A DNA stretch of 64,000 bases, taken from the IMG/VR virus record IMGVR_UViG_3300045988_144993; one strand, 5' to 3'. Source of the DNA: a virus. The notes below the pieces were generated by a model. That model made no database searches, was not told the DNA's origin, and was given only the letters and a program-made list of their open reading frames with translations. This document shows positions 1-64,000 of this stretch, one piece after another; positions within the stretch are counted from its first letter, which is position 1, and each line of letters starts with the position of its first letter. The position numbers were made by a program, and so were the translations under genes.

Positions 1-69
1 CAATGTAATTGATTAACCGAACAGCCGAAGCCCGGCGGTTACAATACCGGGCAGAAAGGATGGCAGACA

Positions 70-663
70 ATGACACAAAAGGAATTAAAGGCGGCATATA
101 CCGAGGAATTAAAAAAAGCGTGGGATGATGACAAAATGGTTAAATATTGTAGCAAATCAACCGCTTTTGTCATTGAACACAACGGCGCACTATACGGAAT
201 TGAAAAGCCGAAAATTGAAACAAGTTTTTGCTTCGGTTATGGTATAAATGGAATCGCTGACACCGAGCAGGAGCGGACGGCGGAAGCAATGGCAGAAACA
301 GCGAGGAAAAGCAAAGAATATTTTATAAATCAAAATTTGGAAAATCTCAACCGTGGGATTAAATCCCTTCGGAAAATTCTTGACGATATGGGCAAAAACT
401 GGGCTGAAGGAAGTCATCCCCGATATATGATTGAAACGGGCGAGCATTACAGCGGACAAAAAGAGGATTGCAGACTCCGTTATTATTCAATCGTTGACAC
501 GTTCAACAGAACAACGGGCGAAATTTGCAACGATACCGAGCTTATTAAAAAATTGATTGCCGGATATGAGGAAGTCAAAACGGAATTTATAAAACGACTC
601 AATGCCTATTTAAAACGTTATGGAATGTCAAAGGTTAAAACCTGGTCATATTTGAGCGATTAA
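70..663 (+). CDS. hypothetical protein (197 aa)
   Basis: Long ORF with an ATG start; no recognisable motifs. Confidence 0.55.
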   Translation: MTQKELKAAYTEELKKAWDDDKMVKYCSKSTAFVIEHNGALYGIEKPKIETSFCFGYGINGIADTEQERTAEAMAETARKSKEYFINQNLENLNRGIKSLRKILDDMGKNWAEGSHPRYMIETGEHYSGQKEDCRLRYYSIVDTFNRTTGEICNDTELIKKLIAGYEEVKTEFIKRLNAYLKRYGMSKVKTWSYLSD

Positions 664-731
664 GGTTGAAAACCTTTTGAAACGTCATCCCGAATGGCAT
701 TTCAGTATTAAAAATTAAGGAGGAAAACACA

Positions 732-1082
732 ATGAAAAAATATATTAAAGTAAAGGAAAATCCGGCAAAAGTTACACACTTGAAAATTGAATTGTATTAC
801 GACCTGGGCGGTATGAATTACTTTACGGGCAGGGCGGAAAATCGAGGCTATTATCTGTCGGTATCACCGGTTACAAGAGGAACAAGTGCCGGCGGTTTTT
901 CATCGGAAAGTTACACAGCGTTTACCGGAATTAAGCAGAATATTAAGCAGGTAACAAGGAAAAGTGCAAAGGCAGAAGCCGAAGCCGAAAAGCTGGCAGC
1001 CGATGCAATGGATAACTTGATTGATTATGTATGCAGGAAAAACGGGCTTGAAATTGCAGAGCCGGAAACAATACCGGCATAA
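732..1082 (+). CDS. hypothetical protein
   Basis: ORF preceded by the ribosome-binding site AAGGAGG. Confidence 0.6.
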   Translation: MKKYIKVKENPAKVTHLKIELYYDLGGMNYFTGRAENRGYYLSVSPVTRGTSAGGFSSESYTAFTGIKQNIKQVTRKSAKAEAEAEKLAADAMDNLIDYVCRKNGLEIAEPETIPA

Positions 1083-1093
1083 AGGAGGATAAA

Positions 1094-1456
1094 TTGATGG
1101 CAGGAAAATTTGAATTGTTTTGTGGTTGCCTTGGAAATGGTACAACGGTATGCAACAAGGCAGTAACGGAAAACGGAGACTATAAAAAAATCGCCCATAT
1201 TTCAGAAGGTGGAAACATACGGCTATATGTTGCCGAGTCATACATTCCAGCCGCCGAGATGGAAAAAATCAAAGCGATGGCGAACGGAGACAAAGCGGAA
1301 TTTATGAAACGTTTTGAAACTCTACCAGAGGTCGAGCAGTACGGAAAAATCCTTGACCGAGTACAGCATCAGAAATTTATGGAATTTGTCGGAGATAAAA
1401 GACCGTTAGCGGAAAAACTTCCGTCAATGCGTGAATACTTTTATACCATAGCATAA
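1094..1456 (+). CDS. hypothetical protein
   Basis: ORF with ribosome-binding site AAAGGAGG 6 nt upstream. Confidence 0.6.
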   Translation: MMAGKFELFCGCLGNGTTVCNKAVTENGDYKKIAHISEGGNIRLYVAESYIPAAEMEKIKAMANGDKAEFMKRFETLPEVEQYGKILDRVQHQKFMEFVGDKRPLAEKLPSMREYFYTIA

Positions 1457-1544
1457 ACGAAAGGAGAAAGCCGAAACGGGCAGAAAAAGCCCGTAGCAGT
1501 GAGATGGGCGCCCACTACCTGACGAGGCAGCCCAAAAATGAATA

Positions 1545-1970
1545 ATGGGAGGAAAATTCAAAATGACAATAGAAAAGTTATGGAAATCCGCTTGTTGCGG
1601 AGAAAATGACAAGCTCAAAGAATATTATGAGAACGGTGGAAAAATCAACAGGAGATACAGAGCCTTCGGAATGACTCACAGCCTGATAGCAGGAGCTTAT
1701 CGCAACGGAAATCTTGACACGGTGGATTTACTCTATAAATACGGAGAACGCCCGGAAGGTCACGAAATGGACGAAATAGGCTATATTCCGGGCTATGCAA
1801 TACTTATCATAAGAACGGACGGAAAAAGGCAATATGTGCCGTTTGCAAGCAAGGAAAACGCATATACAATATATCGCAGCCTTCAGCGTGTAGCAGTTGA
1901 CACAACGGAAAATATTGAATCTCTGGCTGTTCAATGTGATAATGTTATAATGGAAAAAATCAACTATTAG
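1545..1970 (+). CDS. hypothetical protein
   Basis: ORF with ribosome-binding site GGGAGGAAAA. Confidence 0.55.
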   Translation: MGGKFKMTIEKLWKSACCGENDKLKEYYENGGKINRRYRAFGMTHSLIAGAYRNGNLDTVDLLYKYGERPEGHEMDEIGYIPGYAILIIRTDGKRQYVPFASKENAYTIYRSLQRVAVDTTENIESLAVQCDNVIMEKINY

Positions 1971-2000
1971 AAAAATTTTTGAGAAATTTCAAAAAAACAC

Positions 2001-2029
2001 TTGACAATAGGATAAACCTATGTTATAAT
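2001..2029 (+). promoter_or_regulatory. sigma-A-type promoter: TTGACA-N17-TGtTATAAT
   Basis: -35 TTGACA at 2001-2006 and extended -10 TATAAT at 2024-2029. The same architecture recurs at 11 other sites. Confidence 0.6.
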
Positions 2030-2062
2030 GAATACAGAAAACAAGGAAAGGAATGGCGCAAT

Positions 2063-2419
2063 ATGAAAGAAAAAGTTACAGCAAAAGATAAACAAATGCT
2101 GGCACATCTTGTACCATATGGAGAATTTGCGGATATTTATTTATGCTTTATATATTATAAAAACAAAGATAAATATATGGATTCTGTATTCAATAAGGTT
2201 AAAATGTGGGTAGAGGAAAACGGCGGTAGAATAGAAAAAATACAAGGCAAGGCAGCACCATCCTTTGATAATCCTACATTCGGAAAGAATAAAAAATATA
2301 TACAACGTGATTACGATAAAATAATTGACGGAGAGCGGAAAGGATATAAAGTTAAAATTGTTTTTCCTACATTTAATAATCGTGATATGAAAAATATTAT
2401 GTCAACAATTTATCATTAA
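2063..2419 (+). CDS. hypothetical protein
   Basis: The tracked ORF 1979-2419 begins inside the promoter. I trimmed the start to the ATG at 2063, which follows a ribosome-binding site. Confidence 0.5.
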   Translation: MKEKVTAKDKQMLAHLVPYGEFADIYLCFIYYKNKDKYMDSVFNKVKMWVEENGGRIEKIQGKAAPSFDNPTFGKNKKYIQRDYDKIIDGERKGYKVKIVFPTFNNRDMKNIMSTIYH

Positions 2420-2478
2420 GTAAAAATTTAATCATTAAAAACAATATTGAGAAACACAAATATTAAGGAGGAAAACTT

Positions 2479-2937
2479 ATGTCAACACCGAATTTTAGAG
2501 ATATGGAATACAATATGCCGATGGTATGCGGAGCATTAAACGATGACGAAACCGAATGCTATATTGAATTTGAAACGGCTGAACAATTAGCAGAGGAATT
2601 TTCAAATAGTTTAACATTTCACGATATAACAATCGAAAGCGGTTATTACTATGGATTCCAATTCTGGGTAGAGGAAAAGTTCAGTAAATATTTTGACCTT
2701 GACAAATCATCGGAATACTGCATTGACAATGACGATGCACATTATTATTTTGATATGTTCAGAAGTCAAGCGTTAAGAGCAGCCGATGCAGAGAAAAGGA
2801 AAATCGCAAAGTGGCTGGAAAAATTGCAGGAAAACGGTTTTGAAATTCTTGTATGCACGGCAAAATTCACCAACGGCGAGGCTATTTATTCAAGAGCTAC
2901 ACCGAGAACAAAACTTATTGCGGCAGCAATAGCATAA
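2479..2937 (+). CDS. hypothetical protein
   Basis: ORF with ribosome-binding site TAAGGAGG. Confidence 0.6.
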   Translation: MSTPNFRDMEYNMPMVCGALNDDETECYIEFETAEQLAEEFSNSLTFHDITIESGYYYGFQFWVEEKFSKYFDLDKSSEYCIDNDDAHYYFDMFRSQALRAADAEKRKIAKWLEKLQENGFEILVCTAKFTNGEAIYSRATPRTKLIAAAIA

Positions 2938-2998
2938 ACAAGTTATTAACCGTCACAGACGGAAAAATAAATTTTTTTGCAAAGGAAGGTAAAACATT

Positions 2999-3199
2999 AT
3001 GAAAATCTTTTTAATTGTGCTGGCTTGTCTTTATGTGGCTTTTAACTGCGTGACGGCAAAGCTCATCGGAACAGAGGAAATGAAACAGAGATTCATTGAC
3101 GGACAGTGTATAGTTGGTAAAATCGCTGCAAACATTTTCTATTCACCGGCGTGGTTGCTGAAGGGTGTTAAATTCCTGGCAGTCAAGTTTATCAAATAA
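2999..3199 (+). CDS. small hydrophobic protein (66 aa)
   Basis: ORF with ribosome-binding site AAGGAAGG and a hydrophobic N-terminus. Confidence 0.4.
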   Translation: MKIFLIVLACLYVAFNCVTAKLIGTEEMKQRFIDGQCIVGKIAANIFYSPAWLLKGVKFLAVKFIK

Positions 3200-3273
3200 G
3201 ATACATAATGAGGTGTGAGCCGTGCCAGGCGGTGCGGCTACACCGAAAACCTACACAAGAAAGGAAAATTATA

Positions 3274-3648
3274 ATGATATTAAAGGTAAATGATACAGAA
3301 AAATTCAACATTTCAATGACACTACACATTGATGACAAAGCAGAGGAAATCACGGTGCATATTAAGCACTGGGATAAACAGACCGGAGTTATAAACGGAT
3401 ATGATTATCCGGCAGCGGAATATTCAAAAGCCCTTGCAAAATTCAATGAGCTTGAAAATATTAAAATTGCAGGTAAAACAATGTTAAAAGCAACAAACAT
3501 ATTATGGGATGTCGATTATGATGATGACGGAGAATTGCCGACAGAAATTGATATACCTGAAGGAATGACAGACGAGGACGAAATATCTGATTATCTATCG
3601 GAAGTAACAGGATATTGCCACCAGGGCTATGTATTGGAGGGAAAATAA
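3274..3648 (+). CDS. hypothetical protein
   Basis: Start trimmed to the ATG after ribosome-binding site AAGGAAAA (MILKVND...). Confidence 0.5.
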   Translation: MILKVNDTEKFNISMTLHIDDKAEEITVHIKHWDKQTGVINGYDYPAAEYSKALAKFNELENIKIAGKTMLKATNILWDVDYDDDGELPTEIDIPEGMTDEDEISDYLSEVTGYCHQGYVLEGK

Positions 3649-3649
3649 A

Positions 3650-3973
3650 ATGTTACAACCTGGAGTATATAAAGCAGATAAAGGCGGATGGGATGGCTAT
3701 GAATTAACCGTTGATATTAAAGAAACGGAAAAGTCTTTGATTTTGAAAATCATTGATTATAAATTTAGATATTCACCGGCACAAATTGATATGCTATTCA
3801 AAAAAGATTTTGACCATATGAGTTATGAGGAACAGCAAAATATTAAAAATGGAAAATATCGTGCAGTTATCAAAAAACAAGGTGAAGGTCACGCTTTGAG
3901 GTTATGGGGTGATAATTCATTTACTTTATATCCATACCAGTCTGGTATTCCTTTTTACTTTGTAAAGCAGTAA
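3650..3973 (+). CDS. hypothetical protein
   Basis: Start trimmed to the ATG after ribosome-binding site GGAGGGAAAA. Confidence 0.5.
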   Translation: MLQPGVYKADKGGWDGYELTVDIKETEKSLILKIIDYKFRYSPAQIDMLFKKDFDHMSYEEQQNIKNGKYRAVIKKQGEGHALRLWGDNSFTLYPYQSGIPFYFVKQ

Positions 3974-4088
3974 ATAAAACTAACATTTCATTGATATTAA
4001 GGAGGAAAATATTTTGAAAAATCCGAGATTATTAAGTAGTAAAAACATTACGATTTTTGTCTTGACCGAGAATTTGAGGATTAAGTTA

Positions 4089-4117
4089 TTGACAATAGTA
4101 TAAACCTATGTTATAAT
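4089..4117 (+). promoter_or_regulatory. sigma-A-type promoter: TTGACA-N17-TGtTATAAT
   Basis: -35 TTGACA at 4089-4094 and -10 TATAAT at 4112-4117. The -10 box and the nucleotides around it are almost identical to the promoter at 2001. Confidence 0.55.
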
Positions 4118-4437
4118 ATATAAGAGGTGATATGATATGCCGAGAAACAAATTATAATCGGAACATATGACAGACCAGATGATAGGTAAATTAAAAAGAG
4201 AATGCCGGAAAATTCTCCGACATTACAGGTAGGAGCGTGATACAGTGTATCTATTAGTTACAATATTGATATTGCTTGTATGGGCTATATATAGCATTAT
4301 AAAGGCAGCACAGCCGGCTAATCCTCCTATTGAGGATATGGAACAACACCTAAAATATATTCAGAGCTTACCAAATCAAAAGGCAAGGAAAAAATATCTT
4401 AAAAAATTAAAAAAATTAAAATAAGAAGGAGCTTTAT

Positions 4438-4668
4438 ATGCCAAAGAGCAGTCAGAAAAAACTTGATTATAACAAAGAATATAACAGAAAAAACGGCTAT
4501 GCAAATCAGGCACGATACCACAAAACACATCCCAGCAAGACATATGGCTTGCGAGTGTTCTCGCACGAGACGGATATTATTGAGCAGCTTGAAAGTCAAA
4601 AAAATAAATCCGGTTATCTTAAAGAGTTAATCAGAGCAGACATTAAAAGACAAAAAGAACATAATTAA
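4438..4668 (+). CDS. small basic protein (76 aa)
   Basis: ORF with ribosome-binding site AGAAGGAG. Confidence 0.5.
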   Translation: MPKSSQKKLDYNKEYNRKNGYANQARYHKTHPSKTYGLRVFSHETDIIEQLESQKNKSGYLKELIRADIKRQKEHN

Positions 4669-4703
4669 AGAAAATTCCTGGCAACAGGATTTTTCTTAAA
4701 AAG

Positions 4704-4779
4704 TTAGAAATAATTTTGAGAAAAACGCTTGACAAATGGTTAAACCTATGTTACAATGTGTATAGTAAATGATTTACTA
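4704..4779 (+). promoter_or_regulatory. promoter with conserved upstream element and palindromic operator
   Basis: Upstream element TTAGAAATAATTTTGAGAAA at 4704-4723. -35 TTGACA at 4729-4734 and extended -10 TACAAT at 4752-4757. A perfect 17-bp palindrome, TAGTAAATGATTTACTA, lies at 4763-4779. Confidence 0.6.
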
Positions 4780-4807
4780 CACCACAAAGAATAGGAGTAA
4801 AAACAAA

Positions 4808-5020
4808 ATGAAAGTTACAAAGATTTATGTAGTCAGAGTACAGGCACGAGATGAATGGGGTTCAAGAAATTTAGACGAAGCATTTTTCAAACTTGAAAAG
4901 GCACAGAAGTTTATTGAAAGTCGCGGCGACAATCCAAAGCAGTTTAGCCCATATTATTATGAATCATCAGAATATAGATATTATATTGATAAATTAAGCA
5001 TACACGGTAAAAGGAGATAA
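4808..5020 (+). CDS. hypothetical protein
   Basis: The tracked ORF starts inside the operator. I trimmed the start to the ATG at 4808, which follows ribosome-binding site AATAGGAG. Confidence 0.5.
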   Translation: MKVTKIYVVRVQARDEWGSRNLDEAFFKLEKAQKFIESRGDNPKQFSPYYYESSEYRYYIDKLSIHGKRR

Positions 5021-5025
5021 ACACA

Positions 5026-5532
5026 ATGAGAGATTTAACAGCGTATGCAATAGAATGTATGACAGAGCTTGATAATATCGGAATTGAGTATGGAAATATT
5101 ATTGAGTTCACAGTAAATACAAGAGCAAAGAAAAGATGGGGGCAATGCAAGGCTGTTCCAGGCGGATATTCGATAAACATTAGTAATGTATTGCTTGATG
5201 AGAGAAACGATGTAAAAGGACTCAAGGAGACAATTCATCACGAGTTGCTGCATAGTTGCAAAGGCTGTATGAATCACGGCAATAACTGGAAGCGATTAGC
5301 ACAAAAAGTTAATAGAGCTTATGGTTATAATATTAAAAGGACAAATTCAGCAACCGACAAGGGTGTGCTTGAAGAAACAAGACCTCCTGTGAAACAAAGA
5401 GAAATCAATCATAAGGTTGTATGTCTTGACTGCGGACATATCTACACAAGAACAAAGATGAGCAAATTGATAACTAATACAGACCGTTACCGTTGCGGAT
5501 GCTGCGGCGGAAAGTTAAAACTTGAATATTAA
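5026..5532 (+). CDS. SprT-like zinc metalloprotease
   Basis: HELLH zinc-binding motif (IHHELLHSC). C-terminal zinc ribbon with the cysteine pattern CLDCG...CGCCGG. Confidence 0.6.
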   Translation: MRDLTAYAIECMTELDNIGIEYGNIIEFTVNTRAKKRWGQCKAVPGGYSINISNVLLDERNDVKGLKETIHHELLHSCKGCMNHGNNWKRLAQKVNRAYGYNIKRTNSATDKGVLEETRPPVKQREINHKVVCLDCGHIYTRTKMSKLITNTDRYRCGCCGGKLKLEY

Positions 5533-5571
5533 AAATAAGCAAGAGCAACGCAAAAATGGAGGTTATTTGAT

Positions 5572-5844
5572 ATGGTAAAATATACATTCAGAAACAAAAA
5601 ATATGAAGCCACTGGTAAAGCAGAAAAGTTATTTGAAAAATGGGCAACCATCGGAACATCCGATGAATTAAAAAGAAACAAATTAACATTGTGTCAATAT
5701 CATTCTTTGCCTGGTATGTTACACGAGATAGCCCAATCAGGAAAGACACGAACCTGTAGCTTTGATATTGCAGAATGGTTTATAAAGCGTGGTTGCAAAG
5801 TAACACTGGATGAACACAATATCAATTTTGAAATCACGATATAA
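5572..5844 (+). CDS. hypothetical protein
   Basis: ORF with ribosome-binding site GGAGG. Confidence 0.5.
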   Translation: MVKYTFRNKKYEATGKAEKLFEKWATIGTSDELKRNKLTLCQYHSLPGMLHEIAQSGKTRTCSFDIAEWFIKRGCKVTLDEHNINFEITI

Positions 5845-5857
5845 GGAGATATATAAA

Positions 5858-6274
5858 ATGATTAAGATTGAAGCATTAAAAAACTACACCATTCCCTATT
5901 GTGGAAATAAAAGAATCCAGCCTTATGGTGATTTGGTTATCTCTGATGGTGAGTGCCGAAAGACCTGCAAAATTCAGGATGACGGAGCAAAGCAGTATAT
6001 CACCTTTAACCGCAAGAGATATTATGTTCGCAATGCTGGCACTCTTTATAGTCCGAAGTTCGTGATTATTGGCAGTATCGAAGATGCTGCTTCGGTATTG
6101 AGACTATGTAACTACAAGGTTGAAATCCAGAGCGACACGGCACTGATGGTCTACTACAAGGACAACGGCAACGACCACACACAAGTCTTCATATGCGATG
6201 AAAGCAGAGACGGCTACTATATGATAGAGGGCAGAGTTCAGAATCTTGCCGACTGGATTAAGAGAGGTATCTAA
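5858..6274 (+). CDS. hypothetical protein
   Basis: Start trimmed to the ATG after ribosome-binding site AAGGAGATAT. Confidence 0.5.
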   Translation: MIKIEALKNYTIPYCGNKRIQPYGDLVISDGECRKTCKIQDDGAKQYITFNRKRYYVRNAGTLYSPKFVIIGSIEDAASVLRLCNYKVEIQSDTALMVYYKDNGNDHTQVFICDESRDGYYMIEGRVQNLADWIKRGI

Positions 6275-6276
6275 CA

Positions 6277-6495
6277 ATGTATATGCTACTTCAAGTAGAT
6301 AAAGAGGAAAACGGAGTTGTTGAAGGAACACATATGCAATGGTGCTGTGCTTGTTCTCTCGAAGAAGCAGCGACACGAGCAAGAGAAACAGAAAAAGCAA
6401 ATGGAAATCATATAACCGTTGCGGTGATTGATGAATTATATGACTCATACACAACCGGCAGACAGTTCAAAGAGAAGAAAAGACTTGATAAGTAA
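6277..6495 (+). CDS. hypothetical protein
   Basis: Start codon overlaps the upstream stop codon. Confidence 0.45.
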   Translation: MYMLLQVDKEENGVVEGTHMQWCCACSLEEAATRARETEKANGNHITVAVIDELYDSYTTGRQFKEKKRLDK

Positions 6496-6546
6496 GAGAG
6501 GAAATTGTTATGAAAATTAAAACTTGGATTAAGTGGCACGAAAGTT

Positions 6547-6768
6547 ATGTACCGGCACGTTGCCGACGGTCTGGGTCATAACCACGGCGGCACTGGAATG
6601 TTCTGCTCATACAATTACAATCCGAACATCTGCAAGGAAAGTTACTTTTCCGCATTGCAAGGAGAGCAGGCTGTCGCATATGTAAACAAGGTAGCCGCAG
6701 GTTGTGGCGATACAAATGATGTTGGAAAATTTAAGCCGTTTATCGTATGTCATAATGATAAGCGGTAA
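6547..6768 (+). CDS. hypothetical protein
   Basis: No ribosome-binding site. A 23-codon ORF at 6510, which does have a ribosome-binding site, overlaps it in another frame, so this may be a frameshifted gene. Confidence 0.3.
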   Translation: MYRHVADGLGHNHGGTGMFCSYNYNPNICKESYFSALQGEQAVAYVNKVAAGCGDTNDVGKFKPFIVCHNDKR

Positions 6769-6786
6769 AGTTGAAAATCTTATTGA

Positions 6787-7818
6787 TTGGATAAAAAGAG
6801 GATGAACAAAATGGAAAAATGCACATTAAGTAAATTTGAAAATATTGAAATTAAAAACGATACAAGAATTGCAAAAGATGACCTTGCATTTTGTGAATCT
6901 AACCAAAGATTATATCTTAAAGTTCTCAAAAATTATCAAAATATTTATGGCGACTTGCTAAAGGTACTGCAAAAAGAACAATCACAATTTGAAAAAATTG
7001 AGATGGAGAATACTTTTACTAAAAACGGATATTCTTATAAAAAATACGATTATCATTTTTTATCAATAAATAAAGAAGATTTTGCAGAAATAATATCCGG
7101 AGTTCACAAAATTTTTATCACAACTATTGTTGATTATTTTATTGAAAAATACGGCGTAGAATTAAATGTAAAATCTGTTGACGAAATACTCGGAATTGAA
7201 AAGCCAAAGCAAGTTGATGGTAATTATTGGGGCTATCGCAACCTAACCAATGAAGAAATTGATAAAATCAAAGAAAGAAACAGAGAATATGAAAAATCTC
7301 TGGATAAATACAGAGATAAAGTTATTACAGCAAAAATTGATTTTAATACTATCATTGATGATATTTTCGTCCAATTAGACGGATATTCTTTTGTTGACAA
7401 AGTTAAGAAAGAAATCATTGATTCTTGCAAGTCTGCTTGTTTTAATCAATATAGAAAATATGGTTATGCTGAATTAAAAAAGAATAAAATTTCAATCGAA
7501 ACAGGTTTTGATAGTTATTTTAGCAGTATATGGAAAAAATATGAAGCAAGCACAGATAATTCAGCATTTAGGGCAATAATGAGAGCCTTATCATTCTTTG
7601 ATAGCGGAGAAAATAACATTTCCATTTATGATAGCTGGTATTACTCATTCATTTATTACAATAAACAAGAAACAGATGGTATTTACGGCTTGCATTCCGC
7701 ATACGGAAATAAGGTTGAATCATTCAAATTTTATAAAAACGGAAAGTGGGAAGTAAAGTTTATTTCAGAGGAAGAAGCACAGAAATTCTTCGATATGTAC
7801 TGCAAATTGGAGGCTTAA
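6787..7818 (+). CDS. hypothetical protein, paralog of 7823-8593
   Basis: Its C-terminus resembles that of the next ORF (..KNG.W.VKF.S.E.A..F...Y). Confidence 0.6.
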   Translation: MDKKRMNKMEKCTLSKFENIEIKNDTRIAKDDLAFCESNQRLYLKVLKNYQNIYGDLLKVLQKEQSQFEKIEMENTFTKNGYSYKKYDYHFLSINKEDFAEIISGVHKIFITTIVDYFIEKYGVELNVKSVDEILGIEKPKQVDGNYWGYRNLTNEEIDKIKERNREYEKSLDKYRDKVITAKIDFNTIIDDIFVQLDGYSFVDKVKKEIIDSCKSACFNQYRKYGYAELKKNKISIETGFDSYFSSIWKKYEASTDNSAFRAIMRALSFFDSGENNISIYDSWYYSFIYYNKQETDGIYGLHSAYGNKVESFKFYKNGKWEVKFISEEEAQKFFDMYCKLEA

Positions 7819-7822
7819 TAAT

Positions 7823-8593
7823 ATGAATTTATTAGATAAATTTACAGATATAAAAGTAGATAATTCAAAGAGATTACCGGCGGAAGATATGGAACATTGT
7901 AAGATTGAAGAAGAAATGTTTTTGAATGCGTACAACGCATATTCAACGGCTTATAACAGTGTCAAAAATGCTTTTGATAGGCAAAATCAATTTGATGGCG
8001 GAAAATATAGCGGCTTTATCTGGGAATATTGCGATTGTGGAATAAATGATTTAAGAAATAAACTAATATCTTTGAAGTCATCCTTTATAAGTAAAATTGT
8101 CGGATATTTTAATCGAAAATATCACTTGAATTTGTCCTGCAATAACAAATTTGATGGAACTACATATCATAAAGATTTAAGTTTAGATGTTATCACAATA
8201 GAGGAAGTTTTGGATGAATATATTTTCGGAAGATTAGAAGGATTGACATTTACAGAATGTGCAATTAAACAAGCTATGGAGAAGAACGACATCAAACGGC
8301 AAGAATGGAATAAATGGTGTGAAAAATGGAATTATTCAGTTAAAGGAAGAGCTATTAAATTCCAATACTCAATCACAGACCAAAAACCGCTTCTTTACTT
8401 CTACGATAACAACGAAACAGAAGTATGTTCGACATTAAAACATAATAAGATAGATTCTATTCAAGAATTTAAGAATGGAAGTGTATCAGTTAAGTTTTTG
8501 TCTGCTGAATTTGCATTAGAATTTGCAAAGAAATATCTTGGATATATTGAAATGACCGATGAAGAAATAGAAAAACTGAAAGCGGGAAATTAA
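7823..8593 (+). CDS. hypothetical protein, paralog of 6787-7818
   Basis: Shares the C-terminal motif of the upstream ORF. Lies directly before the methyltransferase-helicase gene. Confidence 0.6.
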   Translation: MNLLDKFTDIKVDNSKRLPAEDMEHCKIEEEMFLNAYNAYSTAYNSVKNAFDRQNQFDGGKYSGFIWEYCDCGINDLRNKLISLKSSFISKIVGYFNRKYHLNLSCNNKFDGTTYHKDLSLDVITIEEVLDEYIFGRLEGLTFTECAIKQAMEKNDIKRQEWNKWCEKWNYSVKGRAIKFQYSITDQKPLLYFYDNNETEVCSTLKHNKIDSIQEFKNGSVSVKFLSAEFALEFAKKYLGYIEMTDEEIEKLKAGN

Positions 8594-8594
8594 A

Positions 8595-11500
8595 ATGAAA
8601 TATATTGTTGAAAATTTGATAATTCCACAAGATAAACGGGCAGAGATTAACAACAAAATTCTTTATTTGATTGACAACGGAATAGCGGAAGAAAACGGAA
8701 TAACTGCAACTGACATAGCAAGCTCATACACCGGAAACGGTGGATTAAGTGGAGAAAAATTTTCAAACTATGAAAATTATTATGATTATTCAGAAGCCAA
8801 AAAAGAATTTGAACAAGGACAGTTTTTTACACCGTATGCCATTACCGATTTTGTAATACAATGTTTGAAACCGGACAAATTCGATATAATTATGGATTTA
8901 ACTTGTGGTCACGGAGCTTTTGCCAATTCTGTTCCCCAGGAAAGTAATTTCTTTGGTTGTGAAATTGATATGAAATCTTATAAGGTTGCAAAATATTTAT
9001 ACCCAAAAGCAAATATCCGGTGTTCAGATATAAGAGTATATAATCCTGAAATAAGAGCAGATGTTATTGTCGGAAATCCACCATTTAATTTGAAGTGGCA
9101 AATTGGAGATACGACTTATGTATCACAACTATACTACACAATTAAAGCATCGGAGAATATTAAACCGGGTGGTTTAATGGCTCTGGTAGTTCCATCAAGT
9201 TTTCTGGCGGATGATTTTTCCGATAGAGGAATGATAGAAGAAGTTTCAAAAGAATGGAATCTATTATGTCAGTTTGACATTCCTTCAGATACATTCAAAA
9301 ATCTCGGCGTTACTAATTTTTCTACTAAAATTATGTTTTTCCAAAAGAAAAGCGAACATATTTTAGATGTAAAATTTAGCACGAAAAAAATTGCAATTGA
9401 TTGTCTTAATATAGAATCTTCAAATTTCATTTATGAAAATTATATAAAGCCTGTAATCACTTTAAGAAATAAGTTGAAAAATCAGTTGTTTTTTGAAAAT
9501 TTACACGATGGCAAGACTCAAGAACAAAAACAATTTGAATATAAAGTTAAAAAAATGATGTTTGATATTAAGAGAAATCCTGCTTTACAGGATAAATATG
9601 CAAAATGCAGCGAGTATCTTTACAAATACCAAACACAGAAAATGCCAGAAGGAATGAAGTATGAAGAATGGGAAAAGAGGAAAATCACGCCTAATAAGGT
9701 ACTTGCCTATTTAAGAAAAGTTATCAAATCTGAACATAAAGTTGAAATTGATAAGATTGAATTAGTAAAAACTGATTATGGCTTAAAGTTAAAACCATAT
9801 AGCCGTAAAATGAAAATCTTATTGAATAAACAATATGGAGATTTTGGAAAATTTGTATCTATTAACGATATTGTTTCAGGTCAATGTTCATATCAATTTG
9901 AAAACAAAAAGTATGAAAAACTTATTGATAAGAAAATTAAAGATTTTCAAAGTAATGAAGTATCATTTAAGGATATGAAACAAGATTCTAATATAATGAA
10001 ATTTCTTGATAATTTTTCTATCCACGATTATAACAAAAATGAAACTTATAAGTTGACGGAAAAGCAAAAAGAAGATATAAATAAACTTTTGCAGAAAAGA
10101 TATGTTTTCTTGCAGTGGGAACAGGGTAGCGGAAAAACTTTTGCCGGCATAGCTCAAATGGATTATAGATTCCAACACAACAATATTAGAAATGCTTTTG
10201 TAATCTCTACTGCTATCGCGATAAATAACAACTGGCAAGATTGCCTTGAGGCTTACCATTATGACTATATAAGAATCAATAGTTATTCGGATATTCAGAA
10301 GATTAAAAAAGGACAAATTGTTTTAATTACTCTTGATATACTCAATACTTTACAAAAACATATTAAGAAATTTGTTAAAATGCAATCTCAAAAAGTTATG
10401 CTTGTAATGGATGAAAGTGATAGCATATCAAATCAAAATAGCAAGAGAACAAAAGCAGTATTAAGTTGTTTTAGAAAAATTAAATACAAAGTATGTATGA
10501 CCGGAACAAGCACACGAAACAATATTTGTGAAATTTACCCTCAACTTGAATTGCTTTACAATAATAGCGTTAATATGTTGTGTGAATGTGAAACTGTTTA
10601 TGTTGTGGATAAAAATAAGGATTCTGAAACCAAAGGCAAAATTATTTCCGATTTTAATAAACAATATAATAATCCATTCCCAGCATATAAGAAAGGATAT
10701 TCATTATTCAGCAAATGTTTTCTGCCAGATAAAATCACTGTATTTGGAGTTGTTAAAAAAACACAAGATATATATAATTCAGAAGCATTGAAAAAATTGC
10801 TTGACAAAACGATAATCACAAGGAAATTTGAAGAAGTCACAGGCAAGAAAATTTACGAAATCAAAAATGTCACTTGTAAATTCACACCGGAAGAAGAAGC
10901 ACTATATTCAATAGCAATAGAGGAATTTTATAAAATGCAATATCTATTTAAGACAACAGGAAACAGCAGAAAAGATGCTATGTTGAGAATCTTAAATCAA
11001 TTAACTCTTTTGCTTAAAATATGTGCTTGTCCTCACACATTCAAAGAATATTCTTCAACTGAATTGTCGAGTAAATATAAAAAAGTATTTGAGATGATTG
11101 AAAAGTGGAATAATGAAAGAATTGTAATAGGTGTTCGCCACGTTGACAATGTTTATTCTTATGCCACGGCAATTAAGGAATTATATCCGAATAGACCATT
11201 GTTTGTTATTACCGGAAATAACACAACATTAAAGAAAAGAATATCAATTTGTAATGAACTGAAAAAAACAAGAAATGGTATTTTAATTTGCACACAGCAA
11301 TCATTATCGTGCAGTATGAATATTGACTTTGTAAATAAGTGTATTATTCCAGAATTGCATTGGAATAATGCAAGTATGAGTCAGTTTTATTTTCGATTTA
11401 TCAGATTCACTTCTACGGAATGGAAGGAAATATATTTTGTAACTTATGAAAACAGTATAGAAGGAAATCTGTTAAAAATGATTCTGTGTAAAGAAAAATT

Positions 11501-11657
11501 GAACCTTTTTATGAAAGATGAAAAAGTCGAAGATGATGACCTATATAGTAAGTTTGGAATTAACGAAATGATGCTAAAGGCGTTAATGACAAAGGGAAAG
11601 GACGAGAAAGGCAATATTAAAATCTTATGGGGTCATCAAAAAATCACAAACGATTAG
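8595..11657 (+). CDS. N6-adenine DNA methyltransferase fused to an SNF2/DEAD-like helicase (DarB-like)
   Basis: N-terminal methyltransferase motif I (IMDLTCGHGAF) and motif IV (VGNPPF). Helicase motif I (GSGKT), motif II (DESD), motif III (TGT) and a C-terminal Q..R block. Confidence 0.75.
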   Translation: MKYIVENLIIPQDKRAEINNKILYLIDNGIAEENGITATDIASSYTGNGGLSGEKFSNYENYYDYSEAKKEFEQGQFFTPYAITDFVIQCLKPDKFDIIMDLTCGHGAFANSVPQESNFFGCEIDMKSYKVAKYLYPKANIRCSDIRVYNPEIRADVIVGNPPFNLKWQIGDTTYVSQLYYTIKASENIKPGGLMALVVPSSFLADDFSDRGMIEEVSKEWNLLCQFDIPSDTFKNLGVTNFSTKIMFFQKKSEHILDVKFSTKKIAIDCLNIESSNFIYENYIKPVITLRNKLKNQLFFENLHDGKTQEQKQFEYKVKKMMFDIKRNPALQDKYAKCSEYLYKYQTQKMPEGMKYEEWEKRKITPNKVLAYLRKVIKSEHKVEIDKIELVKTDYGLKLKPYSRKMKILLNKQYGDFGKFVSINDIVSGQCSYQFENKKYEKLIDKKIKDFQSNEVSFKDMKQDSNIMKFLDNFSIHDYNKNETYKLTEKQKEDINKLLQKRYVFLQWEQGSGKTFAGIAQMDYRFQHNNIRNAFVISTAIAINNNWQDCLEAYHYDYIRINSYSDIQKIKKGQIVLITLDILNTLQKHIKKFVKMQSQKVMLVMDESDSISNQNSKRTKAVLSCFRKIKYKVCMTGTSTRNNICEIYPQLELLYNNSVNMLCECETVYVVDKNKDSETKGKIISDFNKQYNNPFPAYKKGYSLFSKCFLPDKITVFGVVKKTQDIYNSEALKKLLDKTIITRKFEEVTGKKIYEIKNVTCKFTPEEEALYSIAIEEFYKMQYLFKTTGNSRKDAMLRILNQLTLLLKICACPHTFKEYSSTELSSKYKKVFEMIEKWNNERIVIGVRHVDNVYSYATAIKELYPNRPLFVITGNNTTLKKRISICNELKKTRNGILICTQQSLSCSMNIDFVNKCIIPELHWNNASMSQFYFRFIRFTSTEWKEIYFVTYENSIEGNLLKMILCKEKLNLFMKDEKVEDDDLYSKFGINEMMLKALMTKGKDEKGNIKILWGHQKITND

Positions 11658-11685
11658 CTAAAAGTAAAAAGAGAGGTATAAATAA

Positions 11686-12300
11686 ATGAAAGATAATAAA
11701 TTTACAAAAAGAATGAGTGACAAAGGGAAATTGACTTGGCAATATTTCACTATGGCAGCAATTACATTTGTTATAATTCTTGCCGTTGTTATGGGAATAT
11801 TCTTTATCTGTTCACATTCAAAAGTAGTGGCAATGACACCAGACAATATAAATGTGTCATTGATTGAGCAGAAAGGCACACCTACGGCGCAAACTATGCT
11901 TATGAATATAAATACAAGCAAAGAGCCTGAAAATGCAACACGGGGCAATACAGAGGGCAATATGTCTGAATATATAAATCTTGGAGAATTTCGTTTGGCG
12001 GTGTATTGCTCGTGTTCAGTTTGTTGTGAACAGTATGCAAGTAACAGACCGATAGACAAAGACGGTAATGAAATTGTATATACTGCATCAGGAAAAATTG
12101 CAAAATCAGATTAAACTATTGCAGCAGACCCTTCGGTTCTTCCATATGGTACTATTGTTTACATAAACGGTCACAAATATGAGGCACAGGATTGTGGTGG
12201 AGCAATTAAAGGAAACAGTATTGATATATACTTTGATAATCACGAAGATGCTCGTAAATTTGGTGTGCAATATGCTAATGTATTCACAGAAAGAAATTGA
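11686..12300 (+). pseudogene. 3D-domain (MltA/YocH-like) protein with an in-frame TAA
   Basis: An N-terminal transmembrane segment followed by a 3D domain (TASGKIAKSD[TAA]TIAADPSVLPYGT...GGAIKGN.IDIY). The TAA sits where a sense codon is expected, at about 12112-12114. Confidence 0.5.
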
Positions 12301-12366
12301 CAAAAGAATATTACATAGTATAATAGTAAATAGATTACCATACTATTATATGTTGGAGGAGTTTGA

Positions 12367-12666
12367 ATGAAATATAGCAAACAGTTTGCAGCACAAGTTT
12401 TACAATTCAACTCACAATGGGAAAATACAAACCAATCTGTTATTGCCGATAATGTAGAAAAATATCTCTATGCTAAATATCCTGAATGCAAAGAATCATA
12501 TAATGTAAAAATGGATAAGCTAATAGATATTACCAAAAGCAAAAAGGATTCAATTTATTCTTGGCTTAATAGAAGCCGTGAAAATGTAAAAGTTCCATTG
12601 CTAAAATTATGTATGCTTGCTGTTGCATTTGATGTTAATGTGAACAATTTTCTTGAAGTTGACTAA
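12367..12666 (+). CDS. hypothetical protein
   Basis: ORF with ribosome-binding site GGAGGAG. Confidence 0.55.
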   Translation: MKYSKQFAAQVLQFNSQWENTNQSVIADNVEKYLYAKYPECKESYNVKMDKLIDITKSKKDSIYSWLNRSRENVKVPLLKLCMLAVAFDVNVNNFLEVD

Positions 12667-12696
12667 AAATAATTTTGAGAAATTGCAAAATTGTTA

Positions 12697-12725
12697 TTGA
12701 CAAATCAAAAATTATGTTATATAAT
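12697..12725 (+). promoter_or_regulatory. sigma-A-type promoter with upstream element, followed by a structured ~170-nt leader
   Basis: TTGACA-N17-TATAAT. The next 170 nt (12730-12898) hold no ORF and contain a 9-bp-stem hairpin at 12810-12842. Confidence 0.5.
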
Positions 12726-12898
12726 AAAAATACCCTATTAAGAGTGTGTGAGGGAGCAAGCCCTATGACCGCACAGCAACCTGCCAACAGGTAAGGTGCT
12801 AATGCTTGACCGATAGGAAAATTGATTATCAAATCCTATCGGTGACGATGGGATTTTCTTATACGCTCTAATAATTAAATTAGAGAGGAAAAATTACT

Positions 12899-13222
12899 AT
12901 GAACAGAACAATTAAAGAACTTGTAAAAAAGAATGGCAGAGTATATGTTTATCTCGGAGATTCGGAAACTGGGAATCAGTTTATGAAACAGGCTGAATCT
13001 GAAGGATTTACATTTACAGACGGAGCAAAACCCACTGAAAGATGTTATGCCGAGATTATGGCGGTAAACCGTGATATTACAATTAACTTTGTCGGAATGA
13101 ACGGAAGAATTGCATTCGGCAGTGGAGTAGAGACCGTCAATGGTCAGAAACTCCTTCGAGTGGATTTTGCAAAGTATGCAAACGGAGAATCTGACTATCT
13201 ATACCGCAAGTCTCAAAATTAA
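12899..13222 (+). CDS. hypothetical protein
   Basis: ORF with ribosome-binding site GAGAGGAAAA. Confidence 0.55.
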   Translation: MNRTIKELVKKNGRVYVYLGDSETGNQFMKQAESEGFTFTDGAKPTERCYAEIMAVNRDITINFVGMNGRIAFGSGVETVNGQKLLRVDFAKYANGESDYLYRKSQN

Positions 13223-13254
13223 AACCTATCCTATTGACACAAGGAGATAAGAAT

Positions 13255-13587
13255 ATGGAAGAAACTAAATTGAGAATTTGGTGGATGCCTCAACTCGGCG
13301 CAAACTGCACTTTTTATATCCCTGTTAAGAGTGTAGAGGAATCAAAGAAATTCTTGGATGTTCTTGCTGCATATGACCAGTTCCAGTATCAGAACAGAAT
13401 CAAGTCTGATTTCTGCAATACCGGTGGTCTACAAATGTGGAATGAAGAAGAAAAGGATTGGATTGATTGGTCTGACAGTGAAGGCGTTTATGATGATGTC
13501 GATGAATACTGTGAGACTATCGACACCAACGGAGAGTTAGCGGAATTTACAAAGGCAATCTTCGAGCAAGTAAGGTTCGATAATTAA
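13255..13587 (+). CDS. hypothetical protein
   Basis: Start trimmed to the ATG after ribosome-binding site AAGGAGAT. Confidence 0.55.
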   Translation: MEETKLRIWWMPQLGANCTFYIPVKSVEESKKFLDVLAAYDQFQYQNRIKSDFCNTGGLQMWNEEEKDWIDWSDSEGVYDDVDEYCETIDTNGELAEFTKAIFEQVRFDN

Positions 13588-13688
13588 CAATAAAAACGAC
13601 ATTTTATTAACATTTATACACTATATATTGTGTCTGCTGCAAAATTAAACCACAATATATTGTGTAAATATAACAAGGAGATGGAAAA

Positions 13689-13967
13689 ATGGGAATGAAA
13701 TTTGAAGTTGTAGCAAGAGTAACTTATACCGTACATCTTTCTGACGAGGATGTAAAAAAGGTAAAGAAATATCTGAAAAACAATGAAGAAAATCTTCCAT
13801 CTTTTTCCGATGAGGAAAATTTGTGTTATGCGGTGAGAACACTGTATGAGCAAGGAGAAATCTCCTTGTATGATGATGACAAAGCAACCGAGTCGGATTT
13901 TTCAACCGAAGAATTTAATTGGAGTGAATTTGAAGATAAAACGGTTGAACAAATTCTTGGCAAATAA
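13689..13967 (+). CDS. hypothetical acidic protein
   Basis: ORF with ribosome-binding site AAGGAGAT. Confidence 0.5.
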   Translation: MGMKFEVVARVTYTVHLSDEDVKKVKKYLKNNEENLPSFSDEENLCYAVRTLYEQGEISLYDDDKATESDFSTEEFNWSEFEDKTVEQILGK

Positions 13968-13979
13968 GGAGTATAAGGT

Positions 13980-14501
13980 ATGAAGTTTAAAGACATTCCG
14001 AGATTCACAAGACCCGGCTCATATCAAGTAAATATGCCACTTGACCGCTTTGCAAAATGGGTCAATGAAAATGTAGAAGAATGTGGTCTTGAACTCAATC
14101 CAGATTTTCAGAGAGGTCACGTTTGGACGGAGAAACAGCAGATTGCATATATTGAATTTCTGCTCCGCCGTGGCAAGTCCGGCAGAGTCATCTATTTCAA
14201 CTGTCCTACTTGGAGTCACGGCGGCAGAGATGGTTGGTTCGTGTGTGTCGATGGTCTGCAAAGAACCACAGCCATTATGCGATTTATCAACAATGAAATC
14301 CCTGCCTTCGGATGCTACTACAAGGATTTTGAAGATAGACTTCCGATGGAGATTGATGTCCTTGTGAATATCAACGAACTACAAACCAGAGAAGAAGTTC
14401 TGAAATGGTATATTGAGATGAACGAGGGTGGTACTCCACATTCAGAGGAAGAAATCAACAAAGTAAAAATATTGCTTAAAGAGATAAGTGCAGAGATATG
14501 A
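13980..14501 (+). CDS. DUF262/ParB-like nuclease domain protein
   Basis: FQRGHVW...DGLQRT motifs. This domain is the N-terminal part of GmrSD-type restriction enzymes; here it stands alone at 173 aa. Confidence 0.5.
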   Translation: MKFKDIPRFTRPGSYQVNMPLDRFAKWVNENVEECGLELNPDFQRGHVWTEKQQIAYIEFLLRRGKSGRVIYFNCPTWSHGGRDGWFVCVDGLQRTTAIMRFINNEIPAFGCYYKDFEDRLPMEIDVLVNINELQTREEVLKWYIEMNEGGTPHSEEEINKVKILLKEISAEI

Positions 14502-14875
14502 ATTCTGCTAAAATTTGGTTGGATAAACTGGCGGCGGTTCAGTAAAGACAATTCCTAATTTCATCAATTCAATAATAGTATTATTCAAATAAAGATAAAC
14601 CTATTTGTTTATTATTACTATTCGATTAACCATAGAGAAGCAAATGGGTTTATCGCATACAATTTCTTATTTATATATAATATAATAATGTACATAAGAA
14701 TCGTATTAAATAAGGAATTGTATGTAAATCAATACTATTCTTAATTTCTATAAGAATAATGAATAGTATAAAAAGTAATACTATACATAAAGGTATATTA
14801 TTCTGTATGGAAATTCTGCATACAAAATCGGCGGAGATTTTTTCACAGAATTAGAAATAATTTTGAGAAAAATGC

Positions 14876-14926
14876 TTGACAAATATAAAAGCGTTTGCTA
14901 TAATGATTATAGTAAATGAATTACTA
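14876..14926 (+). promoter_or_regulatory. promoter with upstream element and palindromic operator
   Basis: Upstream element TTAGAAATAATTTTGAGAAA at 14851. TTGACA at 14876 and extended -10 TATAAT at 14899. Palindrome TAGTAAATGAATTACTA at 14910-14926. Confidence 0.55.
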
Positions 14927-14969
14927 CAACACAAAAACACGAAACACATACAGAAAGAGGTATTTATTA

Positions 14970-16804
14970 TGGCAACTATTACAATGAATAACGAAAAGAA
15001 CGGAATTGAAATCAGATTTGACGGTAAGCCTGAAAGTTCAATTATTGTAGCACTTAAAGAGAATGGTTTCCGTTGGAGTGGAAAGCAGAAAATGTGGTAT
15101 GCAAAGCAGAGTGCAGATAGAATTTTATTTGCTGAAAGTCTCGGAGAATTTTCTTCTCCTATTAAAAACAAGGCTGAGCAACACGAAAAATACAACTTGT
15201 GGGAAATGACAAGAACGGATGGAATTGAGGATAATTACAGTAAATATCATATCTATAGCACCAAAGAAATCGCAGCTATAATCAGAAAAAATTTAAGAGC
15301 GAGATTTCCTATGTGTAAATGGTCAATAACAAGTGATTATAATAGCATTTGCATTGACCTGCTGGCTTCCCCATTTTGTTCTGAAAGCGATGAAATTAAA
15401 GCCATTATACATTATGCTTATAAGTTTGCAGAGAGTTATAACTATGACAATAGTGATTCGATGACGGACTACTTTGATGTCAATTTCTATGGCGTATATG
15501 AAAGTAGCATTTTAAGTCATCATTATGAGCAGAAGGAAATGACTGACGATGATAAAGAAATGTGCAAAGTGTTTCAGCAGAACAAGGTAGATTTTGAAGC
15601 AGCCGAAGAAATCCGCAAGCAGAAAGAGTTTGAGGAACAGATGAAGCAGAGAGAAATCGAAGAAGCCGAAGCTAAAAAGCGTGCTGAAATCCGCAAAGCA
15701 AATGAAAAGATTATCGAAGATAACCACACAGTTAAAAAAGTTAATTATACTATCGTGAATGCCATTCTAAAGGCTAACAAAGATGACAACCTTGACCACA
15801 CTGAAATTTATGACGAAAAACAGTGCAGAGAAACTTGTCAGGTTTCCAGAGAAGTACATTTTACCACAGAGGTCTATGTACTTTTTGAAAAACAGTTGAT
15901 GAGCGATTATTCATTCTTTGATGGAATGGGCGGAAGCCGTACAGATGACCGTAGAATCCAATCATCAATAGACTATGATATGATGACCGAAGAAGAAAAG
16001 GAAACTGTCGAGTGGTACAATATTGATTGCGTTGCTATATATTGTGATGGTGAGCTGAAACTTATCGTTGACCCACAGGGTTACAATTATGCAAGATATG
16101 TATATGTTTACGATGAGCAGAGCCAAAAGGTTGATACTTACCATTCAGATTATGGTATTAGTGAAGAAGAACATCAGCATAATATTGAACTTGCAGAAAC
16201 TATTGAAGATGTCAGCACCGAGATTATCAGTCAAAATGAAATCAAAAAGACCTGGCAGAATGAAGATTTTGATTTATATAAGGCTTGTATGAAAGAATGG
16301 ATTTATGCAAATAAATTCAAGTTGAATGCCGGCATTGTCAGGGCAATTACAATTCCCGAACTTAAAACGGTTATGTATAAGGTTCTTACAGAAGTTGACA
16401 GCATAGCGGAACAATTCAAAAATACAAATCTTGAGGCAGGACAGAGAATCACAATCGTAAAGTATAGCGACTTTGGTATGATGTCGGTATCAAAAGTAAC
16501 ATTTCATAGTTACGAAATCGGACAATACGCACAGTATGATAATTCTGTGAAAATGACATTCAAGCCGCATAGAAAGAAAGGTCTTTATTATAAGTGGTTT
16601 TATGGAGATGTTATCATCTACAATGGATGGTATGACCTTCCTGATACAGTTCTGTTTGATATATCATACAAAGAACATTGTATTACACAAAAATCTAAAT
16701 GGGTATCATTTGATAGAAAGCAGTATGATGCTATACTTGAATACTTTGCGGAACAAGGATTGAAACCGATTATCAATACTTATAAACCACAATTTAGAAA
16801 GTGA
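14970..16804 (+). CDS. hypothetical protein (612 aa) with a K/E-rich coiled-coil segment
   Basis: Start trimmed to the ATG after ribosome-binding site AAAGAGG. Confidence 0.55.
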
Positions 16805-16815
16805 GGTTATTATAA

Positions 16816-17646
16816 ATGGAAGTAATCGGCAGACCAAGACGAATTAACAATATAGGTGAAGTATCACAAGAGGAAGCGGAAATCTATACCCGAAATTCCG
16901 AGTTAAACATCAATAGACAGGAAATTCCTATTGGTACAGTTGTTTACTATATTAAAAAACACGGTCACGAATGGAGAGTTGATTTTGGAACAGTAGAAGA
17001 ACATTATACAAGCGAGATTTGTATTCAACTTTATGATTTTGCAGATACAAGGCTTATCAATGGTGTACCATCTAATGAATTTGTAACACCAACGAAATGG
17101 AAGAAGTTACCAAAAGGATGGAGTTATAATACAAAACTCTTTGAATGCAGTGATATAGAATTACCTGCGATTGCTAAAACTCTAAGTCTATCCAAAACAG
17201 ATGATATTTTAACGGCAATCAAAGAAGGAATATTAGTAAAGGTTCAGAATATTGATTATTGCCATTTTTGTACAGAGATAGATTCTAAAAAGGGATGGAG
17301 AATCATTCGTCAATATCCTATGACGGAACATCATCCAGAGTACAAGAGTTTTATACCTTGTGAGCTTTTCAGGACTTATGAGGAAGCACAGAAAATGATT
17401 GACATTCATCAAGCTGAACTTAAAAGACAGGCAAATTTGTCAGACCTTGAATGGTCTATTGAACAGATTGATAAAGTTATAGACCGTTGGGCTATAACAT
17501 ATGATATTTCAACAGAGGAAAAGGCAAAATGCAGAGAACGAATAATGTGCATTGATAAACTTGAAAATGTTGAAACAAAGGTGTCCGGTGGAATGGTTCA
17601 GTGGAAATATGAGGATAAGAAACGATGGATGACGGTTGAGTATTAA
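16816..17646 (+). CDS. hypothetical protein
   Basis: ORF with ribosome-binding site GTGAGG. Confidence 0.55.
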   Translation: MEVIGRPRRINNIGEVSQEEAEIYTRNSELNINRQEIPIGTVVYYIKKHGHEWRVDFGTVEEHYTSEICIQLYDFADTRLINGVPSNEFVTPTKWKKLPKGWSYNTKLFECSDIELPAIAKTLSLSKTDDILTAIKEGILVKVQNIDYCHFCTEIDSKKGWRIIRQYPMTEHHPEYKSFIPCELFRTYEEAQKMIDIHQAELKRQANLSDLEWSIEQIDKVIDRWAITYDISTEEKAKCRERIMCIDKLENVETKVSGGMVQWKYEDKKRWMTVEY

Positions 17647-18154
17647 GACTATGGATAGAAAAGCTACAACAATAAAAATATCAAAGGCACTTGAAAAGCA
17701 TATAAATCCAAGATATGATACAAGAATATATATGTCAAAAGAGGTTACTTTTGATTATGGAAGTTTGCATCCAATAAGAGTTGATTATATGCTTTTTAAA
17801 CCGTTAAATAACACTATTTCAGGCATTGAAAAAGGAGATTTTTATTGTTATGAAATAAAATCGTGTGTAGATGATTTTCATTCAAAGAACGGTCATAATT
17901 TCATTGGCGATTTTAATTATTATGTTATGACATCAGGTACATACGACAAAATAAAAGATGAAATCAAATACAATGCTTATGTAGGTGTGTATGTTCTTGA
18001 TGATAGTGGAATGCTAACGATTATCAAGAAAGCCAAAAGAACAAATAGGAAATATCCATTGACTGAAACATTATTGATGATGTTTCGTTCGGCTAATAGA
18101 GAATTTATAAAATCATTAAAAGAACAGGAGAGCAAATCAGATGGCACAGTTTAA
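17636..18154 (+). CDS. hypothetical protein
   Basis: ORF overlapping the upstream stop codon. Confidence 0.5.
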   Translation: MSIKTMDRKATTIKISKALEKHINPRYDTRIYMSKEVTFDYGSLHPIRVDYMLFKPLNNTISGIEKGDFYCYEIKSCVDDFHSKNGHNFIGDFNYYVMTSGTYDKIKDEIKYNAYVGVYVLDDSGMLTIIKKAKRTNRKYPLTETLLMMFRSANREFIKSLKEQESKSDGTV

Positions 18155-18422
18155 CAATAATTACGAGGATTTCATTCAGAAAGTTATTACAGCTGAAACT
18201 TCTGCACTTAATAGTGAGAAAGGTCAGAAATTTTTACAGAAACTCTATGATGAAGCAAAAACACAGAATCCTGATATTACAGCGGAAGAATGGAGCAAAA
18301 TCAAAAAGCAGTTTATGGTTTCAATATTTCACGAAATACTGAAGGAAAATCCTAATTTTATGTCACAGTTCATTGGACTTGTTAAAGAAGAAATTGCAGA
18401 GGAGACGAAAGATGAGAATTAA
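18141..18422 (+). CDS. hypothetical protein
   Basis: ORF with ribosome-binding site AGGAGAG. Confidence 0.5.
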   Translation: MAQFNNNYEDFIQKVITAETSALNSEKGQKFLQKLYDEAKTQNPDITAEEWSKIKKQFMVSIFHEILKENPNFMSQFIGLVKEEIAEETKDEN

Positions 18423-18627
18423 AGAAATCATTTCACAGCATCGCAGGGATTTTAAGGCTATATTTGAGTGTGAACACTGCGGACATACCGAAACAAAAAG
18501 CGGATATGATGATGCAAACTATCATCAGAATGTTATACCTACAATGAAATGTTCTAAATGCGGCAAGGTTGCAGGTGAAAATTACAGACCTTTGACAACG
18601 AAATATCCGGAAGGTATGCAAGTATAA
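18412..18627 (+). CDS. small zinc-ribbon protein
   Basis: Two CxxC pairs (CEHCG...CSKCG). Confidence 0.45.
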   Translation: MRIKEIISQHRRDFKAIFECEHCGHTETKSGYDDANYHQNVIPTMKCSKCGKVAGENYRPLTTKYPEGMQV

Positions 18628-18873
18628 TGGAGGAATTATGACTTGGTGGCAAATTATACTATTAGTAATTTTAATCATTGTTGCCTTATTTAGTATTTGT
18701 TTTATAGTTATTTGGATTTATGGAACTATAATGCAGCATAAATACATTGATAAGTTTAAGAGTGATGACCCAAATTACAATACACATTAGAAATTATAAA
18801 TACATAATTGGAAGGATTGTTAATAGTGATTGATTGTACGAAAACTACAAACTACTTCAACGAAAAGTTGAGG

Positions 18874-19653
18874 ATGACGAAAAGAACAAGAGACGGGGTA
18901 TGTCACATTAAATGTGAGGACTGCCCTTTAGGTAGTATGAATAATGGCATAAATGTTCTGTGTGCAGACTTTGAAACGATTTATCCTAAAAAAGCAGTCG
19001 AAGCTATTCAGAAATGGAGTGACGAACATCACACTTTGCTTAGTGATGATGGAACACCCGAAGCCGCCGAGGTTACCGATAAGGAATTGGAGCTTATCAA
19101 TGCGTATTCACGCAGAAAGCTGACAAAGGACGAGGTATATGTTTTCGGTGTGGTTTTGTGCGACAACGATATTGACCGTGACAACGAGCGTTTTACCGTG
19201 GAGTCGCTTTTTGAACTTGAAAAACTTTTTGTAGGCAAGACGGGTATTTTTGACCACTCGCCGACAGCCAAAACCCAGACGGCAAGAATTTTTGCCTGTT
19301 CGGTTGAAAGCGTTGACGGCAAAAAAACGGCAACGGGCGATGATTATTTCAGACTTACCGCAAGGGCATATATTCCGAAAGCCAAGGGTAACGATGAGAT
19401 TATTCAGGCGATTGACAGCGGTATTTTAAAGGAAGTAGGCATAGGCTGTGCCGCAGATGAAGTAAAATGCAGTGTTTGCGGCGAAAGCCTTAATCATTGC
19501 TCGCACATAAAAGGCGAAACCTACGGCGGCAGAAAGTGTTACGGCGAGCTTTGCGGTATTTGTGACGTTTACGAATGGAGTTTTGTTGCCGTTCCTGTAC
19601 AAAGAAGTGCAGGAGTTATTAAAAGTTTTAAGGGAAAGGAAATGAGAGTTTAA
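18874..19653 (+). CDS. hypothetical protein with a weak HK97 prohead-protease-like pattern
   Basis: Pattern VFGVVL..D...E.F...SL....F.DH...GIL.EVGIGC. The assignment is weak. Confidence 0.35.
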   Translation: MTKRTRDGVCHIKCEDCPLGSMNNGINVLCADFETIYPKKAVEAIQKWSDEHHTLLSDDGTPEAAEVTDKELELINAYSRRKLTKDEVYVFGVVLCDNDIDRDNERFTVESLFELEKLFVGKTGIFDHSPTAKTQTARIFACSVESVDGKKTATGDDYFRLTARAYIPKAKGNDEIIQAIDSGILKEVGIGCAADEVKCSVCGESLNHCSHIKGETYGGRKCYGELCGICDVYEWSFVAVPVQRSAGVIKSFKGKEMRV

Positions 19654-19783
19654 ATGAGAGTCTATCAGTGTGATAGTTGTAACAAAGTTATCTCAAATCC
19701 GCACAATGTTAAAATGAAGGAATTTTATGTAGGGATTGATACTTAATACTTTACTCGGATTAAAATTATTGGAGGAAAATCAA

Positions 19784-20116
19784 ATGAAAATTAAAGCAGG
19801 TCAAGAGGAAAATTATAATCAGTTTGTTACAGTAAACAGTAAAGACCCTTATTCAAATGTAGTTGTGCAGTATGCAGAAAGATGGGCAAATCTTATGGAA
19901 TCCAGAATTGCTTCGGGGGATAAAATTGTTGATATAGCAGATAGTACATCTCGTGAAGCAGACACAGAGGGTATTACTGGTTTTATGTATGGTTGTGCTG
20001 TTAATGCTTTGTCTCAACTTTGGGAATACGGAGAGGAATTAAGGAAATGGCACAACAAAGAATATAACTATGAAGGCGATGGGGTAGTCAATCCAGCTAT
20101 TCTCACTATAGGATAA
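19784..20116 (+). CDS. hypothetical protein
   Basis: ORF with ribosome-binding site GGAGGAAAA. Confidence 0.5.
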   Translation: MKIKAGQEENYNQFVTVNSKDPYSNVVVQYAERWANLMESRIASGDKIVDIADSTSREADTEGITGFMYGCAVNALSQLWEYGEELRKWHNKEYNYEGDGVVNPAILTIG

Positions 20117-20130
20117 AAGAGGTAATCATA

Positions 20131-20883
20131 ATGACTGAAAATATAACGGTTGAAGAAAACAAAATGTCTCCGCAGGAGTATTTTGATATTGTAAAAGAGA
20201 GGAAAAGGAAAATTACCGATGAACAATTAAAATCGGTATATGATAATTGTCTTGAACTTCTTAATAAATATAATATAACAGGTCAGCAGGGAGGTATGGA
20301 AAAACTCTTATTTCATCTTAATTGCATTGAGAAAGAAAGAGAGATTGTTTCAATGGGTATTGATACATTTGTATATCGTGATGATATTGAGTTCTATATC
20401 AATGAAGTTGCCTCTGATGTTGTCAAAATTATTGATATTCAAAGTTATGAGAGAGAAATTCCTGATGAGATTGTTGAAATTATTTCGCAGGTGAAAGATA
20501 AATTCGACCAGCTTTATATAGTGTTTACTGATTATACTGGCAGGATTGAACGAAAGGTAACAGAAGAACGTAGAAGAAAAGACCCTATTTTATTTGGAAC
20601 ATTTCAGAATGCCGAAACGAGAAGTGTTATTGACCGTTTTTATTATCTTGGTGATTGGGTTGATGAATATTGCGACCTTACACTTGATAAGATGGTCAAT
20701 GAGACTGAACGAGTAGGTAAGAGAAACATTGTTCATACTATTAAAACACCAACAGATATTGAAGAATTAAAAGCACAGTTGAACAGCATTAAAAAAGTCA
20801 ATTCAAGATTTGTTGTTGAGGAACAGAAAAAGAAAAGTTTCTTTGCAAGCATTAAGAACTTTCTTGATAGGAAAAAGAAATGA
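20131..20883 (+). CDS. hypothetical protein
   Basis: ORF with ribosome-binding site AAGAGG. Confidence 0.55.
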   Translation: MTENITVEENKMSPQEYFDIVKERKRKITDEQLKSVYDNCLELLNKYNITGQQGGMEKLLFHLNCIEKEREIVSMGIDTFVYRDDIEFYINEVASDVVKIIDIQSYEREIPDEIVEIISQVKDKFDQLYIVFTDYTGRIERKVTEERRRKDPILFGTFQNAETRSVIDRFYYLGDWVDEYCDLTLDKMVNETERVGKRNIVHTIKTPTDIEELKAQLNSIKKVNSRFVVEEQKKKSFFASIKNFLDRKKK

Positions 20884-21248
20884 TGAAATCAAATATAGAC
20901 TTAACATCAAATGAGATGTTTAGTCGGGAATCTGTGTCGCTTCAATTTAACTTTATAATAAAACATATATATGGTTTACCGTGGGATATGTCAAAAGTGG
21001 CTATTGCCAAAAACGACAGTGATTTAATTCCGAAATTCGAGGGTATCAGAACAGGAGATAAAAGATGTAGAGAACTAAAAGAATTGTGCGAAAGAGAAAG
21101 CACCGGAGATTATTGTGATTGCTGTGGTTCTTATCTTAAAACAATTCCGTGGGATAGAACTTATGGATTGTGTAAGAAGTGTATGGCACATTACGCTAAA
21201 GAGGATTGGGCAAAAGAAGATTTACCCTGGGTAAGCCACAAGAAATGA
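20880..21248 (+). CDS. hypothetical cysteine-rich protein
   Basis: CDCCG...CKKCM motif. Confidence 0.5.
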   Translation: MMKSNIDLTSNEMFSRESVSLQFNFIIKHIYGLPWDMSKVAIAKNDSDLIPKFEGIRTGDKRCRELKELCERESTGDYCDCCGSYLKTIPWDRTYGLCKKCMAHYAKEDWAKEDLPWVSHKK

Positions 21249-21316
21249 GAGGACAGATGGAAACAAATCCGTTATTTTGGGATTAAAAATAATATTGAGA
21301 AAATTCAAAAATATTA

Positions 21317-21367
21317 TTGACATTCTGGCATACATATGATATACTATCCATAGTAAATGATTTACTA
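21317..21367 (+). promoter_or_regulatory. integrase promoter with palindromic operator
   Basis: TTGACA at 21317 and extended -10 TATACT at 21340. Palindrome TAGTAAATGATTTACTA at 21351-21367, identical to the one at 4763. Confidence 0.6.
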
Positions 21368-21386
21368 CACAGGAGGTAGTGAAATA

Positions 21387-22340
21387 ATGAATACAAACAC
21401 AGTAAAAATCACACCATTATTCCAGAAAGTCGGAATTGATATTATTGAATTTCCTCAACAGGATAAAGCAACGAAATTAAAGAAAGATGGAACACCAAAA
21501 AATATTGTGTGCAACAAAAAGAAAGGCAAGAAATCAGAAGTTTATGCTATTGAAATTCCTGATATTAAGAAGTTAATAGATTTCTTTTATCAAAATGAAA
21601 TGTGGCAACATTATTTGATTTTCGTTTTGTCCTGTAATATGGCTCGCCGTATTGGTGATACACTTACTTTGACTTGGGAGCATTTCTTTAATCCGACAAC
21701 TGGTGCGATGAGAAATGACTTGCTTGAAATCGTAGAGGACAAGACCGACAAGCTCGCAAATCCTCATATCAATTCAGCTTGTAAAAAAGCAATTCTGCTT
21801 TATATTGAAAAAACAGGTATCAATCCTGCCGAAAACAATTATAAGAATTATGTTTTTGTGCAGACCAGCGGAAACTATAAAGGTAGAGTTATTACTGATG
21901 ATGGCTACCGTAAAGGCTTGAAAAAGGCTGCTGTTCAAGTTGGTATTGAGTATAACATTGGAACTCATAGTCCTCGTAAAACTTTTGGTATGATTAGTAG
22001 GATGTTGCATCCAAATGATTATGATAGTATGGAACTCCTTCAGACTATCTATAATCATAGCGATACCAAAACAACAAACCACTATATCGGATTAACAAAG
22101 AAGAAGATTGACACCTACTATGATGATATGGGTTCATTTTTTGATGATTATGTCACAGGTGATAAAACATATATGGAAGTTGCAGAGCAGCCCGTAGTAA
22201 GTATTGATACTAATTCTTTGAGAGATATTATCAAAGAGGCATATAAAGCCGGAGCAGAAAATGCAGATAACACCGACCCTGTTATTCACATTGATGCAAT
22301 CAACAAAATTATCGGTATGATTGAAGGAGTGGCAAAGTAA
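21387..22340 (+). CDS. int: tyrosine site-specific recombinase (phage integrase)
   Basis: ARRIGDTLTLTW (catalytic Arg I), HSPRKTF (HxxR box) and NHYIG (catalytic Tyr). Confidence 0.8.
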   Translation: MNTNTVKITPLFQKVGIDIIEFPQQDKATKLKKDGTPKNIVCNKKKGKKSEVYAIEIPDIKKLIDFFYQNEMWQHYLIFVLSCNMARRIGDTLTLTWEHFFNPTTGAMRNDLLEIVEDKTDKLANPHINSACKKAILLYIEKTGINPAENNYKNYVFVQTSGNYKGRVITDDGYRKGLKKAAVQVGIEYNIGTHSPRKTFGMISRMLHPNDYDSMELLQTIYNHSDTKTTNHYIGLTKKKIDTYYDDMGSFFDDYVTGDKTYMEVAEQPVVSIDTNSLRDIIKEAYKAGAENADNTDPVIHIDAINKIIGMIEGVAK

Positions 22341-22546
22341 TGGATAAAAATGATTATGAAAATCACGAAGTTAAAGCCCAAATTAGAGAATATCTCGGAT
22401 GTATATGTAATGCTTGCCCGGAACTCCGCATAGGGCAAATAATGGTTAATGCAGCAGCAAAGGGTGGATGGACTCAAGGAGATATATTCTATTGTTCTGA
22501 TGAAATTCTATTAAAGGGTTTGGAAATTTTATGGGATGAGGTGTAA
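22340..22546 (+). CDS. hypothetical protein
   Basis: Its start overlaps the integrase stop (TAATG). Confidence 0.5.
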   Translation: MDKNDYENHEVKAQIREYLGCICNACPELRIGQIMVNAAAKGGWTQGDIFYCSDEILLKGLEILWDEV

Positions 22547-22548
22547 AT

Positions 22549-22953
22549 ATGATTTATATTCTTATTCATAAGACTGTGAATAATGAAATATCAAGACATT
22601 TCGCAGTTAATAAAGAAGCTCAAAACCTTATGTGGAATGAATACGATGAAGTTCGTAAAAATTCTATTGATAAGGTATCTGGCAATCGTGGTGGTGATTG
22701 GTGTGAGATTATATATTCCGATAAGTCAAAGGAAACTTGGAGCATATACCCTGTTGACATTCCAAAGACAGAGGAAATCTGTGTAACTTATAAGACAAGA
22801 ACAGACATTGTATATTTCATCACTAAAAAAGAACTTACCGTTGATAATTTCTTCATATATCAATATGATATAAACAAAAGTGAAACAATTAAACTTGGTA
22901 AAAGTAATAATCCCATTTTACTGGAGCAGAAGTATATAAAAAATATTTCTTAA
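22549..22953 (+). CDS. hypothetical protein
   Basis: ORF. Confidence 0.5.
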   Translation: MIYILIHKTVNNEISRHFAVNKEAQNLMWNEYDEVRKNSIDKVSGNRGGDWCEIIYSDKSKETWSIYPVDIPKTEEICVTYKTRTDIVYFITKKELTVDNFFIYQYDINKSETIKLGKSNNPILLEQKYIKNIS

Positions 22954-22979
22954 TTTTAGAAATAATATTGAGAAAACTA

Positions 22980-23030
22980 TTGACAAACAACACACCTTAT
23001 GTTACAATCATTATAGTAACAGATTTACTA
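22980..23030 (+). promoter_or_regulatory. promoter with upstream element and palindromic operator, upstream of the mazF-like gene
   Basis: Upstream element TTAGAAATAATATTGAGAAA at 22956. TTGACA at 22980 and extended -10 TACAAT at 23003. Palindrome TAGTAACAGATTTACTA at 23014-23030. Confidence 0.55.
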
Positions 23031-23157
23031 TAATTTATGGGCTGGAAGGAGCATTAAAAGATAGGAATTATAAGTCCACACATAATTACACACATATTAT
23101 AATAAAGTTAATCCAGCCTATGAAGTTACATATTAAAGCCATAAGGTGGTATGGATT

Positions 23158-23541
23158 ATGCTTAATAAGACTAACTTAAATGAATACCCACGCTGCGGCG
23201 AAATTTGGATGTGCTATCTGACTTCTAAAGATGGTAGTATTCAGAGTGGATATAGACCTGTTTTTATTCTCTCTAATGACAAAAACAATACATATAGCAC
23301 TACACTTAACATAATTCCGTTGACTTCTAAAATGAATAAAAGAAAGTTGCCGGTACACGTTGAGTTGTGGAGTTATCAAAAGTATGGACTCAAGACACCG
23401 AGTACATTGCTTGTAGAACAGATTACAACAATTACTATTGAATGTCTTGATAAATGTATTGGAAAAGTAAGCGATAAAGAAACATTATGTAATATTAGTA
23501 ATGCTATCGCTATTCAATTTCCTGTGCTGGTAACAGTTTAA
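23158..23541 (+). CDS. MazF/PemK-family endoribonuclease toxin
   Basis: GEIW...RPVFILSND...IIPLTS...LLVEQITTI. No antitoxin ORF is apparent nearby. Confidence 0.7.
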   Translation: MLNKTNLNEYPRCGEIWMCYLTSKDGSIQSGYRPVFILSNDKNNTYSTTLNIIPLTSKMNKRKLPVHVELWSYQKYGLKTPSTLLVEQITTITIECLDKCIGKVSDKETLCNISNAIAIQFPVLVTV

Positions 23542-23559
23542 AAACACTATTGAAAAGTC

Positions 23560-23588
23560 TTGACAGATAACTCTTAACTTGCTATAAT
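23560..23588 (+). promoter_or_regulatory. sigma-A-type promoter: TTGACA-N17-TGcTATAAT
   Basis: Sequence match to the shared promoter architecture. Confidence 0.55.
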
Positions 23589-23620
23589 TAAATTGTCATA
23601 ATATTAAGAGGTGTGTAATT

Positions 23621-24610
23621 ATGGGCAAAATTTCTACTAAACAGTTAATAAGCAGATACTTCAAAAGCATTGAAGGAACTCCGGCAGAAAAGCAAAGAGC
23701 AATTATTGATAAGACTGAATTATATGATTATGAGGAAAAAATCGGCAAAGAACTTATTGATATGGATGTTGATGATTTGTTTGGATTGATTAACGAGCTT
23801 AACAATAAGAAAAATGGTAAGGATATACCTTTTATGACGGCTCATTATTCATTCGACCATTTAACCGTATTATTGCGAGCAATCTTCAACTTCTACATTG
23901 ATACGGTTGAGCCTATCAAGAATCCTTTATATGATAAAAGAATGAAAGGCAAAGAAGCAACTAAAAGATTGGCACAAGGCAAAGAAACTCTTCGTTTTGA
24001 TTATGTTCAAAGTATTATAAATAAAGTTCATAATGATACAACCGAAGATAGAGCAGACTATGTTGAACTTATAATGTTGCTGTATTATTCAGGATTTGAA
24101 AATGCCGAAGAAATTGCTACATTCAAAGGTAGTGCAATCAATCATAGAAACAGGACTGTTGCAATGACAGGCAGAACAGTTCAGCTTACAGATAGATGCT
24201 ATGAATTATTACAAAAATTTGAAGGCATTGATGAATTAGTCGAATGGAGAACATACTACTTAACAACATATAGAGGCGGATATTTTAAGTTTATTGTTCA
24301 AGAAAAACAACTTGCCGAATTTGACGATAGAGATATAAGGTCTATATGTAATATGATTAACAGACAGATTTCTGTATATGTTAATCAGCCATATAATACC
24401 AAAATTAACTTTAGCATTCTCTATTGGCTCGGTTTTTATGATTCAATCGTTAAAAAGTACGGCGAAGAAGAAACTAATAGAATGTTGCTTTCATTCCGTA
24501 ATTCAGATGATGTAACAAAATTGATGAATTGCGCCAGAGATTATGGAGTAAAGGTTGATAATATTTCACACCTTAAAAGATTTTTAAGACCTTTTGTAAA
24601 AGTTGATTAA
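23621..24610 (+). CDS. hypothetical protein, possibly a degenerate integrase-like fold
   Basis: The segment LLYYSGFENAEEI..INHRNRTV resembles the core of a recombinase, but the catalytic residues are not evident. Confidence 0.4.
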   Translation: MGKISTKQLISRYFKSIEGTPAEKQRAIIDKTELYDYEEKIGKELIDMDVDDLFGLINELNNKKNGKDIPFMTAHYSFDHLTVLLRAIFNFYIDTVEPIKNPLYDKRMKGKEATKRLAQGKETLRFDYVQSIINKVHNDTTEDRADYVELIMLLYYSGFENAEEIATFKGSAINHRNRTVAMTGRTVQLTDRCYELLQKFEGIDELVEWRTYYLTTYRGGYFKFIVQEKQLAEFDDRDIRSICNMINRQISVYVNQPYNTKINFSILYWLGFYDSIVKKYGEEETNRMLLSFRNSDDVTKLMNCARDYGVKVDNISHLKRFLRPFVKVD

Positions 24611-24707
24611 CAGGAAATATAGGCTGTTTCGGCAGCCTATATAAAAATCCTTTTAGAAATAATATTGAGAAACACTAAATACAATATCAAGAAAGCAGGA
24701 GATTAAA

Positions 24708-25352
24708 ATGGGTGTTTATGTCTTAACAGATGGGCAAGGAAACTATATCCGAAAAGACAATTTAACAGGAAGATATGTACCTGTCCGAAGTTTTAAACAG
24801 GCACAACAATGGGATAGCCAAGTAAAAGCTCATTCTGTTTTGAATAACTCATTAGCAAAGTCAATTAGAAATAATTATGCCGTGCAACTTATTGACACAG
24901 AAAACATTATCGAGAAAGACGATATGAGTAAACAAAAGGAACTTTGTTTTCGTGCCATTGATGATGGCAATATTGATGATTGGCGTGAAAAAGTTAATAC
25001 AATTATGAATGTATTATCTGGTTCTGATACAAGGAAAGATGAACTCGTAGCCAAGTTAAGTGAAATCGACAAAGAAATTGTTGATATTCAACATTACATA
25101 GAATTTGGAAAATTCAACTGCTATCAAGGGTGGATGTGTTTCAAAATGTTGCAAAATACTTTGCAGCAGAGAAGAAAATATAAAAATGAAATTGCAGTAT
25201 TAAATTTGATAAAGCAATGTAAATTTGATAAATCGTCTCTCGAGGCTCTGTCAACTACAATAGCAGATATTCAAAATAAATGTTATAGACCAAGAGCATT
25301 CCCGGAATTGTTCAGAGGGAACGAAAGAAATCAGAATGAAAAAGAAAATTAA
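24708..25352 (+). CDS. hypothetical protein
   Basis: ORF with ribosome-binding site AGGAGAT. Confidence 0.55.
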   Translation: MGVYVLTDGQGNYIRKDNLTGRYVPVRSFKQAQQWDSQVKAHSVLNNSLAKSIRNNYAVQLIDTENIIEKDDMSKQKELCFRAIDDGNIDDWREKVNTIMNVLSGSDTRKDELVAKLSEIDKEIVDIQHYIEFGKFNCYQGWMCFKMLQNTLQQRRKYKNEIAVLNLIKQCKFDKSSLEALSTTIADIQNKCYRPRAFPELFRGNERNQNEKEN

Positions 25353-25483
25353 GTTATGGCTTTACTATAATAAACCGAGAATTTATAATCTTCCACAGGT
25401 TGTTTACATAGTGTGGAGAAATAAAGAATACATAATTGAAAAATATAATACAAATCGATTTAGGTTTTAATTGGAGTATAAAT

Positions 25484-26080
25484 ATGGCAACAGAAAGAAA
25501 ATACTCAACAGGAGATAGGGTTAAAGTAACAAGTGGCTGTTTAACTTCTGGCAAAATTGGAACTGTAACTGGTTATTGTAACTGTTATAACAATGTGGTA
25601 GTAGTCCATCTCGACTGTGGATATTCGAGAAATTATAATGAACTTTCATTAACGTTAATAGAAAAATATAAAGGAGAACAGATTATGGCACTCACAGGAA
25701 ATTTCAAAATTGCAACAGTTAATTTTATTCAGGGTTATAACACAAATAGGAAATATGGCTTTGCATTATTTGATGATGAAATCAAGGAAGGTGACATTGT
25801 TCTGTGTGATTCTGACAATGGTTATAATATAGCAAAGGTTGTCGGAATTATGACACAGGAAGAATATGGCAAATTAGTAACAAAAGAAATTGTTTGCAAA
25901 TGTGATTTTGCACCTTTTGAAAAGAGAAAGGCAATCAGGAAGCAAAAAGTGGAAATTAAGAAGAAACTTGATAAAGCCGTAAAGGAAAATCAGGATTTAA
26001 TTCTTTATAAGACTATCGCACAGAATAATCCTGATGTTGCAGCACTTCTTGCCGAATATGAAGCTCTTACTTCGGAATAA
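25484..26080 (+). CDS. hypothetical protein
   Basis: Start trimmed to the ATG after ribosome-binding site TGGAGTA. Confidence 0.5.
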   Translation: MATERKYSTGDRVKVTSGCLTSGKIGTVTGYCNCYNNVVVVHLDCGYSRNYNELSLTLIEKYKGEQIMALTGNFKIATVNFIQGYNTNRKYGFALFDDEIKEGDIVLCDSDNGYNIAKVVGIMTQEEYGKLVTKEIVCKCDFAPFEKRKAIRKQKVEIKKKLDKAVKENQDLILYKTIAQNNPDVAALLAEYEALTSE

Positions 26081-26174
26081 TGTGAATAAAACCCGTCTTT
26101 TATTGTCATAATTACTACAATATATAGTAATTATGTAAAAAGTTAAACACTATATATAGAAAGAGAACGATAAA

Positions 26175-26555
26175 ATGTTATATGAAGAAATGCGATTGCG
26201 AAAGACTGGCGAAACTGTAAGAGTATATGCTATTGCCCCTTCGGAAAATATAGCAACTATATTCTCTACTTCTCAATATACTAAAACAAATAATGGATGG
26301 CAGAAAATTAAGCTATCCCAGTTAGTTCCGATGGATTTTCCTATTAACAATAAAGATTATATTTCTAAAACAAAGAAGAACAAAGCGAAAGATAGAATGA
26401 AATTGATTGAAGCTACTTGGCAAACCAGTGACGGAAATCTTTGGAATCATTCTGACATTGATTCAGCAGTGGAACACGAACTTTTTCTTATGAGTTTAGA
26501 GGAAGTTTGTCTTTACTCCGATGGCAATAAGGAAAATATAGGAGGTCAAATATGA
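26175..26555 (+). CDS. hypothetical protein
   Basis: ORF with ribosome-binding site AAGAGAA. Confidence 0.5.
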   Translation: MLYEEMRLRKTGETVRVYAIAPSENIATIFSTSQYTKTNNGWQKIKLSQLVPMDFPINNKDYISKTKKNKAKDRMKLIEATWQTSDGNLWNHSDIDSAVEHELFLMSLEEVCLYSDGNKENIGGQI

Positions 26556-27616
26556 TTAAGTTTATTGATAAAAAGAATAGATTTGTTGAAATGTTTGACA
26601 AGAATACAGGTTTTTATGTTAGAAGTGGAGTTATGGGAGAATATGGAAAAGATACCGGTGTTGACCCATTTATGAGATGCTTTCCAGCACTTATTGATGT
26701 TGGTATTATGAATAAATGTGTTTGCGCTCATAAGTGTAATGTTGACTGTTATCAGAGAGCCATCGACCGTCACGGAGATAATATGTCTCTTGAAGATTAT
26801 AAGTCAATCCTTGAACAGTGTAAAGGCAAAACATTTCAGTATGCTTTGGGTGGAGCAGGAGACCCTGATACACACGAAAATTTCAAGGAAATTCTTGAAT
26901 TATCAAAAGAGTATGGTATCATACCAAACTTCACAACATCAGGAATTATGATGACAGAAGAAAAAGCAAAACTTTGTAAAGAATATTGTGGAGCAGTTGC
27001 CGTATCAGAACATTTTGCTGATTATACAAGAAAAGCTATTGATATGCTTTTGTCTGCCGGAGTAAAGACAAATATTCATTATGTTCTTGGTTCTGATTCT
27101 ATCGACTATGCTATTGAGCGGTTGAAGAACGGTGGGTTTGATAAAAGGATAAATGCTGTTGTATTTCTTCTTTACAAGCCCATTGGTCTCGGAAGAAAAG
27201 AAAATATTTTAACAATGGATAATCCAAAAGTCAAAGAATTTTTTGAATTAGTTGATACAGGTAATTATCCTCATAAGATAGGCTTTGATTCTTGCTCGTG
27301 TGGTGGAATTGTAAACTTTTCACAGCATATTGATATGAACAGTATCGACTTCTGTGAGGGTGGCAGGTATTCAATGTATATTGATTCCGATATGAATGCT
27401 ATGCCTTGTTCATTTGGTAATCAGGATAGTAAGTATTTCGTGAGTCTGCGTAAATATTCTATTGAAGAAGCGTGGGAGAGTGAAATATTTAATCAATTCA
27501 GAAATTCTCTCAATCATTCTTGCCCTAACTGTAAAGATAGAGCAATGTGTGGCGGTGGTTGCCCCATTTGTCGAGATATTGTTTTATGTGACAGAAAGGA
27601 AAAACATTTACTATAA
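26552..27616 (+). CDS. radical SAM enzyme with a C-terminal SPASM domain
   Basis: N-terminal cysteine cluster CVCAHKCNVDC, which is not the canonical spacing. GGAGDP SAM-binding motif. C-terminal SPASM-type cluster CPNCKDRAMCGGGCPIC. Confidence 0.65.
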   Translation: MIKFIDKKNRFVEMFDKNTGFYVRSGVMGEYGKDTGVDPFMRCFPALIDVGIMNKCVCAHKCNVDCYQRAIDRHGDNMSLEDYKSILEQCKGKTFQYALGGAGDPDTHENFKEILELSKEYGIIPNFTTSGIMMTEEKAKLCKEYCGAVAVSEHFADYTRKAIDMLLSAGVKTNIHYVLGSDSIDYAIERLKNGGFDKRINAVVFLLYKPIGLGRKENILTMDNPKVKEFFELVDTGNYPHKIGFDSCSCGGIVNFSQHIDMNSIDFCEGGRYSMYIDSDMNAMPCSFGNQDSKYFVSLRKYSIEEAWESEIFNQFRNSLNHSCPNCKDRAMCGGGCPICRDIVLCDRKEKHLL

Positions 27617-28044
27617 TGAAAATTAGAACAGATTTTGTAACAAACAGTTCAAGTAGTAGTTATGTTATTGCTTATAAAAAAATACCAGAGATTGATGAAG
27701 AAACCTTAAAACGCTATCCATTTTTGAAAGCATATCAGAGGGCTATTGACGGTATTATTACCTGTGAAAGTAATGATACCTCTGCTGCGACTGTAATTAA
27801 AACCAAAGAAGAATATGATAAGTATTTTGTTGAGAGATATGGTTGGAAAAGGGAATTTACCCTTGAAGATATTTTTAAAGATGATGAATACGCAAAAGAA
27901 ATTTATGATAAAGTTTTAGAATATTTTAATAAGGGATATGCTATTTTATGTAAAAACATCGACCATAATGATGATGGGTTAATGTCTCTTATTGATGCCA
28001 TTGCAAAAGATAATGAAGATTTCATTATATTAGAGGATGAATAG
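27616..28044 (+). CDS. paralog A of a three-gene family with N-terminus MKxRxDFVTNSSSSS
   Basis: N-terminus MKIRTDFVTNSSSSSYVIAY. The rest of the protein is acidic and diverged from its paralogs. Confidence 0.6.
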   Translation: MKIRTDFVTNSSSSSYVIAYKKIPEIDEETLKRYPFLKAYQRAIDGIITCESNDTSAATVIKTKEEYDKYFVERYGWKREFTLEDIFKDDEYAKEIYDKVLEYFNKGYAILCKNIDHNDDGLMSLIDAIAKDNEDFIILEDE

Positions 28045-28046
28045 TT

Positions 28047-28517
28047 ATGAAAGTAAGAAATGATTTTGTTACTAACAGTAGTAGCAGTAGTTTTATTCTT
28101 GGTTTTACTTCAAAAGACAAGATTGAAGAAGAATTATTAGAGGGTACTGCATCTGATTTGTTAAAAGATGTGGTATTAAAAGATGTTCTTGAGACTGAAC
28201 AATTTGACGAAAAAGAGGTCGAAAATAGAATAAGAGAAGAAATGAAATATACTGCTATTTGGCGTATTAAAGAATTATATATGAGAAGAACTGGATGTTC
28301 ACTTCAAGATGCAAGCGACTATGTAAATACCGATGATGGTAAAAAGGAAGTCGAACAGTATATTGATAATATCGTCAATGATGCAGCTCAAAAGATTTTT
28401 GAAAATGAAAAATGTGTATTTGTTGAAATATCTTATTCTGATGATTATAACTTTGAATTAGAAAATTACATTATGCCCTTTATTCCTGCGAACATTATTA
28501 CATTTAATCATCATTAA
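28047..28517 (+). CDS. paralog B of the same family
   Basis: N-terminus MKVRNDFVTNSSSSSFILGF. Confidence 0.6.
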   Translation: MKVRNDFVTNSSSSSFILGFTSKDKIEEELLEGTASDLLKDVVLKDVLETEQFDEKEVENRIREEMKYTAIWRIKELYMRRTGCSLQDASDYVNTDDGKKEVEQYIDNIVNDAAQKIFENEKCVFVEISYSDDYNFELENYIMPFIPANIITFNHH

Positions 28518-28528
28518 GGAGACAATAG

Positions 28529-29095
28529 ATGAAATATAGAAAAGATTTTGTAACGAACAGTAGTAGTTCGAGTTACATATGTGAAATATGTGGAAATTGT
28601 GAAAGCGGATATGATGTTGGGTTAAGTGAATTCGGAATGAGTGAATGTGTGAATGGTCATATATTTTGTGATGAACATAAACTCTCTATCACTGAAACAA
28701 AAGAGGATTTAATTAAATCAATTCTTGAAAATGAATATAATCATTCAACAGAAGAAGAACTCAATGATATGGATATTGAAGAATTATTCAATAAAAAATA
28801 TGATGGTGGTCATTATGAAATACCTGAATATATGTGTCCTATATGTCAATTCATTGAGTATAGTGAATCCGACCTTGCACAATATCTCTTAAAAGCATAT
28901 CAAGTATCGAGAGATACTGTATTTGCCGAGGTTAAGAAATTCAACAAGAGAAGAAAGAAGTTATATGACAGCGAATACATTACCTATGTTTGTCAACAGT
29001 ATAATCTCATTCCGGCTGAAATTGTTTCAAGTTGGAAAGAGAAATTTGGAACATACGATAATTTCATAACATATCTGAATTCTCACGAAAATTAG
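28529..29095 (+). CDS. paralog C of the same family
   Basis: N-terminus MKYRKDFVTNSSSSSYICEICGNC, with additional Cys pairs. Confidence 0.6.
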   Translation: MKYRKDFVTNSSSSSYICEICGNCESGYDVGLSEFGMSECVNGHIFCDEHKLSITETKEDLIKSILENEYNHSTEEELNDMDIEELFNKKYDGGHYEIPEYMCPICQFIEYSESDLAQYLLKAYQVSRDTVFAEVKKFNKRRKKLYDSEYITYVCQQYNLIPAEIVSSWKEKFGTYDNFITYLNSHEN

Positions 29096-29124
29096 AAATA
29101 ATTTTGACTTTTTTCAAAAATGTT

Positions 29125-29154
29125 ATTGACAAATGGAGATATGTATGCTATTAT
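29125..29154 (+). promoter_or_regulatory. sigma-A-type promoter with partial upstream element
   Basis: TTGACA at 29125, 18-nt spacer, TATTAT at 29149. Upstream element TTAGAAATAATTTTGA at 29095. Confidence 0.45.
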
Positions 29155-29206
29155 ATGAGTACAATAAAAACCGTATTGAGAAATACGCAAAAGAGAGGTT
29201 AATAAA

Positions 29207-29815
29207 ATGAAAGTTAATATTACAAACAACATTTCTAATGTAAATGTTACAGTCAATCAGAATGATGATGGCTCACTTGCTATTCTTTTTTTTGAAAAGA
29301 CAGGCAAAAAGCTCGGTGATTTTAAGCCCGGTGAAACTGTAAAGCTCGGCAAACGTGAATATATTATTCTTGGTCACGGAGCAGAAACAACGGCAGTTGT
29401 GACAAAAGATATTTCAAAGGAAATGGAGTTCGGCAAGAGCTGGGATTATTCAAAAAGTTATGTTCGTGATTACTGTAATGGAGATTTCTATAATGAACTT
29501 GCAGAAGTAGTCGGCAAGAACAATATTGTTCCTCACAGAGTAAACCTCACCTGTGACGATGGCTCAAACAAAGGTGTAACTTGTAAGGATAATGTTTCTA
29601 TTCTCACAACTGAAAATTATCGCCGTTATCGTGAATATCTCCCTGCACTCGGCAAACCTTGTTGGACTGCAACAGGTGTTACTACACTTGATAAGGATTA
29701 TGCTCGTTTCGTTTGCTATGTCTATTCCGGCGGCGTTCTTGGCTGGCGTGGTTGTGACTTTGCCTGTGGTGTGCGCCCGTTTTGTATCTTGAATTCTTCA
29801 ATTCTTGTATCTTGA
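29207..29815 (+). CDS. hypothetical protein, paralog of 62546-63187
   Basis: Shares the blocks LKPGE..KLG, GKNNI and C.D.VS.LT, and a C-terminal W.GC...CGVRPF motif, with the distal paralog. Confidence 0.6.
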   Translation: MKVNITNNISNVNVTVNQNDDGSLAILFFEKTGKKLGDFKPGETVKLGKREYIILGHGAETTAVVTKDISKEMEFGKSWDYSKSYVRDYCNGDFYNELAEVVGKNNIVPHRVNLTCDDGSNKGVTCKDNVSILTTENYRRYREYLPALGKPCWTATGVTTLDKDYARFVCYVYSGGVLGWRGCDFACGVRPFCILNSSILVS

Positions 29816-29935
29816 ATTGACTTCAAATGAGTGAAGAAACTAAATTTCTAATAGGCGAAAAAGCGGAAATACTATATACAGAGGTTTTTGACTTGACAAC
29901 AAATAGACAACATTATCCTGTTAAGTTTCGCAGAC

Positions 29936-30703
29936 TTGCCGACAAATAACAAGAATATGCACTCTAATGATAAAGAGTATCTAAAAGAATGTCTTATTAA
30001 AACCAAAGAGTATTTAGCTAACTTAAAATTAACGCTTAATAACAAGACTGAAATTGTTCCTATGAGTAAAGGCATTAGATTTCTTGGCTTTCATACATAT
30101 TTGACCGAGCAAGGTAATGTTATAAGAAAACTAAATGGAGATAACAAAAGGCAAGTTAAAAAGCGTTTAAGAAAGTACGCAAAGTTAGTAGCACAAGGAA
30201 GAATGAAGCGAGAAAAGTTCAATGAGATTTACTGTTCTTGGCGGAATCACGCATCTCACGGTAACTGTTTCAAGTTGATTTATGAAATGGATTTGTTTGT
30301 GGAAAATTTATTTAATGAAGAAAAACCTGAAATAAGGGTTATTATTGCCGGTAGTAGAGACTTTAATAACTACGAACTATTGGAAAAGTACCTTAATAAA
30401 TTCGTCAAAGAACACCCTAATAATAAGATAGCTATTATAAGCGGTGCTGCTCGTGGTACAGACCAACTCGGAGAAAGATATGCCAGAGAAAAGTGCATAT
30501 TATTAAAGAGGTTTCCGGCAAATTGGGAACAATTCGGTAAAAGGGCAGGTTATATTAGAAACATTCAAATGCTCGACTATATAGATGCATCTACCTGCGA
30601 TTCATATGTGTTTGCATTTTGGGATGGAAAGAGTAAAGGAACAAAACAAATGATTGATAGTGCTAAAAAACGAAATATACCGTATCAAATTGTAGCATTT
30701 TAA
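29936..30703 (+). CDS. fusion of a reverse-transcriptase fragment (post-YADD, thumb-like) with a DUF2493/SLOG-like domain
   Basis: N-terminal ~120 aa (..GIRFLGFHTY...YCSWRNHASHG) resemble the motif 6-7/thumb region of group-II-intron or retron reverse transcriptases; the fingers and palm are missing. The C-terminus (IIAGSRDF..ISGAARGTD..FWDGKSKGT) matches the SLOG fold. The tracked ORF uses a TTG start. Confidence 0.5.
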   Translation: MPTNNKNMHSNDKEYLKECLIKTKEYLANLKLTLNNKTEIVPMSKGIRFLGFHTYLTEQGNVIRKLNGDNKRQVKKRLRKYAKLVAQGRMKREKFNEIYCSWRNHASHGNCFKLIYEMDLFVENLFNEEKPEIRVIIAGSRDFNNYELLEKYLNKFVKEHPNNKIAIISGAARGTDQLGERYAREKCILLKRFPANWEQFGKRAGYIRNIQMLDYIDASTCDSYVFAFWDGKSKGTKQMIDSAKKRNIPYQIVAF

Positions 30704-30738
30704 TCTTAAAAAAAATAAAAATAATTTCGCAAAACCTC

Positions 30739-30767
30739 TTGACAAACATCTAAATATATGATATAGT
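30739..30767 (+). promoter_or_regulatory. sigma-A-type promoter: TTGACA-N17-TGaTATAGT
   Basis: Sequence match. It would drive the ~380-nt ORF-free segment before the flotillin gene. Confidence 0.5.
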
Positions 30768-31138
30768 ATAGAAGTAATCAAGAGTGCTGACCTAAAAGGT
30801 TGGCAATTCTAAATGTATTAAGAAATAATATTGAGCAACGCAAAATTAAATAAACAACAATCGAGTAGTGAACAGCAAAGCCTTACGAGGATATGCCACA
30901 ATGTACGAACCATTCAGAAAGACCGTACAATCACTGAATGGGTGGCAGGAATTAGAACTAATGGTGTAACGGTAGCATAGCGGCGGTGAAGTCGCGGCTC
31001 TGGTTCGACTCCAGAATGTTCGACCAAAAAGAAAGTTCCTTAAAAGTATCGGCGTTTGAAAAAGCAATGTAAAAATAGAAAGTAATTAAGAGAGATAATT
31101 GTTGGTACGTTGTGCGCAGACTAATCCAGCCATTGCTC

Positions 31139-31170
31139 CCATAGGTGCGAGACCTATGGCTCGATTTTTA
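31139..31170 (+). terminator. intrinsic-terminator-like hairpin
   Basis: CCATAGG-tgcgaga-CCTATGG (7-bp stem) followed by CTCGATTTTTA. Confidence 0.45.
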
Positions 31171-31210
31171 GATATAAAGAGAAATATAAAGAAATAAGAG
31201 GGAGTTAAAT

Positions 31211-32815
31211 ATGACATCATTTCTCATTCCTGTCGGAATTGCAATCGCAGCAATTATTGTAGTTGTCATATTCTGTTGCTTAATTTATAAAGTTGCAGGT
31301 ATTGACAAAGCGCTCATCGTAACAGGTGGCAAAGAACCTAAAATTAAGGTATCTGGTGGTTCTTTTGTAATCCCGATTTTCCGAAAGGCTCAATATTTTG
31401 ACCTTTGTATGTTGACTGTTACAGCAGACAGAGATGAAGTAAAGACCAAAACATCTGTGCCTATTGTAATTGATTGGACTGCACAGATTAGACCTGACAC
31501 CGATAATATGGATAATTTGAAGAAAGCAATTATCTCATTCAAAGAACGAGGTCAAGACGGAATTATAAACGATGTAAAATTGACATTAACAGGTGCGGTT
31601 CGTGATATTGTGGCATCAATGACACCGGAAGAAGTTCTTCGTGACAAAGTTGCTTTTGCCGATAATGTTAAAAAAATTGTTTCTGATGAAATGGTAAATA
31701 TGGGTATGGAACTTGTATCACTCAACATTCAGGACATTACAGACAATAACGGCTACTATGACAATATTGCTGCTCTTGATATGGAAGATAAGCGCCGTGA
31801 AGCAGAGAACAAAAAGGCGGTAGTTGACCAGGCAGTTCGTACACAAAAAGCAGAATCCGAAAAGGTTGCTTCCCAGAATGAACTTGACTCCAAACTTGCT
31901 GTTGCTGCTAAACAAAGAGATAACAACTTGAAGATTGCAGAATTTAAAGCAGAAACAGATAAGGCAGATGCCGATGCCGCAATCGCAGGTGAATTGCAGA
32001 GAACGATTAGGCAGCAGGAAATTGCTCAACAGCAAGGTTGTATCAAGGTTGTTGAGCAAGAACAGGCTAATCTTGCGGCAATGAAAGAAAAAGAAGTAAT
32101 TGCTACAAGAGCCGAGGCTGAAAAGCAAAAGAGACAAATTGAAGCCGAAGCCGATGCAAATGTCCGTAAGGTAAGTGCAGATGCTACCGTTGAGGTTGCA
32201 GAGAAAGAAGCAAGTGCTACCAAGATTACAGCAGAAGCTACCGCAGAGAAAACTCGTAAAGAGGGTACTGCTGTTGCAGATGTTACTAAACAGAAAGGTA
32301 TTGCAGAAGCAGAGGTTATTCGCCAGAGAGGTCTTGCCGAGGCGGAAGTTGAGAAACAGAAGTTAATGGCACAGGCAGAAGGCGAAAGAGCATTAGCAGA
32401 AGCCCGTGCATCCAACGAAAAGGTCAACTTTGAGATTGAGAAGTTGAAGATTGAGAACGAAGCAAAGATTACTATTGCTACAAAGACAGCCGAGATTATG
32501 GCTAACATCGGTCAGAACGCAGAGTTCGTAAATATCGGTGGTGGCAATACTTCCAGCGGAACAGGAAATGTTCTTATCGACACTCTGGCAAGTGTTCCTG
32601 CCCTTATGAAGAAGTTGAATACAGAGAATCAGGCACTCAACGGGCAGTCATTTAATGATGAAATTCGTGGCTTGGTTTCAAGCATTGCCGAACCCGTAAA
32701 GGGTTTACTTGCAACAACTACTAACACAACTGTTAATGGTGTTAAAGATGAAAATGTAAATTCTGACGGCGTAAAGGTTTTACCCGAAACATCTGTTGAA
32801 GCTGGAACAGAGTAA
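31211..32815 (+). CDS. flotillin/SPFH (band 7) family protein
   Basis: N-terminal transmembrane segment, an SPFH domain, and a long Ala/Glu-rich coiled coil with A-E-A-E repeats. Confidence 0.7.
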   Translation: MTSFLIPVGIAIAAIIVVVIFCCLIYKVAGIDKALIVTGGKEPKIKVSGGSFVIPIFRKAQYFDLCMLTVTADRDEVKTKTSVPIVIDWTAQIRPDTDNMDNLKKAIISFKERGQDGIINDVKLTLTGAVRDIVASMTPEEVLRDKVAFADNVKKIVSDEMVNMGMELVSLNIQDITDNNGYYDNIAALDMEDKRREAENKKAVVDQAVRTQKAESEKVASQNELDSKLAVAAKQRDNNLKIAEFKAETDKADADAAIAGELQRTIRQQEIAQQQGCIKVVEQEQANLAAMKEKEVIATRAEAEKQKRQIEAEADANVRKVSADATVEVAEKEASATKITAEATAEKTRKEGTAVADVTKQKGIAEAEVIRQRGLAEAEVEKQKLMAQAEGERALAEARASNEKVNFEIEKLKIENEAKITIATKTAEIMANIGQNAEFVNIGGGNTSSGTGNVLIDTLASVPALMKKLNTENQALNGQSFNDEIRGLVSSIAEPVKGLLATTTNTTVNGVKDENVNSDGVKVLPETSVEAGTE

Positions 32816-32963
32816 TACATAATTTCATCGGTTATTAAGGTGCTACGAAGTATGTGCGATATATATAAGCCCAATTTGATGTTGGGGTTCGTTTCGGGTA
32901 TCGTATATAAGGCAGAAGCAGTAGTAAATGGAATTTGATAAACAGCCTTATAAATAACCACTT

Positions 32964-33038
32964 GCGAATATAGTGTAAAGGTTAGCACGCAAGTTTTCCA
33001 AACTTGAAGTGAGAGTTCAATTCTCTCTATTCGCTCCA
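32964..33038 (+). tRNA. tRNA-Gly(TCC)
   Basis: Acceptor stem GCGAATA/TATTCGC. Anticodon stem CAAGT/ACTTG with loop TTTCCAA. T-arm GAGAG-TTCAATT-CTCTC. CCA is encoded. Confidence 0.75.
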
Positions 33039-33043
33039 TATAT

Positions 33044-33119
33044 TGGGGTGTCGCCAAGCGGTAAGGCACAGGACTTTGACTCCTGCATTTCGTTGGTTCG
33101 AGTCCAACCACCCCAGCCA
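33044..33119 (+). tRNA. tRNA-Gln(TTG)
   Basis: Acceptor stem TGGGGTG/CACCCCA. Anticodon loop CTTTGAC. T-loop GGTTCGAGTCC. CCA is encoded. Confidence 0.75.
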
Positions 33120-33122
33120 TAT

Positions 33123-33213
33123 GGCGAGGTAATCCTAATGGTAAGGAAGCAGTTTGCTAAACTGTTAGTAGCCGGAAAACGGTGTGTGAGTTCGAGTCTC
33201 ACCCTCGCCGCCA
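33123..33213 (+). tRNA. tRNA-Ser(GCT)
   Basis: Acceptor stem GGCGAGG/CCTCGCC. Anticodon loop TTGCTAA. Long variable arm. CCA is encoded. Confidence 0.7.
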
Positions 33214-33327
33214 GTAATCTAATCGCAATTATTAGATACCTAAAATAAAGCGAATAAATAAGGGGTTGAGTGGTACGATACAAACTCTATGCCTTGCAGA
33301 GTTTATACCACAAGCAAGGTAATATAT

Positions 33328-33403
33328 AGGAGGGTAGTTTAATGGAGAACTCCGGTCTCCAAAACCGATGTAGATGAGGGTTCAAATCCTTCCTCTCCTG
33401 CCA
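33328..33403 (+). tRNA. tRNA-Trp(CCA)
   Basis: Acceptor stem AGGAGGG/CTCTCCT with one G-U pair. Anticodon loop CTCCAAA. T-loop GGTTCAAATCC. Confidence 0.6.
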
Positions 33404-33791
33404 GGTAAGTGAGAGATAAATATGCGATTAAAAGGTACAGCCTTTGTATTGGACGAGAAAGGTTTTCTTATTCATAGTTACGAGTCTCAATGCCGAAGTA
33501 CAAGGTGCATATACTCGCAGGTCGAGGGTTGGAGCAACGACTCGAAATAAAGTCTCCAAAATGTTTCCCGATGTTCAGTACACAATCGGCATAGAGGCAA
33601 AGGGTTAAAGGTGTTCGTATAATGACCAGAGATGGAAATTGCCAGAAGTCTGAAAAACCTAATTCTCGTAAGTCTATGAAGAAAGGAATAGCCTTTATTA
33701 GTGGGTGCGATAATGACGATTATCTAAAGGACACTAATTAGCGGTAGAATTTAAGTGTTGCAACACGAAAGACGTAGAGCCGCCAAAACAC

Positions 33792-33866
33792 GCATATGTA
33801 GCCAAATGGTTAAGGCAGCGGACTGCAACTCCGTCATTGCTGGTTCAATTCCAGCCATATGCTCCA
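33792..33866 (+). tRNA. tRNA-Cys(GCA)
   Basis: Acceptor stem GCATATG/CATATGC. Anticodon loop CTGCAAC. T-loop GGTTCAATTCC. Confidence 0.75.
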
Positions 33867-33872
33867 ATATAT

Positions 33873-33948
33873 GTGGTTGTTAGTGTAACGGTAAGCACGG
33901 CAGTTTGTGACACTGCAAGAAAAGGTTCAATTCCTTTACTTCCACCCA
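33873..33948 (+). tRNA. tRNA-His(GTG) with encoded G-1 and C73
   Basis: Anticodon stem GCAGT/ACTGC with loop TTGTGAC. T-arm AAAGG-TTCAATT-CCTTT. The acceptor stem (TGGTTGT/ACTTCCA) has two adjacent U-U mismatches at pairs 4:69 and 5:68. Confidence 0.6.
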
Positions 33949-33956
33949 ATATATAT

Positions 33957-34032
33957 GTGCCAGTAGCTCAATCGGTAGAGCAATCGACTTTTAATCGGTA
34001 GGTCGGAGGTTCGATTCCTCTCTGGCACACCA
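33957..34032 (+). tRNA. tRNA-Lys(TTT)
   Basis: Acceptor stem GTGCCAG/CTGGCAC. Anticodon loop CTTTTAA. T-loop GGTTCGATTCC. Confidence 0.75.
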
Positions 34033-34034
34033 TT

Positions 34035-34169
34035 GATGGCTGAAAATACTCATCCTTCTAAATCTTTTGCCTGTTAAGCAAGAGGTTGTCGGTTCGAGTC
34101 CGGCACTACCCCGTGGGTAGTTAGCTCAATCGGATAGAGCGCTTACAAGAATAGAGTATAAAATTTCCA
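34035..34169 (+). repeat. repeat unit U0 (long class) carrying a permuted tRNA-Asn-like domain
   Basis: Conserved blocks GATGGCTG and TCATCCTTCTA (34050-34060), and AAATTTCCA (34161-34169). Confidence 0.6.
34066..34146 (+). ncRNA. circularly permuted tRNA-like domain (Asn-GTT-like)
   Basis: Gene order: anticodon stem-loop TTTGC-CTGTTAA-GCAAG, then variable region, then T-arm GTCGG-TTCGAGT-CCGGC, then acceptor 3' strand ACTACCC plus C, then GT, then acceptor 5' strand GGGTAGT, then D-arm GCTC..GAGC, then anticodon-stem 5' strand. The two acceptor strands are perfectly complementary. Confidence 0.5.
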
Positions 34170-34275
34170 TCAAATTTCCCTTAACGGCTATATTGAAACT
34201 TCCTTCTATTAAAGAAATTGGGTTCTAAATAGTTTCAATGATTACCGACAAATTAAAACAAAGGAGATTATTACA

Positions 34276-36540
34276 ATGAAGAATTTCAAATTAACAGAAC
34301 TTGATAAGATTTTGTTACGCCGTAAGCATTCAGTGATGTTTGAACCTGCTAATATGACTTATGAGCAGAGCAAGACAGAAAAAGCACTCGTTGTTTCCGG
34401 CTTGAAAAATGTTCAGGCTCTTGGATTTACATTTTCAAAGGAACTTATTGAAAAAGCATTTCATTTTACAAGAGATGAGTTTACTGCTTTCTATGGTTTT
34501 CTTATTCCTGCACTTAAAGAACTTGTTGGTGCGGATGTTACATATAATCCAATGTACCCGAACTTTCCACAGCAGGTTGCAGAAGCAAGTGACATTGAGT
34601 TATTCATCAATGCAATCGTTCATTACTGGTCATTTGGCACATTGATTCCCGAATACGAAAAAAATGAGCGTTTACCGCTTATTGATGACAATAAAATGGC
34701 TGTTTTATCAGTAGGAAGTCACGATGATTTGATGACTATTTTCACAAATCTTGTTGAGAGCAAGACATCAATCTCGGAGCAGGACAAAGAGGACATTGAA
34801 ACTATCATTCTTGCTTGTCCTGATTATACTACATATCTTCCTGATACAATCCCTCTTAAAGAGAATGTTGCGTTCGTTGGAAAACTCATTATTGAAAAAG
34901 CACCAATCAAAAGCGCCGATTCAATAGGCAAATACTTCAAGACCGCAACGGATGTTTTACGACTTGTAACAGCACTTTCCGATGGCGACATTAGCCTTGC
35001 TTCAAAAACCAAGTACAGAAATCTTCGTAGGGTTGAACGCCGTATGATTATGGACTTGCTTACTGGTTGTGGTAACATAACAGAGGATTTATTCCGTTAT
35101 CAGTATGAATGGATTAGAGTTGCAGAAATTCTTCATCCGTTTGAATATAAAAAAGCAAAGTATAGCAATGTCAACGCTGCATTCAATACTTTAAGAAACG
35201 AGAAAAAACCTCTTATGTTTGCAGGAAAGGTTCAGGCAGCAATTACCGCAAAAGATATGCGTGAAGCTGCCACCTTGTTAAAAGCAAGACCCGGAGAGTT
35301 CGCAAGGCAACTTGACAAACTGATTCGTGATGCAGATAATCCGAATTATATTGTCAACTGTTTTAAGGAAGTTGCAACAGAAATCTCAACTCCTGTACTC
35401 CTTCAGGTAAGACAGCATTTCATAGGAAGAATGGAGAATGATAATCAGCCTGTAAGAGTATTCTTTCCTAAAGGAAACCTTGCAAAAGCTATGGTTATCA
35501 GAAATGAACTTCCTAAAATCAATAGTAATGTATGTAAAAATGTTGCAAGGATTTGCCGTGAGGCTTTAATTGAACAGTACAAGGAAAAAGATTTTCTCGG
35601 AAAGGTTTATATTGATGAGGATTTCAAAAACTACCTTGTTCCGTTTAGTCAGAGAAGTGCAAGTAAGGCTGTTAAGACCATTGTTCGTGGTAGCAAATTG
35701 CCCATTAAGGAAGATGCTGCGGCTGTTCGTGGTTTTATCTGGTGGACTAATACCGATAAGACGAGAAATAGTTGGGATGCCGGCAATTATTGCAAAGGCA
35801 GGGTTGATATTGACCTTTCTGCAACCATCTATGATGAAAATTGGCAGTATGTTGACCGTGTATCATACACACAACTTCGCTCTGCAAAGTACAGAGCATA
35901 TCATTCGGGTGATATTACCAATGGCGGAAATGTTAATGGCGATGGTGTAGCAGAGTTCATTGATGTAGAGATTGATGCGGTGGCTAAAAATGCCGGTAGA
36001 TACATTGCATTTCAGGTTTATAGTTTTACACGACAGCATTTTTCTACGCTTCCTAATTGCCGTTTCGGATGGATGGAAAGAGAAGATGTAAATAGCGGTG
36101 AGATATTCGAGCCGCAAACAGTTGAAATGAAGATTGACTTAACTGCTGACAGCACTGTTGCTATACCCGTTATATTCGATTGCGTTGAGCGTAAATTCAT
36201 TTGGTGTGATATGAACCTTCAAAATGCAAGTTCGAGGTTTTATGGAAATAATCTTGAAAGTAATTTACACGGTGTAACCGCAACTTGCTATGGCTTAACA
36301 CATCTTAATAAGGCAAATATTTATGACCTCATAATGATGAATGCTATTGCAAGAGGTAGTATTGTCACAGATAGAAATGAAGCAGACATCATTTTCAGCA
36401 ATGATACAACAGTACCTTATGAAATTGTAAATGAGCTTGACGAGGTTACGGGTACTACAAAACCTGTTGTAAAGGAAAAGCCGGAAGTTCCGATTATCAC
36501 GGCTTTCGATACTGATTACTTTATGGGTCAGTTATTATAA
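34276..36540 (+). CDS. large protein with a C-terminal TerD-like domain
   Basis: From about residue 470 the pattern DIDLSATIYDENWQ...YHSGDITNGG..GDGVAEFIDVEID...IAFQVYSF matches the TerD/TerZ fold. The N-terminal ~460 aa are unassigned. Confidence 0.55.
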   Translation: MKNFKLTELDKILLRRKHSVMFEPANMTYEQSKTEKALVVSGLKNVQALGFTFSKELIEKAFHFTRDEFTAFYGFLIPALKELVGADVTYNPMYPNFPQQVAEASDIELFINAIVHYWSFGTLIPEYEKNERLPLIDDNKMAVLSVGSHDDLMTIFTNLVESKTSISEQDKEDIETIILACPDYTTYLPDTIPLKENVAFVGKLIIEKAPIKSADSIGKYFKTATDVLRLVTALSDGDISLASKTKYRNLRRVERRMIMDLLTGCGNITEDLFRYQYEWIRVAEILHPFEYKKAKYSNVNAAFNTLRNEKKPLMFAGKVQAAITAKDMREAATLLKARPGEFARQLDKLIRDADNPNYIVNCFKEVATEISTPVLLQVRQHFIGRMENDNQPVRVFFPKGNLAKAMVIRNELPKINSNVCKNVARICREALIEQYKEKDFLGKVYIDEDFKNYLVPFSQRSASKAVKTIVRGSKLPIKEDAAAVRGFIWWTNTDKTRNSWDAGNYCKGRVDIDLSATIYDENWQYVDRVSYTQLRSAKYRAYHSGDITNGGNVNGDGVAEFIDVEIDAVAKNAGRYIAFQVYSFTRQHFSTLPNCRFGWMEREDVNSGEIFEPQTVEMKIDLTADSTVAIPVIFDCVERKFIWCDMNLQNASSRFYGNNLESNLHGVTATCYGLTHLNKANIYDLIMMNAIARGSIVTDRNEADIIFSNDTTVPYEIVNELDEVTGTTKPVVKEKPEVPIITAFDTDYFMGQLL

Positions 36541-36548
36541 AAGTATTT

Positions 36549-36650
36549 TGTGGCTATGGGCTTTCTTCCTTCTACAAGAAAATAATTTCGGTGGTTAAGC
36601 CACCTACATAATGATGATAAGATAGAAAGTTCGATTTCCACTATTCATAA
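36549..36650 (+). repeat. repeat unit U1 (degenerate)
   Basis: TGTGGCT, then TCTTCCTTCTA, then ATTTCCA. Internal hairpin GGTGG-TTAAG-CCACC. Confidence 0.45.
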
Positions 36651-36652
36651 TT

Positions 36653-36726
36653 TGTGGCTGTAATGCTCATCCTTCTACATAATATCAAGAACTGCAAATT
36701 CTTCTAAAAAGAGCATTAAATTTCCA
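36653..36726 (+). repeat. repeat unit U2 (short class, 74 nt)
   Basis: TGTGGCTG at 36653, TCATCCTTCTA at 36667, AAATTTCCA at 36718. Anticodon-arm-like hairpin AAGAA-CTGCAAA-TTCTT at 36687-36703. Confidence 0.55.
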
Positions 36727-36745
36727 CACCTCTTTCTAAATATTA

Positions 36746-36822
36746 TGTGGCTATTGTTTTTCATCCTTCTACGCCAATAGGCACTTGATTTGGGATTAAG
36801 ATTTCAGAGAAACAAATTTCCA
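36746..36822 (+). repeat. repeat unit U3 (short class, 77 nt)
   Basis: TGTGGCT at 36746, TCATCCTTCTA at 36761, AAATTTCCA at 36814. Hairpin CTTGA-TTTGGGA-TTAAG at 36784-36800. Confidence 0.55.
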
Positions 36823-36834
36823 TAATACAAAATA

Positions 36835-36983
36835 TGTGGCTGACCAACATCATCCTTCTATATATCAGGGAACTATATGTCGTGGGTTCGATTCCCACCA
36901 TTCCATCGAAGATGGAATGTAGCACAGTTGGTAGTGCAATAGTATTATTAGATGTTAAAATTACCGCATCGAATAAATTTCAA
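36835..36983 (+). repeat. repeat unit U4 (long class) carrying a permuted tRNA-like domain
   Basis: TGTGGCTG at 36835, TCATCCTTCTA at 36850, AAATTTCAA at 36975. Confidence 0.6.
36872..36943 (+). ncRNA. circularly permuted tRNA-like domain
   Basis: ACTAT, variable region, T-arm GTGGG-TTCGATT-CCCAC, acceptor 3' strand CATTCCA, loop TCGAAGA, acceptor 5' strand TGGAATG, D-arm TA-GCAC-AGTTGGTA-GTGC, then ATAGT. Both the acceptor stem (7 bp) and the anticodon stem (5 bp) pair perfectly. The would-be anticodon loop is not canonical. Confidence 0.5.
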
Positions 36984-37012
36984 ATAATTAGAAATAATAT
37001 TGAGAAAAACAC

Positions 37013-37041
37013 TTGACAAATAGTAAAATGTGTGCTATAAT
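37013..37041 (+). promoter_or_regulatory. sigma-A-type promoter with upstream element, inside the repeat region
   Basis: Upstream element TTAGAAATAATATTGAGAAA at 36988. TTGACA at 37013 and extended -10 TATAAT at 37036. Confidence 0.55.
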
Positions 37042-37064
37042 ATCTAATGTAAGTTAAATAAATA

Positions 37065-37142
37065 TTCGGCTGTTGAGGTTCATCCTTCTACCTATTAGGA
37101 ATAGACTTTTAATCTATATATTATAAGAGCCTCAAATTTCTG
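37065..37142 (+). repeat. repeat unit U5 (short class)
   Basis: TTCGGCTG, TCATCCTTCTA at 37080, AAATTTCTG at 37134. Hairpin ATAGA-CTTTTAA-TCTAT at 37101-37117. Confidence 0.5.
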
Positions 37143-37151
37143 AATATAAGC

Positions 37152-37289
37152 TGGCTGAAAGGTTTCATCCTTCTTCAAATACATAATATCAAGCTGCTAA
37201 TCGTGGGTTCGATTCCCACCTATCTACATTGTTGGTAGTCGCCAAGAGGTAAGGCAGCAGCCCTAAAATCAAAGAGACCGAAATTTCCA
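37152..37289 (+). repeat. repeat unit U6 (long class) carrying a permuted tRNA-like domain
   Basis: TGGCTG at 37152, TCATCCTTCTT at 37165, AAATTTCCA at 37281. Confidence 0.55.
37193..37261 (+). ncRNA. circularly permuted tRNA-like domain (Gln/Glu-type D-arm)
   Basis: GCTGC, variable region, T-arm GTGGG-TTCGATT-CCCAC, CTATCTA, then TTGGTAG, D-arm TCGCCAAGAGGTAAGGCA, then GCAGC. The anticodon stem pairs perfectly. The acceptor stem pairs only 5 of 7, with one wobble. Confidence 0.4.
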
Positions 37290-37481
37290 GCATTAAGAAA
37301 CATTATTGAGCAAAACAAAATACGATAACTACAAAACCTAATCAGAATTTTTCACCTCTTTCTTTCCTTTCTATGTTTTTGTGTATTTCATAAGATAAAT
37401 TAAGAGTATTTTTTTGTCTGATTAAAACCTGTTTAACAGGGGGCAAAGTTAGATAGATAAAGGTCTTTGCCATATACATAT

Positions 37482-37559
37482 GCGCCGATAGTTCAGTTGG
37501 AACAGAATGCTTGACTACGAATCAAGAGGTCGCAGGTTCGAGTCCTGCTCGGCGTGCCA
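37482..37559 (+). tRNA. tRNA-Arg(ACG)
   Basis: Acceptor stem GCGCCGA/TCGGCGT. Anticodon stem CTTGA/TCAAG with loop CTACGAA. T-arm GCAGG-TTCGAGT-CCTGC. CCA is encoded. Confidence 0.7.
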
Positions 37560-37577
37560 AGAGTGAAAATTTAATAT

Positions 37578-37663
37578 GCTGGTATGATGGAATTGGCAGA
37601 CATAGCGGACTTAAAATCCGTTGGCTGCAAGCCGTGTCGGTTCGAGTCCGACTACCAGTACCA
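37578..37663 (+). tRNA. tRNA-Leu(TAA)
   Basis: Acceptor stem GCTGGTA/TACCAGT. Anticodon loop CTTAAAA. Long variable arm. T-arm GTCGG-TTCGAGT-CCGAC. Confidence 0.7.
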
Positions 37664-37713
37664 CTTTTCATTAAGTTTCACCTCTATTGACAGCCGGGAA
37701 AGACCGGCAATAT

Positions 37714-37803
37714 GGCGAGTTGGCAGAGTCCGGCTTATTGCACCTGTCTCGAAAACAGGCGGCGGTGATGAGCCGCCCGTGGGTTCAAATCCTACACTCG
37801 CCG
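37714..37803 (+). tRNA. tRNA-Ser(CGA)
   Basis: Acceptor stem GGCGAGT/ACTCGCC. Anticodon stem CCTGT/ACAGG with loop CTCGAAA. Long variable arm. T-arm GTGGG-TTCAAAT-CCTAC. CCA is not encoded. Confidence 0.65.
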
Positions 37804-38422
37804 TCAACATCCTGTTAGCGCAACAGGTTGGTTGAGAACCGACTCTCACGACCAATACCAAAAGCATAAAAGCCTCTTAACAATGCTCACTATTATGAAA
37901 AAGTTGGTTATTAAAATATTGCTGTCGCCGCGAATATAGGTGGGGTAAACATACTTTCATATGCAAATCGCAAAATCCTCATTAGCGAACTCCGTGGAAG
38001 CTGCTCCTATGGCTGATGGCTTCTGACAGCAACTATATAAATGAGAAGAAAGAAACTCTCTGTTTAGGGTGAAATGATATATCTCTAATCGGTGCTGACA
38101 CCTATCAGACATTTATATGGCGTTACACCCTCTACCGATACGATAAATCGGGGTAACACAATGGTGAGGGAATTATAAATACGAGAGTGCAGGAATAATG
38201 AGTAGTCATTCAAAGGAATTACAGTAAATGATTGTGCATTTATAACGAACTGCAAGAGTGAATGTATGAACAATGAATGACGGTGACTAAATATCAGTTA
38301 GCAATGGCAATATGAGGCGAGGATGTGGTGTGGCTATGCAAACCAACTCACAGTGTTTCGGCATAGAGTAGTTAAACTGTTGCTAACTGGTATTGAAATC
38401 ACTTTAGAAAGGAGAGAACAAA

Positions 38423-38692
38423 ATGTTTCATAATGTAATAATCGGAAGTCCGATTGTAGAACCTAAAACATTGATTGCTCTTGATGATGTAGATTGGGAA
38501 ACCAATGAAAAAGAAAAGACATTATTTACCGATACAAGATTTCTTCCGGCAATTATGAAAGAAGCCGGAATAGTGAAATCAATCGGAGAAGTTAGAAAGA
38601 ATAAGCCCGAACTTGTTTTTACTCTTAATGAACTTGATTGTTTATGGATTAAATGGGGCAAGAAGTTTCTTTATATTGTAGTCGGTAATTGA
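38423..38692 (+). CDS. hypothetical protein
   Basis: ORF with ribosome-binding site AAAGGAGAG. Confidence 0.55.
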   Translation: MFHNVIIGSPIVEPKTLIALDDVDWETNEKEKTLFTDTRFLPAIMKEAGIVKSIGEVRKNKPELVFTLNELDCLWIKWGKKFLYIVVGN

Positions 38693-38920
38693 TTGGAAAT
38701 TTATTATGAATAAAGATAAATTTGCGGAATTGATAAATGAAATATTTATAAGCGGCGTTGCTTATGGTATGGCTTATCAAACAAAAAGTGATGCAGAGAA
38801 ATATCATATTATTGATGAAAAAACAGATAAAATTTTATTTAGTGATTTTTAGTTAATGATTTGGCTATTTCTTTTTATCCAAGTGTGATTATTCCATCTG
38901 CTTTGAAAAATAAATGAATT

Positions 38921-39003
38921 GCTGGTGTGGTGGAATGGCAGACACGGCAGACTCAAAATCTGTTGCTATAAGCGTGCGAGTTCAAATCTCGCCACCAGCA
39001 CCA
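38921..39003 (+). tRNA. tRNA-Leu(CAA)
   Basis: Acceptor stem GCTGGTG/CACCAGC. Anticodon stem GCAGA/TCTGT with loop CTCAAAA. Long variable arm. T-arm GCGAG-TTCAAAT-CTCGC. CCA is encoded. Confidence 0.65.
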
Positions 39004-39005
39004 AA

Positions 39006-39099
39006 GGTTCATTGGTCAAGTGGTTAAGACACTGGCGGAGGTATGTAGTGTAAATCAGGCACACTGCCGGAGACATAGGTTCAAATCCTATATGAGCCA
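39006..39099 (+). ncRNA. tRNA-like element (94 nt) with a 29-nt anticodon-loop region
   Basis: Acceptor stem GGTTCAT/ATGAGCC. D-arm GTC..GAC. T-arm ATAGG-TTCAAAT-CCTAT. The only consistent anticodon stem is CTGGC/GCCGG, which encloses 29 nt. No anticodon can be assigned and no CCA is present. Confidence 0.35.
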
Positions 39100-39155
39100 T
39101 AGATAATCCTATTTCGTTGTTAAGTGTGGCTGACACTTTCAAAAACAGCCAATAT

Positions 39156-39231
39156 TGCAGGATAGAGAAGTGGTTATCTCGTCAGCCTCATAAGCTGAAA
39201 ATCGTGGGTTCAAATCCCACTCCTGCAACCA
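39156..39231 (+). tRNA. tRNA-Met(CAT), elongator or Ile2-like
   Basis: Acceptor stem TGCAGGA/TCCTGCA. Anticodon stem TCAGC/GCTGA with loop CTCATAA. T-arm GTGGG-TTCAAAT-CCCAC. CCA is encoded. A TGTGGCTG motif lies in the 5' leader at about 39128. Confidence 0.7.
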
Positions 39232-39254
39232 CAAAAAAATAATAATAAGGAGTT

Positions 39255-39641
39255 ATGATTATGGCTAATGTAAAAACTTGTCCTATGTGCGGACAGAGAA
39301 TTGCTACATACAAACACAAACTAAATAAGGTTCTTATTTCTGCTTTGTTCAAATTAAGAGACCACGGCGGAAAAGGTAAGATTGATAATCTTGGTCTTAC
39401 TCATAGTGAATTTGCAAATATGCAGAAACTTCGCTATTTTGGCTTGGTTGATAAAGAGGGTTGTGTTTATATCCTTAACGAACTTGGTAGAAAGTTTCTT
39501 GAAAATAAGGCAAAAGTTCCTGCCGAGGTTTATACAAAGCACGGGCAGCTAATAGGAACTTCCAATATGGTTTATGCAAATCAAGTAGATGCTTATGTTC
39601 AAGTAAAAGAAGAATGGAAAGAGCAATCAGCTATGGCATAA
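39255..39641 (+). CDS. hypothetical protein with an N-terminal zinc ribbon
   Basis: CPMCGQ motif. Ribosome-binding site AAGGAG. Confidence 0.55.
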   Translation: MIMANVKTCPMCGQRIATYKHKLNKVLISALFKLRDHGGKGKIDNLGLTHSEFANMQKLRYFGLVDKEGCVYILNELGRKFLENKAKVPAEVYTKHGQLIGTSNMVYANQVDAYVQVKEEWKEQSAMA

Positions 39642-39667
39642 TATAATTCAAAAAAGAGGATGAGAGT

Positions 39668-40519
39668 ATGAAATACAGTGCATTTGATAAAAGAATGAAA
39701 AAGTATGAATTTGTGTCGAGACACTATTTGACAACTCGAACCCCAGTTATTATACGAATTGACGGTAAAGCATTTCATACATTCACAAGAGGTTTTCAAA
39801 AACCTTTTGATGATGTGCTTTCTAAAACTATGCAGGAGACAATGAAGTATCTTTGTGAGAATATTCAGGGTTGCGTTCTTGGATATACACAATCCGATGA
39901 GATTACTCTTGTTCTTGTTGATTACAGAAATATAGATACTTCTGCTTGGTTTGATTATAATATCCAAAAATGTGCGAGCGTTGCAGCCAGTATGGCAACA
40001 ATGGCTTTTAATAAATTTTTCAATAAAAGAGCCAATGATTATATAAATTCGGTTTTAGAACTTCAAGATATAGATATTCCACCTGAATCAGAATATATTG
40101 AGGTACTTAATAGAGCAATAGATAAAGGGGCAATGTTTGATGCCCGTGTATTTAATATTCCAAAAGATGAGGTTTGCAATAATTTGCTTTGGAGACAGAA
40201 TGATGCAACCAGAAATTCTATTCAGATGGTTGGTAGAACATATTTTTCTCATAAGCAGTTAGATAAAAAATCTATAAGCGATATTCAGGATATGCTTATG
40301 CTCGAAAAAGGCGTCAACTGGAATAATTGTCCTACGAAATACAAGAGAGGTAGTTGTTGTATTCGTAAGATTGATGAAACAACAGCGAGAAGTAAATGGA
40401 TTATTGATAATGAAATTCCTATTTTTAAGGAAGATGGTCGAAAGTATGTCAATGATTTAATATACTTGGGAGGGCAATATGAGTTATCGCAGAAGTCAGG
40501 AAAGAAATCACAGACTTAA
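39668..40519 (+). CDS. Thg1-like protein (tRNA-His guanylyltransferase / 3'-5' nucleotidyltransferase family)
   Basis: KKYEFV...VIIRIDGKAFHTFT..QKPFDD...GYTQSDEITLVL...LLWRQNDATRN. Confidence 0.75.
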   Translation: MKYSAFDKRMKKYEFVSRHYLTTRTPVIIRIDGKAFHTFTRGFQKPFDDVLSKTMQETMKYLCENIQGCVLGYTQSDEITLVLVDYRNIDTSAWFDYNIQKCASVAASMATMAFNKFFNKRANDYINSVLELQDIDIPPESEYIEVLNRAIDKGAMFDARVFNIPKDEVCNNLLWRQNDATRNSIQMVGRTYFSHKQLDKKSISDIQDMLMLEKGVNWNNCPTKYKRGSCCIRKIDETTARSKWIIDNEIPIFKEDGRKYVNDLIYLGGQYELSQKSGKKSQT

Positions 40520-40727
40520 AAAACTTTATAATGAAACCAAGAATTCATATGGTGCTGGTGCTTGGTATGACGAGAAAAAAAGAAGATATATAAAATATTC
40601 TTGTGGTGGCAGGAAATATAAAAAGTATCTTAAAAAAATATCAAGCAAGAAAGCACGCAAATATAAAGGCGATATGAGACATTGTGATTATAAGAGAATT
40701 TTTGATTATTGGTGGGAGCTATTTTAA
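40479..40727 (+). CDS. small, highly basic protein
   Basis: ORF overlapping the 3' end of the Thg1-like gene. It may not be expressed. Confidence 0.3.
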   Translation: MSYRRSQERNHRLKKLYNETKNSYGAGAWYDEKKRRYIKYSCGGRKYKKYLKKISSKKARKYKGDMRHCDYKRIFDYWWELF

Positions 40728-41155
40728 TGAGAAGATTATTCATAATGCGAAAAGATTTGAATATGTCTCCCGGCAAACTTGCAGCCCAAGTATCTCATTG
40801 TGCCGAAGCATATTGGACTCGTGGATTAAGGAATTATGCAAAACCTTTGGATGATTATGCCGGATATGAAATTAAAGGAATAATTGATAAAGAAATATTT
40901 GAACAATATCTAAATGGTTCATTTACAAAAACCATTTGTGAAGCAAGGAATAAAAATCATTTACTTAAAGCGGTCAAGATTGCACAAGAACTTGGGTTGA
41001 TAGAGAATGTTCATTATGGTTTAATTTATGATGCTTGTTTTACCGAGCTTACACCAGAAGAAGAAAACGGAACAACACTAACTGGAATTTGGTTTTGTCC
41101 TCTTAAAGATGATATGGCTCATTACATAAGTAAAAAATATCAATTATATCATTGA
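40727..41155 (+). CDS. PTH2-family peptidyl-tRNA hydrolase
   Basis: MRKDLNMSPGKLAAQVSH and DAC.TEL...GTTLTGIWFCP motifs. Confidence 0.75.
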   Translation: MRRLFIMRKDLNMSPGKLAAQVSHCAEAYWTRGLRNYAKPLDDYAGYEIKGIIDKEIFEQYLNGSFTKTICEARNKNHLLKAVKIAQELGLIENVHYGLIYDACFTELTPEEENGTTLTGIWFCPLKDDMAHYISKKYQLYH

Positions 41156-41189
41156 CAATATATTGTAAATGATAATTGGAGATTTATCA

Positions 41190-42029
41190 ATGAATATTTA
41201 TACTACATATTTTGCAAATATTCGCCATTTGCCAGAAAGTATTATACCAGTTTCAATAGCTGGAAAACCGCCCGAAAAATGGGATGAAATTGAGTATAAG
41301 AAATTAGCACCTAAATGGAGTTTCTTTTCCGAGTGGAAAAAAACTAAAAATAACGATTATTATATTGAACATTTTTATGATGAAGTATTAAGTAGTCTTA
41401 CTCCACAAAATGTAATTGATGAACTAAATAAAATTAGTTCTAATAATGATAACAAAGATATTGCCCTTGTGTGTTACGAAATTCCAAGAGATTTTTGCCA
41501 CAGACATATTGTTTCCGGTTGGTTAAATCGTAATGGATATTGTGTAAAAGAATATATTGATATGAATTCTATAAAAGATACAGATGACGGAATTACACAT
41601 ATCAATATTTATAGTAAAGGCAAAACTGATTTAGGAAAAATGCTAAGTAACTTTTATAAGTTTCCTATACATACAGATGACGGTGATTTTCTATCAGTTG
41701 AGGGATATTGGTATTGGTTATCTATTGATGATTCGGTGAGAGAAAGAGAAGAATTACGTTATTTATATGGATTTAATGCTAAAAGCAGAGGTAAAGAAAT
41801 CTTAAAAGAAACAAATGATGGTAAAAGTAGTAGATTTGAGCCTGACTTTGAAAATAAGATTCTAAAAGCTATTTGGTATAAATTAAGAAGAAATGCAAAT
41901 CTATTAACACCTGAATATCGGAGATTACCAATAGTTCATTATTATTGTTATGGTGGAAAGGTTGTTGATGTTACAAGTAAATATCAATGGTTAATAGACG
42001 GAATTACTAAAATGAGAGATTACTTATAA
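41190..42029 (+). CDS. DUF488-like domain protein with a C-terminal extension
   Basis: NIYTTYFAN...LVCYE..RDFCHRHIV. Confidence 0.45.
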   Translation: MNIYTTYFANIRHLPESIIPVSIAGKPPEKWDEIEYKKLAPKWSFFSEWKKTKNNDYYIEHFYDEVLSSLTPQNVIDELNKISSNNDNKDIALVCYEIPRDFCHRHIVSGWLNRNGYCVKEYIDMNSIKDTDDGITHINIYSKGKTDLGKMLSNFYKFPIHTDDGDFLSVEGYWYWLSIDDSVREREELRYLYGFNAKSRGKEILKETNDGKSSRFEPDFENKILKAIWYKLRRNANLLTPEYRRLPIVHYYCYGGKVVDVTSKYQWLIDGITKMRDYL

Positions 42030-42075
42030 ATCATTATTAAAATGACAGTTTTATTATTAAAAAGGAGATTAAATT

Positions 42076-42726
42076 ATGGCAGCATATAAAAAGAGAACAG
42101 AAGGCAATGTTTCAAATGAGAAATTTGCAGAAATTGAATGTGAAATTGAATGTAATATTGCATCAGCAGAAAATGTCAATAATCCAATTTTTACCTTTGG
42201 TAAAGTTCAAGATGGCGCAAAGACTTATATTGATAAGAATTACAGCAAAGGCATTCGTATTATTTATAACGGTATGTGGGGAATGGGTACTGCAACTGGT
42301 GTAATTATTCCTCACATCAAAGATGTTCAGGTTATCAAAGATAGAGTTGTCATTGTAAGTTTTGCTGATGACTCGCAAGAAAAAGCTGTGCTTGATAGTG
42401 CCGATACTTTCTCTTTGGAGCAGGGCATTTCGATTTGCATTACAAAGAAAATGCTTTCAATGGGGACAAACGGAAACGGAAGTTCGGCATATAACAAACT
42501 TATTAACCATTGCTTGAAAGTGTATGAGAACAGCCGAAAGACCGAAGAAAAAGCAAAAGCAGAAGAACAGGCTGTAAAAGAAAAGAAAAAGAAAGCAGCA
42601 GATAAGGCAAGAGCAAAGAGAATTAAGAAAGCCAACAAGAATCGTGAAAGAGAGATTGAAATTCAAAAAGAAGCATATCTCCGTGCAATGAGAGAATTCG
42701 GCGGCAATTCTGCTGTTAATGAATAA
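42076..42726 (+). CDS. hypothetical protein with a Lys-rich C-terminal tail
   Basis: ORF with ribosome-binding site AAAGGAGAT. Confidence 0.55.
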   Translation: MAAYKKRTEGNVSNEKFAEIECEIECNIASAENVNNPIFTFGKVQDGAKTYIDKNYSKGIRIIYNGMWGMGTATGVIIPHIKDVQVIKDRVVIVSFADDSQEKAVLDSADTFSLEQGISICITKKMLSMGTNGNGSSAYNKLINHCLKVYENSRKTEEKAKAEEQAVKEKKKKAADKARAKRIKKANKNREREIEIQKEAYLRAMREFGGNSAVNE

Positions 42727-42783
42727 TTAAGCATAGGGAGTGTGAAATATCACTCCCTTTAATTTATGAGGTAATAGCAAATA

Positions 42784-43554
42784 ATGATTTATATAACAGG
42801 CGATACTCACGCAAATTTCAATAGATTTTCTACAAAGAATTTTCCTGAACAAAAGGAAATGACTAAAGATGATTCTGTGATAATTTGTGGTGATTTTGGT
42901 GGAATTTGGAATTATCTTTATTCCGACAAAACAGAAACATATTGGTTAAAATGGCTTGAAGATAAACCATTTACGATATTATTTGTTGATGGAAACCACG
43001 AAAATTTTGATAGATTGAGTAAAGAATTTAAGGTTGTTAATTATCACGGCGGTAAAGCTCATAGAATACGCAGCAATATCTATCATCTTATGAGAGGTTA
43101 TGTATTTGAATTTGAAGGAAAGAAGTTCTTTACTTTTGGCGGAGCAAGTAGTCACGATATTCAAGACGGTATATTACAAATTGAAGATTATTCAACATTG
43201 AGTGATTTGGTTAAGGATTATAATAAAAGAACCAGAGCAGGGCAAATGTTGAGAATTGACCACATATCTTGGTGGAAAAAGGAACTTCCATCGTACTATG
43301 AAATGCAGAGAGGCAGACGGGAATTAGAAAAGGTAAATTATGAAGTCGATTATGTAATTACTCATTGTGCGCCTCAAGATATTGTTTCATATATTTCTCA
43401 CGGATATTACAAACCTGATATTTTAACAATGTATCTTGGTGAAATAGCTCGTGAACTTAAATTTACAAAGTGGTATTTTGGTCATTATCATAATGAACAA
43501 GCTATTATGGATAAATTTATTCTTCACTATGATAAGATTGAGAGGATTATTTAA
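42784..43554 (+). CDS. calcineurin-like metallophosphoesterase
   Basis: GDTHAN, GDFGG, GNHEN and GHYH motifs. Confidence 0.65.
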   Translation: MIYITGDTHANFNRFSTKNFPEQKEMTKDDSVIICGDFGGIWNYLYSDKTETYWLKWLEDKPFTILFVDGNHENFDRLSKEFKVVNYHGGKAHRIRSNIYHLMRGYVFEFEGKKFFTFGGASSHDIQDGILQIEDYSTLSDLVKDYNKRTRAGQMLRIDHISWWKKELPSYYEMQRGRRELEKVNYEVDYVITHCAPQDIVSYISHGYYKPDILTMYLGEIARELKFTKWYFGHYHNEQAIMDKFILHYDKIERII

Positions 43555-43627
43555 TATGAAAAAGATTGTGTCAATGGGTTTAGTTATTACAATGACTTGT
43601 TTATGCTTTGGAGGGAATATATACTAA

Positions 43628-43994
43628 ATGACCGACATTGATTTTTATGTTCAATTTAGATTAGAGATTGAACGAATGTATGCTCCTTATGTTCTAAATG
43701 AGTGTGAAACTATAAGAATTGAAGATGAAAAAAACAAAAATAGGCATATTACTTATCAAGGATAGATATGTTGTAGGTCTGTATATTTTACCTGAATATA
43801 GACGGAAAGGCTATGGAAGAAAAGCAATTTTAGATTATGTATCAAAATATGGTATGTTAAAGGACTTAACTATATTAAACTCAAACGAAACCGCCAAGTC
43901 TTTTTGGAATAACTTATTTGAGTTAGAAGTAATTAAAGAAAATTCCATAGATACCTATTATTCAATAAAATCATTAAAATATAAAGAGGTATAA
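43628..43994 (+). pseudogene. GNAT acetyltransferase split by a frameshift in an A-rich run
   Basis: Frame A (43628-43765) encodes MTDIDFYVQF...RHITYQG. Frame B (43719-43994) carries the GNAT motif LPEYRRKGYGRKAI. The shift lies in GAAAAAAACAAAAAT. Confidence 0.5.
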
Positions 43995-43995
43995 A

Positions 43996-44160
43996 ATGAA
44001 AGTATTTTATCATTCAGACAATGATGTTGAATATAGAGTTAATGGGATAGAAACCTATAATAAATATAAAGACCGAGTAGGTGAAACTGTAAACGCTACT
44101 ATTGAAAAGAATAGTTATGATGATGGAACAGTTAAATATTCGGTTACTGCGTTGGAGTAA
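43996..44160 (+). CDS. 54-aa ORF whose first 31 nt duplicate the start of the DHH gene
   Basis: The sequence ATGAAAGTATTTTATCATTCAGACAATGATG at 43996 is identical to the start at 44466. Confidence 0.3.
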   Translation: MKVFYHSDNDVEYRVNGIETYNKYKDRVGETVNATIEKNSYDDGTVKYSVTALE

Positions 44161-44165
44161 CTAAT

Positions 44166-44456
44166 ATGAAAATTGCAAGGGCAGCTATTAAGTTTTTTGA
44201 ATTAGATAACCCGAATAAAGAAAGAATTTATTTTGGTTGGAATCACGCAGAAATTTTTCAAAATATGAAAAATGATGGAATTATATATGATAGAACAAAT
44301 TATGAAATGGGTTTCATAACCAATGAAAGACCAATTCATTTTGTTAATAGAACAGAAGCGGCTAAAATTGCTTTTGAATCAGGACAGACTAAAGAATTAC
44401 ATAATGAATTGTTTTCCGAAGATTTTTGGAAAAACGGTCAATTTGATTATAGTTAG
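44166..44456 (+). CDS. hypothetical protein
   Basis: ORF. Confidence 0.5.
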   Translation: MKIARAAIKFFELDNPNKERIYFGWNHAEIFQNMKNDGIIYDRTNYEMGFITNERPIHFVNRTEAAKIAFESGQTKELHNELFSEDFWKNGQFDYS

Positions 44457-44465
44457 GAGTGTTTT

Positions 44466-45347
44466 ATGAAAGTATTTTATCATTCAGACAATGATGGTAA
44501 ATGTGCTGGTTATTGGGTAAAAACCTTAAATAAATTAACTGACAACTTTACCGATGAATATATCAAAATAAATTATGGGATAGAATTCCCATTTGACTCT
44601 ATTGGAAAGAATGAAATTGTATATATTGTAGATTATTCTATTTCTCCGGAAGAAATGGATAAGTTACTTGAAATTACGAGTAATGTCATTTGGATTGACC
44701 ATCATAAATCAGCAATTGAAAAATATAAGAATTATGATAAAGAAGTTAAAGGGTTAAGGTATGACGGTATTGCTGGTTGTATGCTTACTTATTGTTATCT
44801 TTCATTTCTTACTGATGAAACTAAAGAATTTACACCTGAAATGGTTGTGTCAGCTCCGATGTTTACAAAGTTAATTGCGGATTATGATGTTTGGACTTTT
44901 GAGTTTGGAGATAAGACAAGAAGATTTCAAAAAGGCTTTGAATTATATCCACACGAACCAGAGGATAAAATCTGGGATAATTTATGGAGCAATATATTCT
45001 GTGAATCAGATGAAATGAATCGGATTATAGAAGCAGGGAAGATAATTATTGAATATAGAAAATGTATGATGGCAGAGTATTGTGAAAATAAGGGATTTGA
45101 AGCAATTCTTGAAGATTACAAATGTTTTGCTATCAATATGGCTATGGTTAGCAGTGATGATTTTGTCATTGATAATATAAACGATTATGATATTCTAATT
45201 GGATTCTCATATGATGGAGATAATTGGAATTATTCATTGCGTTCCACAAAGGTTGACTGTGCAGTGCTTGCTATGAAATATGGTGGTGGCGGTCATAAGG
45301 GTGCAGCAGGATTTAGTAGCCCTGACTTTGTGTTAAGAAAATTGTAA
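44466..45347 (+). CDS. DHH/DHHA1 phosphoesterase (NrnA-like nanoRNase/pAp phosphatase)
   Basis: HSDNDG, IDHH and C-terminal GGGHKGAAGF motifs. Confidence 0.6.
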   Translation: MKVFYHSDNDGKCAGYWVKTLNKLTDNFTDEYIKINYGIEFPFDSIGKNEIVYIVDYSISPEEMDKLLEITSNVIWIDHHKSAIEKYKNYDKEVKGLRYDGIAGCMLTYCYLSFLTDETKEFTPEMVVSAPMFTKLIADYDVWTFEFGDKTRRFQKGFELYPHEPEDKIWDNLWSNIFCESDEMNRIIEAGKIIIEYRKCMMAEYCENKGFEAILEDYKCFAINMAMVSSDDFVIDNINDYDILIGFSYDGDNWNYSLRSTKVDCAVLAMKYGGGGHKGAAGFSSPDFVLRKL

Positions 45348-45360
45348 AGGAGGATTACCT

Positions 45361-45636
45361 ATGGATTCGGCAAAGTTTGAAGTTCTTTGTAAGCAAATCG
45401 TAATGGATTACGCAAATAAGCATTTAGACAAGAGTGATAATGCTGAAATTACAGAAAATGATGTTTATGTTGTATGGTCTTGTAAGACTCTGCAAAATAA
45501 CAAAGCCCTATTAAGCACTACACTCCTTGATGGAATGTATTACGAGCTTACATATAACGGCGACAAAAATGAAATATATTTTGATGCCTACAAAAAGTTT
45601 GAAAACCAATGTGTTCAGATTGTTGAAAAGGTGTAA
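45361..45636 (+). CDS. hypothetical protein
   Basis: ORF with ribosome-binding site AAGGAGGA. Confidence 0.5.
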   Translation: MDSAKFEVLCKQIVMDYANKHLDKSDNAEITENDVYVVWSCKTLQNNKALLSTTLLDGMYYELTYNGDKNEIYFDAYKKFENQCVQIVEKV

Positions 45637-45638
45637 AA

Positions 45639-45920
45639 ATGGCTAACAGCAATTTAGAAGTAGAAGTAACCTGCGGATTAAATATTGATGCTGAAAGTGC
45701 AGATTTTGCACTTAAAGCGGTAAATATTTACTGCAATAAAAATGGTTACAGAATTAAAGAAAACTCACTGCCTGATAGATTAGGCAGTCAAATGGTGTTT
45801 GTACCACAAGAAGAAGGATGTATTGATTGTTCGGGCTATAGAGAAAATGTCTTATATACAAAGTCAGGCAAAGAAAAGATTGCTTATTTTTGCCCGACTT
45901 GTGGTAGAAAACTCCAGTAA
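45639..45920 (+). CDS. hypothetical zinc-ribbon protein
   Basis: CPTCG motif. Confidence 0.5.
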   Translation: MANSNLEVEVTCGLNIDAESADFALKAVNIYCNKNGYRIKENSLPDRLGSQMVFVPQEEGCIDCSGYRENVLYTKSGKEKIAYFCPTCGRKLQ

Positions 45921-45940
45921 ATTTTACAAAGGAGGTAGGT

Positions 45941-46561
45941 TTGAGAGTAGCGAAAATCAAAGGATTGATTTGTTTAGTTGCTGTGCTGGCTGTTATCAGC
46001 ACAACAGTAATTATAGCAACAGATTCAGAGATTGAACAAAGCGAAAACCAATCCAAAGAAAGTACAGTAATTGTAACTACTCAATTAGTTACAACTACTA
46101 AAAAGGTCGAGGAAACCACAGAAGAAATAACAGAAGTAACAACGGAGCAGGTAACAGAAAAACCGACAGAAGTTACAACGGTTAAACCTACTACAACAGT
46201 TAAGCCGACAACAAAACCTGTGGAAACTACGAAACCAAAAGAAACAGAAACACAAATAGAAAAATCAGAAACAAGTGAGGCTTTATATTCAGCTTCAAAA
46301 TTTATGAATATGGGTGTCATTTATTGGAATGGATGGAGATGGACTTGGTATAGCGAAAGAGTTCTCCCTGGCAGTGGTTTGAATATTCCAGGCAGACACG
46401 CAGATTCAAGTGGTTACATTTGCGATGGGAATGATTATATTTGTTTATCTTCTTCGTCTTTAAGCAAAGGTACAGTGATAGCCACGCCATTTGGTAAGAG
46501 TGGTAAAGTATATGATACCGGTTGTGCAAGTGATACCATAGATATTTATGTAAATTGGTAA
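45941..46561 (+). CDS. secreted or membrane-anchored 3D-domain protein (cell-wall binding/lytic)
   Basis: TTG start after ribosome-binding site AAAGGAGG. Signal/transmembrane segment, Thr/Glu-rich linker, then a 3D domain (GRHADSSGYICDG...GTVIATPFGKSGKVYDTG..IDIY). Confidence 0.6.
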   Translation: MRVAKIKGLICLVAVLAVISTTVIIATDSEIEQSENQSKESTVIVTTQLVTTTKKVEETTEEITEVTTEQVTEKPTEVTTVKPTTTVKPTTKPVETTKPKETETQIEKSETSEALYSASKFMNMGVIYWNGWRWTWYSERVLPGSGLNIPGRHADSSGYICDGNDYICLSSSSLSKGTVIATPFGKSGKVYDTGCASDTIDIYVNW

Positions 46562-46753
46562 AATAAAGAATGATGACATAATAGGAGGTCGGTTAAATGT
46601 TTTGGTAGGATTTGGAATAGGTGTAATGATTGGAGCAATACTTGGAATTATGTGCATAGCTTTAGTTATAGCTAATCATAGAAGTGAGAAAGATAATAAA
46701 GAACAAGCAATGTATTTTACTATGCAAAAAGATAGGAATGAGTTTTAACATAT

Positions 46754-47797
46754 ATGTTAAAAATGACACAAGAAGAAACACAAAAAGTTCTTGATGAGAG
46801 AAATGGAAATTTTCAAATCATTTCTTATAATGGAATGAGAAATAACAGTGAGGTTATATGTTTACATTGTGGTTCACAATTTAGCACTTCCATAGATAGT
46901 TTATTGAGAAAAACAGGAACTTCGTTTGGATGTAGTTATTGCAATTTTCAAAGAATAAAAGATAAGTTGCAAAACAATTCACTTGAATTTATTTCAAGGA
47001 ATAAAGATAAAATAAATGTTAAATGTAAAAACTGTAATCATATTATAGCAAATAGAACTTCTATTCTTACAAATCCTAAATACTTATGCAAATATTGTTC
47101 ATCGGATGCAAGATTAAGTAAAATAATTAACAATCCAAAACTTTATTCTATTTCAACTATAAACCACGCAATTATTGACTGGAATATCCGATGTTTGATT
47201 GAAACTCATTCTTTAGAATGGTATTACATACTTGGGCTTCTTATATCTGATGGGTCTTTTGATAACATAAATAATAGAATTGTGTTAGCATTAAAAAAGT
47301 CAGACAAAGATTGTATAAATAAAATTGCTAATATTATTGGTTGTAAAGTAACTGAAACCAGTAAAACTATTGGAATTGATTTTTGTTGTGGCACTATCAA
47401 ATCTATAATTAAAAAATATTCAATATCCAATGCTAAAACTTATAATCCTTGTGATATTTCATCCTTAAATGATAAAGAGTTAATTGCTTTTATTATTGGT
47501 TTTATTGATGGAGATGGTAATATTGGTTATCGAAGTGATACAAAATCTCCAAGAATTACAATAAAGCTACATAATAGTTGGTGTCGTAATCTTAAATATA
47601 TTTCTGATGGTTTATATAAATATTTCGGTATTATTAAATCTCCTAATCCGGTTTTAGTTAAGCAAGATAATAAAATATATGCTACTATAACTTTTGGAAA
47701 TAAAACTGTTTTAAGAGGTTTATATGATTTTATTAAAATAAATTCTATTCCTGCAATGAAAAGAAAATGGAATAGGTTGGAGGTGTTGAATATATGA
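46754..47797 (+). CDS. LAGLIDADG homing endonuclease with N-terminal zinc fingers
   Basis: Two LAGLIDADG motifs (LGLLISDGSF and IIGFIDGDGNI). CxxC pairs at the N-terminus. Confidence 0.7.
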   Translation: MLKMTQEETQKVLDERNGNFQIISYNGMRNNSEVICLHCGSQFSTSIDSLLRKTGTSFGCSYCNFQRIKDKLQNNSLEFISRNKDKINVKCKNCNHIIANRTSILTNPKYLCKYCSSDARLSKIINNPKLYSISTINHAIIDWNIRCLIETHSLEWYYILGLLISDGSFDNINNRIVLALKKSDKDCINKIANIIGCKVTETSKTIGIDFCCGTIKSIIKKYSISNAKTYNPCDISSLNDKELIAFIIGFIDGDGNIGYRSDTKSPRITIKLHNSWCRNLKYISDGLYKYFGIIKSPNPVLVKQDNKIYATITFGNKTVLRGLYDFIKINSIPAMKRKWNRLEVLNI

Positions 47798-47802
47798 GTC
47801 AG

Positions 47803-48372
47803 ATGTATTTTATAGCTGACCTGCATTAGCATTTCAATCACGAAAATTGTCTCTCGTTTGACAATAGACCATTTAAGACGATTGAAGAACACGATACTGA
47901 ACTTATAAGACGATGGAACAAAATTGTCGGATTTGATGATGATGTATGGATTCTCGGAGATATTAGTTGGGGTAACGCAACAAAGACTATTGGGGTATTC
48001 AGTCAATTAAATGGAAACAAACATCTTTGCATAGGAAACCACGATAGAAAACTACTTAAAAGCAAGAATATTAGAGACTTGTTCATTGAAATCGTTGATT
48101 ACAAAGAAATCAAAATTAACGGCAATGACATTATTTTATCCCACTACCCTATACCTTGTTTTAACCGACACTATTATGGTGCTTACCATTTTTACGGACA
48201 CGTTCATAATTCATTTGAGTGGAATATGATGCAGAGAGTTAAATATGAAATGGTTGCTCTCTACGACAAGCCCTGCAATATGTTTAATGTTGGTTGTATG
48301 ATTCCTTATATGAATTATACACCGAGAACATTTGAAGAAATAATTCATAGTGAGGATAAAGAAAATGTATGA
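47803..48372 (+). pseudogene. metallophosphoesterase with an in-frame TAG
   Basis: MYFIADLH[TAG]HFNHEN...GDISWG..GNHD.. continues in frame into the tracked ORF 48079-48372 (SHYP...GHVHN). The TAG at about 47836-47838 sits where the conserved DxH.GH motif expects a sense codon. Confidence 0.5.
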
Positions 48373-48625
48373 TAGATGTGTGAGTTGCGGAGCTTATGTT
48401 CCCGAAGGTAGAATGGTTTGTCCGAGTTGTGAGGCAAAGGCTAAAGAGCAAACTATTAAAATAAAGAAAATGCCTTTATGGAGAAAGATTATTGCTTTCT
48501 TTATGGGTATTATAATGTGTTTTACATTTGCCGCTTGCTCCAATATTTTCATTAAGAACAATGCTATATTGGCATTTAGTGTTTCAGAACAATATGATGG
48601 CTGTGTTTATACAATAGCGGCATAA
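48350..48625 (+). CDS. zinc-ribbon membrane protein
   Basis: CVSCG..CPSC motif plus a transmembrane segment. Confidence 0.5.
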   Translation: MRIKKMYDRCVSCGAYVPEGRMVCPSCEAKAKEQTIKIKKMPLWRKIIAFFMGIIMCFTFAACSNIFIKNNAILAFSVSEQYDGCVYTIAA

Positions 48626-48642
48626 ATATAAGGAGATAAAAT

Positions 48643-49230
48643 ATGAGCAAACCATATGATGTAGGTGCTATTTGTGGCAGATTTCAAACTTTTCATATCG
48701 GTCACGAATCACTTGTTGATACAGCGTTAAAACTGTGTGATAGGGTGTTAATTTTGGTCGGTTCTTCGCAGGAATGTGGAACAGAAAGAAATCCACTAAA
48801 CATTGACACAAGAATAAGAATGTTGAGAGCTATTTACGGTGATGATGACTCAATTATTATTAAGGGTATTTCTGATTTAACAGATGAAAATGATATTAGA
48901 CCTGAATGGGGTCGATACTTACTTGATAATATTGACCGTTATATTTATAAGACACCTGAACTTATGATATACGGTAATGATGAAAGCCGGTCTCGATGGT
49001 TTGACCCAGATGATATTAAGGATGTTACAGAAATTATTGTAAGCCGTGGAAAAATACCTATTTCGGCTACACAAGTAAGAGCCTTAATGGTTGCCGATAA
49101 TCGCAGAGAATGGCAAAAATGGGTTAATCCAAAATTACACAAGATGTATGACGAAATTCGGAGAGAGTTAATGAGTGTTCCATTTTATGCTTCGGAAGAA
49201 TACATTGAGTCTATAAAAGAGGTGATATAA
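48643..49230 (+). CDS. nicotinamide-mononucleotide adenylyltransferase-like nucleotidyltransferase
   Basis: ICGRFQTFHIGH (the GRFQPFHxGH signature) and ISATQVR motifs. Confidence 0.65.
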   Translation: MSKPYDVGAICGRFQTFHIGHESLVDTALKLCDRVLILVGSSQECGTERNPLNIDTRIRMLRAIYGDDDSIIIKGISDLTDENDIRPEWGRYLLDNIDRYIYKTPELMIYGNDESRSRWFDPDDIKDVTEIIVSRGKIPISATQVRALMVADNRREWQKWVNPKLHKMYDEIRRELMSVPFYASEEYIESIKEVI

Positions 49231-49467
49231 ATGGATAGATTAACTTATAAATCACTTATGGGAGATTATGGTTCTGCAAAAGCATTTGAAGATGAATATT
49301 CGGAAAGATGTGCATTGAGAAATGCCCTCGGAAAGTATGAAGATTTAGGTTATACGCCAGGTGAATTAAAAAACATAATCAAACAGAGTCAGTGTGACAT
49401 TGCACAACATATTGAAAACTGCGAAGATTGCGGTTTCTGTAATAAAGGAGAACAGAATAATGAGTGA
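49231..49467 (+). CDS. hypothetical protein
   Basis: ORF. Confidence 0.45.
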   Translation: MDRLTYKSLMGDYGSAKAFEDEYSERCALRNALGKYEDLGYTPGELKNIIKQSQCDIAQHIENCEDCGFCNKGEQNNE

Positions 49468-50197
49468 ATTTGTAAAACCTAAAACAGAATATGTTGCAGA
49501 CAAGGATTATGTTGAGAAACTTGTTAATGTTCATTTAAAAAAGGACTTACACGGAGATGAGGAAATTTGCCAAGTTTGTCACGGCACAGGGCTTGTTATT
49601 CGTGAAAATCCTTATGGATTAAGAGATGACCCTGACAAAAGCAGAATGTTTCCTTACTCTCATCAGACTTTGGATTTTTGCCCACATTGTTTTAATGGTA
49701 TTATCCACCGTTGTAATCTTTGCGGCGGTATCATTCAACGTGGATATACAAGACATAATTGCGAACAACAAAGGGAGTTAGAAAGCAAGCAATTAGATGA
49801 ACGGAGAGCCAAAGCATTAAATGATGCAGAACTTGTACCACCCGAAATAATTAAAAATATGGAATATTTCTTTTCTGACGAGTATGGAAGAAATGACGGT
49901 TTCTTTATGGATTGGGATGATTTTTTTGAGTATTGGGCAGAAGAACACGAACCTTCAGATATAAGACCTGAATTTGTATGGTCAACCGAGCCTGTTAAAA
50001 TTAACATTGATGCACAAGGAATAGTTGAAAATGCAACAGAGAATTTGTATGAGGATGCATTCTATGATATTCCAAGCAAAAAAATCATTGAATTACAGGA
50101 TTACCTTAATAAATGGTGTAAAGAATGTGGTGTAGGTATAACATATTTTAAGGGTAAATATAAGGTAAGGATTCCGTGGGAGGATTACGATGAGTAA
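49460..50197 (+). CDS. hypothetical Cys-rich protein
   Basis: Start trimmed to the ATG after ribosome-binding site AAAGGAGAA. CQVCHG and CPHC motifs. Confidence 0.5.
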   Translation: MSEFVKPKTEYVADKDYVEKLVNVHLKKDLHGDEEICQVCHGTGLVIRENPYGLRDDPDKSRMFPYSHQTLDFCPHCFNGIIHRCNLCGGIIQRGYTRHNCEQQRELESKQLDERRAKALNDAELVPPEIIKNMEYFFSDEYGRNDGFFMDWDDFFEYWAEEHEPSDIRPEFVWSTEPVKINIDAQGIVENATENLYEDAFYDIPSKKIIELQDYLNKWCKECGVGITYFKGKYKVRIPWEDYDE

Positions 50198-50471
50198 AGT
50201 TATTACCAGAAAAAGATACATAATCGTCCGTAATGGTACATATATAATGTGTGGACTTGCGAGGAAATATTATTTCAAACCTATTGATGATATAGGTGAT
50301 ATACAGATTAAGACTTATTCAAGCGAGAAAAAGGCTATTGCTGGTTTTGAAAGAAGTTGGCATCGTAAAATAGGTGATGAATACCAAGTTGTTGAGGTTG
50401 AGGAAGTTATTAAGGTAAAAGATGATTTATATTCGGGGGAACCGATAGCGGTGAGCAATGGGAACAATTAA
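50190..50471 (+). CDS. hypothetical protein
   Basis: ORF. Confidence 0.45.
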   Translation: MSKVITRKRYIIVRNGTYIMCGLARKYYFKPIDDIGDIQIKTYSSEKKAIAGFERSWHRKIGDEYQVVEVEEVIKVKDDLYSGEPIAVSNGNN

Positions 50472-50495
50472 CACTGAATATTTGAGGATATAATA

Positions 50496-52445
50496 ATGAA
50501 TGAAAATAGAGTAGAGGAAGTTAAATCCCTCGTCAAAAAGTTAAATAAGTACAGAGATGAATACTATAACAATAATAATAGTATCATTTCTGACAGAGAG
50601 TATGATGAACTCTTTGATAAACTAATTGTTTTAGAACGAGAGACAGGATGTATATTCTCAAATTCACCGACACAATCTGTTGGTTATATGAGCTTGAGTC
50701 AGTTACAGAAAGTCAAACATAGCCATCCTTTATTATCTCTTGGTAAGACAACAGATATTGATGAGTTTATTAAGTATTTCGGCAACAAAGATTTTCTTAT
50801 TATGGCAAAACTTGATGGGCTTACTTGCTCCTTGACATATGACAATGGCAAACTCATAAGAGCCGAAAGTCGTGGTGACGGTGAAACCGGAGAAGATATT
50901 ACCCACAATGCAAAAGTATTTTCTAATCTTCCAACAGAAATTCCGTTTAAGGGTAAACTCGAAATTGATGGCGAGTGTATTATTACTTATGATGAATTTG
51001 AACGTATCAAAGCAAGAGAAAATACAAAATATAAAAATCCACGAAATCTTGTAAGTGGTTCAGTACGTCAGTTGAATAGTGAAATTGCTGCAAAACGGAA
51101 TATCAAGTTTATAGCTTGGAGGCTTCACGAAGCAGAAAATGTTGGTATTCAGTATCATTCTGAAGGTTTTGATTTTCTATCAAATCTTGGTTTTGATGTA
51201 GTACCTTATTATACCAATAGTATTAAAACTATTGAATGGATTAAAGATGAATGCGAAACCAAACAGATTCCGATTGATGGAATAGTAGGAATGTTTGATG
51301 ATATTGAGTATGGAAATTCTCTTGGTAGAACAGGACATCACCCAAGACATTCTCTTGCATATAAATTCTATCAAGAGGAAAACGAAACGGTTTTGCTTAA
51401 CATTGAGTGGTCAACGAGCAGAACTGGTCTTGTAAATCCTGTTGCAATTTTTGAGCCTGTCGAGATTGATGGAACTACTGTATCTCGTGCTACTCTTAAC
51501 AATGTAAGTATTATCAAAGAGCTTGAACTTGGTATTGGTGACATTGTAACCGTTGTTAAAGCAAATCAGATTATCCCGAAAATCACACAAAATCTTACAA
51601 GAAGTAATACATACCAAATACCTTCAGTATGCCCGTCTTGTGAAAATCCTGTGACGATAAAGAATGATAATGGTAGAGAAATGCTTTACTGCACAAACAG
51701 ACATTGTAAAGCAATTCTTCACGATAAAATTTCAAACTTTGCTACAAGGGAAGCAATGAATATTGTAGGCATATCAGAAGAAAGGTTACGCTCCCTTATG
51801 GATATGGGTTATATTACAAGTTTTGAGAGCCTTTATCACCTTAAAGATTATCGTAATGAAATTGCAAAAGCAAAAGGTTTTGGTGAATCAAGCATTGATA
51901 AGATTATCAATGCTATTGAAGTTAGTAAAAAATGTCAGTTAATCAATATTATTATTGCTATTGGTATTCCGGGAATTGGTAAATCAGCAGCAAGAACGAT
52001 AGCTGAATATTGTGAAGAAACAGGAGCAGAAAATACATTTCAAGAGTTTATCAATTTTGCAATGTCAGGATTTGATTGGAGCGTATTGCAGGAAATCGGA
52101 CAGACAACAAGTGATAATATCAATTCATATGTTGCAGATAATTATGAAGATATTCAACCTCTTGTTAATATTCTTCACATTAAAAAACCACAAAAATCCG
52201 ATTTAAGCCAAAGATACAAAGGCAAAACATTTTGTATTACAGGAAAATTAGTTGAATTTGACAACCGTAATGCTCTTGTGTATGATATTGAAGCAAAAGG
52301 TGGAACGGTAGTTTCTTCCGTGACTTCTAAAACACAATATTTAATTACAAATGATAAGACTTCTGGCAGCTCTAAAAATAAAGCTGCTGAGAAGTATGGA
52401 ACAAAGATTATTTCTGAACTTGAATATATAATGGGAAATTTCTAA
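50496..52445 (+). CDS. ligA: NAD-dependent DNA ligase
   Basis: KLDGL adenylation motif, an OB fold, zinc-finger cysteines, helix-hairpin-helix region and a C-terminal BRCT domain. Confidence 0.85.
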   Translation: MNENRVEEVKSLVKKLNKYRDEYYNNNNSIISDREYDELFDKLIVLERETGCIFSNSPTQSVGYMSLSQLQKVKHSHPLLSLGKTTDIDEFIKYFGNKDFLIMAKLDGLTCSLTYDNGKLIRAESRGDGETGEDITHNAKVFSNLPTEIPFKGKLEIDGECIITYDEFERIKARENTKYKNPRNLVSGSVRQLNSEIAAKRNIKFIAWRLHEAENVGIQYHSEGFDFLSNLGFDVVPYYTNSIKTIEWIKDECETKQIPIDGIVGMFDDIEYGNSLGRTGHHPRHSLAYKFYQEENETVLLNIEWSTSRTGLVNPVAIFEPVEIDGTTVSRATLNNVSIIKELELGIGDIVTVVKANQIIPKITQNLTRSNTYQIPSVCPSCENPVTIKNDNGREMLYCTNRHCKAILHDKISNFATREAMNIVGISEERLRSLMDMGYITSFESLYHLKDYRNEIAKAKGFGESSIDKIINAIEVSKKCQLINIIIAIGIPGIGKSAARTIAEYCEETGAENTFQEFINFAMSGFDWSVLQEIGQTTSDNINSYVADNYEDIQPLVNILHIKKPQKSDLSQRYKGKTFCITGKLVEFDNRNALVYDIEAKGGTVVSSVTSKTQYLITNDKTSGSSKNKAAEKYGTKIISELEYIMGNF

Positions 52446-52473
52446 AAATAAGAAATAATTTTGAGAAAAACGA

Positions 52474-52502
52474 TTGACATACATTAAATCCTATGATATA
52501 CT
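52474..52502 (+). promoter_or_regulatory. sigma-A-type promoter with upstream element
   Basis: Upstream element AGAAATAATTTTGAGAAA at 52449. TTGACA at 52474 and extended -10 TATACT at 52497. Confidence 0.55.
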
Positions 52503-52530
52503 TTAGATAAAGTTGAAAAGAGGTGAAAAT

Positions 52531-52803
52531 ATGAAAGCAAAAATTGAGCTATCAAATATTACTGCCGTTAAAAAGTTTACCGATATAGTAAGCACAATTG
52601 ATTGTGATGTGCGACTCATAGGTAAAGATGAAAATGGAAATGATTGGGATATATCCGCAAAGTCATTACTTTGTTCTTTGATTATGGCACAGAGAGAACA
52701 GTCTGAAAGAGAGCATACTGCTCACGAAGTAGATTGGAATACAATATGGTGTGTTTGCGAAAAGGATATTTATTCGGCAATTAGCGAATTTGTTGTTACT
52801 TAA
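52531..52803 (+). CDS. hypothetical protein
   Basis: Start trimmed to the ATG after ribosome-binding site AAAGAGGTGAAAA. Confidence 0.5.
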   Translation: MKAKIELSNITAVKKFTDIVSTIDCDVRLIGKDENGNDWDISAKSLLCSLIMAQREQSEREHTAHEVDWNTIWCVCEKDIYSAISEFVVT

Positions 52804-53119
52804 AAACATTATCGAGCAACACAAAAACAATACATAAAATATCATTTTTATTACTCATAATGTACCTTAAACTCCCTATATTGCTATTTTTTATGATAAC
52901 TATAATTGTAATATTAGAGCAGACCAAACAACGATTGGAACAATAACTTCAACGATAGGTCATAGTGCTTTAAGGAATTCATATAAATTGATAGAAATGC
53001 AATAATTTTTTATTATTAAGAAATAATATTGAGAAATACATAAAAGGAGAACTTATGGATTTATTGGCAATGAGTAATTATATAATTTGCAAACCATATT
53101 CTTTTCCAAAGGAAGGATA

Positions 53120-53272
53120 ATGAAAATGAAATGTAAATATGAACAAAAAGCAAATCTTGGTGAGAAATATATCAAGTGTGGACGTGACGGTTCAATCCGT
53201 CATTATCCCTGCCATTGTAATAAACACCAGCCGACATTGTGGGAAAAGCTCAAAACGAAGTTTGGCTTGTGA
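53120..53272 (+). CDS. small Cys/His-rich protein
   Basis: ORF with ribosome-binding site AAGGAAGGA. Confidence 0.35.
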   Translation: MKMKCKYEQKANLGEKYIKCGRDGSIRHYPCHCNKHQPTLWEKLKTKFGL

Positions 53273-53284
53273 TGAGGGTATAAA

Positions 53285-53821
53285 ATGATTGTAAACAGAG
53301 TATGGGCTATGCCTAACTGCAAAACATTTAGTATTCCTCCAATAAAAGAACTTGTGGTGAGATACACCGCCAGGGGGGATAAAAACAAAGTAATTGTTGA
53401 CCCATTTGCAAATGGTTGTCATATAGGAACGATTACTAATGACTTAAATCCAAAATTTGATACTACATATCATTTAGATGCTTTAGACTTTTTGAAGTTG
53501 ATAGAAAGTGAATCTGCTGATGTGGTTTTATATGACCCACCATATTCGCTTCGTCAAGTAAAAGAATGCTATGAGGGTGTTGGTATCAAAGTAACCGCAG
53601 AACATACAAAAGCATCTTGGAGAGCAAAACATCTTGATGAGATTGCTCGTATTCTTAAACCGAATGGAGTTTGTCTTTCTTTTGGTTGGAATACAAATGG
53701 TGTTGGCAAGAAAAGAGGATTTGAAATAATTGAAATTCTTGTTGTTGCCCACGGCGGCAGCAAGAATGACACATTATGTACTGTTGAAAAGAAGGTTACA
53801 TATGATTCAGATTCGACATAG
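53285..53821 (+). CDS. DNA methyltransferase (amino-MTase, motif I then motif IV)
   Basis: IVDPFANG (motif I) and LYDPPY (motif IV). Confidence 0.6.
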   Translation: MIVNRVWAMPNCKTFSIPPIKELVVRYTARGDKNKVIVDPFANGCHIGTITNDLNPKFDTTYHLDALDFLKLIESESADVVLYDPPYSLRQVKECYEGVGIKVTAEHTKASWRAKHLDEIARILKPNGVCLSFGWNTNGVGKKRGFEIIEILVVAHGGSKNDTLCTVEKKVTYDSDST

Positions 53822-54137
53822 AGGACAATTATTAAAACATAATGAGCTTAACGAGATTGCGAATAATTACATATTAACAAAACACGCAAAAGAAATGATT
53901 GACAAAAGATGCCCCAACCTAAATATAAAACATTCAATTAAACATCCTATTTTGGCTTATTTTAATACAGATGGTAGTGTGAATATTGCAATAAATGGTT
54001 TTGAGTATTTAGTAGTATCACTTGATAGATTCCCGTATAAAATTATTACATTCAAAGAGAAATCACACAATGGTATAAATATTTATTTCAAAAGATATTT
54101 AGCTCAAATGGGATATTGCAGAAAATTATTTCAGTAA
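53802..54137 (+). CDS. hypothetical protein
   Basis: The tracked ORF starts inside the methyltransferase gene. I trimmed the start to the ATG at 53802. Confidence 0.4.
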   Translation: MIQIRHRGQLLKHNELNEIANNYILTKHAKEMIDKRCPNLNIKHSIKHPILAYFNTDGSVNIAINGFEYLVVSLDRFPYKIITFKEKSHNGINIYFKRYLAQMGYCRKLFQ

Positions 54138-54212
54138 GAGGTTTTTGAAATGAAATATCAGATGATGACATTAACGACCATTCACAAAATTGGTTGTCTA
54201 ATGATTACATAA

Positions 54213-55148
54213 ATGGAGTCATTATTACAAACTATGAAACGCTGGATTTTAACAATAGAGGAATTTAATGCAAAACCTTTAATTTATGCTGAAACTGCTG
54301 AAAAAGCAAGACAGGTTTTTAGCTCTGAAAATGTTACAGATATTCAACCATATACAGATATGTCCTATCTTGATACTATTCAAGAGTTAAAAAGCAAATC
54401 TGAACTTTTAGTAATACACAAAATTCCTCAAAATAGAACAAGAGAATGGTATAAGTATCAATTACAAGATGGTATGTTACGATTTAGGCTATATAAAGAC
54501 AATGCTGATGATTTGTATTATGACATTGTTGAATATCAGTTTATGTCAAACGATAGTTTAGTTTATCCTATAACATTTACTTATTCTAATCCTGCCGAAG
54601 TTTACGAATTATTTTTTACAGCACCGCTTTTTTGCGAAGTGGTTTCATATAGATTTTACGGTCAGCTAAAATTATCAAAACCAGCAGAATTAAAAGGAGT
54701 AAAGCAAAGTTTTTCAGCGGATTGGATTCTAAACAAGTGCAAGTGTCAATGTGTTGTAAAAGGTGATGACCTTTGGATTAAACACAGGGATTTCTTTTCA
54801 CCCTTACATAGACCATCTGACCCAAGTGACAATGGAACACCCTTGGTATATCGTGCCAAAAAGTATTTTGGCATTGATTTAAGTAACAAAGAAAAGTTTT
54901 GTTATTCAGATTGTTGGGGCGAAATCATATTACGAAATGAAGCGTGGATTGTATTCCGAAATTTAGGTCAGGTAATACGCCGAGATAGACAACCACCAAT
55001 TCAAAATATGATTAAAGCATTTTCAAATAGTGATTTTTGTATTAAACACTCAATATCACAATACGATTTGAGCAATGGTGATTGGGAAAGATTTTTTGAA
55101 AATGTATGTTGTAATTATAAAAAGTATGTCAAACAAGGAGATACATAA
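54213..55148 (+). CDS. hypothetical protein
   Basis: ORF. Confidence 0.55.
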   Translation: MESLLQTMKRWILTIEEFNAKPLIYAETAEKARQVFSSENVTDIQPYTDMSYLDTIQELKSKSELLVIHKIPQNRTREWYKYQLQDGMLRFRLYKDNADDLYYDIVEYQFMSNDSLVYPITFTYSNPAEVYELFFTAPLFCEVVSYRFYGQLKLSKPAELKGVKQSFSADWILNKCKCQCVVKGDDLWIKHRDFFSPLHRPSDPSDNGTPLVYRAKKYFGIDLSNKEKFCYSDCWGEIILRNEAWIVFRNLGQVIRRDRQPPIQNMIKAFSNSDFCIKHSISQYDLSNGDWERFFENVCCNYKKYVKQGDT

Positions 55149-55304
55149 ATGAATAATCAACTTATCGAAGAAAATCTGTTAGGTGTTTAACTAATAACAG
55201 GAACAAATTATAAACGAATAAGCGATGTTTGTAATAATAAATATGAGCGTAAAGCGCAGGTGGATATACTTGGCGCTTCGTTGAAAATGAAAGGAGTTGA
55301 TTAT

Positions 55305-56361
55305 ATGTCTTTCTATTACAGCAATGAAATTGTTTTTAGAGGACATCCCTGACAAAGTTTGCGACCAAATAAGTGATGCACTTCTTGATGCTTTTTTGAA
55401 GCAGGATAAACATAGCAGATGCGGCATTGAAACTGTCGGCGGCAAAGGAAAAATATTCGTAACAGGTGAAGTAACTTCAAGAGCATTAGTCAATGTAACA
55501 AACATTGTTAAAGAAGCTCTTCGTGATGTTGGATATGACCCAAATAAATATGAAGTTATTGATAACATCGGTAAACAGTCACCTGATATTGCGCAGGGCG
55601 TTGATGCTGGAGGTGCTGGAGACCAAGGAATGATGTTCGGGTATGCGTGCAGAGATACAGTGGATTACATTCCTACGGCAATGGCTATCCTTCAAGATTT
55701 ATCGGCATTCTATGATAGACTTGTCAAAATTGATGACAGATTTCTCCCTGATGGCAAGGCACAGATAACAGGGTTCTATGATGAAAATAACAAATTGGAG
55801 TATATAAAGGATTTTATTATCTCATATCAGAACAAAGAAACAAATCGAGCAGAGACAGATAAAATTCTTACTGACTACTGTGAGACACTTTGTTCAAATT
55901 ATGGAATTGCAATCAGAGAGTTTCACATCAATCTGACGGGTAAATTCTTAATCGGTGGTTTTGATGGAGATGCAGGTCTAACCGGCAGAAAAATTGTAGT
56001 TGACAATTATCAATCTTTTGCAAATGTCGGAGGTGGTGCATTCTCTGGTAAAGACCCAACAAAAGTTGACCGTTCGGCAGCGTATAAGGCAAGACAGCTT
56101 GCAATCGAATGTCTTGATACATTACCCGATGTCAACTGGTGCGAAATTCAGATTTCTTATGCAATAGGTATGGATAAGCCTCTTGGAATTTATGCAAAGA
56201 CAAACAAGGAAGTAATTGATATACCGGACTGTTTCTATGATGAATGCACACCAAAAAGGATTATCGAAGATTTGCATTTGATAGATGGAACATTTAAGTT
56301 TAATGATACTGCAAAGTTTGGTCACTTTGGTCATTCTGAATTTCCGTGGGAGTCAAGATAA
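55305..56361 (+). CDS. metK: S-adenosylmethionine synthetase with a 1-nt frameshift in the GHPDK motif
   Basis: The ATG at 55305 (ribosome-binding site AAAGGAG) gives MSFYYSNEIVFRGHP, then a stop. The +1 frame continues DKVCDQISDALLDA...GAGDQG...GGGAFSGKDPTKVDRSAAY. An extra T or C in GGACATCCC(T)GAC breaks the motif. Confidence 0.65.
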
Positions 56362-56762
56362 TGTCAATATTTGAACAATCGAAAATTCGAGGTTATAAAT
56401 TCCTCGATAGGTGCATTACCTTATCGAACTACATAATTACTTTTTATATTGAGGATATGGTTTCTGCTAAAACAATGCTTGACGAAATCATTGAATACTA
56501 TAAGAAGGTGACTTATGACTGTGAGATAAAATCTATTGCTGAAGGTGAGCAAATTAAGATTGAGTTTTTCAATGGTAGCATTATCAATCTAATAACCAAA
56601 GAGAATATGATTTCTGAAATTTGTTCACAAGTTATTTTTATGGATTCTCGAATAAGAGAAACATATATTCAAGAAGTTATTAAGCCGAAAATCGACCAAT
56701 ATGTTCTCGGAGATGGAAATGCAATGCTCAATCCAAAACCAATATACTTACAATTTGTATAA
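56361..56762 (+). CDS. hypothetical protein
   Basis: Its start overlaps the metK stop. Confidence 0.5.
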   Translation: MSIFEQSKIRGYKFLDRCITLSNYIITFYIEDMVSAKTMLDEIIEYYKKVTYDCEIKSIAEGEQIKIEFFNGSIINLITKENMISEICSQVIFMDSRIRETYIQEVIKPKIDQYVLGDGNAMLNPKPIYLQFV

Positions 56763-56778
56763 ATGAAAGGAAATTATT

Positions 56779-57366
56779 ATGAAAAAGAAAAGAATTGTTT
56801 CAATCTTAATGGTTGTTCTTGTTATGTTTTCTGTTTGCTGTTTATTTACTGGATGTGTAGATAACACAAGTGAATCAGAAAATACTAAAACAGCTATGAA
56901 AAGTTCTGGAGAAATTGTTGATAATCAACCTGCTCCAATAGATTTATCTTATTCTCTCGAAAGATACAATGTCATAAAAAGAGCCTATTGGGTAAATGGT
57001 CAAAGAGAAAAAGCAATGTCTTTACCCTGTGAAGTTGAAAAACCTCTTGGCTATATTGTTTTGTTCTCTGAAAATGGCTCTGTTGTTGGAAGATTTGTTG
57101 TTGATGGTAAAGTATCAAGTTTGAACAGTTACCTATTCCCTGCCGAATATCCACAGCATATCCATAATGAAGATGGAAATGGAAATTGTTATTATGACTT
57201 GGTTGAAATCGCAGGTATTGATGGATGTTATGGCGAAAATGTGCCGGGAATATTCTTCTTTACTACCGATGGAAAATATATTGAATGGACTGGAGATTTC
57301 TTATTTAGTGATATTCCATTTGAAGTTGATGACCCTGTTTTATCTATTGATGGAGGAAGTAAATAA
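56779..57366 (+). CDS. lipoprotein
   Basis: Signal peptide with lipobox LFTGC. Confidence 0.55.
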   Translation: MKKKRIVSILMVVLVMFSVCCLFTGCVDNTSESENTKTAMKSSGEIVDNQPAPIDLSYSLERYNVIKRAYWVNGQREKAMSLPCEVEKPLGYIVLFSENGSVVGRFVVDGKVSSLNSYLFPAEYPQHIHNEDGNGNCYYDLVEIAGIDGCYGENVPGIFFFTTDGKYIEWTGDFLFSDIPFEVDDPVLSIDGGSK

Positions 57367-57758
57367 TGCGTAAAACGGTAATTACAGTATTGATAGTTTT
57401 GGTTTGTATTCTTATTATCGGATTGCCTATATATTTTACTGCAACTCCAAGTGGTGTTTCAGCTTGGAATAATTGGTTTGGTACAGTTCAAAAAGCAGAT
57501 GATGATACCAACTATGAAACATTAAAAAGGGTTGAAGATACTTGTCGTTCTATGATTTCTTCTTATAATTCAGATAAACTCATTTATGAGCAATATAAAG
57601 ATTCTGATGATGAAGAAAAACAAAATTGGGCTGAACAAGCAAAGATGAGGGCTAATAAGACAGCAAATACATATAACAATTATATTCTTAAAAATGATTA
57701 TATATGGCAGAATAACATTCCTGCTGATATATATAGAGAATTGTCATACATTGATTAA
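57366..57758 (+). CDS. membrane protein
   Basis: N-terminal transmembrane segment. Confidence 0.5.
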   Translation: MRKTVITVLIVLVCILIIGLPIYFTATPSGVSAWNNWFGTVQKADDDTNYETLKRVEDTCRSMISSYNSDKLIYEQYKDSDDEEKQNWAEQAKMRANKTANTYNNYILKNDYIWQNNIPADIYRELSYID

Positions 57759-57776
57759 ACGCTGGGAGGATTAAAA

Positions 57777-58343
57777 ATGGCTAAAGAAAAAGGTAAATTT
57801 AGTTTGAAATTAACAGCAATTATTCTTGCTATTATTGTTGCTGTTTCGATGATGTTTGTATTCGGTTTCAATGGCGTTAAAAACAAAGCGATTTCTTACG
57901 AGGAACAAATCAGTACAGCGCAGTCTGACATTAAGGTTCAGGAAAAGCGCAGAGCAGACCTTATACCTAACCTTGTTGATTGTGTTAAACAGTATGATAA
58001 GCACGAATATGAAACCCTAATGGCTGTCGTTGAAGCAAGAGGCACATCGTCTGATAATTCTGTGAATGAGATTCAGACTATGATTAACGCAGTTGCAGAG
58101 GCTTATCCAGAATTAAAGAGCAATGAAAACTACAAAGAATTGATGTCGGAACTTACAACCACAGAAAATTTGATTGCAAATTATCGAAGTAATTTTAATA
58201 AGTTTGTTAAATCTTATAATCAGTATGTAAGGCAATTTCCGAACAGTAATATTCTTGATATGCTCGGCTATGAGGTAATTGAATATTCATACTTAAATTA
58301 TGATGTATCGGAAGATGCACCAACAAATCTTTTCGGAGATTAA
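57777..58343 (+). CDS. LemA-family protein
   Basis: N-terminal transmembrane segment plus LemA-like conserved blocks. Confidence 0.6.
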   Translation: MAKEKGKFSLKLTAIILAIIVAVSMMFVFGFNGVKNKAISYEEQISTAQSDIKVQEKRRADLIPNLVDCVKQYDKHEYETLMAVVEARGTSSDNSVNEIQTMINAVAEAYPELKSNENYKELMSELTTTENLIANYRSNFNKFVKSYNQYVRQFPNSNILDMLGYEVIEYSYLNYDVSEDAPTNLFGD

Positions 58344-58346
58344 CCT

Positions 58347-59117
58347 ATGGATAAGAGGTTAGTAACCAAGCGCGAAGTCCTTTTTAGTATTATCATTATT
58401 GCTGTAATGCTTGTGTTTGGTTTTATGATTTCATCCGGAATAAGTAATTCTTTAATGAATGATTATCAGGAATACAACACGGCATTGCAGATAGATAATA
58501 ACAAAGATGTATTTCAACACGGTATGAGAACAAACATAGGTAATGCTTTCGTATATGGTGAACTTAAAGCTGTTGATACAGTTTCTTATGATGAAATTGA
58601 AGGAGACTTCTCCTATATAAAGAAAGTCAAAGAGAAATATACAAGACACACAAGCACGGTAACAAAAACGAGAACAAACTCAAAAGGCAAAACCGAAACA
58701 TATACGGAAACAGAAGAATATTATACTTGGGATTATGTTAGCCAAGAATCAAAAAGCTCTACAAAGATTGATTTTATTGGTGTTGAGTTTCCTTATGATA
58801 CAATTCATTTACCAAGTGAAAGAGAAATAAAAACGATATATGTAGATGGTGATTGGTGGCATTCATCAGGAGATATAAGATATGTGTATTATGCTGCTCC
58901 TGCCGAATGTAAAGGAACACTATACGCTGTACTTAAAGATAATACAATTTCTAATGTTCACTTTTATTATGATAAGAATATTGAAGATACAATCGAAAAC
59001 CTTGAGTCCGAATGGCAGATAATGGCTTTTTGGATTTTTTGGATATTACTTATAGGTGGATTGGTAGTAGGTTTTTATGTCGTTGATAATAAGTGGCTTG
59101 AAGATAAAAAGAAATAA
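58347..59117 (+). CDS. membrane protein (partner of LemA)
   Basis: N- and C-terminal transmembrane segments. Confidence 0.5.
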   Translation: MDKRLVTKREVLFSIIIIAVMLVFGFMISSGISNSLMNDYQEYNTALQIDNNKDVFQHGMRTNIGNAFVYGELKAVDTVSYDEIEGDFSYIKKVKEKYTRHTSTVTKTRTNSKGKTETYTETEEYYTWDYVSQESKSSTKIDFIGVEFPYDTIHLPSEREIKTIYVDGDWWHSSGDIRYVYYAAPAECKGTLYAVLKDNTISNVHFYYDKNIEDTIENLESEWQIMAFWIFWILLIGGLVVGFYVVDNKWLEDKKK

Positions 59118-59134
59118 TTAAAGGAGATTAAGAA

Positions 59135-59731
59135 ATGAATATGTTCAATGGTATGTTTGGCAAAGTAGCCAACGGAATGTGCAGACTTTCAATGAACGGT
59201 GAGGTTGCCGTAAAGACAAGTGATGGTTATAAGACTTATAATATCAAGAAAAATAGACTTACAAATTGCAATAACTTCGTTTTCAATCTTGGTGAGGAAT
59301 TTTTCTTTGTAATTCCTACTAATAAAGTTGAAGCTGGCGACATTATTCTTGTATCAGGCAAGCCAAAGTGTGTTATTGCAGTAAATAATGATACAATTAA
59401 GGTCATTGATTATGAGGATTCAACTGTTAAGGACATTCTTCCAGAACGCCACGTTTTTATGGGTAATACATATTTTTACGGCAAGATTGTTTCAATGTTC
59501 GGAAACGACTTGATGAAGGGTAAAAAAGGTATGGGCAAAATGATGTCCTATATGATGATGTCTGAAATGATGAAGGGCAGCAATGGCGGAACAATGGGTG
59601 ATAATGGTATGGCTTCAATGCTTCCATTTATGTTGCTTGGTGGCGGAAATAGGTTTACCGATATATTTGATGGTATGTTCGATTCCGATAACAATGATGA
59701 AGAAGTAACAGAAGATAAGGAGGCAGAATAA
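59135..59731 (+). CDS. hypothetical Met/Gly-rich protein
   Basis: ORF with ribosome-binding site AAAGGAGAT. Confidence 0.5.
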   Translation: MNMFNGMFGKVANGMCRLSMNGEVAVKTSDGYKTYNIKKNRLTNCNNFVFNLGEEFFFVIPTNKVEAGDIILVSGKPKCVIAVNNDTIKVIDYEDSTVKDILPERHVFMGNTYFYGKIVSMFGNDLMKGKKGMGKMMSYMMMSEMMKGSNGGTMGDNGMASMLPFMLLGGGNRFTDIFDGMFDSDNNDEEVTEDKEAE

Positions 59732-60588
59732 TGGGTTGCGGAACTTGGACTACAAGTGATTATACAATTTACTCAAAATCTGTTGGTAGAACTGTTCTTG
59801 ATGACGGTAATTTAGATAAGAGTTATTCTGCACAGGATTTATTTAAGTCAAGATGTATTCAACCTGAATTAGACCCTTATAATGTAGTTCGTCAGTGTTG
59901 TGATTCAGACGAACATCCTAATACAATCCCAGTTATTCTTGCTCTTGATGTTACGGGTAGTATGGGTAGTGCTGCCGCAGAAGTCGCAAAGAAACTCAAT
60001 GAGGTTATGACAAGACTCTATGAGGAAGTAACTGACGTGGAATTCCTTGTTATGGGTATTGGCGATTTGGCTTATGATAATGCACCTATTCAGGCTTCAC
60101 AGTTTGAATCAGATGTTCGTATTGCCGAGCAGCTTGATAAAATTTATTTTGAAAGAGGTGGTGGCGGTAATTCATTTGAGTCATATACTGCTGCGTGGTA
60201 TTTTGGATTAAAACACACCGACCTCGATTGCTGGAAGCGTGGTAAGAAAGGCATTATCATTACAATGGGAGATGAATCATTAAATCCTTATCTTCCTGCA
60301 AATAGATTAAGTGCCGTAACCGGAGATTCATTGCAGACTGATGTTGAAACAGAAACACTTTATAAGGCGGCAAGTGAAAAATTTGATATTTACCACTTGG
60401 CTATTGATGATACTGCTACAAGTTATTCTTGGCATAAAGATGGTATTAACAATACTTATAGCAAGTATCTTGATAACAAACATTTCCTTACTGTTGGATT
60501 GAATAATATTGCAAGCACTATTGTTAATATTATAACCAATGCAAAAGATGAGGAAGTTGCAAATACAAATACTGAAATTTCTTGGTGA
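59731..60588 (+). CDS. vWA-domain protein
   Basis: MIDAS-type metal-binding motif LDVTGSMG. Confidence 0.6.
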   Translation: MGCGTWTTSDYTIYSKSVGRTVLDDGNLDKSYSAQDLFKSRCIQPELDPYNVVRQCCDSDEHPNTIPVILALDVTGSMGSAAAEVAKKLNEVMTRLYEEVTDVEFLVMGIGDLAYDNAPIQASQFESDVRIAEQLDKIYFERGGGGNSFESYTAAWYFGLKHTDLDCWKRGKKGIIITMGDESLNPYLPANRLSAVTGDSLQTDVETETLYKAASEKFDIYHLAIDDTATSYSWHKDGINNTYSKYLDNKHFLTVGLNNIASTIVNIITNAKDEEVANTNTEISW

Positions 60589-60594
60589 TAAATA

Positions 60595-61794
60595 ATGAGT
60601 AAAGTTAAGGTCAAAGTAGTAATAGGTAGTAATTATGGAGATGAAGGAAAAGGATTGGCAACACATTTTTTCTCTCAATCCGCGAAAAATAAGTGCTTAA
60701 ATGTTTTATTTAATGGAGGATGTCAACGAGGTCATACTGTCGAACTTAAAGATGGCACAAGGCATATTTTCCATCATTTTGGAAGTGGCACATTTGATAA
60801 TGCTCATACATACTTTGACCAAAACTTTATGGTTAATCCTGCAATCTTCATTCAAGAATATAATGAGCTTAAAAAATATGGCATCAAACCTATATGTATG
60901 ATTTCTCCTAAATGTAGAGTAAGCACTATGTATGATATGTTTATCAATCAAATTGTTGAAATACATAGAGAGAATAAAAGACACGGTTCTTGTGGTTATG
61001 GTATTTGGGAAACACAAAAAAGGTATGATGATGGTGTTTTTGCATTAGATTATAACCAACTATCTCATATGAACGATAAAGATGTTGTAGATTATCTACA
61101 TAATATAGCAAATGTTTATTTACCTAAAAAATTATTTGAATACGGAATAACAGAAATTCCACAAGAGTATCAAGAGTTGATAAAGTCTAAAGGGTTAATT
61201 GAACATTTCGTTAGTGATTTAAGAGAAATGCAATATATAACTTTTATGTGTGATTTCGATAGAATCCGAAATAAGTATAATACCATTATATTTGAGGGTG
61301 CGCAAGGTCTTGAACTTGATGAGAATAATCTAAAAGCATTGCCATACATCACAGCAAGTAATACTACTTCTTATACACCTATTCAAAGAGTTAATGATTT
61401 TGATTGCGATGTTGAAATTTGTTATATTACAAGGTCTTATTTTACCAGACACGGAGCAGGAACATTACCAACAGAATGTGATAAGTCGGATATAAATAAA
61501 GATATAACTGACCTTACAAACTGTTATAACGATTACCAGCAAACAATAAGGTATGGAATGTTTGATTATGATGAGTTTATCAATAGAGTGAAAGCTGATA
61601 TACAAAGAGCAAGAGAAAAAATCAGCGGAACAAAAACTTCTGTTATGATTACTCATTTGAATTATACGGATAATGAAATTGCAGGTAATTGTAAAATTCA
61701 AGATTTGTTAAAACATTTCGATAATATATATTTATCTAATACAAAATTTTCAGAAGATATAAAGAGAACCAACAAAGGAAGTACAATATATTGA
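60595..61794 (+). CDS. adenylosuccinate synthetase family protein (PurA/PurZ-like)
   Basis: GDEGKG, GGCQRGHT, FEGAQG, ASNTT and TRHGAGTLPTE motifs. Confidence 0.65.
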   Translation: MSKVKVKVVIGSNYGDEGKGLATHFFSQSAKNKCLNVLFNGGCQRGHTVELKDGTRHIFHHFGSGTFDNAHTYFDQNFMVNPAIFIQEYNELKKYGIKPICMISPKCRVSTMYDMFINQIVEIHRENKRHGSCGYGIWETQKRYDDGVFALDYNQLSHMNDKDVVDYLHNIANVYLPKKLFEYGITEIPQEYQELIKSKGLIEHFVSDLREMQYITFMCDFDRIRNKYNTIIFEGAQGLELDENNLKALPYITASNTTSYTPIQRVNDFDCDVEICYITRSYFTRHGAGTLPTECDKSDINKDITDLTNCYNDYQQTIRYGMFDYDEFINRVKADIQRAREKISGTKTSVMITHLNYTDNEIAGNCKIQDLLKHFDNIYLSNTKFSEDIKRTNKGSTIY

Positions 61795-61804
61795 TTAAAA
61801 TTAA

Positions 61805-62273
61805 CACCCCCTGCCAAATCTTATATGTGGAGAGTGTTTAACAGAATTAAGTAAAATACCAAACGAGAGCATTGATTTAATTGTAACAGACCCACCTTAT
61901 AAAATTACTTCTCGTGGGAACGCCGGAAATTCAGGTGGTATGTTACAAAAGAAAATCAATATGCAAGGTCAAGTATTTAAGCATAATAACATTGATTGTT
62001 CAGAATATGCATCGGAGTTTTATAGAATATTAAAAGATGGCAGTCATTAAATTAAAAGGTATTGACGGAAAGAATTTACACGATACTGAAAAGCCTGTTG
62101 AGTTGATGAAGATATTGATTAACAATTCTTCTCAACAAAACGGTATAGTATTAGACCTATTTATGGGTATAGGTAGTACAGGCATTGCTTGTAAAGAGCT
62201 TGACCGACAATTCATAGGTATAGAAATAGACCAACAATACTACAATATTGCACAGGAACGAATTAAAGGATAA
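61805..62273 (+). pseudogene. beta-class DNA methyltransferase, 5'-truncated and frameshifted
   Basis: The first frame encodes ..LICGECLTELSKIPNESIDLIVTDPPY..RILKDGSH then a stop at 62050, with no start codon. The second frame (62037-62273) holds TEKPVE...VLDLFMGIGSTG...FIGIE. Confidence 0.5.
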
Positions 62274-62274
62274 A

Positions 62275-62562
62275 ATGACTGAAACAAAGTTACCTTATAC
62301 ACATCTTCTTTATGTTAGAAAATATTCTATCATTACCAATGATTATGAACTTTTTATCGTTGGCGTTAATACTAAAGATATTTTCCATACTATGGGGGAA
62401 TATTTGTATCGAAGCGAAACGCAAGTCAAGAGAATAAACAAAGTAGAATGCACACAAGAAAAACTTGACTTTTGGGCAAAAGAAGGATATGAGATTTATG
62501 AATTTAAGGACAAGTACATTGTTAAGAATGAAAGGAAAGAAGAAAATGCAGATTACCATTGA
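62275..62562 (+). CDS. hypothetical protein
   Basis: Start trimmed to the ATG after ribosome-binding site AAAGGA. Confidence 0.45.
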   Translation: MTETKLPYTHLLYVRKYSIITNDYELFIVGVNTKDIFHTMGEYLYRSETQVKRINKVECTQEKLDFWAKEGYEIYEFKDKYIVKNERKEENADYH

Positions 62563-63187
62563 TAGTGCAAATGTAAAAAAAATTGAAAATGGAAAGGTTA
62601 CTATTGACCTTAATCCAGAGCAACTTGCAGCATTAACTTGTTCCAATAAAGTTGAATTATCAACACTAAAACCAGGAGATGAATTTAAGCTCGGAGATGA
62701 AGCATTCATTGTGATGGAACATACTGATAGAGGAACAAGAGTTATTTCAAAAGAGTTTGCTTATGAAGGAGTAAAATTCGGCAATAATTCAAATTGGAAT
62801 ACATCTCTTATTCGCAAAATGTTCAATAATGAGTATTTTGAGAAGATTGCAGCTATCATCGGAAAAAACAATATTATTTCTATGGATAGAGACCTCACTT
62901 CTCTCGATGGTTTGGATGATTACGGAACTTGTACCGATAAGGTAAGTCTTTTAACCGCTATGGAATATGCAAAGTATCATAAGATTCTTGGTTTGAAGTC
63001 TAACTATCCTAATTGGTGGTGGCTTATTACTCCTATATCCACCCCGAGTAATGGCTATGCTCTTGGCGTTTGCTATGTCGATTCCGACGGCATTATTCGC
63101 TGGAATGGCTGTGGCTATGCCTCCTGTGGTGTGCGCCCGTTTTTGAATCTTGAATCTTCTATCTCGGTTCTTTTGAATAAGGATTAA
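62546..63187 (+). CDS. hypothetical protein, paralog of 29207-29815
   Basis: Start trimmed to the ATG at about 62546. The C-terminus has the motif W.GCGYASCGVRPF. Confidence 0.55.
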   Translation: MQITIDSANVKKIENGKVTIDLNPEQLAALTCSNKVELSTLKPGDEFKLGDEAFIVMEHTDRGTRVISKEFAYEGVKFGNNSNWNTSLIRKMFNNEYFEKIAAIIGKNNIISMDRDLTSLDGLDDYGTCTDKVSLLTAMEYAKYHKILGLKSNYPNWWWLITPISTPSNGYALGVCYVDSDGIIRWNGCGYASCGVRPFLNLESSISVLLNKD

Positions 63188-63618
63188 CGACTATTTATCC
63201 ATTCACGGAATTGTGATAATACGATTGTTTCAAGACGAGAAGTTTGAAAAGCATTTCTTCTTGACAAGAGCATTTCAAAACGCTTAAATCGCTGATTTGC
63301 TAAATCAATAGGAAGCCCGGAGAGGCTACTCATCTCTTCCGCAGATTTAACACCTAATTCTTTGAAAATAATCATAGGCGCAAGAATTCTAATAGCAAGG
63401 TATCTTGGAAATTCAGGATTCGCCATTCCAAAGATTTTCAAGATACATTCGGCAACGGAAAGAGTATTATCATATAAAGATTTAGAATTGTCAATTAAGT
63501 GTTGTAAATCATAAAGAGTAGCAATAGCATTTATATCAACTGGCAGCCGTGAAATATTTGCATCAATGAGTAAATCCCACGCTAAATTTCGTATATGTTT
63601 ATATTCTTGTTCTGTCAT
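63184..63618 (-). CDS. hypothetical protein
   Basis: Minus-strand ORF downstream of the ImmA-like gene. Confidence 0.5.
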   Translation of the reverse strand: MTEQEYKHIRNLAWDLLIDANISRLPVDINAIATLYDLQHLIDNSKSLYDNTLSVAECILKIFGMANPEFPRYLAIRILAPMIIFKELGVKSAEEMSSLSGLPIDLANQRFKRFEMLLSRRNAFQTSRLETIVLSQFREWINSR

Positions 63619-63682
63619 AAAAAAAACACCTCATAGAGATTGTTCCCTATGAGATGTAAAATATAACGAATATATTATATTG

Positions 63683-64000
63683 TTAATAACTACCTTTTTG
63701 TTTATAAAGTTTAACAATATCATTTTCCCAGGCAGTTTTGCGATGGTATTGTTTCCATTTTAAGTATTTTTTATAACGATAAAGAGAGGCTTCTGTTGAC
63801 AATCCGAAAACATTTTGAACATCTAAAGGTGATTGAACATTTAGATATTCATAAAGAGGAAACGGAGATAATATTGTTGCGGCAAAATAATCAGCTTCAT
63901 TTTCAAATTCAGAATTTTCTGCGCACATAAAACTATTCTCCGATAATTTTGAATAAGCAGATGCAGAGTGGTGTTTGCAAAGAATATGCCCTATTTCGTG
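63683..64000 (-). CDS. ImmA/IrrE-family metallopeptidase (5' end beyond the window)
   Basis: The minus-strand translation continues past the ATG at 63928 up to position 64000, reading HEIGHILCKHH...EADYFAATILSPF. This has the HEXXH motif and the E..YFA block of the family. Confidence 0.55.
   Translation of the reverse strand, partial: HEIGHILCKHHSASAYSKLSENSFMCAENSEFENEADYFAATILSPFPLYEYLNVQSPLDVQNVFGLSTEASLYRYKKYLKWKQYHRKTAWENDIVKLYKQKGSY

Follow-up and report, generated by a model that had tools for sequence, protein, structure and literature searches.

The window is a stretch of 64,000 nucleotides of viral DNA (IMG/VR record IMGVR_UViG_3300045988_144993), and the locus examined here holds a radical SAM/SPASM enzyme gene followed by three ORFs, all on the + strand. 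The products of the three ORFs all open with MK(I/V/Y)RxDFVTNSSSSS(Y/F), a shared N-terminus already recognised in the preliminary description, whose coordinates and reading frames match ours exactly. We refer to this N-terminus as the tag and to the proteins carrying it as targets of the enzyme, in a putative sense. The features are as follows.

26552..27616, + strand: radical SAM/SPASM enzyme, 354 aa (Pfam, phrog_7293, AF2 model, Foldseek)
26717..26749, + strand: cluster motif of the enzyme, C56-x-C58-x3-C62-x3-C66, non-canonical, followed by an invariant Y67
27293..27589, + strand: SPASM region of the enzyme, C248 to C346, with CX2CX5CX3C at residues 324-337
27616..28044, + strand: tagged target 1, 142 aa, pI 4.6, 'VIAYKxxPxxDEET' subfamily
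27616..27663, + strand: tag of target 1, MKIRTDFVTNSSSSSY
28047..28517, + strand: tagged target 2, 156 aa, pI 4.5, 'FILGF...SHH-COOH' subfamily
28047..28094, + strand: tag of target 2, MKVRNDFVTNSSSSSF
28529..29095, + strand: tagged target 3, 188 aa, pI 4.7, Cys/His-rich (CxxC...CxxxH...C, CPIC), zinc-ribbon-like
28529..28576, + strand: tag of target 3, MKYRKDFVTNSSSSSY

As read from the sequence, an AGGAGG lies 7 nt upstream of the enzyme ATG and the enzyme stop overlaps the start of target 1 (TAATG). The gaps between targets 1 and 2 and between targets 2 and 3 are 2 nt and 11 nt, respectively, and a Shine-Dalgarno-like sequence is found at each gene of the cassette. Judged from these junctions, the enzyme and the three targets form an operon whose genes should be transcribed together and translationally coupled. 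A promoter scan found a good promoter-like site directly 3' of the cassette (29126-29154); the scan for promoters and terminators gave nothing else informative in this AT-rich DNA.

Each target represents a separate subfamily that is conserved across phages. The subfamily of target 1 is the largest in the viral loci, with 41 distinct members, and that of target 3 has 35. Pfam zinc-finger matches to target 3 are only weak; one database member of its subfamily bears the source name 'C2H2 type zinc-finger protein'.

The enzyme and its relatives

Radical SAM enzymes share a three-cysteine motif, canonically CX3CX2C, that binds the SAM-cleaving [4Fe-4S] cluster, and members of the SPASM subfamily have in addition a set of C-terminal cysteines, CX2CX5CX3C among them, that bind two auxiliary [4Fe-4S] clusters. 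The window enzyme matches Pfam SPASM (PF13186) over residues 268-328 at 33.3 bits (cut-off 21.5, E = 6e-8), Pfam Radical_SAM (PF04055) at 30.4 bits, a marginal pass (cut-off 29.5, E = 5e-7), NCBIfam TIGR04085 at 29 bits (cut-off 27) and phrog_7293 at 1e-25, and it has 3789 homologs at E <= 1e-5. Across 148 aligned rows, C248, C268, C286, C324, C327, C333 and C337 are present wherever a homolog has a residue at that position, and C346 is kept in 134 of the 136 homologs with a residue there, the other two having Arg. These eight cysteines occur in 134-144 of the 148 rows, and all exceptions other than the Arg residues are gaps, mostly in partial sequences. The GGE-like motif takes the form of a conserved 'GGAGD', in which G100, G101 and G103 are found in all 144 rows with a residue and D104 is Asp in 131 rows and Asn in 12. 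By its cysteine motif and profile matches, the enzyme is assigned to the SPASM subfamily, as the C-terminal SPASM-type cluster in the preliminary description had implied.

The same description called the N-terminal cysteine cluster, CVCAHKCNVDC, non-canonical, and its spacing (C56-V-C58-AHK-C62-NVD-C66) is indeed CxCx3Cx3C rather than CX3CX2C, with all four cysteines invariant in an alignment of 52 close homologs. Most of the enzyme family belongs to other clades with Cx7Cx6C, in which the cysteines are conserved at a spacing that is again off the canonical one. CX3CX2C itself occurs in a sister clade, which is paired with targets whose tag ends in ...NSSSTSF. Three cluster cysteines are retained in every clade; together with the motif of the sister clade, this may speak for catalytic competence. 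We know of no precedent for CxCx3Cx3C, a motif that could mean an altered activity or none.

An AF2 model of the enzyme (pLDDT 88.9) has as its top Foldseek matches SuiB, anSMEcpe, PqqE and CteB (E about 1e-11, TM 0.6-0.66), to which it aligns over its full length, and the matches to SuiB, anSME, PqqE and viperin have a probability of 1.00, in keeping with a partial TIM-barrel fold. The structure prediction proposed in the preliminary description thus yields a model that resembles peptide- or protein-modifying SPASM enzymes. At the sequence level, solved relatives are limited to anSME, BtrN and PqqE, found through the SPASM region. The N-terminal 45 residues are predicted to form three short strands only, and neither Pfam nor NCBIfam gave a match to a PqqD-like RRE domain. 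PADLOC returned only weak, generic matches to viperin-like radical SAM proteins. The nearest annotated phage homologs, the phrog_7293 proteins of RB16 (p156), KP15 and KP27 (28-29% identity over more than 90% of the length), share the SPASM layout of the window enzyme but have the cluster motif Cx7Cx2C and lack tagged genes within 4 kb.

Linkage of enzyme and tag

The preliminary description made its proposal depend on linkage in homologous genomes. In 58 of 62 viral loci (enzyme identity 51-99%), one to eight tagged ORFs adjoin the enzyme on the same strand. Of the four exceptions, two lie at contig ends, one (L016) has tagged genes elsewhere on its contig, and one (L030) has the enzyme with no tag within 2.5 kb downstream. 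Related phages differ in the content of their arrays and in the number of tagged genes, which is 2, 3 or 5 in some and reaches 8. Among GenBank phages, neither blastn with the region nor tblastn with target 2 gave a match; these phages hold only distant T4-like enzyme homologs (RB16, KP15), without tagged neighbours.

The other point raised beforehand was that the N-terminus might be a generic signal found without the enzyme. We looked for such cases by a reverse search, in which loci were picked by the DNA pattern of the tag alone and then checked for the enzyme. It was present in 95 of 120 bacterial or archaeal blocks, in either gene order and at a median distance of 24 nt from the tag (53 within 100 nt), and in 68 of 120 viral blocks. 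Of the 27 bacterial or archaeal blocks with at least 3 kb visible on both sides, 22 still had the enzyme, the remaining five showing a tag without it within the visible flank (3-4 kb); where at least 4 kb was visible beyond the tag genes on both sides, the enzyme was found in 13 of 14 viral blocks, and one had a tag with no enzyme nearby. The co-occurrence spans phages, several bacterial phyla, a CPR bacterium and an archaeon, and this linkage is too strong and phylogenetically too broad for a chance association with an unrelated enzyme to be likely.

The enzyme and the tagged proteins are the only gene families common to many of the 120 genome loci, among which we found no third conserved gene, be it a protease, an exporter or transporter, an RRE protein or a structural gene. 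An apparent third conserved family proved to be a shadow ORF on the antisense strand of the enzyme gene. Rare tag variants that agree within a genome were set aside as evidence of co-evolution, since cases are few and recent duplications confound them.

The tag and its possible roles

In its general form the tag comprises 16 residues, M-K-(I/V)-R-x-D-F-V-T-N-S-S-S-(S/T)-S-(F/Y), with MKVRNDFVTNSSSSSFILGF as its peptide form. K2 and R4 are each kept in 172 of 173 distinct DNA versions, although both were free in the selecting pattern. Every position, including those fixed by the pattern, uses several synonymous codons: AGY and TCN families both occur at each Ser position, and all four codons occur for Val and Thr. 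Because the amino acids stay fixed while synonymous codons vary, the tag is, on these sequences, under strong protein-level selection, and its conservation lies far above chance.

We built a tag profile from 49 short fragments, obtained by a protein search with the tag alignment, and used it in an exhaustive search of a library of 1.8 billion proteins. It matched 15,758 representative proteins or clusters at E <= 1e-3, with scores of 60-105 bits, and among the best 150 of the 15,758 the match begins at residue 1 in 141. The tagged proteins carry unrelated domains (BspA-type LRR, PQQ propeller, TIR, BRCT and TM segments), and those in the fetched loci range from about 90 to 1815 aa. Neither the full tagged proteins nor their 30-residue N-termini matched any NCBIfam model, we found no name for the family in Pfam, NCBIfam, RefSeq or UniProt, and a literature search by motif string and topic found nothing relevant on the tag or enzyme system. 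The NCBIfam entry NTTRR-F1 was considered as the identity of the tag and rejected, there being no NCBIfam match and the sole paper naming it concerning a Bacillus protein of ~2294 aa.

Short, near-invariant terminal tags that occur on many unrelated proteins and are served by one dedicated enzyme are known from the LPXTG/sortase, PEP-CTERM/exosortase and GlyGly-CTERM/rhombosortase systems, and a sorting-type tag of this kind stays without drift because one enzyme acts on many substrates. Those systems differ, however, in having the tag at the C-terminus together with a TM helix and in using proteases or transpeptidases rather than radical SAM proteins as enzymes. Enzyme recognition sequences are seldom kept almost invariant over 16 residues and across domains, and the constancy of the tag might instead reflect contact with a universal cellular machine.

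The reading we consider likely is that the locus encodes a two-component protein-modification system, in which a dedicated enzyme putatively modifies a portable N-terminal tag. The linkage in both search directions and the structure predictions support the central proposal of the preliminary description, a putative SPASM-type maturase acting on full-size proteins through their conserved N-terminus. Its analogy to a RiPP-style leader fares less well, with no RRE, no linked protease or exporter, and targets of the sizes given above.

It is also possible, if improbable, that the tag serves chiefly as a sorting signal, directing proteins for example to export, to the membrane or into phage particles, with the enzyme in a processing or gatekeeping role or as a passenger. 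Many bacterial tagged proteins have surface-type domains (BspA LRR, PQQ propeller) and lack an ordinary signal peptide, and some tags lead directly into a hydrophobic stretch that resembles a signal peptide and has a lipobox (LASC) or an AxA site. A phage parallel is offered by T4-type internal protein loci, which are arrays of unrelated, fast-evolving small proteins sharing a short N-terminal tag, and which the tandem unrelated small proteins found here resemble. However, the prohead scaffold recognises the T4 capsid-targeting tag and the prohead protease cleaves it, and the tag described here lacks the corresponding L/I-x-E cleavage site. The T4 loci, moreover, show no similarity in tag sequence, have no known radical SAM partner and are not known from cellular genomes, in which the present tag is common, with no phage context visible in the examined blocks. 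TIR and BRCT are cytoplasmic domains, the surroundings of the tag contain no conserved transporter, protease or structural gene, and the tag's sole conserved partner is a cytoplasmic Fe-S enzyme. The sorting and modification readings overlap if the modification is itself a sorting step.

We consider it far less probable that the three genes are true paralogs of an ancient fold whose N-terminus is kept for an intrinsic structural or catalytic reason, with a functionally unrelated enzyme alongside. The preliminary description was right that conservation is confined to the first ~20 residues and that the remainder is acidic: similarity is undetectable beyond about residue 18, and the targets have pI values of 4.5-4.7. 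It went further in stating that the genes were clearly duplicated from one ancestor, which these comparisons do not bear out. Pairwise blastp among the three targets, run from residue 19 onwards, gave E = 2.1, 0.002 and 0.12, and hhalign among eight target subfamilies gave a homology probability of at most 17%. Since no similarity extends past the N-terminus even in profile-profile comparison, the three proteins have a shared tag rather than a demonstrable common ancestry, and the tag also stands on the clearly unrelated architectures listed above, up to the largest. Acidic composition and a C-terminal ...SHH-COOH ending do recur in several subfamilies, as might be expected of paralogs. In an otherwise confident AlphaFold model, the second half of the tag (S13-F16) is predicted to lie in a core beta-strand, the first of the fold, which would also suit common descent; residues 1-11, the most conserved part, are nevertheless predicted to be unstructured (pLDDT < 50). 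The tag is thus predicted from this model to be an exposed flexible tail, although part of the Ser run may be inaccessible after folding because of the placement of S13-F16.

A DNA-level role for the shared 5' sequence, for instance as a site of recombination or cassette exchange or as an enhancer of translation initiation, in place of a protein signal, is scarcely credible: the varying copy number and cassette content of the phage arrays suggest frequent gain and loss at gene boundaries, but the codon usage of the 173 DNA versions contradicts a DNA-level repeat or recombination site, and the pattern is explicable without one.

A putative radical modification of full-size proteins

Among the enzymes compared, anSME (AtsB, anSMEcpe; PDB 4K36-4K39) provides both the best sequence match among solved structures, limited to the SPASM region (E = 0.0025), and one of the top structural matches to the enzyme model (E = 6e-12, TM 0.62). 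Like the window enzyme, it is a radical SAM/SPASM protein of about 360 aa without an RRE, and it acts on full-size proteins at a Ser or Cys in a short conserved motif near the N-terminus. In contrast, identity between the two is only ~19%, no NCBIfam anSME model is matched, and the window targets are not sulfatases and have neither a sulfatase domain nor a (C/S)xPxR motif. The tag, moreover, starts at residue 1 and is carried by unrelated proteins, the cluster motif departs from the canonical one and each enzyme has several tandem targets. Judged by its putative substrates and by family models, the enzyme falls outside the anSME family.

The leader-guided RiPP SPASM maturases (SuiB, CteB, PqqE, SkfB and ChlB) have the same fold (Foldseek E 5e-12 to 5e-9), and in those systems, as in the present loci, the enzyme gene adjoins and co-occurs with substrate genes that share an N-terminal recognition sequence. 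The present system differs in that no PqqD-like RRE was detected and no protease or exporter is linked, and in that the putative substrates are proteins of roughly 90-1815 aa rather than short precursors made of leader and core. In addition, its conserved part probably holds the modified residues themselves instead of guiding chemistry to a C-terminal core.

Under the modification reading, the targets would be any proteins whose extreme N-terminus carries the 16-residue tag. The cytoplasmic enzyme would bind the exposed tag and then cleave SAM, and hydrogen abstraction would fall within the invariant T-N-S-S-S stretch. If anSME is taken as the model, a Ser oxidised to formylglycine would be the likeliest product, with a crosslink or an epimerisation as alternatives. 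The tag sequence would be frozen by the need for a single enzyme to act on the many targets of a genome (1-8 in phages).

A broader form of this reading, which we judge about evenly balanced, is that tag and enzyme constitute a previously undescribed cross-domain protein-tagging system. Its tag would serve as a portable handle, attachable to any protein, and would undergo a radical modification, possibly by new chemistry, on its Asn-Ser run; in large gut phages the system would have grown into variable arrays of small acidic effectors. A putative accessory, host-takeover or anti-defence role would fit the phage tagged proteins, given the variable copy number and content of their arrays and their acidity.

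If the enzyme modifies the tag, the tagged proteins would form a large unnamed family of post-translationally modified whole proteins, spread over thousands of protein clusters from gut Firmicutes, Deltaproteobacteria, Bacteroidota, CPR bacteria and methanogens as well as from their phages. The system would be a second, anSME-like case of a SPASM enzyme acting on full-size proteins, and would provide a natural 16-residue tag that may be transplantable for site-specific protein chemistry. It would also imply that radical SAM cluster loops tolerate spacings, Cx7Cx6C and CxCx3Cx3C, far from the textbook motif. For the phages, the small acidic proteins would then be a coherent, enzyme-dependent variable cassette and candidates for roles in host takeover or anti-defence.

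The cassette and the phage that carries it

The radical SAM/SPASM enzyme gene is followed directly by three genes whose products (targets 1, 2 and 3) begin with the same 16-residue N-terminus, MK(I/V)RxDFVTNSSS(S/T)S(F/Y), here called the tag. All four reading frames lie on the plus strand, exactly where a preliminary description made from the sequence alone had placed them:

26552–27616, +, radical SAM/SPASM enzyme, 354 aa
27616–28044, +, target 1, 142 aa
28047–28517, +, target 2, 156 aa
28529–29095, +, target 3, 188 aa

An AGGAGG sequence can be read 7 nt 5' of the enzyme ATG, the enzyme stop overlaps the start of target 1 (TAATG), and the gaps between targets 1 and 2 and between targets 2 and 3 are 2 and 11 nt, with a Shine-Dalgarno-like sequence before each. 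The four genes look like a single translationally coupled unit, and a good promoter-like site 3' of them (29126–29154) is a weak indication of where the cassette ends. Directly 3' of the tagged genes lies a gene for a DUF6273-like / phrog_9958 protein (29207–29815, +; E = 2e-36), which also adjoins the cassette in related phage contigs.

The wider window covers replication and accessory functions of a large phage or prophage; it encodes primase-like proteins, an NAD-dependent ligase, an integrase-like protein (21357–22340, +; phrog_216) and a helicase that bears a methyltransferase domain. The helicase (8595–11657, +; 1020 aa, phrog_24008) has an N-terminal methyltransferase-like region resembling DarB-type antirestriction proteins. 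Contigs of up to 0.9–2.5 Mb named Ruminococcus sp. or Oscillospiraceae encode proteins identical to those of the window, and this group probably hosts the element as a temperate phage or prophage. An ORF of 255 aa that starts with TTG (29936–30703, +) encodes no more than the tail end of a reverse transcriptase (RT) plus a YAcAr/SLOG domain; in related phages this position is taken by a full-length RT-SLOG protein of 475 aa and an additional 121-aa gene (cf. locus L002, 7860–9287), so the window copy looks 5'-truncated. Further downstream, a PurZ-like 399-aa ORF (60595–61794, +) matches phrog_1211, '2-aminooxy adenylosuccinate synthetase' (E = 7e-55), and 2-aminoadenine may thus replace adenine in the phage DNA.

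The enzyme

Pfam detects SPASM (33.3 bits) and, barely over the cut-off, Radical_SAM (30.4 bits) in the enzyme. NCBIfam yields only weak generic SPASM maturase matches, none close to a family threshold, and the enzyme is without a curated family there. The non-canonical N-terminal cysteine cluster and the C-terminal SPASM-type cluster of the preliminary description are both borne out: the first is C56-x-C58-x3-C62-x3-C66, with all four cysteines invariant in 52 close homologs, and the SPASM cysteines, including CX2CX5CX3C at 324–337, are kept in nearly all homologs of a 148-row alignment (145 homolog ORFs from phage and cellular loci), as is a GGAGD stretch. Across this alignment C56 and C66 are kept wherever a residue aligns, and the loop between them takes three forms: the short one of the window enzyme, the commoner Cx7Cx6C (GHCIHGKTGLCAKAGIGCYQ), and the canonical CX3CX2C (TNYCERECDFCYR), which a sister clade has. 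The existence of this canonical clade argues that the family derives from true radical SAM enzymes; on such sequence comparison, the window motif appears as a derived variant.

The AlphaFold2 (AF2) model of the enzyme is confident (pLDDT 88.9, pTM 0.88) and aligns over its full length with SuiB, anSMEcpe, PqqE, CteB, SkfB and ChlB (E 5e-12 to 2e-8, TM ~0.6). Among solved structures, sequence similarity extends only to anSME, BtrN and PqqE, and there to the SPASM region alone (E ~3e-3). Residues 1–45 are predicted to form three short strands, and no RRE domain was detected in the enzyme. A radical SAM/SPASM protein 28–29% identical to the enzyme, with a Cx7Cx2C motif, is encoded by Escherichia phage RB16 (locus L001, 3929–5083); its type occurs in the T4-like phages RB16, KP15, KP27, Miller and others (173 records), where no tagged genes lie nearby.

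The tagged proteins

Targets 1–3 begin with MKIRTDFVTNSSSSSY, MKVRNDFVTNSSSSSF and MKYRKDFVTNSSSSSY, respectively. As the preliminary description had it, their similarity is confined to the N-terminus. All three proteins are acidic (pI 4.5–4.7). The further claim of that description, that the three were clearly duplicated from one ancestor, is not confirmed: past residue 18 no pairwise similarity is significant, and profile–profile comparison of their subfamilies gives at most 17% probability. The tagged proteins of related phage loci fall into ~30 sequence families, and each target belongs to a different one of the three largest, which rules out recent tandem duplication. The targets thus have a tag in common, with no demonstrable shared ancestry. 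Target 3 is Cys/His-rich with a zinc-ribbon-like pattern, and the target 2 family has a conserved ...SHH-COOH end. AF2 models target 2 with confidence (pLDDT 88.8) apart from residues 1–11 (MKVRNDFVTNS; pLDDT <50); in the model, S13–F20 form strand 1 of a three-stranded sheet that packs against helices. No structural relative was found.

An exhaustive profile search of 1.84 billion representatives gave tag scores of 60–105 bits; 15,758 proteins pass E <= 1e-3 and 358 of them E <= 1e-10, and of the 150 best hits 141 match from residue 1 onward. Bacterial tagged proteins reach 1815 aa and include BspA-type leucine-rich repeats, PQQ beta-propellers and TIR or BRCT domains. At locus L115 (a Eubacteriales MAG), adjoining tagged proteins have 1815 and 777 aa, the larger with many BspA-type repeats, so the tag is not limited to small proteins. 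Some bacterial proteins have the tag immediately ahead of a hydrophobic stretch resembling a signal peptide, which carries either a lipobox (ending …FAAAAVTTVAGILASCNC) or an AxA site (ending …FGAATVTGMATAILTAVGISAAASA/EE), as at L074 (289-...), L105 (3394-...), L114, L133, L171, L153 and L160; in such fusions the tag would be located within the cytoplasmic n-region and lost on export. These fusions and the surface-type domains could also speak for a sorting or packaging signal, a reading partly compatible with modification of the tag by the enzyme.

Linkage of enzyme and tag, and predicted function

An alignment-based, enzyme-first scan of viral contigs gave 62 loci (enzyme identity 51–99%), 58 of which have 1–8 ORFs with a tag start beside the enzyme on the same strand. 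Among the other four, two are contig ends and L016 has tagged genes elsewhere on its contig; L030 shows no tagged gene within the 2.5 kb visible downstream of the enzyme. Conversely, we searched with a degenerate DNA pattern for the tag (MKxRxDFVTN, five WSN Ser-type codons, F/Y), which found at least 120 stretches in the genome collection. The matches listed come from Firmicutes, Deltaproteobacteria, Coriobacteriia, Bacteroidota (Arenibacter), Negativicutes (Sporomusa), a CPR bacterium (Kaiserbacteria) and the archaeon Methanoculleus, and among them an enzyme homolog is present in 95 of 120 8-kb blocks, at a median of 24 nt from the nearest tag and in both gene orders. With at least 3 kb either side of the tag, it is present in 22/27 listed genome blocks. 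On viral contigs the enzyme occurs in 68/120 blocks, and in 13/14 of those that extend 4 kb or more past the tag genes at both ends. The preliminary description had set loss of linkage in homologous genomes, or an N-terminal motif that proved to be a generic targeting signal occurring without the enzyme, as grounds for refuting it; linkage was instead found at most loci whose flanks are informative. Clustering of all ORFs from 120 genome loci gave no third gene family common to many loci.

At L120, a Candidatus Kaiserbacteria contig (35–4900), the enzyme precedes seven tandem tagged genes (109–149 aa). The sister clade (L079, L080, L082, L089, L122–L124, L128, L135, L146 and L186; Deltaproteobacteria, Sporomusa, Arenibacter and Methanoculleus) is paired with ~122–142-aa targets whose tag ends ...NSSSTSF or ...NSSTTSF.

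That the targets might share one divergent fold beside an unrelated radical SAM gene is contradicted by the strength of this linkage and by the range of tagged architectures. A DNA-level element is contradicted by codon usage: in 173 distinct 60-nt versions of the tag, synonymous codons vary freely: every one of the five serines is encoded by both Ser codon families, and Val and Thr each by all four of their codons. Constancy at residues 6–16 is partly by construction, as the selecting pattern sets them, but K2 and R4, which it leaves free, are each retained in 172/173, and a looser pattern applied to the enzyme-first loci returned essentially the same set. A DNA-level repeat is thereby ruled out, and the peptide is seen to be under strong purifying selection.

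These results fit a dedicated enzyme–substrate pair, and comparative genomics supports the earlier proposal of a SPASM maturase acting on full-size proteins through a conserved N-terminus. A cytoplasmic radical SAM/SPASM enzyme would recognise an exposed N-terminal tag, portable to any protein; because one enzyme would serve several targets per genome, the tag could not drift. The same one-enzyme, many-substrates logic holds for sortase-type and exosortase-type signals. By analogy, oxidation of Ser in T-N-S-S-S would rank first among the candidate chemistries, with a crosslink or epimerisation less likely, because the closest working parallel is anSME, which likewise lacks an RRE, modifies whole proteins and oxidises Ser or Cys within a short motif. 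Membership of the anSME family is nevertheless rejected, there being neither a sulfatase motif nor a family model match, and a classical RiPP system is rejected for want of an RRE, a short precursor, and a protease or exporter.

Neither Pfam, NCBIfam, PADLOC nor informative PHROG annotation covers the tag or the enzyme clade (phrog_7293 and phrog_7397 are annotated 'unknown function'). In RefSeq/UniProt the targets checked are all 'hypothetical' or 'uncharacterized' and the enzyme is a 'SPASM domain-containing protein'. Full-text literature searches by motif string and topic found no description, although an earlier one is possible in subscription-only literature, which lay outside their scope. 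The system, a putative SPASM maturase with its cognate substrates, is very large and unnamed, and it extends far beyond one phage, across domains of life.

Follow-up and report, generated by a model that had tools for sequence, protein, structure and literature searches.

A co-oriented array of scaffold RNAs flanking an alpha-solenoid/TerD protein gene in a phage tRNA island

We analysed a window of 64,000 nt from the IMG/VR virus record IMGVR_UViG_3300045988_144993 and found that eight predicted small RNAs, all in the same orientation and built on one scaffold, lie in a gap in its tRNA gene island as an array on either side of the gene for a 754-aa protein with an alpha-solenoid and a TerD domain. 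This RNA–protein pair, which in some cases lies beside the gene for a Thg1-like protein (TLP), most likely forms a Ro60/Y-RNA-like ribonucleoprotein; we infer both its RNA binding and its function. Downstream of the array lie genes for a predicted 3'-5' polymerase similar to the TLP of Bacillus thuringiensis (BtTLP) and for a PTH2-type protein. The joint reading, which combines a tRNA island, a scaffold RNA–TerD protein ribonucleoprotein, 5'-end restoration by the TLP and a selected mismatch in tRNA-His, would in our estimate hold with a probability of about 0.55.

The tRNA island and the RNA array in its gap

The region is a phage tRNA gene island of the ordinary type with 12 canonical tRNA genes and one aberrant tRNA-like gene, and ARAGORN and Rfam each return these 13 calls (table 1). 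The genes form three groups (32964–34032, n = 7; 37482–37805, n = 3; 38921–39231, n = 3). A sequence-only reading of this DNA had counted the 12 canonical tRNAs correctly, had placed them in two clusters rather than three and had overlooked the thirteenth call, a gene with an aberrant anticodon arm, an unreliable anticodon assignment and no encoded CCA. Also overlooked was the content of a 3.4-kb gap between tRNA groups, where eight structured RNA units surround the 754-aa ORF.

Table 1. Features of the tRNA island and the genes downstream of it
Feature	Position	Strand	Evidence
tRNA-Gly(UCC), CCA encoded	32964..33038	+	ARAGORN; Rfam 70.6 bits
tRNA-Gln(UUG)	33044..33119	+	ARAGORN, Rfam
tRNA-Ser(GCU)	33123..33213	+	ARAGORN, Rfam
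tRNA-Trp(CCA)	33328..33403	+	ARAGORN, Rfam
tRNA-Cys(GCA)	33792..33866	+	ARAGORN, Rfam
tRNA-His(GUG), encoded G-1 (33873), C73, CCA; U4.U69 and U5.U68 in acceptor	33873..33948	+	
tRNA-Lys(UUU)	33957..34032	+	ARAGORN, Rfam
Unit A, 141 nt; complete permuted tRNA-Asn-like cargo	34033..34173	+	Rfam YrlA 41.5 bits, E 5e-7
Unit A2, 63 nt; small cargo	34185..34247	+	P2 9/9 paired, P1 3 bp
754-aa protein, N-terminal alpha-solenoid, C-terminal Ca-binding-type TerD	34276..36540	+	
Unit B, 92 nt; hairpin cargo	36550..36641	+	
Unit C, 76 nt; 5-bp hairpin cargo, loop CUGCAAA, Cys anticodon arm-like	36653..36728	+	
Unit D, 79 nt; hairpin cargo, loop UUUGGGA, Pro anticodon arm-like	36746..36824	+	
Unit E, 136 nt; permuted tRNA-like cargo	36834..36969	+	YrlA 38.2 bits; covariation
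Unit F, 84 nt; hairpin cargo, loop CUUUUAA, Lys anticodon arm-like	37063..37146	+	
Unit G, 142 nt; permuted Gln-like tRNA body as cargo	37150..37291	+	Repeat D9; YrlA 21.9 bits
tRNA-Arg(ACG)	37482..37559	+	ARAGORN, Rfam
tRNA-Leu(UAA)	37578..37663	+	ARAGORN, Rfam
tRNA-Ser(CGA)	37713..37805	+	ARAGORN, Rfam
tRNA-Leu(CAA)	38921..39003	+	ARAGORN, Rfam
Aberrant tRNA-like gene, 94 nt, called 'Pro-agg'	39006..39099	+	ARAGORN
tRNA-Met(CAU)	39156..39231	+	ARAGORN, Rfam
Thg1-like protein, bacterial TLP type, predicted 3'-5' nucleotidyltransferase	39668..40519	+	PF04446, phrog_4717, BtTLP 4kgk
PTH2-type peptidyl-tRNA hydrolase, divergent	40727..41155	+	PF01981 51.2 bits
DUF488-N3a protein, C-terminal half uncharacterised	41169..42029	+	Profile match
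Calcineurin-like metallophosphoesterase	42784..43554	+	PF00149; phrog_1649
DHH/DHHA1 phosphoesterase, NrnA/RecJ-like, weak match	44466..45347	+	

The units share the consensus 5'-NNNGG / CUR / 9-nt P2a ending in C / WUCCUUCUA - cargo - UA / P2b starting with G / AUUU / CCNNN-3', that is, an outer helix closed by GG/CC, a CUR/AUUU internal loop and a 9-bp inner helix followed by WUCCUUCUA; the conserved elements are GGCU, UCCUUCUA and AUUUCC. All eight plus-strand TCCTTCT sites in the window fall inside the units. Units A, E and G carry as cargo a tRNA-like body in circular permutation, with a T arm, a loop-closed acceptor and a D arm in that order, to which unit A adds a GUU anticodon-like hairpin, and in unit E the scaffold stands where the anticodon loop would be. 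The other units carry small hairpins, three of which (C, D and F) resemble anticodon arms. The 754-aa ORF has its ribosome-binding site a short way downstream of unit A2.

Related loci yielded 347 leaders and from these 298 units, 199 of them distinct; 258 reached a score of at least 12, a level that 9 reached in a control with shuffled downstream sequence. Base pairs that the unit finder does not demand are paired in 84–98% of cases versus an expected 41–52%, and because all Watson–Crick types as well as G.U occur among them, a plus-strand RNA is indicated. RNAalifold analysis of 16 tRNA-like units recovered P1, P2, the T arm, the closed acceptor and the D arm, with compensatory changes at 23 of 29 pairs.

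The protein partner and comparison with known RNAs

The 754-aa protein represents the MXAN_6230/SCO0854 family in its phage form, and its AF2 model has a pLDDT of 89. Among 79 phage loci whose proteins show 36–98% identity, the leader motif lies just before or after the ORF on the same strand in 68, with only two opposite-strand matches; as the loci are phylogenetically related, these counts overstate their independence. In the reverse direction, a pattern scan found 41 complete units, 30 of which have the ORF on the same stretch of DNA, those without it sitting mostly on short loci. Chromosomal homologs in Paenibacillus and Priestia have one or two units upstream, in the 5' UTR only; the Paenibacillus units have unstructured 17-nt cargos, and the Paenibacillus tyrfis locus examined has non-phage neighbors. 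The pairing of RNA and protein matched no Rfam family, and we found no account of it in the literature searched.

Among the closest parallels is the Y RNA-like YrlA of bacteria and phages with its partner Ro60/Rsr (RF02553; Chen et al. 2014, PMC4201824). YrlA and the scaffold units are both modular RNAs with a terminal stem formed by the 5' and 3' ends and with internal loops, and the tRNA-like domain of YrlA likewise runs in the order T arm, loop-closed acceptor, D arm (PMC4201824). Further similarities are that several paralogous RNAs adjoin, on the same strand, a gene for a large alpha-solenoid protein, and that they are found in phages and RNA-repair neighborhoods. However, the scaffold units score below the YrlA gathering threshold of 69, with sub-threshold matches in units A, E and G and in one relative (L084). 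None of 199 scaffold units has the Ro-binding motif GNCGAAN0-1G in its 5' part (first 40 nt), and the conserved handle consists instead of GGCUR, WUCCUUCUA and AUUUCC. In most scaffold units a small hairpin stands in for the tRNA-like domain, the arrays reach eight units per locus, and the protein has a TerD domain in place of the TROVE and vWA domains, for which no signal was detected.

Circularly permuted tRNA genes, as in Cyanidioschyzon merolae and some archaea, resemble units A, E and G in that the 3' part of the tRNA lies upstream of the 5' part and the leader pairs with the trailer. The units differ in having no bulge-helix-bulge motif and no identified splicing endonuclease, and the same scaffold also carries non-tRNA cargo; units E and G lack an anticodon loop and therefore cannot mature into decoding tRNAs.

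Our region also resembles the tRNA-repair and ribosome-rescue gene sets of jumbo phages surveyed by Iyer et al. 2021 (PMC7824862), who count Thg1, PTH2 and ROT/TROVE with a tRNA-like partner among the RNA-repair components of phages; Thg1 and PTH2 had accordingly been described in large phages already. The survey mentions TerD only within Ter systems, and a term search of it found no mention of the RNA scaffold.

The tRNA-His acceptor and the Thg1-like protein

The acceptor of tRNA-His (UGGUUGU/ACUUCCA) is the only one among the 13 tRNA genes with mismatches, and the two adjacent U-U mismatches and encoded G-1 reported earlier are indeed present. When compared with orthologous and diverged phages, as had been proposed, the mismatch recurs: position 4 is mismatched in 8 of 9 tRNA-His genes of TLP loci, usually together with position 5, versus 8 of 151 other tRNAs. 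It is kept on three acceptor sequences (UGGUUGU/ACUUCCA, GGGUUGU/ACUUCCC and GUGUYGG/CCUUCAC), a recurrence in diverged relatives that argues for selection rather than error, while the anticodon and T stems of these relatives vary by compensatory substitutions. In loci L001–L008 the complete acceptor, 5' strand included, is invariant although other stems drift, suggesting that the mismatched helix itself is the target of selection. Selection maintains the tandem pyrimidine mismatch as part of the structure of the acceptor helix, where it probably serves recognition or anti-recognition and does not represent damage awaiting editing.

The family of the Thg1-like protein is borne out by PF04446 (108.5 bits, cut-off 29.2, E 3e-31), by phrog_4717 (E 1e-91) and by its best solved relative, BtTLP (PDB 4kgk, E 5e-63), with which the catalytic domain aligns strongly, including the RIDG and SDE stretches. 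Judged by sequence it is a bacterial-type TLP, of which phage homologs are common. It differs from BtTLP in an insertion of roughly 33 residues and in its setting, because the genome also has a mismatched tRNA-His and some lineages also have the RNA–protein module. BtTLP carries out templated repair of 5' ends (Rao et al. 2011, PMC3061083). TLP is present in 163 phage records and is thus not tied to the mismatched tRNA-His. It lies within 4 kb of a 754-aa-type ORF in 15 of 79 module loci (64 have none in that range), some lineages showing the order TLP, units, ORF, units, and 57 of 65 TLP loci have no module within 10 kb.

The other enzymes described previously as co-located agents of tRNA end maintenance (PTH2, DUF488 and the phosphoesterases) are neither conserved neighbors of TLP nor part of a conserved module with it: PTH2 lies near TLP in 5, DUF488 in 3 and DHH in 5 of the 65 TLP loci. 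The annotations themselves mostly stand. The PTH2 assignment agrees with PF01981, the NCBIfam Pth2 models scoring below their cut-offs, and the DUF488 protein was recovered as DUF488-N3a, for which a search for a link to tRNA found none. Only one of two proposed metallophosphoesterases matched PF00149, other candidate ORFs giving no such match even at E <= 1. In the proposed DHH/DHHA1 phosphoesterase the DHHA1 part exceeds its cut-off (27.1 vs. 25.9), whereas the DHH part does not (24.1 vs. 28.1).

Alternative explanations and a proposed function

Instead of partners in a trans-acting ribonucleoprotein, the units could be cis-acting hairpins for autoregulation or processing (RNase III-like or protein-binding leaders), which would govern how the 754-aa gene is expressed and cleave the tRNA/mRNA precursor; the tRNA-like inserts would then be incidental. 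We consider this somewhat unlikely. The layout of the units, with an asymmetric internal loop between a lower and an upper stem, is also that of RNase III processing sites, in most phage loci a unit stops just short of the ribosome-binding site, and the 5'-UTR position of the Paenibacillus and Priestia units would also fit a purely cis-regulatory role; however, up to 6–8 units per locus lie downstream of the ORF as well, the tRNA-like cargos are themselves under strong structural selection, and loop and internal-loop sequences are kept across proteins only 36–40% identical, which suggests a dedicated binding partner. Alternatively, the units might be decoys or sponges, offering tRNA bodies and anticodon arms (Lys UUU, Asn GUU, Cys, Pro) to host anticodon nucleases or to immune proteins that sense tRNA, while the tRNAs, TLP and PTH2 replace or repair damaged tRNAs. 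The canonical 7-nt anticodon-like loops of units A, C, D and F, the Lys-UUU-like loops found again in relatives L005 and L061, and the evasion of tRNA-targeting defenses by phage tRNAs reported in PMC11555353 are in keeping with this idea, yet it seems improbable given that 113 of 139 short cargos across related loci are not anticodon-arm-like (about 25 are), that the chromosomal Paenibacillus cargos are unstructured, and that no defense-related match of the 754-aa protein was found. Least credible, and disfavored, is the view that the units have no function as RNA and are either decayed tRNA pseudogenes or a MITE-like repeat: rearranged tRNA genes do build up in phage tRNA islands, and unit G is akin to the neighboring tRNA-Gln (repeat D9), but the helices covary, G.U pairs occur on one strand only, every copy is co-oriented, and the association with one protein family is strict in phages and bacteria.

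We regard as unlikely that the TLP edits or repairs the mismatched tRNA-His as a phage counterpart of mitochondrial tRNA 5' editing, with five or six nucleotides removed from the 5' end and remade 3'-5' on the 3' strand so that U4U5 becomes A4A5. Known mitochondrial tRNA 5' editing covers positions 1–3, whereas the phage mismatches lie at 4 and 5, have a conserved identity and affect one tRNA only, and no partner 5' nuclease was identified. In Fusobacterium phage Fnu1 a TLP coexists with a fully paired tRNA-His, and the 5' strand in L001–L008 is invariant. The earlier link between the acceptor mismatches and the TLP is not supported by the mismatch positions or by Fnu1. What speaks for editing is the conservation of the mismatch, the fact that every mismatch-bearing tRNA-His came from a phage with a TLP, in a sample biased because TLP served to collect most loci, and a relative (L075) that encodes a 'repaired' acceptor, GGGAGGU/ACUUCCC, on the same 3' strand and has no TLP within 4 kb. 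BtTLP-type enzymes also rebuild acceptor stems by templated addition, and according to the same work tRNA genes with 5' mismatches were not then known from bacteria or archaea (PMC3061083). A TLP encoded together with an acceptor-mismatched tRNA gene recalls amoebozoan mitochondria (Acanthamoeba, Dictyostelium) as portrayed in PMC3061083 and PMC5041481.

In the Ro60/Y-RNA-like ribonucleoprotein that we favor, the 754-aa protein would bind the conserved scaffold of the unit RNAs, which would serve as its handle, and the tRNA-like cargo would engage factors that recognize tRNA, for example RNase P, enzymes of modification or repair, or host nucleases that target tRNA. The TLP would restore 5' nucleotides (G-1, or +1 onward, with the 3' strand as template) on phage tRNAs, above all tRNA-His, and, as it directly adjoins the RNA–protein module in other lineages, may also work on tRNA-like RNAs opened by RNase P.

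Structured RNA units among the tRNA genes

ARAGORN and Rfam each identified 13 tRNA genes, all on the + strand and arranged in three groups (see the table); the stretch is a bona fide tRNA island, as the sequence-only reading had recognized, although that reading counted twelve tRNAs in two clusters. Most of these genes encode CCA followed by ATAT-type spacers, the exceptions being Ser(CGA) and an aberrant 94-nt gene called as Pro(agg), in which 29 nt separate the anticodon-stem strands and the anticodon arm is aberrant. Because ARAGORN in intron mode relabels this gene as Thr with a 2-nt intron, its identity is unreliable; the same sequence is present in one related phage locus (L001) and differs by one base in another (L003), and the gene may be a further tRNA mimic rather than a decoding tRNA. 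When 50,697 phage records were searched with the region by megablast, only short tRNA matches emerged.

Coordinates of features in and around the tRNA island
Feature	Position	Strand	Remarks
SPFH/Band-7 (prohibitin-like) protein	31211-32815		Immediately upstream of tRNA island
tRNA group 1	32964-34032	+	Gly, Gln, Ser, Trp, Cys, His, Lys
Gap, tRNA-Trp to tRNA-Cys	33404-33791		388 nt; no Rfam match
Unit A	34033-34173	+	Before 754-aa ORF
Unit A2	34185-34247	+	Before 754-aa ORF
754-aa ORF	34276-36540	+	
Unit B	36550-36641	+	After ORF
Unit C	36653-36728	+	After ORF
Unit D	36746-36824	+	After ORF
Unit E	36834-36969	+	After ORF
Unit F	37063-37146	+	After ORF
Unit G	37150-37291	+	After ORF
tRNA group 2	37482-37805	+	Arg, Leu, Ser
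Conserved non-coding stretch	37806-38420 (core 37905-38185)		tRNA-Ser(CGA) to small ORF
tRNA group 3	38921-39231	+	Leu, aberrant 94-nt gene, Met
Aberrant tRNA-like gene, 'Pro(agg)'	39006-39099	+	Rfam tRNA 51.5 bits; no encoded CCA
Thg1-like protein	39668-40519		PF04446 108.5 bits (cut-off 29.2); phrog_4717 'tRNA-His guanylyltransferase' E 1e-91
PTH2	40727-41155		PF01981 51.2 bits (cut-off 23)
DUF488-N3a protein	41169-42029		
Calcineurin-like metallophosphoesterase	42784-43554		
DHH/DHHA1 protein	44466-45347		Weak match
Homing endonuclease, LAGLIDADG-type	46754-47797		Free-standing; zinc-ribbon motifs; downstream of island
NMN adenylyltransferase-like protein	48643-49230		Auxiliary metabolism
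NAD-dependent DNA ligase	50496-52445		Auxiliary metabolism
SAM synthetase	55297-56361		Auxiliary metabolism
Adenylosuccinate-synthetase-like protein	60595-61794		Auxiliary metabolism; possibly PurZ-type, which would imply 2-aminoadenine DNA

Directly after tRNA-Lys, a tRNA 3' part is followed by a matching 5' part, and repeat analysis of the island revealed a recurring TCATCCTTCT motif together with recurring AAATTTCCA ends. These belong to an array of eight scaffolded RNA units around an ORF of 754 aa, which the sequence-only account of the island had left out; all eight + strand TCCTTCT sites of the 64-kb window fall in these units. Each unit consists of a GG/CC-closed outer helix (P1), an internal loop formed by CUR (5' strand) and AUUU (3' strand), an inner helix of 9 positions (P2) closed by C-G, a single-stranded WUCCUUCUA, and a variable insert ending in UA that we refer to as the cargo. 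From 347 matches to the leader motif in the window and related loci we collected 298 complete units (199 distinct), of which 258 scored at least 12 compared with 9 when the downstream sequence was shuffled. Positions that the finder left unconstrained are paired in 84-98% of cases versus 41-52% expected, and the occurrence of all Watson-Crick types as well as G.U pairs points to a + strand RNA. Unit lengths are bimodal, at about 70-85 nt and about 133-143 nt. The scaffold itself matches no Rfam family, and at E ≤ 10 Rfam gave only partial YrlA, tRNA, and tmRNA matches on the tRNA-like parts of the island RNAs and no known ribozyme, intron, or large RNA. WUCCUUCUA (window 34053 and equivalent positions) resembles the 3' tail of Firmicutes 16S rRNA, CCUCCUUUCUA, minus one U; because the phage ribosome-binding sites are GGAG-type, so that pairing would span about 5 bp only, anti-Shine-Dalgarno mimicry by this element would be weak and is speculative.

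In the long units A, E, and G, the cargo is composed of a T arm, an acceptor stem with a 3-7-nt closing loop, and a D arm; in units E and G the scaffold occupies the place of the anticodon loop, whereas unit A additionally has a hairpin of 7 bp with an anticodon-like loop (GUU). RNAalifold analysis of 16 diverged long units recovered both scaffold helices (P1 and P2) as well as the T arm, closed acceptor, and D arm, with compensatory changes in 23 of 29 pairs, demonstrating that the tRNA-like cargo is under structural selection. The cargo of short units is a small hairpin, and three of those in the window are anticodon-arm-like (CUGCAAA, UUUGGGA, and CUUUUAA).

The complementary acceptor strands of units A, E, and G are ordered 3' then 5', as in permuted tRNA genes. 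However, permuted tRNA genes of the splicing-endonuclease type have a bulge-helix-bulge at the leader/trailer junction and gain a complete anticodon loop once joined. At this junction the units instead have a helix of 9 bp interrupted by an internal loop of 3/4 nt, and inspection found no canonical 7-nt anticodon loop in units E and G. Given these two differences and the non-tRNA cargo that the scaffold also bears, we rejected the idea that these units are permuted or split tRNA genes matured through a bulge-helix-bulge. With the -i option, ARAGORN called a tRNA-Leu containing an intron of 243 nt; this call is an artefact that joins pieces of the adjacent units E and G.

Other non-coding sequence of the island is also conserved. 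Within the gap between tRNA-Trp and tRNA-Cys, a piece of 84 nt (33523-33606) is shared with L058, a distant phage locus, at 84.5% identity. The stretch that follows tRNA-Ser(CGA) is 67-79% identical in the distant relatives L004, L071, L072, and L074, has no Rfam match at E ≤ 10, and folds in RNAalifold on 6 sequences into 53 pairs, with compensatory changes in 25; it may represent a second undescribed structured RNA, roughly 270 nt long.

A structured RNA family is tied to one protein family

We examined phage loci encoding homologs of the 754-aa protein (36-98% identical). The leader motif is found on the strand of the ORF, directly before or after it, in 68 of 79 loci, which are related so that the counts are not independent, and only two matches lie on the opposite strand. 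In the reverse analysis, IMG/VR was scanned with the 15-base leader pattern, and 30 of the 41 stretches with a complete unit contain the ORF in the stretch itself; most of the ORF-less stretches are short pieces from contigs that are known to carry it, and the 72 pattern matches without a unit are close to a rough chance estimate for a 15-base pattern. A scan of genome collections with a single protein as query identified homologs in Ruminococcus sp. YE282, a Clostridia MAG, Paenibacillus spp., and Priestia, which points to Firmicutes hosts. The homolog genes of Paenibacillus and Priestia have one or two units in their 5' UTR, and in the Paenibacillus tyrfis locus that we examined the gene is otherwise stand-alone with non-phage neighbors. 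The structured RNA family is tied to one protein family, and this tie is general.

The protein family comprises 2,797 representatives at 50% identity (E ≤ 0.001). Pfam detected only a weak TerD domain in the 754-aa protein, a PDB profile search likewise gave TerD only, and NCBIfam relates the protein (E 1e-120, under the cut-off) to the MXAN_6230/SCO0854 'RING domain-containing' family, an uncharacterized family on which we found no papers in the literature searched. An AF2 model from a diverse alignment (pLDDT 89, pTM 0.86) predicts an N-terminal alpha-solenoid (about residues 1-440) followed by C-terminal beta domains; a model from a shallow alignment (pLDDT 55.7) was discarded and its Foldseek matches are meaningless. 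The TROVE model PF05731 at E ≤ 10 matched neither the window protein nor any of 37 family members and 6 N-terminal halves, so that TROVE membership has no sequence support, and no C-terminal vWA/MIDAS domain was found in the 754-aa protein. Its likeness to Ro60 is therefore weak and only suggestive. A search of PADLOC did not place it in a defense system.

The architecture of T arm, closed acceptor, and D arm has been described for the bacterial Y RNA-like YrlA RNAs (PMC4201824). As in YrlA, the tRNA-like domain of the long units is enclosed by a stem of the 5' and 3' ends, and the Rfam alignments agree; however, the YrlA model (RF02553) scores 41.5, 38.2, and 21.9 bits on units A, E, and G and 37.2 bits on one unit from the related locus L084, below the gathering score of 69. 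The GNCGAAN0-1G sequence near the YrlA 5' end, the proposed Rsr contact (PMC4201824), is present in the first 40 nt of 0 of 199 distinct units. Furthermore, a YrlA gene shares its strand with a Ro60/TROVE gene that lies no more than about 4 kb away, whereas the units adjoin a co-oriented gene whose protein has no TROVE match. Because the units agree with YrlA in the tRNA-like domain and differ in the other three respects (gathering score, GNCGAAN0-1G, and Ro60/TROVE neighbor), we class the array as a Y-RNA-like variant and not as a member; it may work like YrlA and Ro60. We found no earlier description of the array in the literature searched, coverage of which is incomplete.

The Thg1-like protein and the tRNA-His acceptor stem

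The Thg1-like protein noticed in the first reading is clearly present (see the table), although its Thg1C domain is weak (21.8 bits versus a cut-off of 26.3). The closest solved structure is that of the Thg1-like protein (TLP) from Bacillus thuringiensis, BtTLP (4kgk, E 5e-63), compared with E 5e-11 for the Candida and E 2e-8 for the human Thg1. Its 'iirIDGkaFH' and 'qSDEit' stretches align with the RIDG and SDE stretches of BtTLP, which hold the catalytic carboxylates. By sequence, the protein is assigned to the bacterial TLP clade, BtTLP-type. BtTLP preferentially repairs tRNAs with truncated 5' ends in a templated manner and adds G-1 across from C73 (PMC3061083), and the phage enzyme may have the same activity by analogy.

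TLP genes are present in 163 phage records, usually annotated as tRNA-His guanylyltransferase, and an earlier study treated Thg1 and PTH2 of large phages as functions in RNA repair and ribosome rescue (PMC7824862); a tRNA island with both is an established type of phage feature. The PTH2 and DUF488 proteins proposed earlier were both recovered, the former as a divergent member since NCBIfam PTH2 equivalog models score under the cut-off (46.5 versus 126), and we found no link between DUF488 and tRNA in the literature searched. Of two metallophosphoesterases suggested, a search found one; the DHH/DHHA1 phosphoesterase is there as a weak match. The idea that these genes form a conserved end-maintenance module is not borne out, as they occur near the TLP in few of 65 phage loci with TLP relatives (PTH2 in 5, DUF488 in 3, metallophosphoesterase in 7, and DHH in 5). 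Homologs of the window SPFH protein occur in 6 of these 65 loci, and Fusobacterium phage Fnu1 has a prohibitin-family gene (L066, 21389-22198) near its TLP. A TLP is encoded less than 4 kb from the 754-aa ORF in 15 of 79 loci, with the gene order TLP, units, ORF, units in the L061 and L084 lineages, and most TLP loci are without the RNA-protein module.

As proposed from the sequence, the window tRNA-His encodes G-1 and has two adjacent mismatches, U4.U69 and U5.U68, in its acceptor stem (UGGUUGU/ACUUCCA), with Watson-Crick pairs at 1-3, discriminator C73, and an encoded CCA; the other 12 window tRNAs have no acceptor mismatch at all. Among the 65 TLP loci, 11 have tRNAs nearby, and in this sample of related loci, which is biased to TLP loci and whose counts are not independent, position 4 is mismatched in 8 of 9 tRNA-His, usually together with position 5, versus 8 of 151 other tRNAs. 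The identical acceptor is kept in L003, L004, and L008 (TLPs 91%, 70%, and 66% identical to that of the window) despite compensatory substitutions in the anticodon and T stems, and the diverged L056 and L058 (TLP 53% identical) have pyrimidine mismatches at the same two positions (GUGUYGG/CCUUCAC). L080, another locus with a TLP, has the acceptor GGGUUGU/ACUUCCC; a relative, L075, has a paired one (GGGAGGU/ACUUCCC). This recurrence with compensatory change elsewhere in the tRNA shows that the mismatch is real and under selection, and the refuting condition named in the first reading, absence of the mismatches from orthologous genomes, does not hold. Because tRNA-His of Fnu1 is fully paired in the presence of a TLP, the mismatch is not needed by TLP phages generally.

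Two related TLP-encoding loci have unusual tRNA-His ends: in L007 (11574-11647) G1 is preceded by U, so that G-1 is not encoded, the discriminator base is U73, and the only mismatch is U4.U69, and in L080 (8510) the encoded G-1 faces A73 alongside the tandem mismatch. Suppressor-type tRNAs of related TLP phages (CUA twice in L056 and L058, UUA in L007, and UCA in L004) hint at stop-codon recoding in these relatives; the window ORFs read through normally with table 11.

Proposed role of the array and its significance

The most far-reaching interpretation is tentative, and we put its probability at about 0.3: the alpha-solenoid/TerD protein of the MXAN_6230/SCO0854 family would hold RNA arrays by a GGCUR...WUCCUUCUA...AUUUCC handle and display interchangeable cargos (whole permuted tRNA bodies or anticodon arms), representing a new ribonucleoprotein class that in phages, with a 3'-5' polymerase, would be a tRNA-mimic platform serving repair or acting as a decoy for tRNA-targeting immunity of the host. 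As a separate point, no earlier non-organellar case would precede the conserved U.U/U.U tRNA-His as a tRNA with an acceptor stem remodeled or specifically read by a Thg1-like enzyme. In the mechanism that we consider most likely, the 754-aa protein would bind the conserved handle, and the complex would present tRNA-like modules to tRNA-recognizing factors, in analogy with Ro60 and YrlA. The TLP would maintain phage tRNA 5' ends, foremost G-1 and +1 in tRNA-His, and perhaps those of RNase-P-opened tRNA-like RNAs as well, and the U.U/U.U element may be a determinant or anti-determinant for RNase P, HisRS, the TLP, a host nuclease, or another partner.

Several alternatives bear on parts of this mechanism. 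The units might be purely cis-regulatory or processing elements, for which their 5' UTR location in Paenibacillus and Priestia is suggestive; against this, six of the eight window units follow the ORF, and the long ones carry selected tRNA-like structures. Pseudogene debris is a reading that the displaced tRNA halves could invite, and the same compensatory changes speak against it. Decoys against tRNA-targeting defense, a function that the far-reaching interpretation itself includes, would suit the tRNA-like cargo of long units; among all 139 short cargos, only about 25 are anticodon-arm-like. Finally, tRNA-His could be a target of 5' editing, as the selected mismatch and the nearby TLP might suggest; however, substrates of mitochondrial-type editing have mismatches in the first three acceptor pairs, whereas those of the window tRNA-His are at 4:69 and 5:68, outside the range of such substrates. 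The literature had noted that tRNA genes with 5' mismatches were not known from bacteria or archaea (PMC3061083).

For work on Thg1-like enzymes, the conserved mismatched tRNA-His of TLP phages is a specific candidate for a natural substrate. The array also illustrates that non-tRNA structured RNAs can hide in the gaps of phage tRNA islands, where tRNA finders skip them. If the proposed mechanism is true, Firmicutes phages and some Bacillales genomes would contribute a further widespread family of structured RNAs associated with a protein, with a scaffold that has no match in Rfam 15 and a partner protein family without known function. The mechanism would also extend the Y-RNA idea of a protein handle combined with a tRNA mimic to an apparently non-homologous protein, which suggests repeated evolution of tRNA mimicry on scaffolds held by a protein.

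Follow-up and report, generated by a model that had tools for sequence, protein, structure and literature searches.

A nucleotidyltransferase gene and ligA in a tightly packed gene string

We analysed a 64,000-nt stretch of viral DNA (IMG/VR record IMGVR_UViG_3300045988_144993; hereafter the window), part of a phage genome of ~154 kb. [quoted passage not shown]

48643..49230, plus strand: adenylyltransferase (NT), putative stand-alone NadM/archaeal-type NMN/NaMN enzyme, 195 aa
48676..48705, plus strand: HIGH-type ATP-binding motif GRFQTFHIGH, NT residues 12-21 (R13, H18, H21)
48901..48912, plus strand: PEWG segment of NT with W89, which aligns with W87 of the Methanobacterium thermoautotrophicum (Mt) NMNAT
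49060..49080, plus strand: ISATQVR, second ATP-binding motif ((I)SxTxxR), NT residues 140-146 (T143, R146)
49231..49467, plus strand: ORF of unassigned function, 78 aa, starting 1 base past the NT stop codon
49460..50197, plus strand: Cys-rich protein (four CxxC motifs), 245 aa, conserved phage family
50190..50471, plus strand: ORF of unassigned function, 93 aa, with a sub-threshold WGR-domain match (E 0.038)
50496..52445, plus strand: NAD+-dependent DNA ligase LigA, 649 aa
50589-50612, plus strand: domain Ia motif SDREYDEL (SDxEYDxL) of LigA, residues 32-39
50808-50819, plus strand: adenylation lysine motif KLDG (KxDG) of LigA, residues 105-108

The genes abut or overlap throughout, the largest gap being 24 nt, and the 1,265 nt between NT and ligA – the first-pass annotation had put the distance at about 1.3 kb – are filled by the three tightly packed same-strand ORFs. 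No terminator-like site was found on the plus strand between the genes at 48643-52445; as the promoter and terminator scan gave counts at or under the shuffled expectation, it carries no information on operon structure beyond this absence. NT and ligA may be co-transcribed. The 78-aa ORF, which has no Pfam or PHROG match, is shortened to 59 aa in sister contigs and missing from other NT loci. The 245-aa Cys-rich protein has no match in Pfam, PHROG or PADLOC, none of its 93 homologues carries a Pfam domain in the matching region, and its structural model (pLDDT 90) yielded no significant PDB fold match; in other phages its homologues are not adjacent to NT or LigA. The 93-aa ORF is conserved only in the lineage of the window.

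The ligase is, as had been proposed, a complete NAD+-dependent LigA: all domains and motifs are present, and the ORF passes curated cut-offs in NCBIfam (NF005932, 500 bits, cut-off 369; TIGR00575, 499 bits, cut-off 444). It belongs to PHROG 3869 (E 3.6e-177), aligns over its full length with T. filiformis LigA as well as with 1dgs and 2owo, and contains the Pfam adenylation, OB, Zn-finger, HhH and BRCT domains, with Nlig-Ia scoring 25.8, slightly under the cut-off of 27.

The transferase resembles NadM and archaeal NMN adenylyltransferases

The NT gene is intact, its start preceded by a ribosome-binding site (AAGGAG) at a distance of 7 nt, and both motifs by which it had originally been picked out (GRFQ.FH.GH and ISxTxxR) are present in the 195-aa ORF, as GRFQTFHIGH and ISATQVR. 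The former aligns with the HIGH motifs of 1ej2, 1f9a, 2qjt and 2qjo, with R13, H18 and H21 of NT corresponding to R11, H16 and H19 of Mt NMNAT, and the latter aligns with SGTEVR of the same enzyme (T143/R146 matching T133/R136); mutants at R11, H19 and R136 are deposited as PDB entries 1m8f, 1m8g, 1m8k and 1m8j. Among 98 family members H21 is invariant, and G12, R13, H18, D78, W89, G90, T143 and R146 are each kept in at least 90%. D78 aligns with D80 of Mt NMNAT, which, together with W87, we take to line the pyridine pocket (structures 1ej2 and 1hyb); W87 is presumably the nicotinamide-stacking tryptophan of archaeal NMNAT, and W89 its counterpart in NT. Identity to NT is 61-84% across many phage lineages and drops to 32-38% for the remotest members of the clusters. 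Within the lineage of the window dN/dS is 0.2-0.4, a value underlain by few differences. A megablast search of INPHARED with the 46-56 kb segment of the window returned no match.

By curated thresholds NT is not recognised as an NMNAT equivalog. Its sole Pfam match is the generic family CTP_transf_like (E 1.8e-11), the nearest phage PHROG families are labelled 'cytidyltransferase', and its best NCBIfam matches are all NMNAT models, scoring 50-57 bits against cut-offs of 127-397 bits (NF002243, 54.5 bits, cut-off 127; TIGR01527, 50.6 bits, cut-off 181). When the PDB was searched with a profile built from the 98 family members, 15 NMNAT structures ranked first, aligned over the full length (E 4.6e-25 to 2e-7) and headed by 2qjt (4.6e-25), 1f9a (2.5e-24) and 2qjo (3.2e-24); PPAT reached 2e-6 at best, over the N-terminal third only, and TagD 3e-5, i.e. 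matches about 20 orders of magnitude weaker than those of the NMNATs. A Foldseek search with the AlphaFold model of NT (pLDDT 96) gave the same order: the top 18 matches are all NadM or archaeal NMNATs, with 2qjo the nearest (TM 0.78), followed by the archaeal enzymes. With the single NT sequence as the query, the best PDB match was the adenylyltransferase domain of the NadR-like enzyme Bas30_86 (probably PDB 9x6f; E 3.4e-7). In NT the adenylyltransferase domain spans residues 1-180, and the 195-aa protein has neither a Nudix domain (no NUDIX Pfam match) nor a ribosylnicotinamide kinase domain (no AAA_28 match in the window). Identities as PPAT, TagD, RibF, citrate-lyase ligase or ATP-sulfurylase were rejected, the matches being weak and partial.

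The check that the first-pass annotation had called for – NMNAT versus other cytidylyltransferase-fold enzymes – comes out in favour of NMNAT over PPAT and TagD in both the profile and the fold search. Profile, model, conserved residues, and the fusions and neighbourhoods described below place NT with the NadM/archaeal-type N(a)MN adenylyltransferases, in a divergent stand-alone clade that the curated models miss.

NadE is the recurrent partner of the transferase in relatives

To survey neighbourhoods, we collected 107 NT loci, forming 28 clusters at 90% identity, and inspected the fetched flanks. A profile search of a 5.8-billion-protein set returned NT relatives at 58-96% identity only (mostly 64-76%), and the more distant contexts, beyond this search, were taken from genome contigs. 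NadE is the recurrent partner, lying within the flank in 10 of the 28 clusters and less than 1.5 kb upstream of NT in 31 of the 37 NadE-bearing loci, often together with Nampt-like, Prs-like, Macro and PncA genes. NadV-like, Prs-like and Macro genes are each found near NT in 7/28 clusters, and PncA in 8/28. The two activities are also fused, both as NT-NadE (P0213) and as NadE-NT (P0239), with NAD_synthase matches of E ~1e-52. A third fusion, P0190, joins NT to a Nudix domain (NUDIX 24.5 bits, cut-off 21.1), while the C-terminal domain of a fourth, P0183, has no PDB sequence match and a weak NUDIX match only. In the cellular genome of Ruminococcaceae bacterium P7 (L193), nadE and NT share 4 nt and are flanked by lepA and a PASTA kinase gene. 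Members of the clade are frequent both in Clostridia and in the large gut phages that infect them, with NT normally directly after nadE. In many sister phages NT is part of a larger island (Prs-like, Nampt-like, Macro, NadE, NT, PncA) that looks like NARP1-AP with a Preiss-Handler branch added.

The earlier assignment to the NMNAT type therefore holds as far as likeness to NadM and archaeal NMNAT is concerned (profile, fold, fusions and NAD salvage islands all agree), but its NMN-specific label does not: given the conserved partnership with NadE and PncA, NaMN is at least as likely a substrate as NMN.

In the part read, NT is the sole gene of the NAD island

When the window was searched by tblastn with sister-phage NadV-like, NadE, PncA, Prs-like, PARP and Macro queries, NT was the only gene recovered, and Pfam scans together with precomputed Pfam matches revealed no NAPRTase, NUDIX, NAD_synthase or PnuC in the window, which bears out the earlier remark that it holds no NadV-like gene. 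Nampt (NadV) was not found in the window, the 10 kb upstream or the 13.8 kb downstream, and Adps-like, PnuC and NadR kinase domains were not found in the window and its 24 kb of flanks. Within the ~88 kb read, then, this phage keeps only NT of the NAD island; the partner-gene searches cover ~88 kb of the ~154 kb genome, and a distant NadV, NadE or Nudix gene could lie in the other ~43%. NadV is located ~15 kb from NT in some sister contigs. In an alignment scan of viral contigs for NadV, window-type contigs were not among the 80 listed of 505 relatives, a listing too short to bear on whether they carry the gene. An ADP-ribosylglycohydrolase is encoded just outside the window in the same phage.

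Proposed function of the transferase

We consider it probable that NT is a stand-alone NadM/archaeal-type pyridine-mononucleotide adenylyltransferase, the lone survivor of its clade's island in this phage, which raises the NAD+ supply during infection, and that its adjacency to LigA is specific to the lineage. The enzyme would transfer AMP from ATP to NMN or NaMN, yielding NAD+ or NaAD and PPi. Of the island, the phage would have kept the adenylyltransferase alone, which now shares a gap-free same-strand string with the phage's own NAD+-dependent LigA and three small ORFs unrelated to either. On its own, NT could most plausibly raise NAD+ supply by two routes: by re-adenylylating the NMN left by LigA and by NAD+ pyrophosphatases, and by speeding the conversion of NaMN to NaAD ahead of host NadE. 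Since ligation draws on only a small share of a cell's NAD+ pool, a need for NMN recycling is no more than a supposition.

The first-pass annotation had presented NT and LigA as a module. In its strongest form, this would be a dedicated support loop for the ligase, in which NT and LigA form a functional pair and NT remakes NAD+ from ligation-derived NMN and ATP, making the ligase effectively ATP-driven and free of NMN recycling by host PncC, NadD and NadE. By established enzymology, each ligation converts NAD+ into the AMP-enzyme and NMN. The arrangement on the DNA (one strand, gaps of at most 24 nt, no terminator-like site between the genes) is also compatible with such a pair, and it is kept in 10/10 window-type contigs. 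The distribution of the two genes argues against the pairing. In 5 of the 28 clusters LigA is found no more than 10 kb from NT, in varying gene orders and in a fixed position in the window cluster only, and it is absent from the fetched flank in the other 23. In the four further clusters, one or two members only have LigA near NT, at positions relative to NT ranging from -2.5 kb (L009) and -4.4 kb (L184, of the same NT cluster as L009) to +4.6 kb (L048, past the whole NAD island), +6.6 kb (L192) and +8.8 kb (L055). In an earlier subset, LigA lay within 5 kb of NT in 3 of 18 clusters, which is within chance (binomial P ~0.1, an estimate assuming a ~150 kb genome). Furthermore, the genes between NT and LigA are unrelated to NAD and variable between lineages, and identities across lineages differ for the two proteins (34-48% for LigA, 38-72% for NT), indicating that they do not travel together. 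The adjacency is a lineage-specific local arrangement and not a conserved two-gene module, and we regard a dedicated loop as doubtful.

NT had been suggested to counter Thoeris, DSR or SEFIR; like NARP2, it would then restore NAD+ once these defences are activated. Phages are known to reconstitute NAD+ as a strategy (bioRxiv 10.1101/2024.02.11.579819; PMC13464706), and the same phage encodes a Tad4 Thoeris inhibitor (19736-20116, 130 bits), so it does meet Thoeris-type hosts; the ADP-ribosylglycohydrolase just past the window, and the placement of the sister-phage NT orthologue inside NARP1-AP- or NARP2-like islands, point the same way. The difficulty is one of substrate: SIR2, TIR and SEFIR effectors yield ADP-ribose and nicotinamide (10.64898/2026.01.28.702374), while NT needs NMN or NaMN. 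A lone NT cannot use these products, its 195 residues include no Nudix or kinase domain, and no Nampt was found in ~88 of the ~154 kb, nor any Adps-like, PnuC or NadR kinase domain in the window and its 24 kb of flanks. The mechanism is therefore unsupported unless the phage or the host supplies Nampt, and we judge it unlikely.

NT might instead reverse the action of NAD+ diphosphatase defences (Metis MisA and other calcineurin-like enzymes), by rebuilding NAD+ directly from NMN and ATP. MisA cuts NAD+ into NMN and AMP, NMN rises ~100-fold in infected Metis cells, and NARP1 is predicted to be useless there (bioRxiv 10.1101/2025.11.05.686725); NT is predicted to be the exact reverse catalyst, and no nicotinamide-salvage partner for it was found in the ~88 kb read. 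The fit is nevertheless chemical only: no Metis system has been linked to the Clostridia hosts, there is no report of a counter-defence of this kind, and the family's conserved NadE and PncA partners suggest ordinary biosynthesis, all of which makes this role quite improbable. Were it true, it would constitute a fourth, minimal route of NAD+ reconstitution, one for which NARP1 is unable to substitute and which NARP2 and NARP3 could serve only via their adenylyltransferase step and a partner gene.

Finally, that NT is some other enzyme of the cytidylyltransferase fold (such as PPAT, glycerol-3-phosphate cytidylyltransferase or FAD synthetase) or a functionless, decaying remnant is very hard to sustain: while its sole Pfam match is generic, the NMNAT NCBIfam models fall far under their cut-offs and the nearest PHROGs say 'cytidyltransferase', the PPAT and TagD matches are far weaker (that of PPAT covering one third of the protein), the fusions and neighbourhoods are NAD-specific, and the intact motifs, strong ribosome-binding site, 61-84% identity across lineages and dN/dS below 1 all speak against decay.

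Relation to known NAD+ systems

The arms race over NAD+-depleting immunity now has phage NAD+ genes at its centre, and the locus described here is a real but fairly ordinary case of their carriage. NAD-jumbo phages of animal guts carry NAD+ synthesis genes and, in more than half of the cases, NAD+-dependent LigA as well, and a 735-kb phage carries an adenylyltransferase (nadD) only (Li et al. 2024, PMC11662467). The combination is thus already published and no new principle emerges here. The window phage likewise is a large gut phage with an NAD+ gene and LigA, but it is smaller (~154 kb as compared to >200 kb), its pathway lacks steps within the sequence read, and its adenylyltransferase is NadM-like, as opposed to the NadD of the 735-kb phage. 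In a published survey of phages, NadM was always accompanied by NadV (PMC9503650). What the present analysis adds is the large uncurated stand-alone NadM-like clade in Clostridia and their phages, tightly coupled to NadE; the extended NAD islands of the sister phages; and at least one lineage with the adenylyltransferase alone, which raises the choice between NMN recycling, a flux boost and reversal of NMN-producing NADases.

Of the characterised enzymes, the bifunctional NadM NMNAT/ADP-ribose pyrophosphatases (Synechocystis 2qjo, Francisella 2qjt) and the NARP2 NMNAT/Nudix proteins (KVP40 NatV type) match best by both profile and fold, over the entire adenylyltransferase domain, and the clade member P0190 has a C-terminal Nudix domain too; NT differs in having no Nudix domain and no Nampt partner in the 88 kb read. 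The NadR-like NARP3 protein Bas30_86 (PMC13464706; probably PDB 9x6f) has an adenylyltransferase domain homologous to NT, which, unlike Bas30_86, has no ribosylnicotinamide kinase domain and no PnuC in the window. The archaeal NMNATs (M. jannaschii MJ0541, 1f9a; M. thermoautotrophicum, 1ej2) are single-domain proteins of similar size and share with NT the GRFQPFHxGH, SxTxxR and NPF motifs, the pocket Trp and Asp, and the fold, although identity is only ~20% and NT scores under the TIGR01527 cut-off. The phage clade is further set apart from the archaeal enzymes by an additional ENDIRPE segment just ahead of W89, by a WF motif specific to the family and by ~35 additional C-terminal helical residues. 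The clostridial nadE-NT operon of Ruminococcaceae bacterium P7 encodes a member of the same NT family, at 35% identity; while the window phage lost, or never had, an adjacent nadE, sister phages retain the clostridial nadE-NT order.

An NMNAT-like transferase gene upstream of ligA

The 195-aa HIGH-motif nucleotidyltransferase (hereafter, the transferase) is encoded in a densely packed array of same-strand genes, in a phage-like, low-GC (~33%) genome with 13 tRNA genes. Among deposited phage genomes, megablast of the 46–56 kb region against INPHARED detected no close relative. The array reads as follows:

48643-49230, +, transferase, 195 aa, with a strong AAGGAG ribosome-binding site and the motifs GRFQTFHIGH (residues 12-21) and ISATQVR (residues 140-146)
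49231-49467, +, 78-aa ORF, beginning at the base right after the transferase stop codon
49460-50197, +, 245-aa Cys-rich ORF, overlapping the preceding 78-aa ORF by 8 nt
50190-50471, +, 93-aa ORF, overlapping the preceding 245-aa ORF by 8 nt
50496-52445, +, LigA, 649-aa ORF, its start preceded, after the 93-aa ORF, by a 24-nt spacer carrying a GAGGA site

The last ORF scores 500 and 499 bits against the two NCBIfam LigA equivalog models, above the cut-off of each, has the full set of LigA Pfam domains and aligns end to end with the T. filiformis and E. coli enzymes, with the KLDG adenylation lysine and the SDxEYDxL motif of domain Ia kept, and is thus a complete NAD+-dependent DNA ligase. The ORFs, the motifs and these LigA matches bear out the first-pass annotation, which had placed a transferase gene and a complete LigA here.

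Single-sequence searches lean towards an NMNAT. Every specific NCBIfam match of the transferase above E 1e-6 is to an NMNAT or NMNAT/Nudix model, although the scores (50–57 bits) are below the curated thresholds (127–397); PHROGs matches are to ‘cytidyltransferase’ families 395 and 3041 and to NMNAT family 3462, and phmmer against the PDB yields, below E 1e-3, no entries other than NadR, NadM and archaeal NMNATs. Among 1.84 billion representatives searched, 2,318 relatives were detected; they are mostly stand-alone proteins of 175–230 aa aligned over residues 3–183. When a profile built from 98 of these was run against the PDB, full-length matches were obtained to F. tularensis NadM (2qjt, 4.6e-25), M. 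jannaschii NMNAT (1f9a, 2.5e-24), Synechocystis NadM (2qjo, 3.2e-24) and M. thermoautotrophicum (Mt) NMNAT (1ej2, about 1e-19), followed by NadR (8e-15 to 2e-7); judged by sequence profile, this search separates NMNAT cleanly from the other options. The AlphaFold model built on the 98-member alignment (mean pLDDT 96) has NadM or archaeal NMNATs as its best 18 Foldseek matches in the PDB (2qjo, TM 0.78), with PPAT next. When four reference sequences are aligned with the family, transferase residues R13, H18, H21, S41 and N50-P51 map to Mt NMNAT R11, H16, H19, S39 and D48-P49, and R57, D78, W89, T143 and R146 to R55, D80, W87, T133 and R136. Mt W87 and D80 line the nicotinamide pocket, and PDB entries 1m8f, 1m8g, 1m8k and 1m8j carry mutations at R11, H19 and R136. 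Profile search, Foldseek and residue mapping therefore favour the NMNAT-type assignment made earlier over other cytidylyltransferase-fold enzymes. A PPAT or a glycerol-3-phosphate enzyme was rejected: the best PPAT match of the profile is 2e-6, over the N-terminal third only, and that of the glycerol-3-phosphate cytidylyltransferase TagD is 3e-5.

The transferase family is associated with NAD+ biosynthesis genes

Longer family members include three informative fusion types: transferase-NadE (P0213) and NadE-transferase (P0239), both with a Pfam NAD_synthase match of about 1e-52, and a transferase followed at its C-terminus by a NUDIX domain that passes the Pfam cut-off (P0190), the classical NadM architecture. 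To survey gene neighbourhoods, we searched 107 transferase loci (12 metagenomic contigs, 80 IMG/VR viral contigs, 14 GTDB genome contigs and the window) with LigA and the NAD genes of one sister phage, i.e. a related gut phage with an orthologue. At a transferase identity of 90% the loci form 28 clusters, and a gene was counted if it was inside the fetched flank.

Genes found near the transferase (clusters out of 28)
NadE: 10
PncA-like nicotinamidase: 8
Nampt-like PRTase: 7
Prs-like: 7
Macro domain: 7
LigA: 5

NadE is present at 37 loci, in 31 of which it lies directly upstream of the transferase at <1.5 kb, and PncA-NadE-transferase or NadE-transferase is still present at the most distant homologues (32–38% identity). 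Representative orders are PARP - PncA - Prs-like - transferase - Nampt-like - NadE - Macro - AAA_28 (L012) and Thg1 - PncA - Prs-like - transferase - Nampt-like - Macro - NadE - LigA (L048). Because of the fusions and these NAD-gene neighbourhoods, the most distant homologues included, we infer that the family is an adenylyltransferase of NAD+ biosynthesis, in cells and phages alike, with NadE as its oldest partner. One of the most distant homologues is encoded on the isolate chromosome of Ruminococcaceae bacterium P7 (L193 9258-10546), where nadE and the transferase gene overlap by 4 nt, flanked by lepA/SIR2 deacetylase on one side and a PASTA kinase on the other; in Clostridia, the clade is thus also found in a chromosomal setting of the housekeeping type. 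Clostridia-type hosts are the probable source of the phage gene.

Since NadE and PncA are members of the deamidated (Preiss-Handler) branch, NaMN would be at least as likely a substrate of the transferase as NMN. Alternatively, the family might follow the order known from Francisella, where NadE produces NMN and NadM acts on it afterwards: NadE would come first and the transferase would use NMN.

The NAD islands of sister gut phages comprise Prs-like, Nampt-like, Macro, NadE and transferase genes, with or without PncA, PARP and AAA_28 (L012 6766-14328; L048 8694-16500; L018 6936-10540; L051 1964-10540; ~35 further IMG/VR loci). Their Prs-like/Nampt-like/Macro trio is similar to the NARP1-AP operon of the literature (Adps-Adpp-Namat); its Prs-like and Nampt-like members may be either Adps/Namat or Prs/Nampt. 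Among isolated phages, Felixounavirus and Staphylococcus K-like phages are among those with the nearest relatives of the Nampt-like protein.

The transferase and LigA are not a conserved module

In the window lineage, i.e. contigs with a near-identical region, the transferase–LigA arrangement is fixed (10/10 contigs, LigA identity 96–100%). Outside it, LigA is near the transferase in single loci only, with differing gene orders: at -2.5 kb in L009 (45% identity to the window LigA), -4.4 kb in L184 (37%), +4.6 kb in L048 (38%), +6.6 kb in L192 (34%) and +8.8 kb in L055 (48%). LigA lies within 5 kb in 3 of 18 clusters, for which a rough binomial estimate, assuming ~150-kb genomes and treating non-independent clusters as independent, gives P of about 0.1.

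None of the three ORFs between the two genes has a Pfam or PHROG match. The 245-aa ORF, the only one of them scanned with PADLOC, had no match there; its confident structural model has no fold match in the PDB, and its homologues in other phages are away from both the transferase and LigA. Some sister contigs have an additional 202-aa ORF inserted between transferase and LigA. By all tests made, the three ORFs appear unrelated to NAD. The 93-aa ORF has a sub-threshold match (E 0.038, 14.6 bits, cut-off 22) to WGR, a PARP-associated nucleic-acid-binding domain, which is probably due to chance.

The pair, proposed earlier as an NAD+ module, is thus not a conserved one: LigA is found in 5/28 clusters, in single loci outside the window lineage, and the intervening ORFs are unrelated. 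Since no plus-strand terminator-like site was found from the transferase to LigA, their proximity is compatible with co-transcription in the window phage.

The transferase is an apparent orphan in the window phage

Nampt-like, NadE, PncA, Prs-like, PARP, Macro and AAA_28 queries run by tblastn against the window, the 10 kb upstream of it (L014) and the 13.8 kb downstream (L176, L178) recovered the transferase alone. Pfam matches of the called genes across the window agree, and the earlier statement that the window has no NadV-like gene holds by both approaches. As the region sits at different offsets in two independent contigs (ENA ERZ27318502 k141_55024, 153,281 bp, and ENA ERZ28662378 ZEEV15-1 scaffold_19, 154,436 bp), we estimate the genome at ~154 kb, of which ~57% has been read. 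Because some sister contigs have a Nampt-like gene ~15–17 kb from the transferase (among the matches listed), a Nampt partner may lie farther off in the remaining ~43%; at the sister-contig distance it would be expected inside the part read. Every NadM-bearing phage surveyed by Iyer et al. also has NadV (PMC9503650), and the window phage, if truly without NadV, is an exception to this rule; one huge phage with nadD only has been described (Li et al., PMC11662467).

Published work (PMC9503650, PMC11662467) already covers NMNAT/NadM genes of phages and NAD+ salvage islands, as well as their occurrence together with NAD+-dependent ligases in large gut phages. Less ordinary here are the size and divergence of the stand-alone clade, missed by curated models, its tight coupling to NadE, and the apparent orphan state of the transferase in the window phage.

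Alone, the transferase would adenylylate only pyridine mononucleotide supplied by another source. NMN is set free by LigA at every ligation and by NAD+ pyrophosphatases; NaMN is supplied by the host de novo and PncB routes, in which case host NadE would be needed to finish. With either substrate, the outcome would be a faster return to NAD+ during infection.

Thoeris, DSR and SEFIR convert NAD+ to ADP-ribose and nicotinamide (10.64898/2026.01.28.702374; 10.1101/2024.02.11.579819), and phages answer with Adps and Namat (NARP1), Nampt and NMNAT/Nudix (NARP2) or PnuC and a NadR-like protein (NARP3) (PMC13464706). Because these defence products need partner enzymes and no NARP1, 2 or 3 partner gene was found in the sequence read (window and flanks), the suggestion that the transferase counters these defences is mechanistically not supported. 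One defence does yield the very substrate that a lone NMNAT would need: Metis MisA cleaves NAD+ to AMP and NMN (10.1101/2025.11.05.686725). That the transferase answers this defence is a reading of low probability. The phage carries a different gene directed at Thoeris, ~29 kb upstream of the transferase:

19736-20116, +, Tad4 Thoeris inhibitor, 126 aa (Pfam PF25186 ‘Type I Thoeris inhibitor Tad4’, 130 bits, cut-off 25)

In a sister contig this known anti-defence gene is split into two ORFs (L013 12969-13302); its presence shows clearly that the window phage meets Thoeris-type hosts.

Other genes and genome-level observations

A 255-aa protein (29936-30703, +) has a YAcAr (YspA/cpYpsA-related) SLOG domain (63 bits), a class with a proposed role in conflict systems, where it would bind or process nucleotides derived from ADP-ribose (PMC9503650). 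Thirteen tRNA genes, then Thg1, PTH2, DUF488-N3a, Metallophos and DHHA1 (32964-39231 and 39668-45347), and, just past the window end, ADP-ribosylglycohydrolase, RlaP nucleotidyltransferase and CCA-adding enzyme (L176 6303-10501) together form one large tRNA-repair and ADP-ribose-handling neighbourhood. Upstream of the transferase, a LAGLIDADG homing-endonuclease-like ORF (46754-47797, +) is followed by a calcineurin-like phosphoesterase gene (47794-48372, +), whose start it overlaps by ATGA. The latter has an in-frame TAG at 47827-47829, Tyr in the L048 orthologue, leaving the last 97 codons as the only ORF. A pseudogene, recoding of the stop or a disruption associated with the endonuclease could each account for this. 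Where the window has the endonuclease, sister contigs carry either a DUF723 ORF or no ORF.

The window also encodes an integrase-family gene (21357-22340), PemK toxin (23146-23541), SAM synthetase (55297-56361) and adenylosuccinate synthetase (60595-61794); an M78-peptidase/HTH pair lies just beyond it (L004 16501-17459), and a 72%-identical homologue (P0322) is on a 2.3-Mb contig. This hints at a temperate or integrated state in some members of the phage group. Contigs of 153–154 kb carry near-identical copies of the region, and so do contigs of 302, 314, 388, 390, 426, 508 and 612 kb; the length of the last, 612,047, comes very close to 4 x 153 kb, and the 302–612 kb contigs may be concatemer assemblies, not larger genomes.
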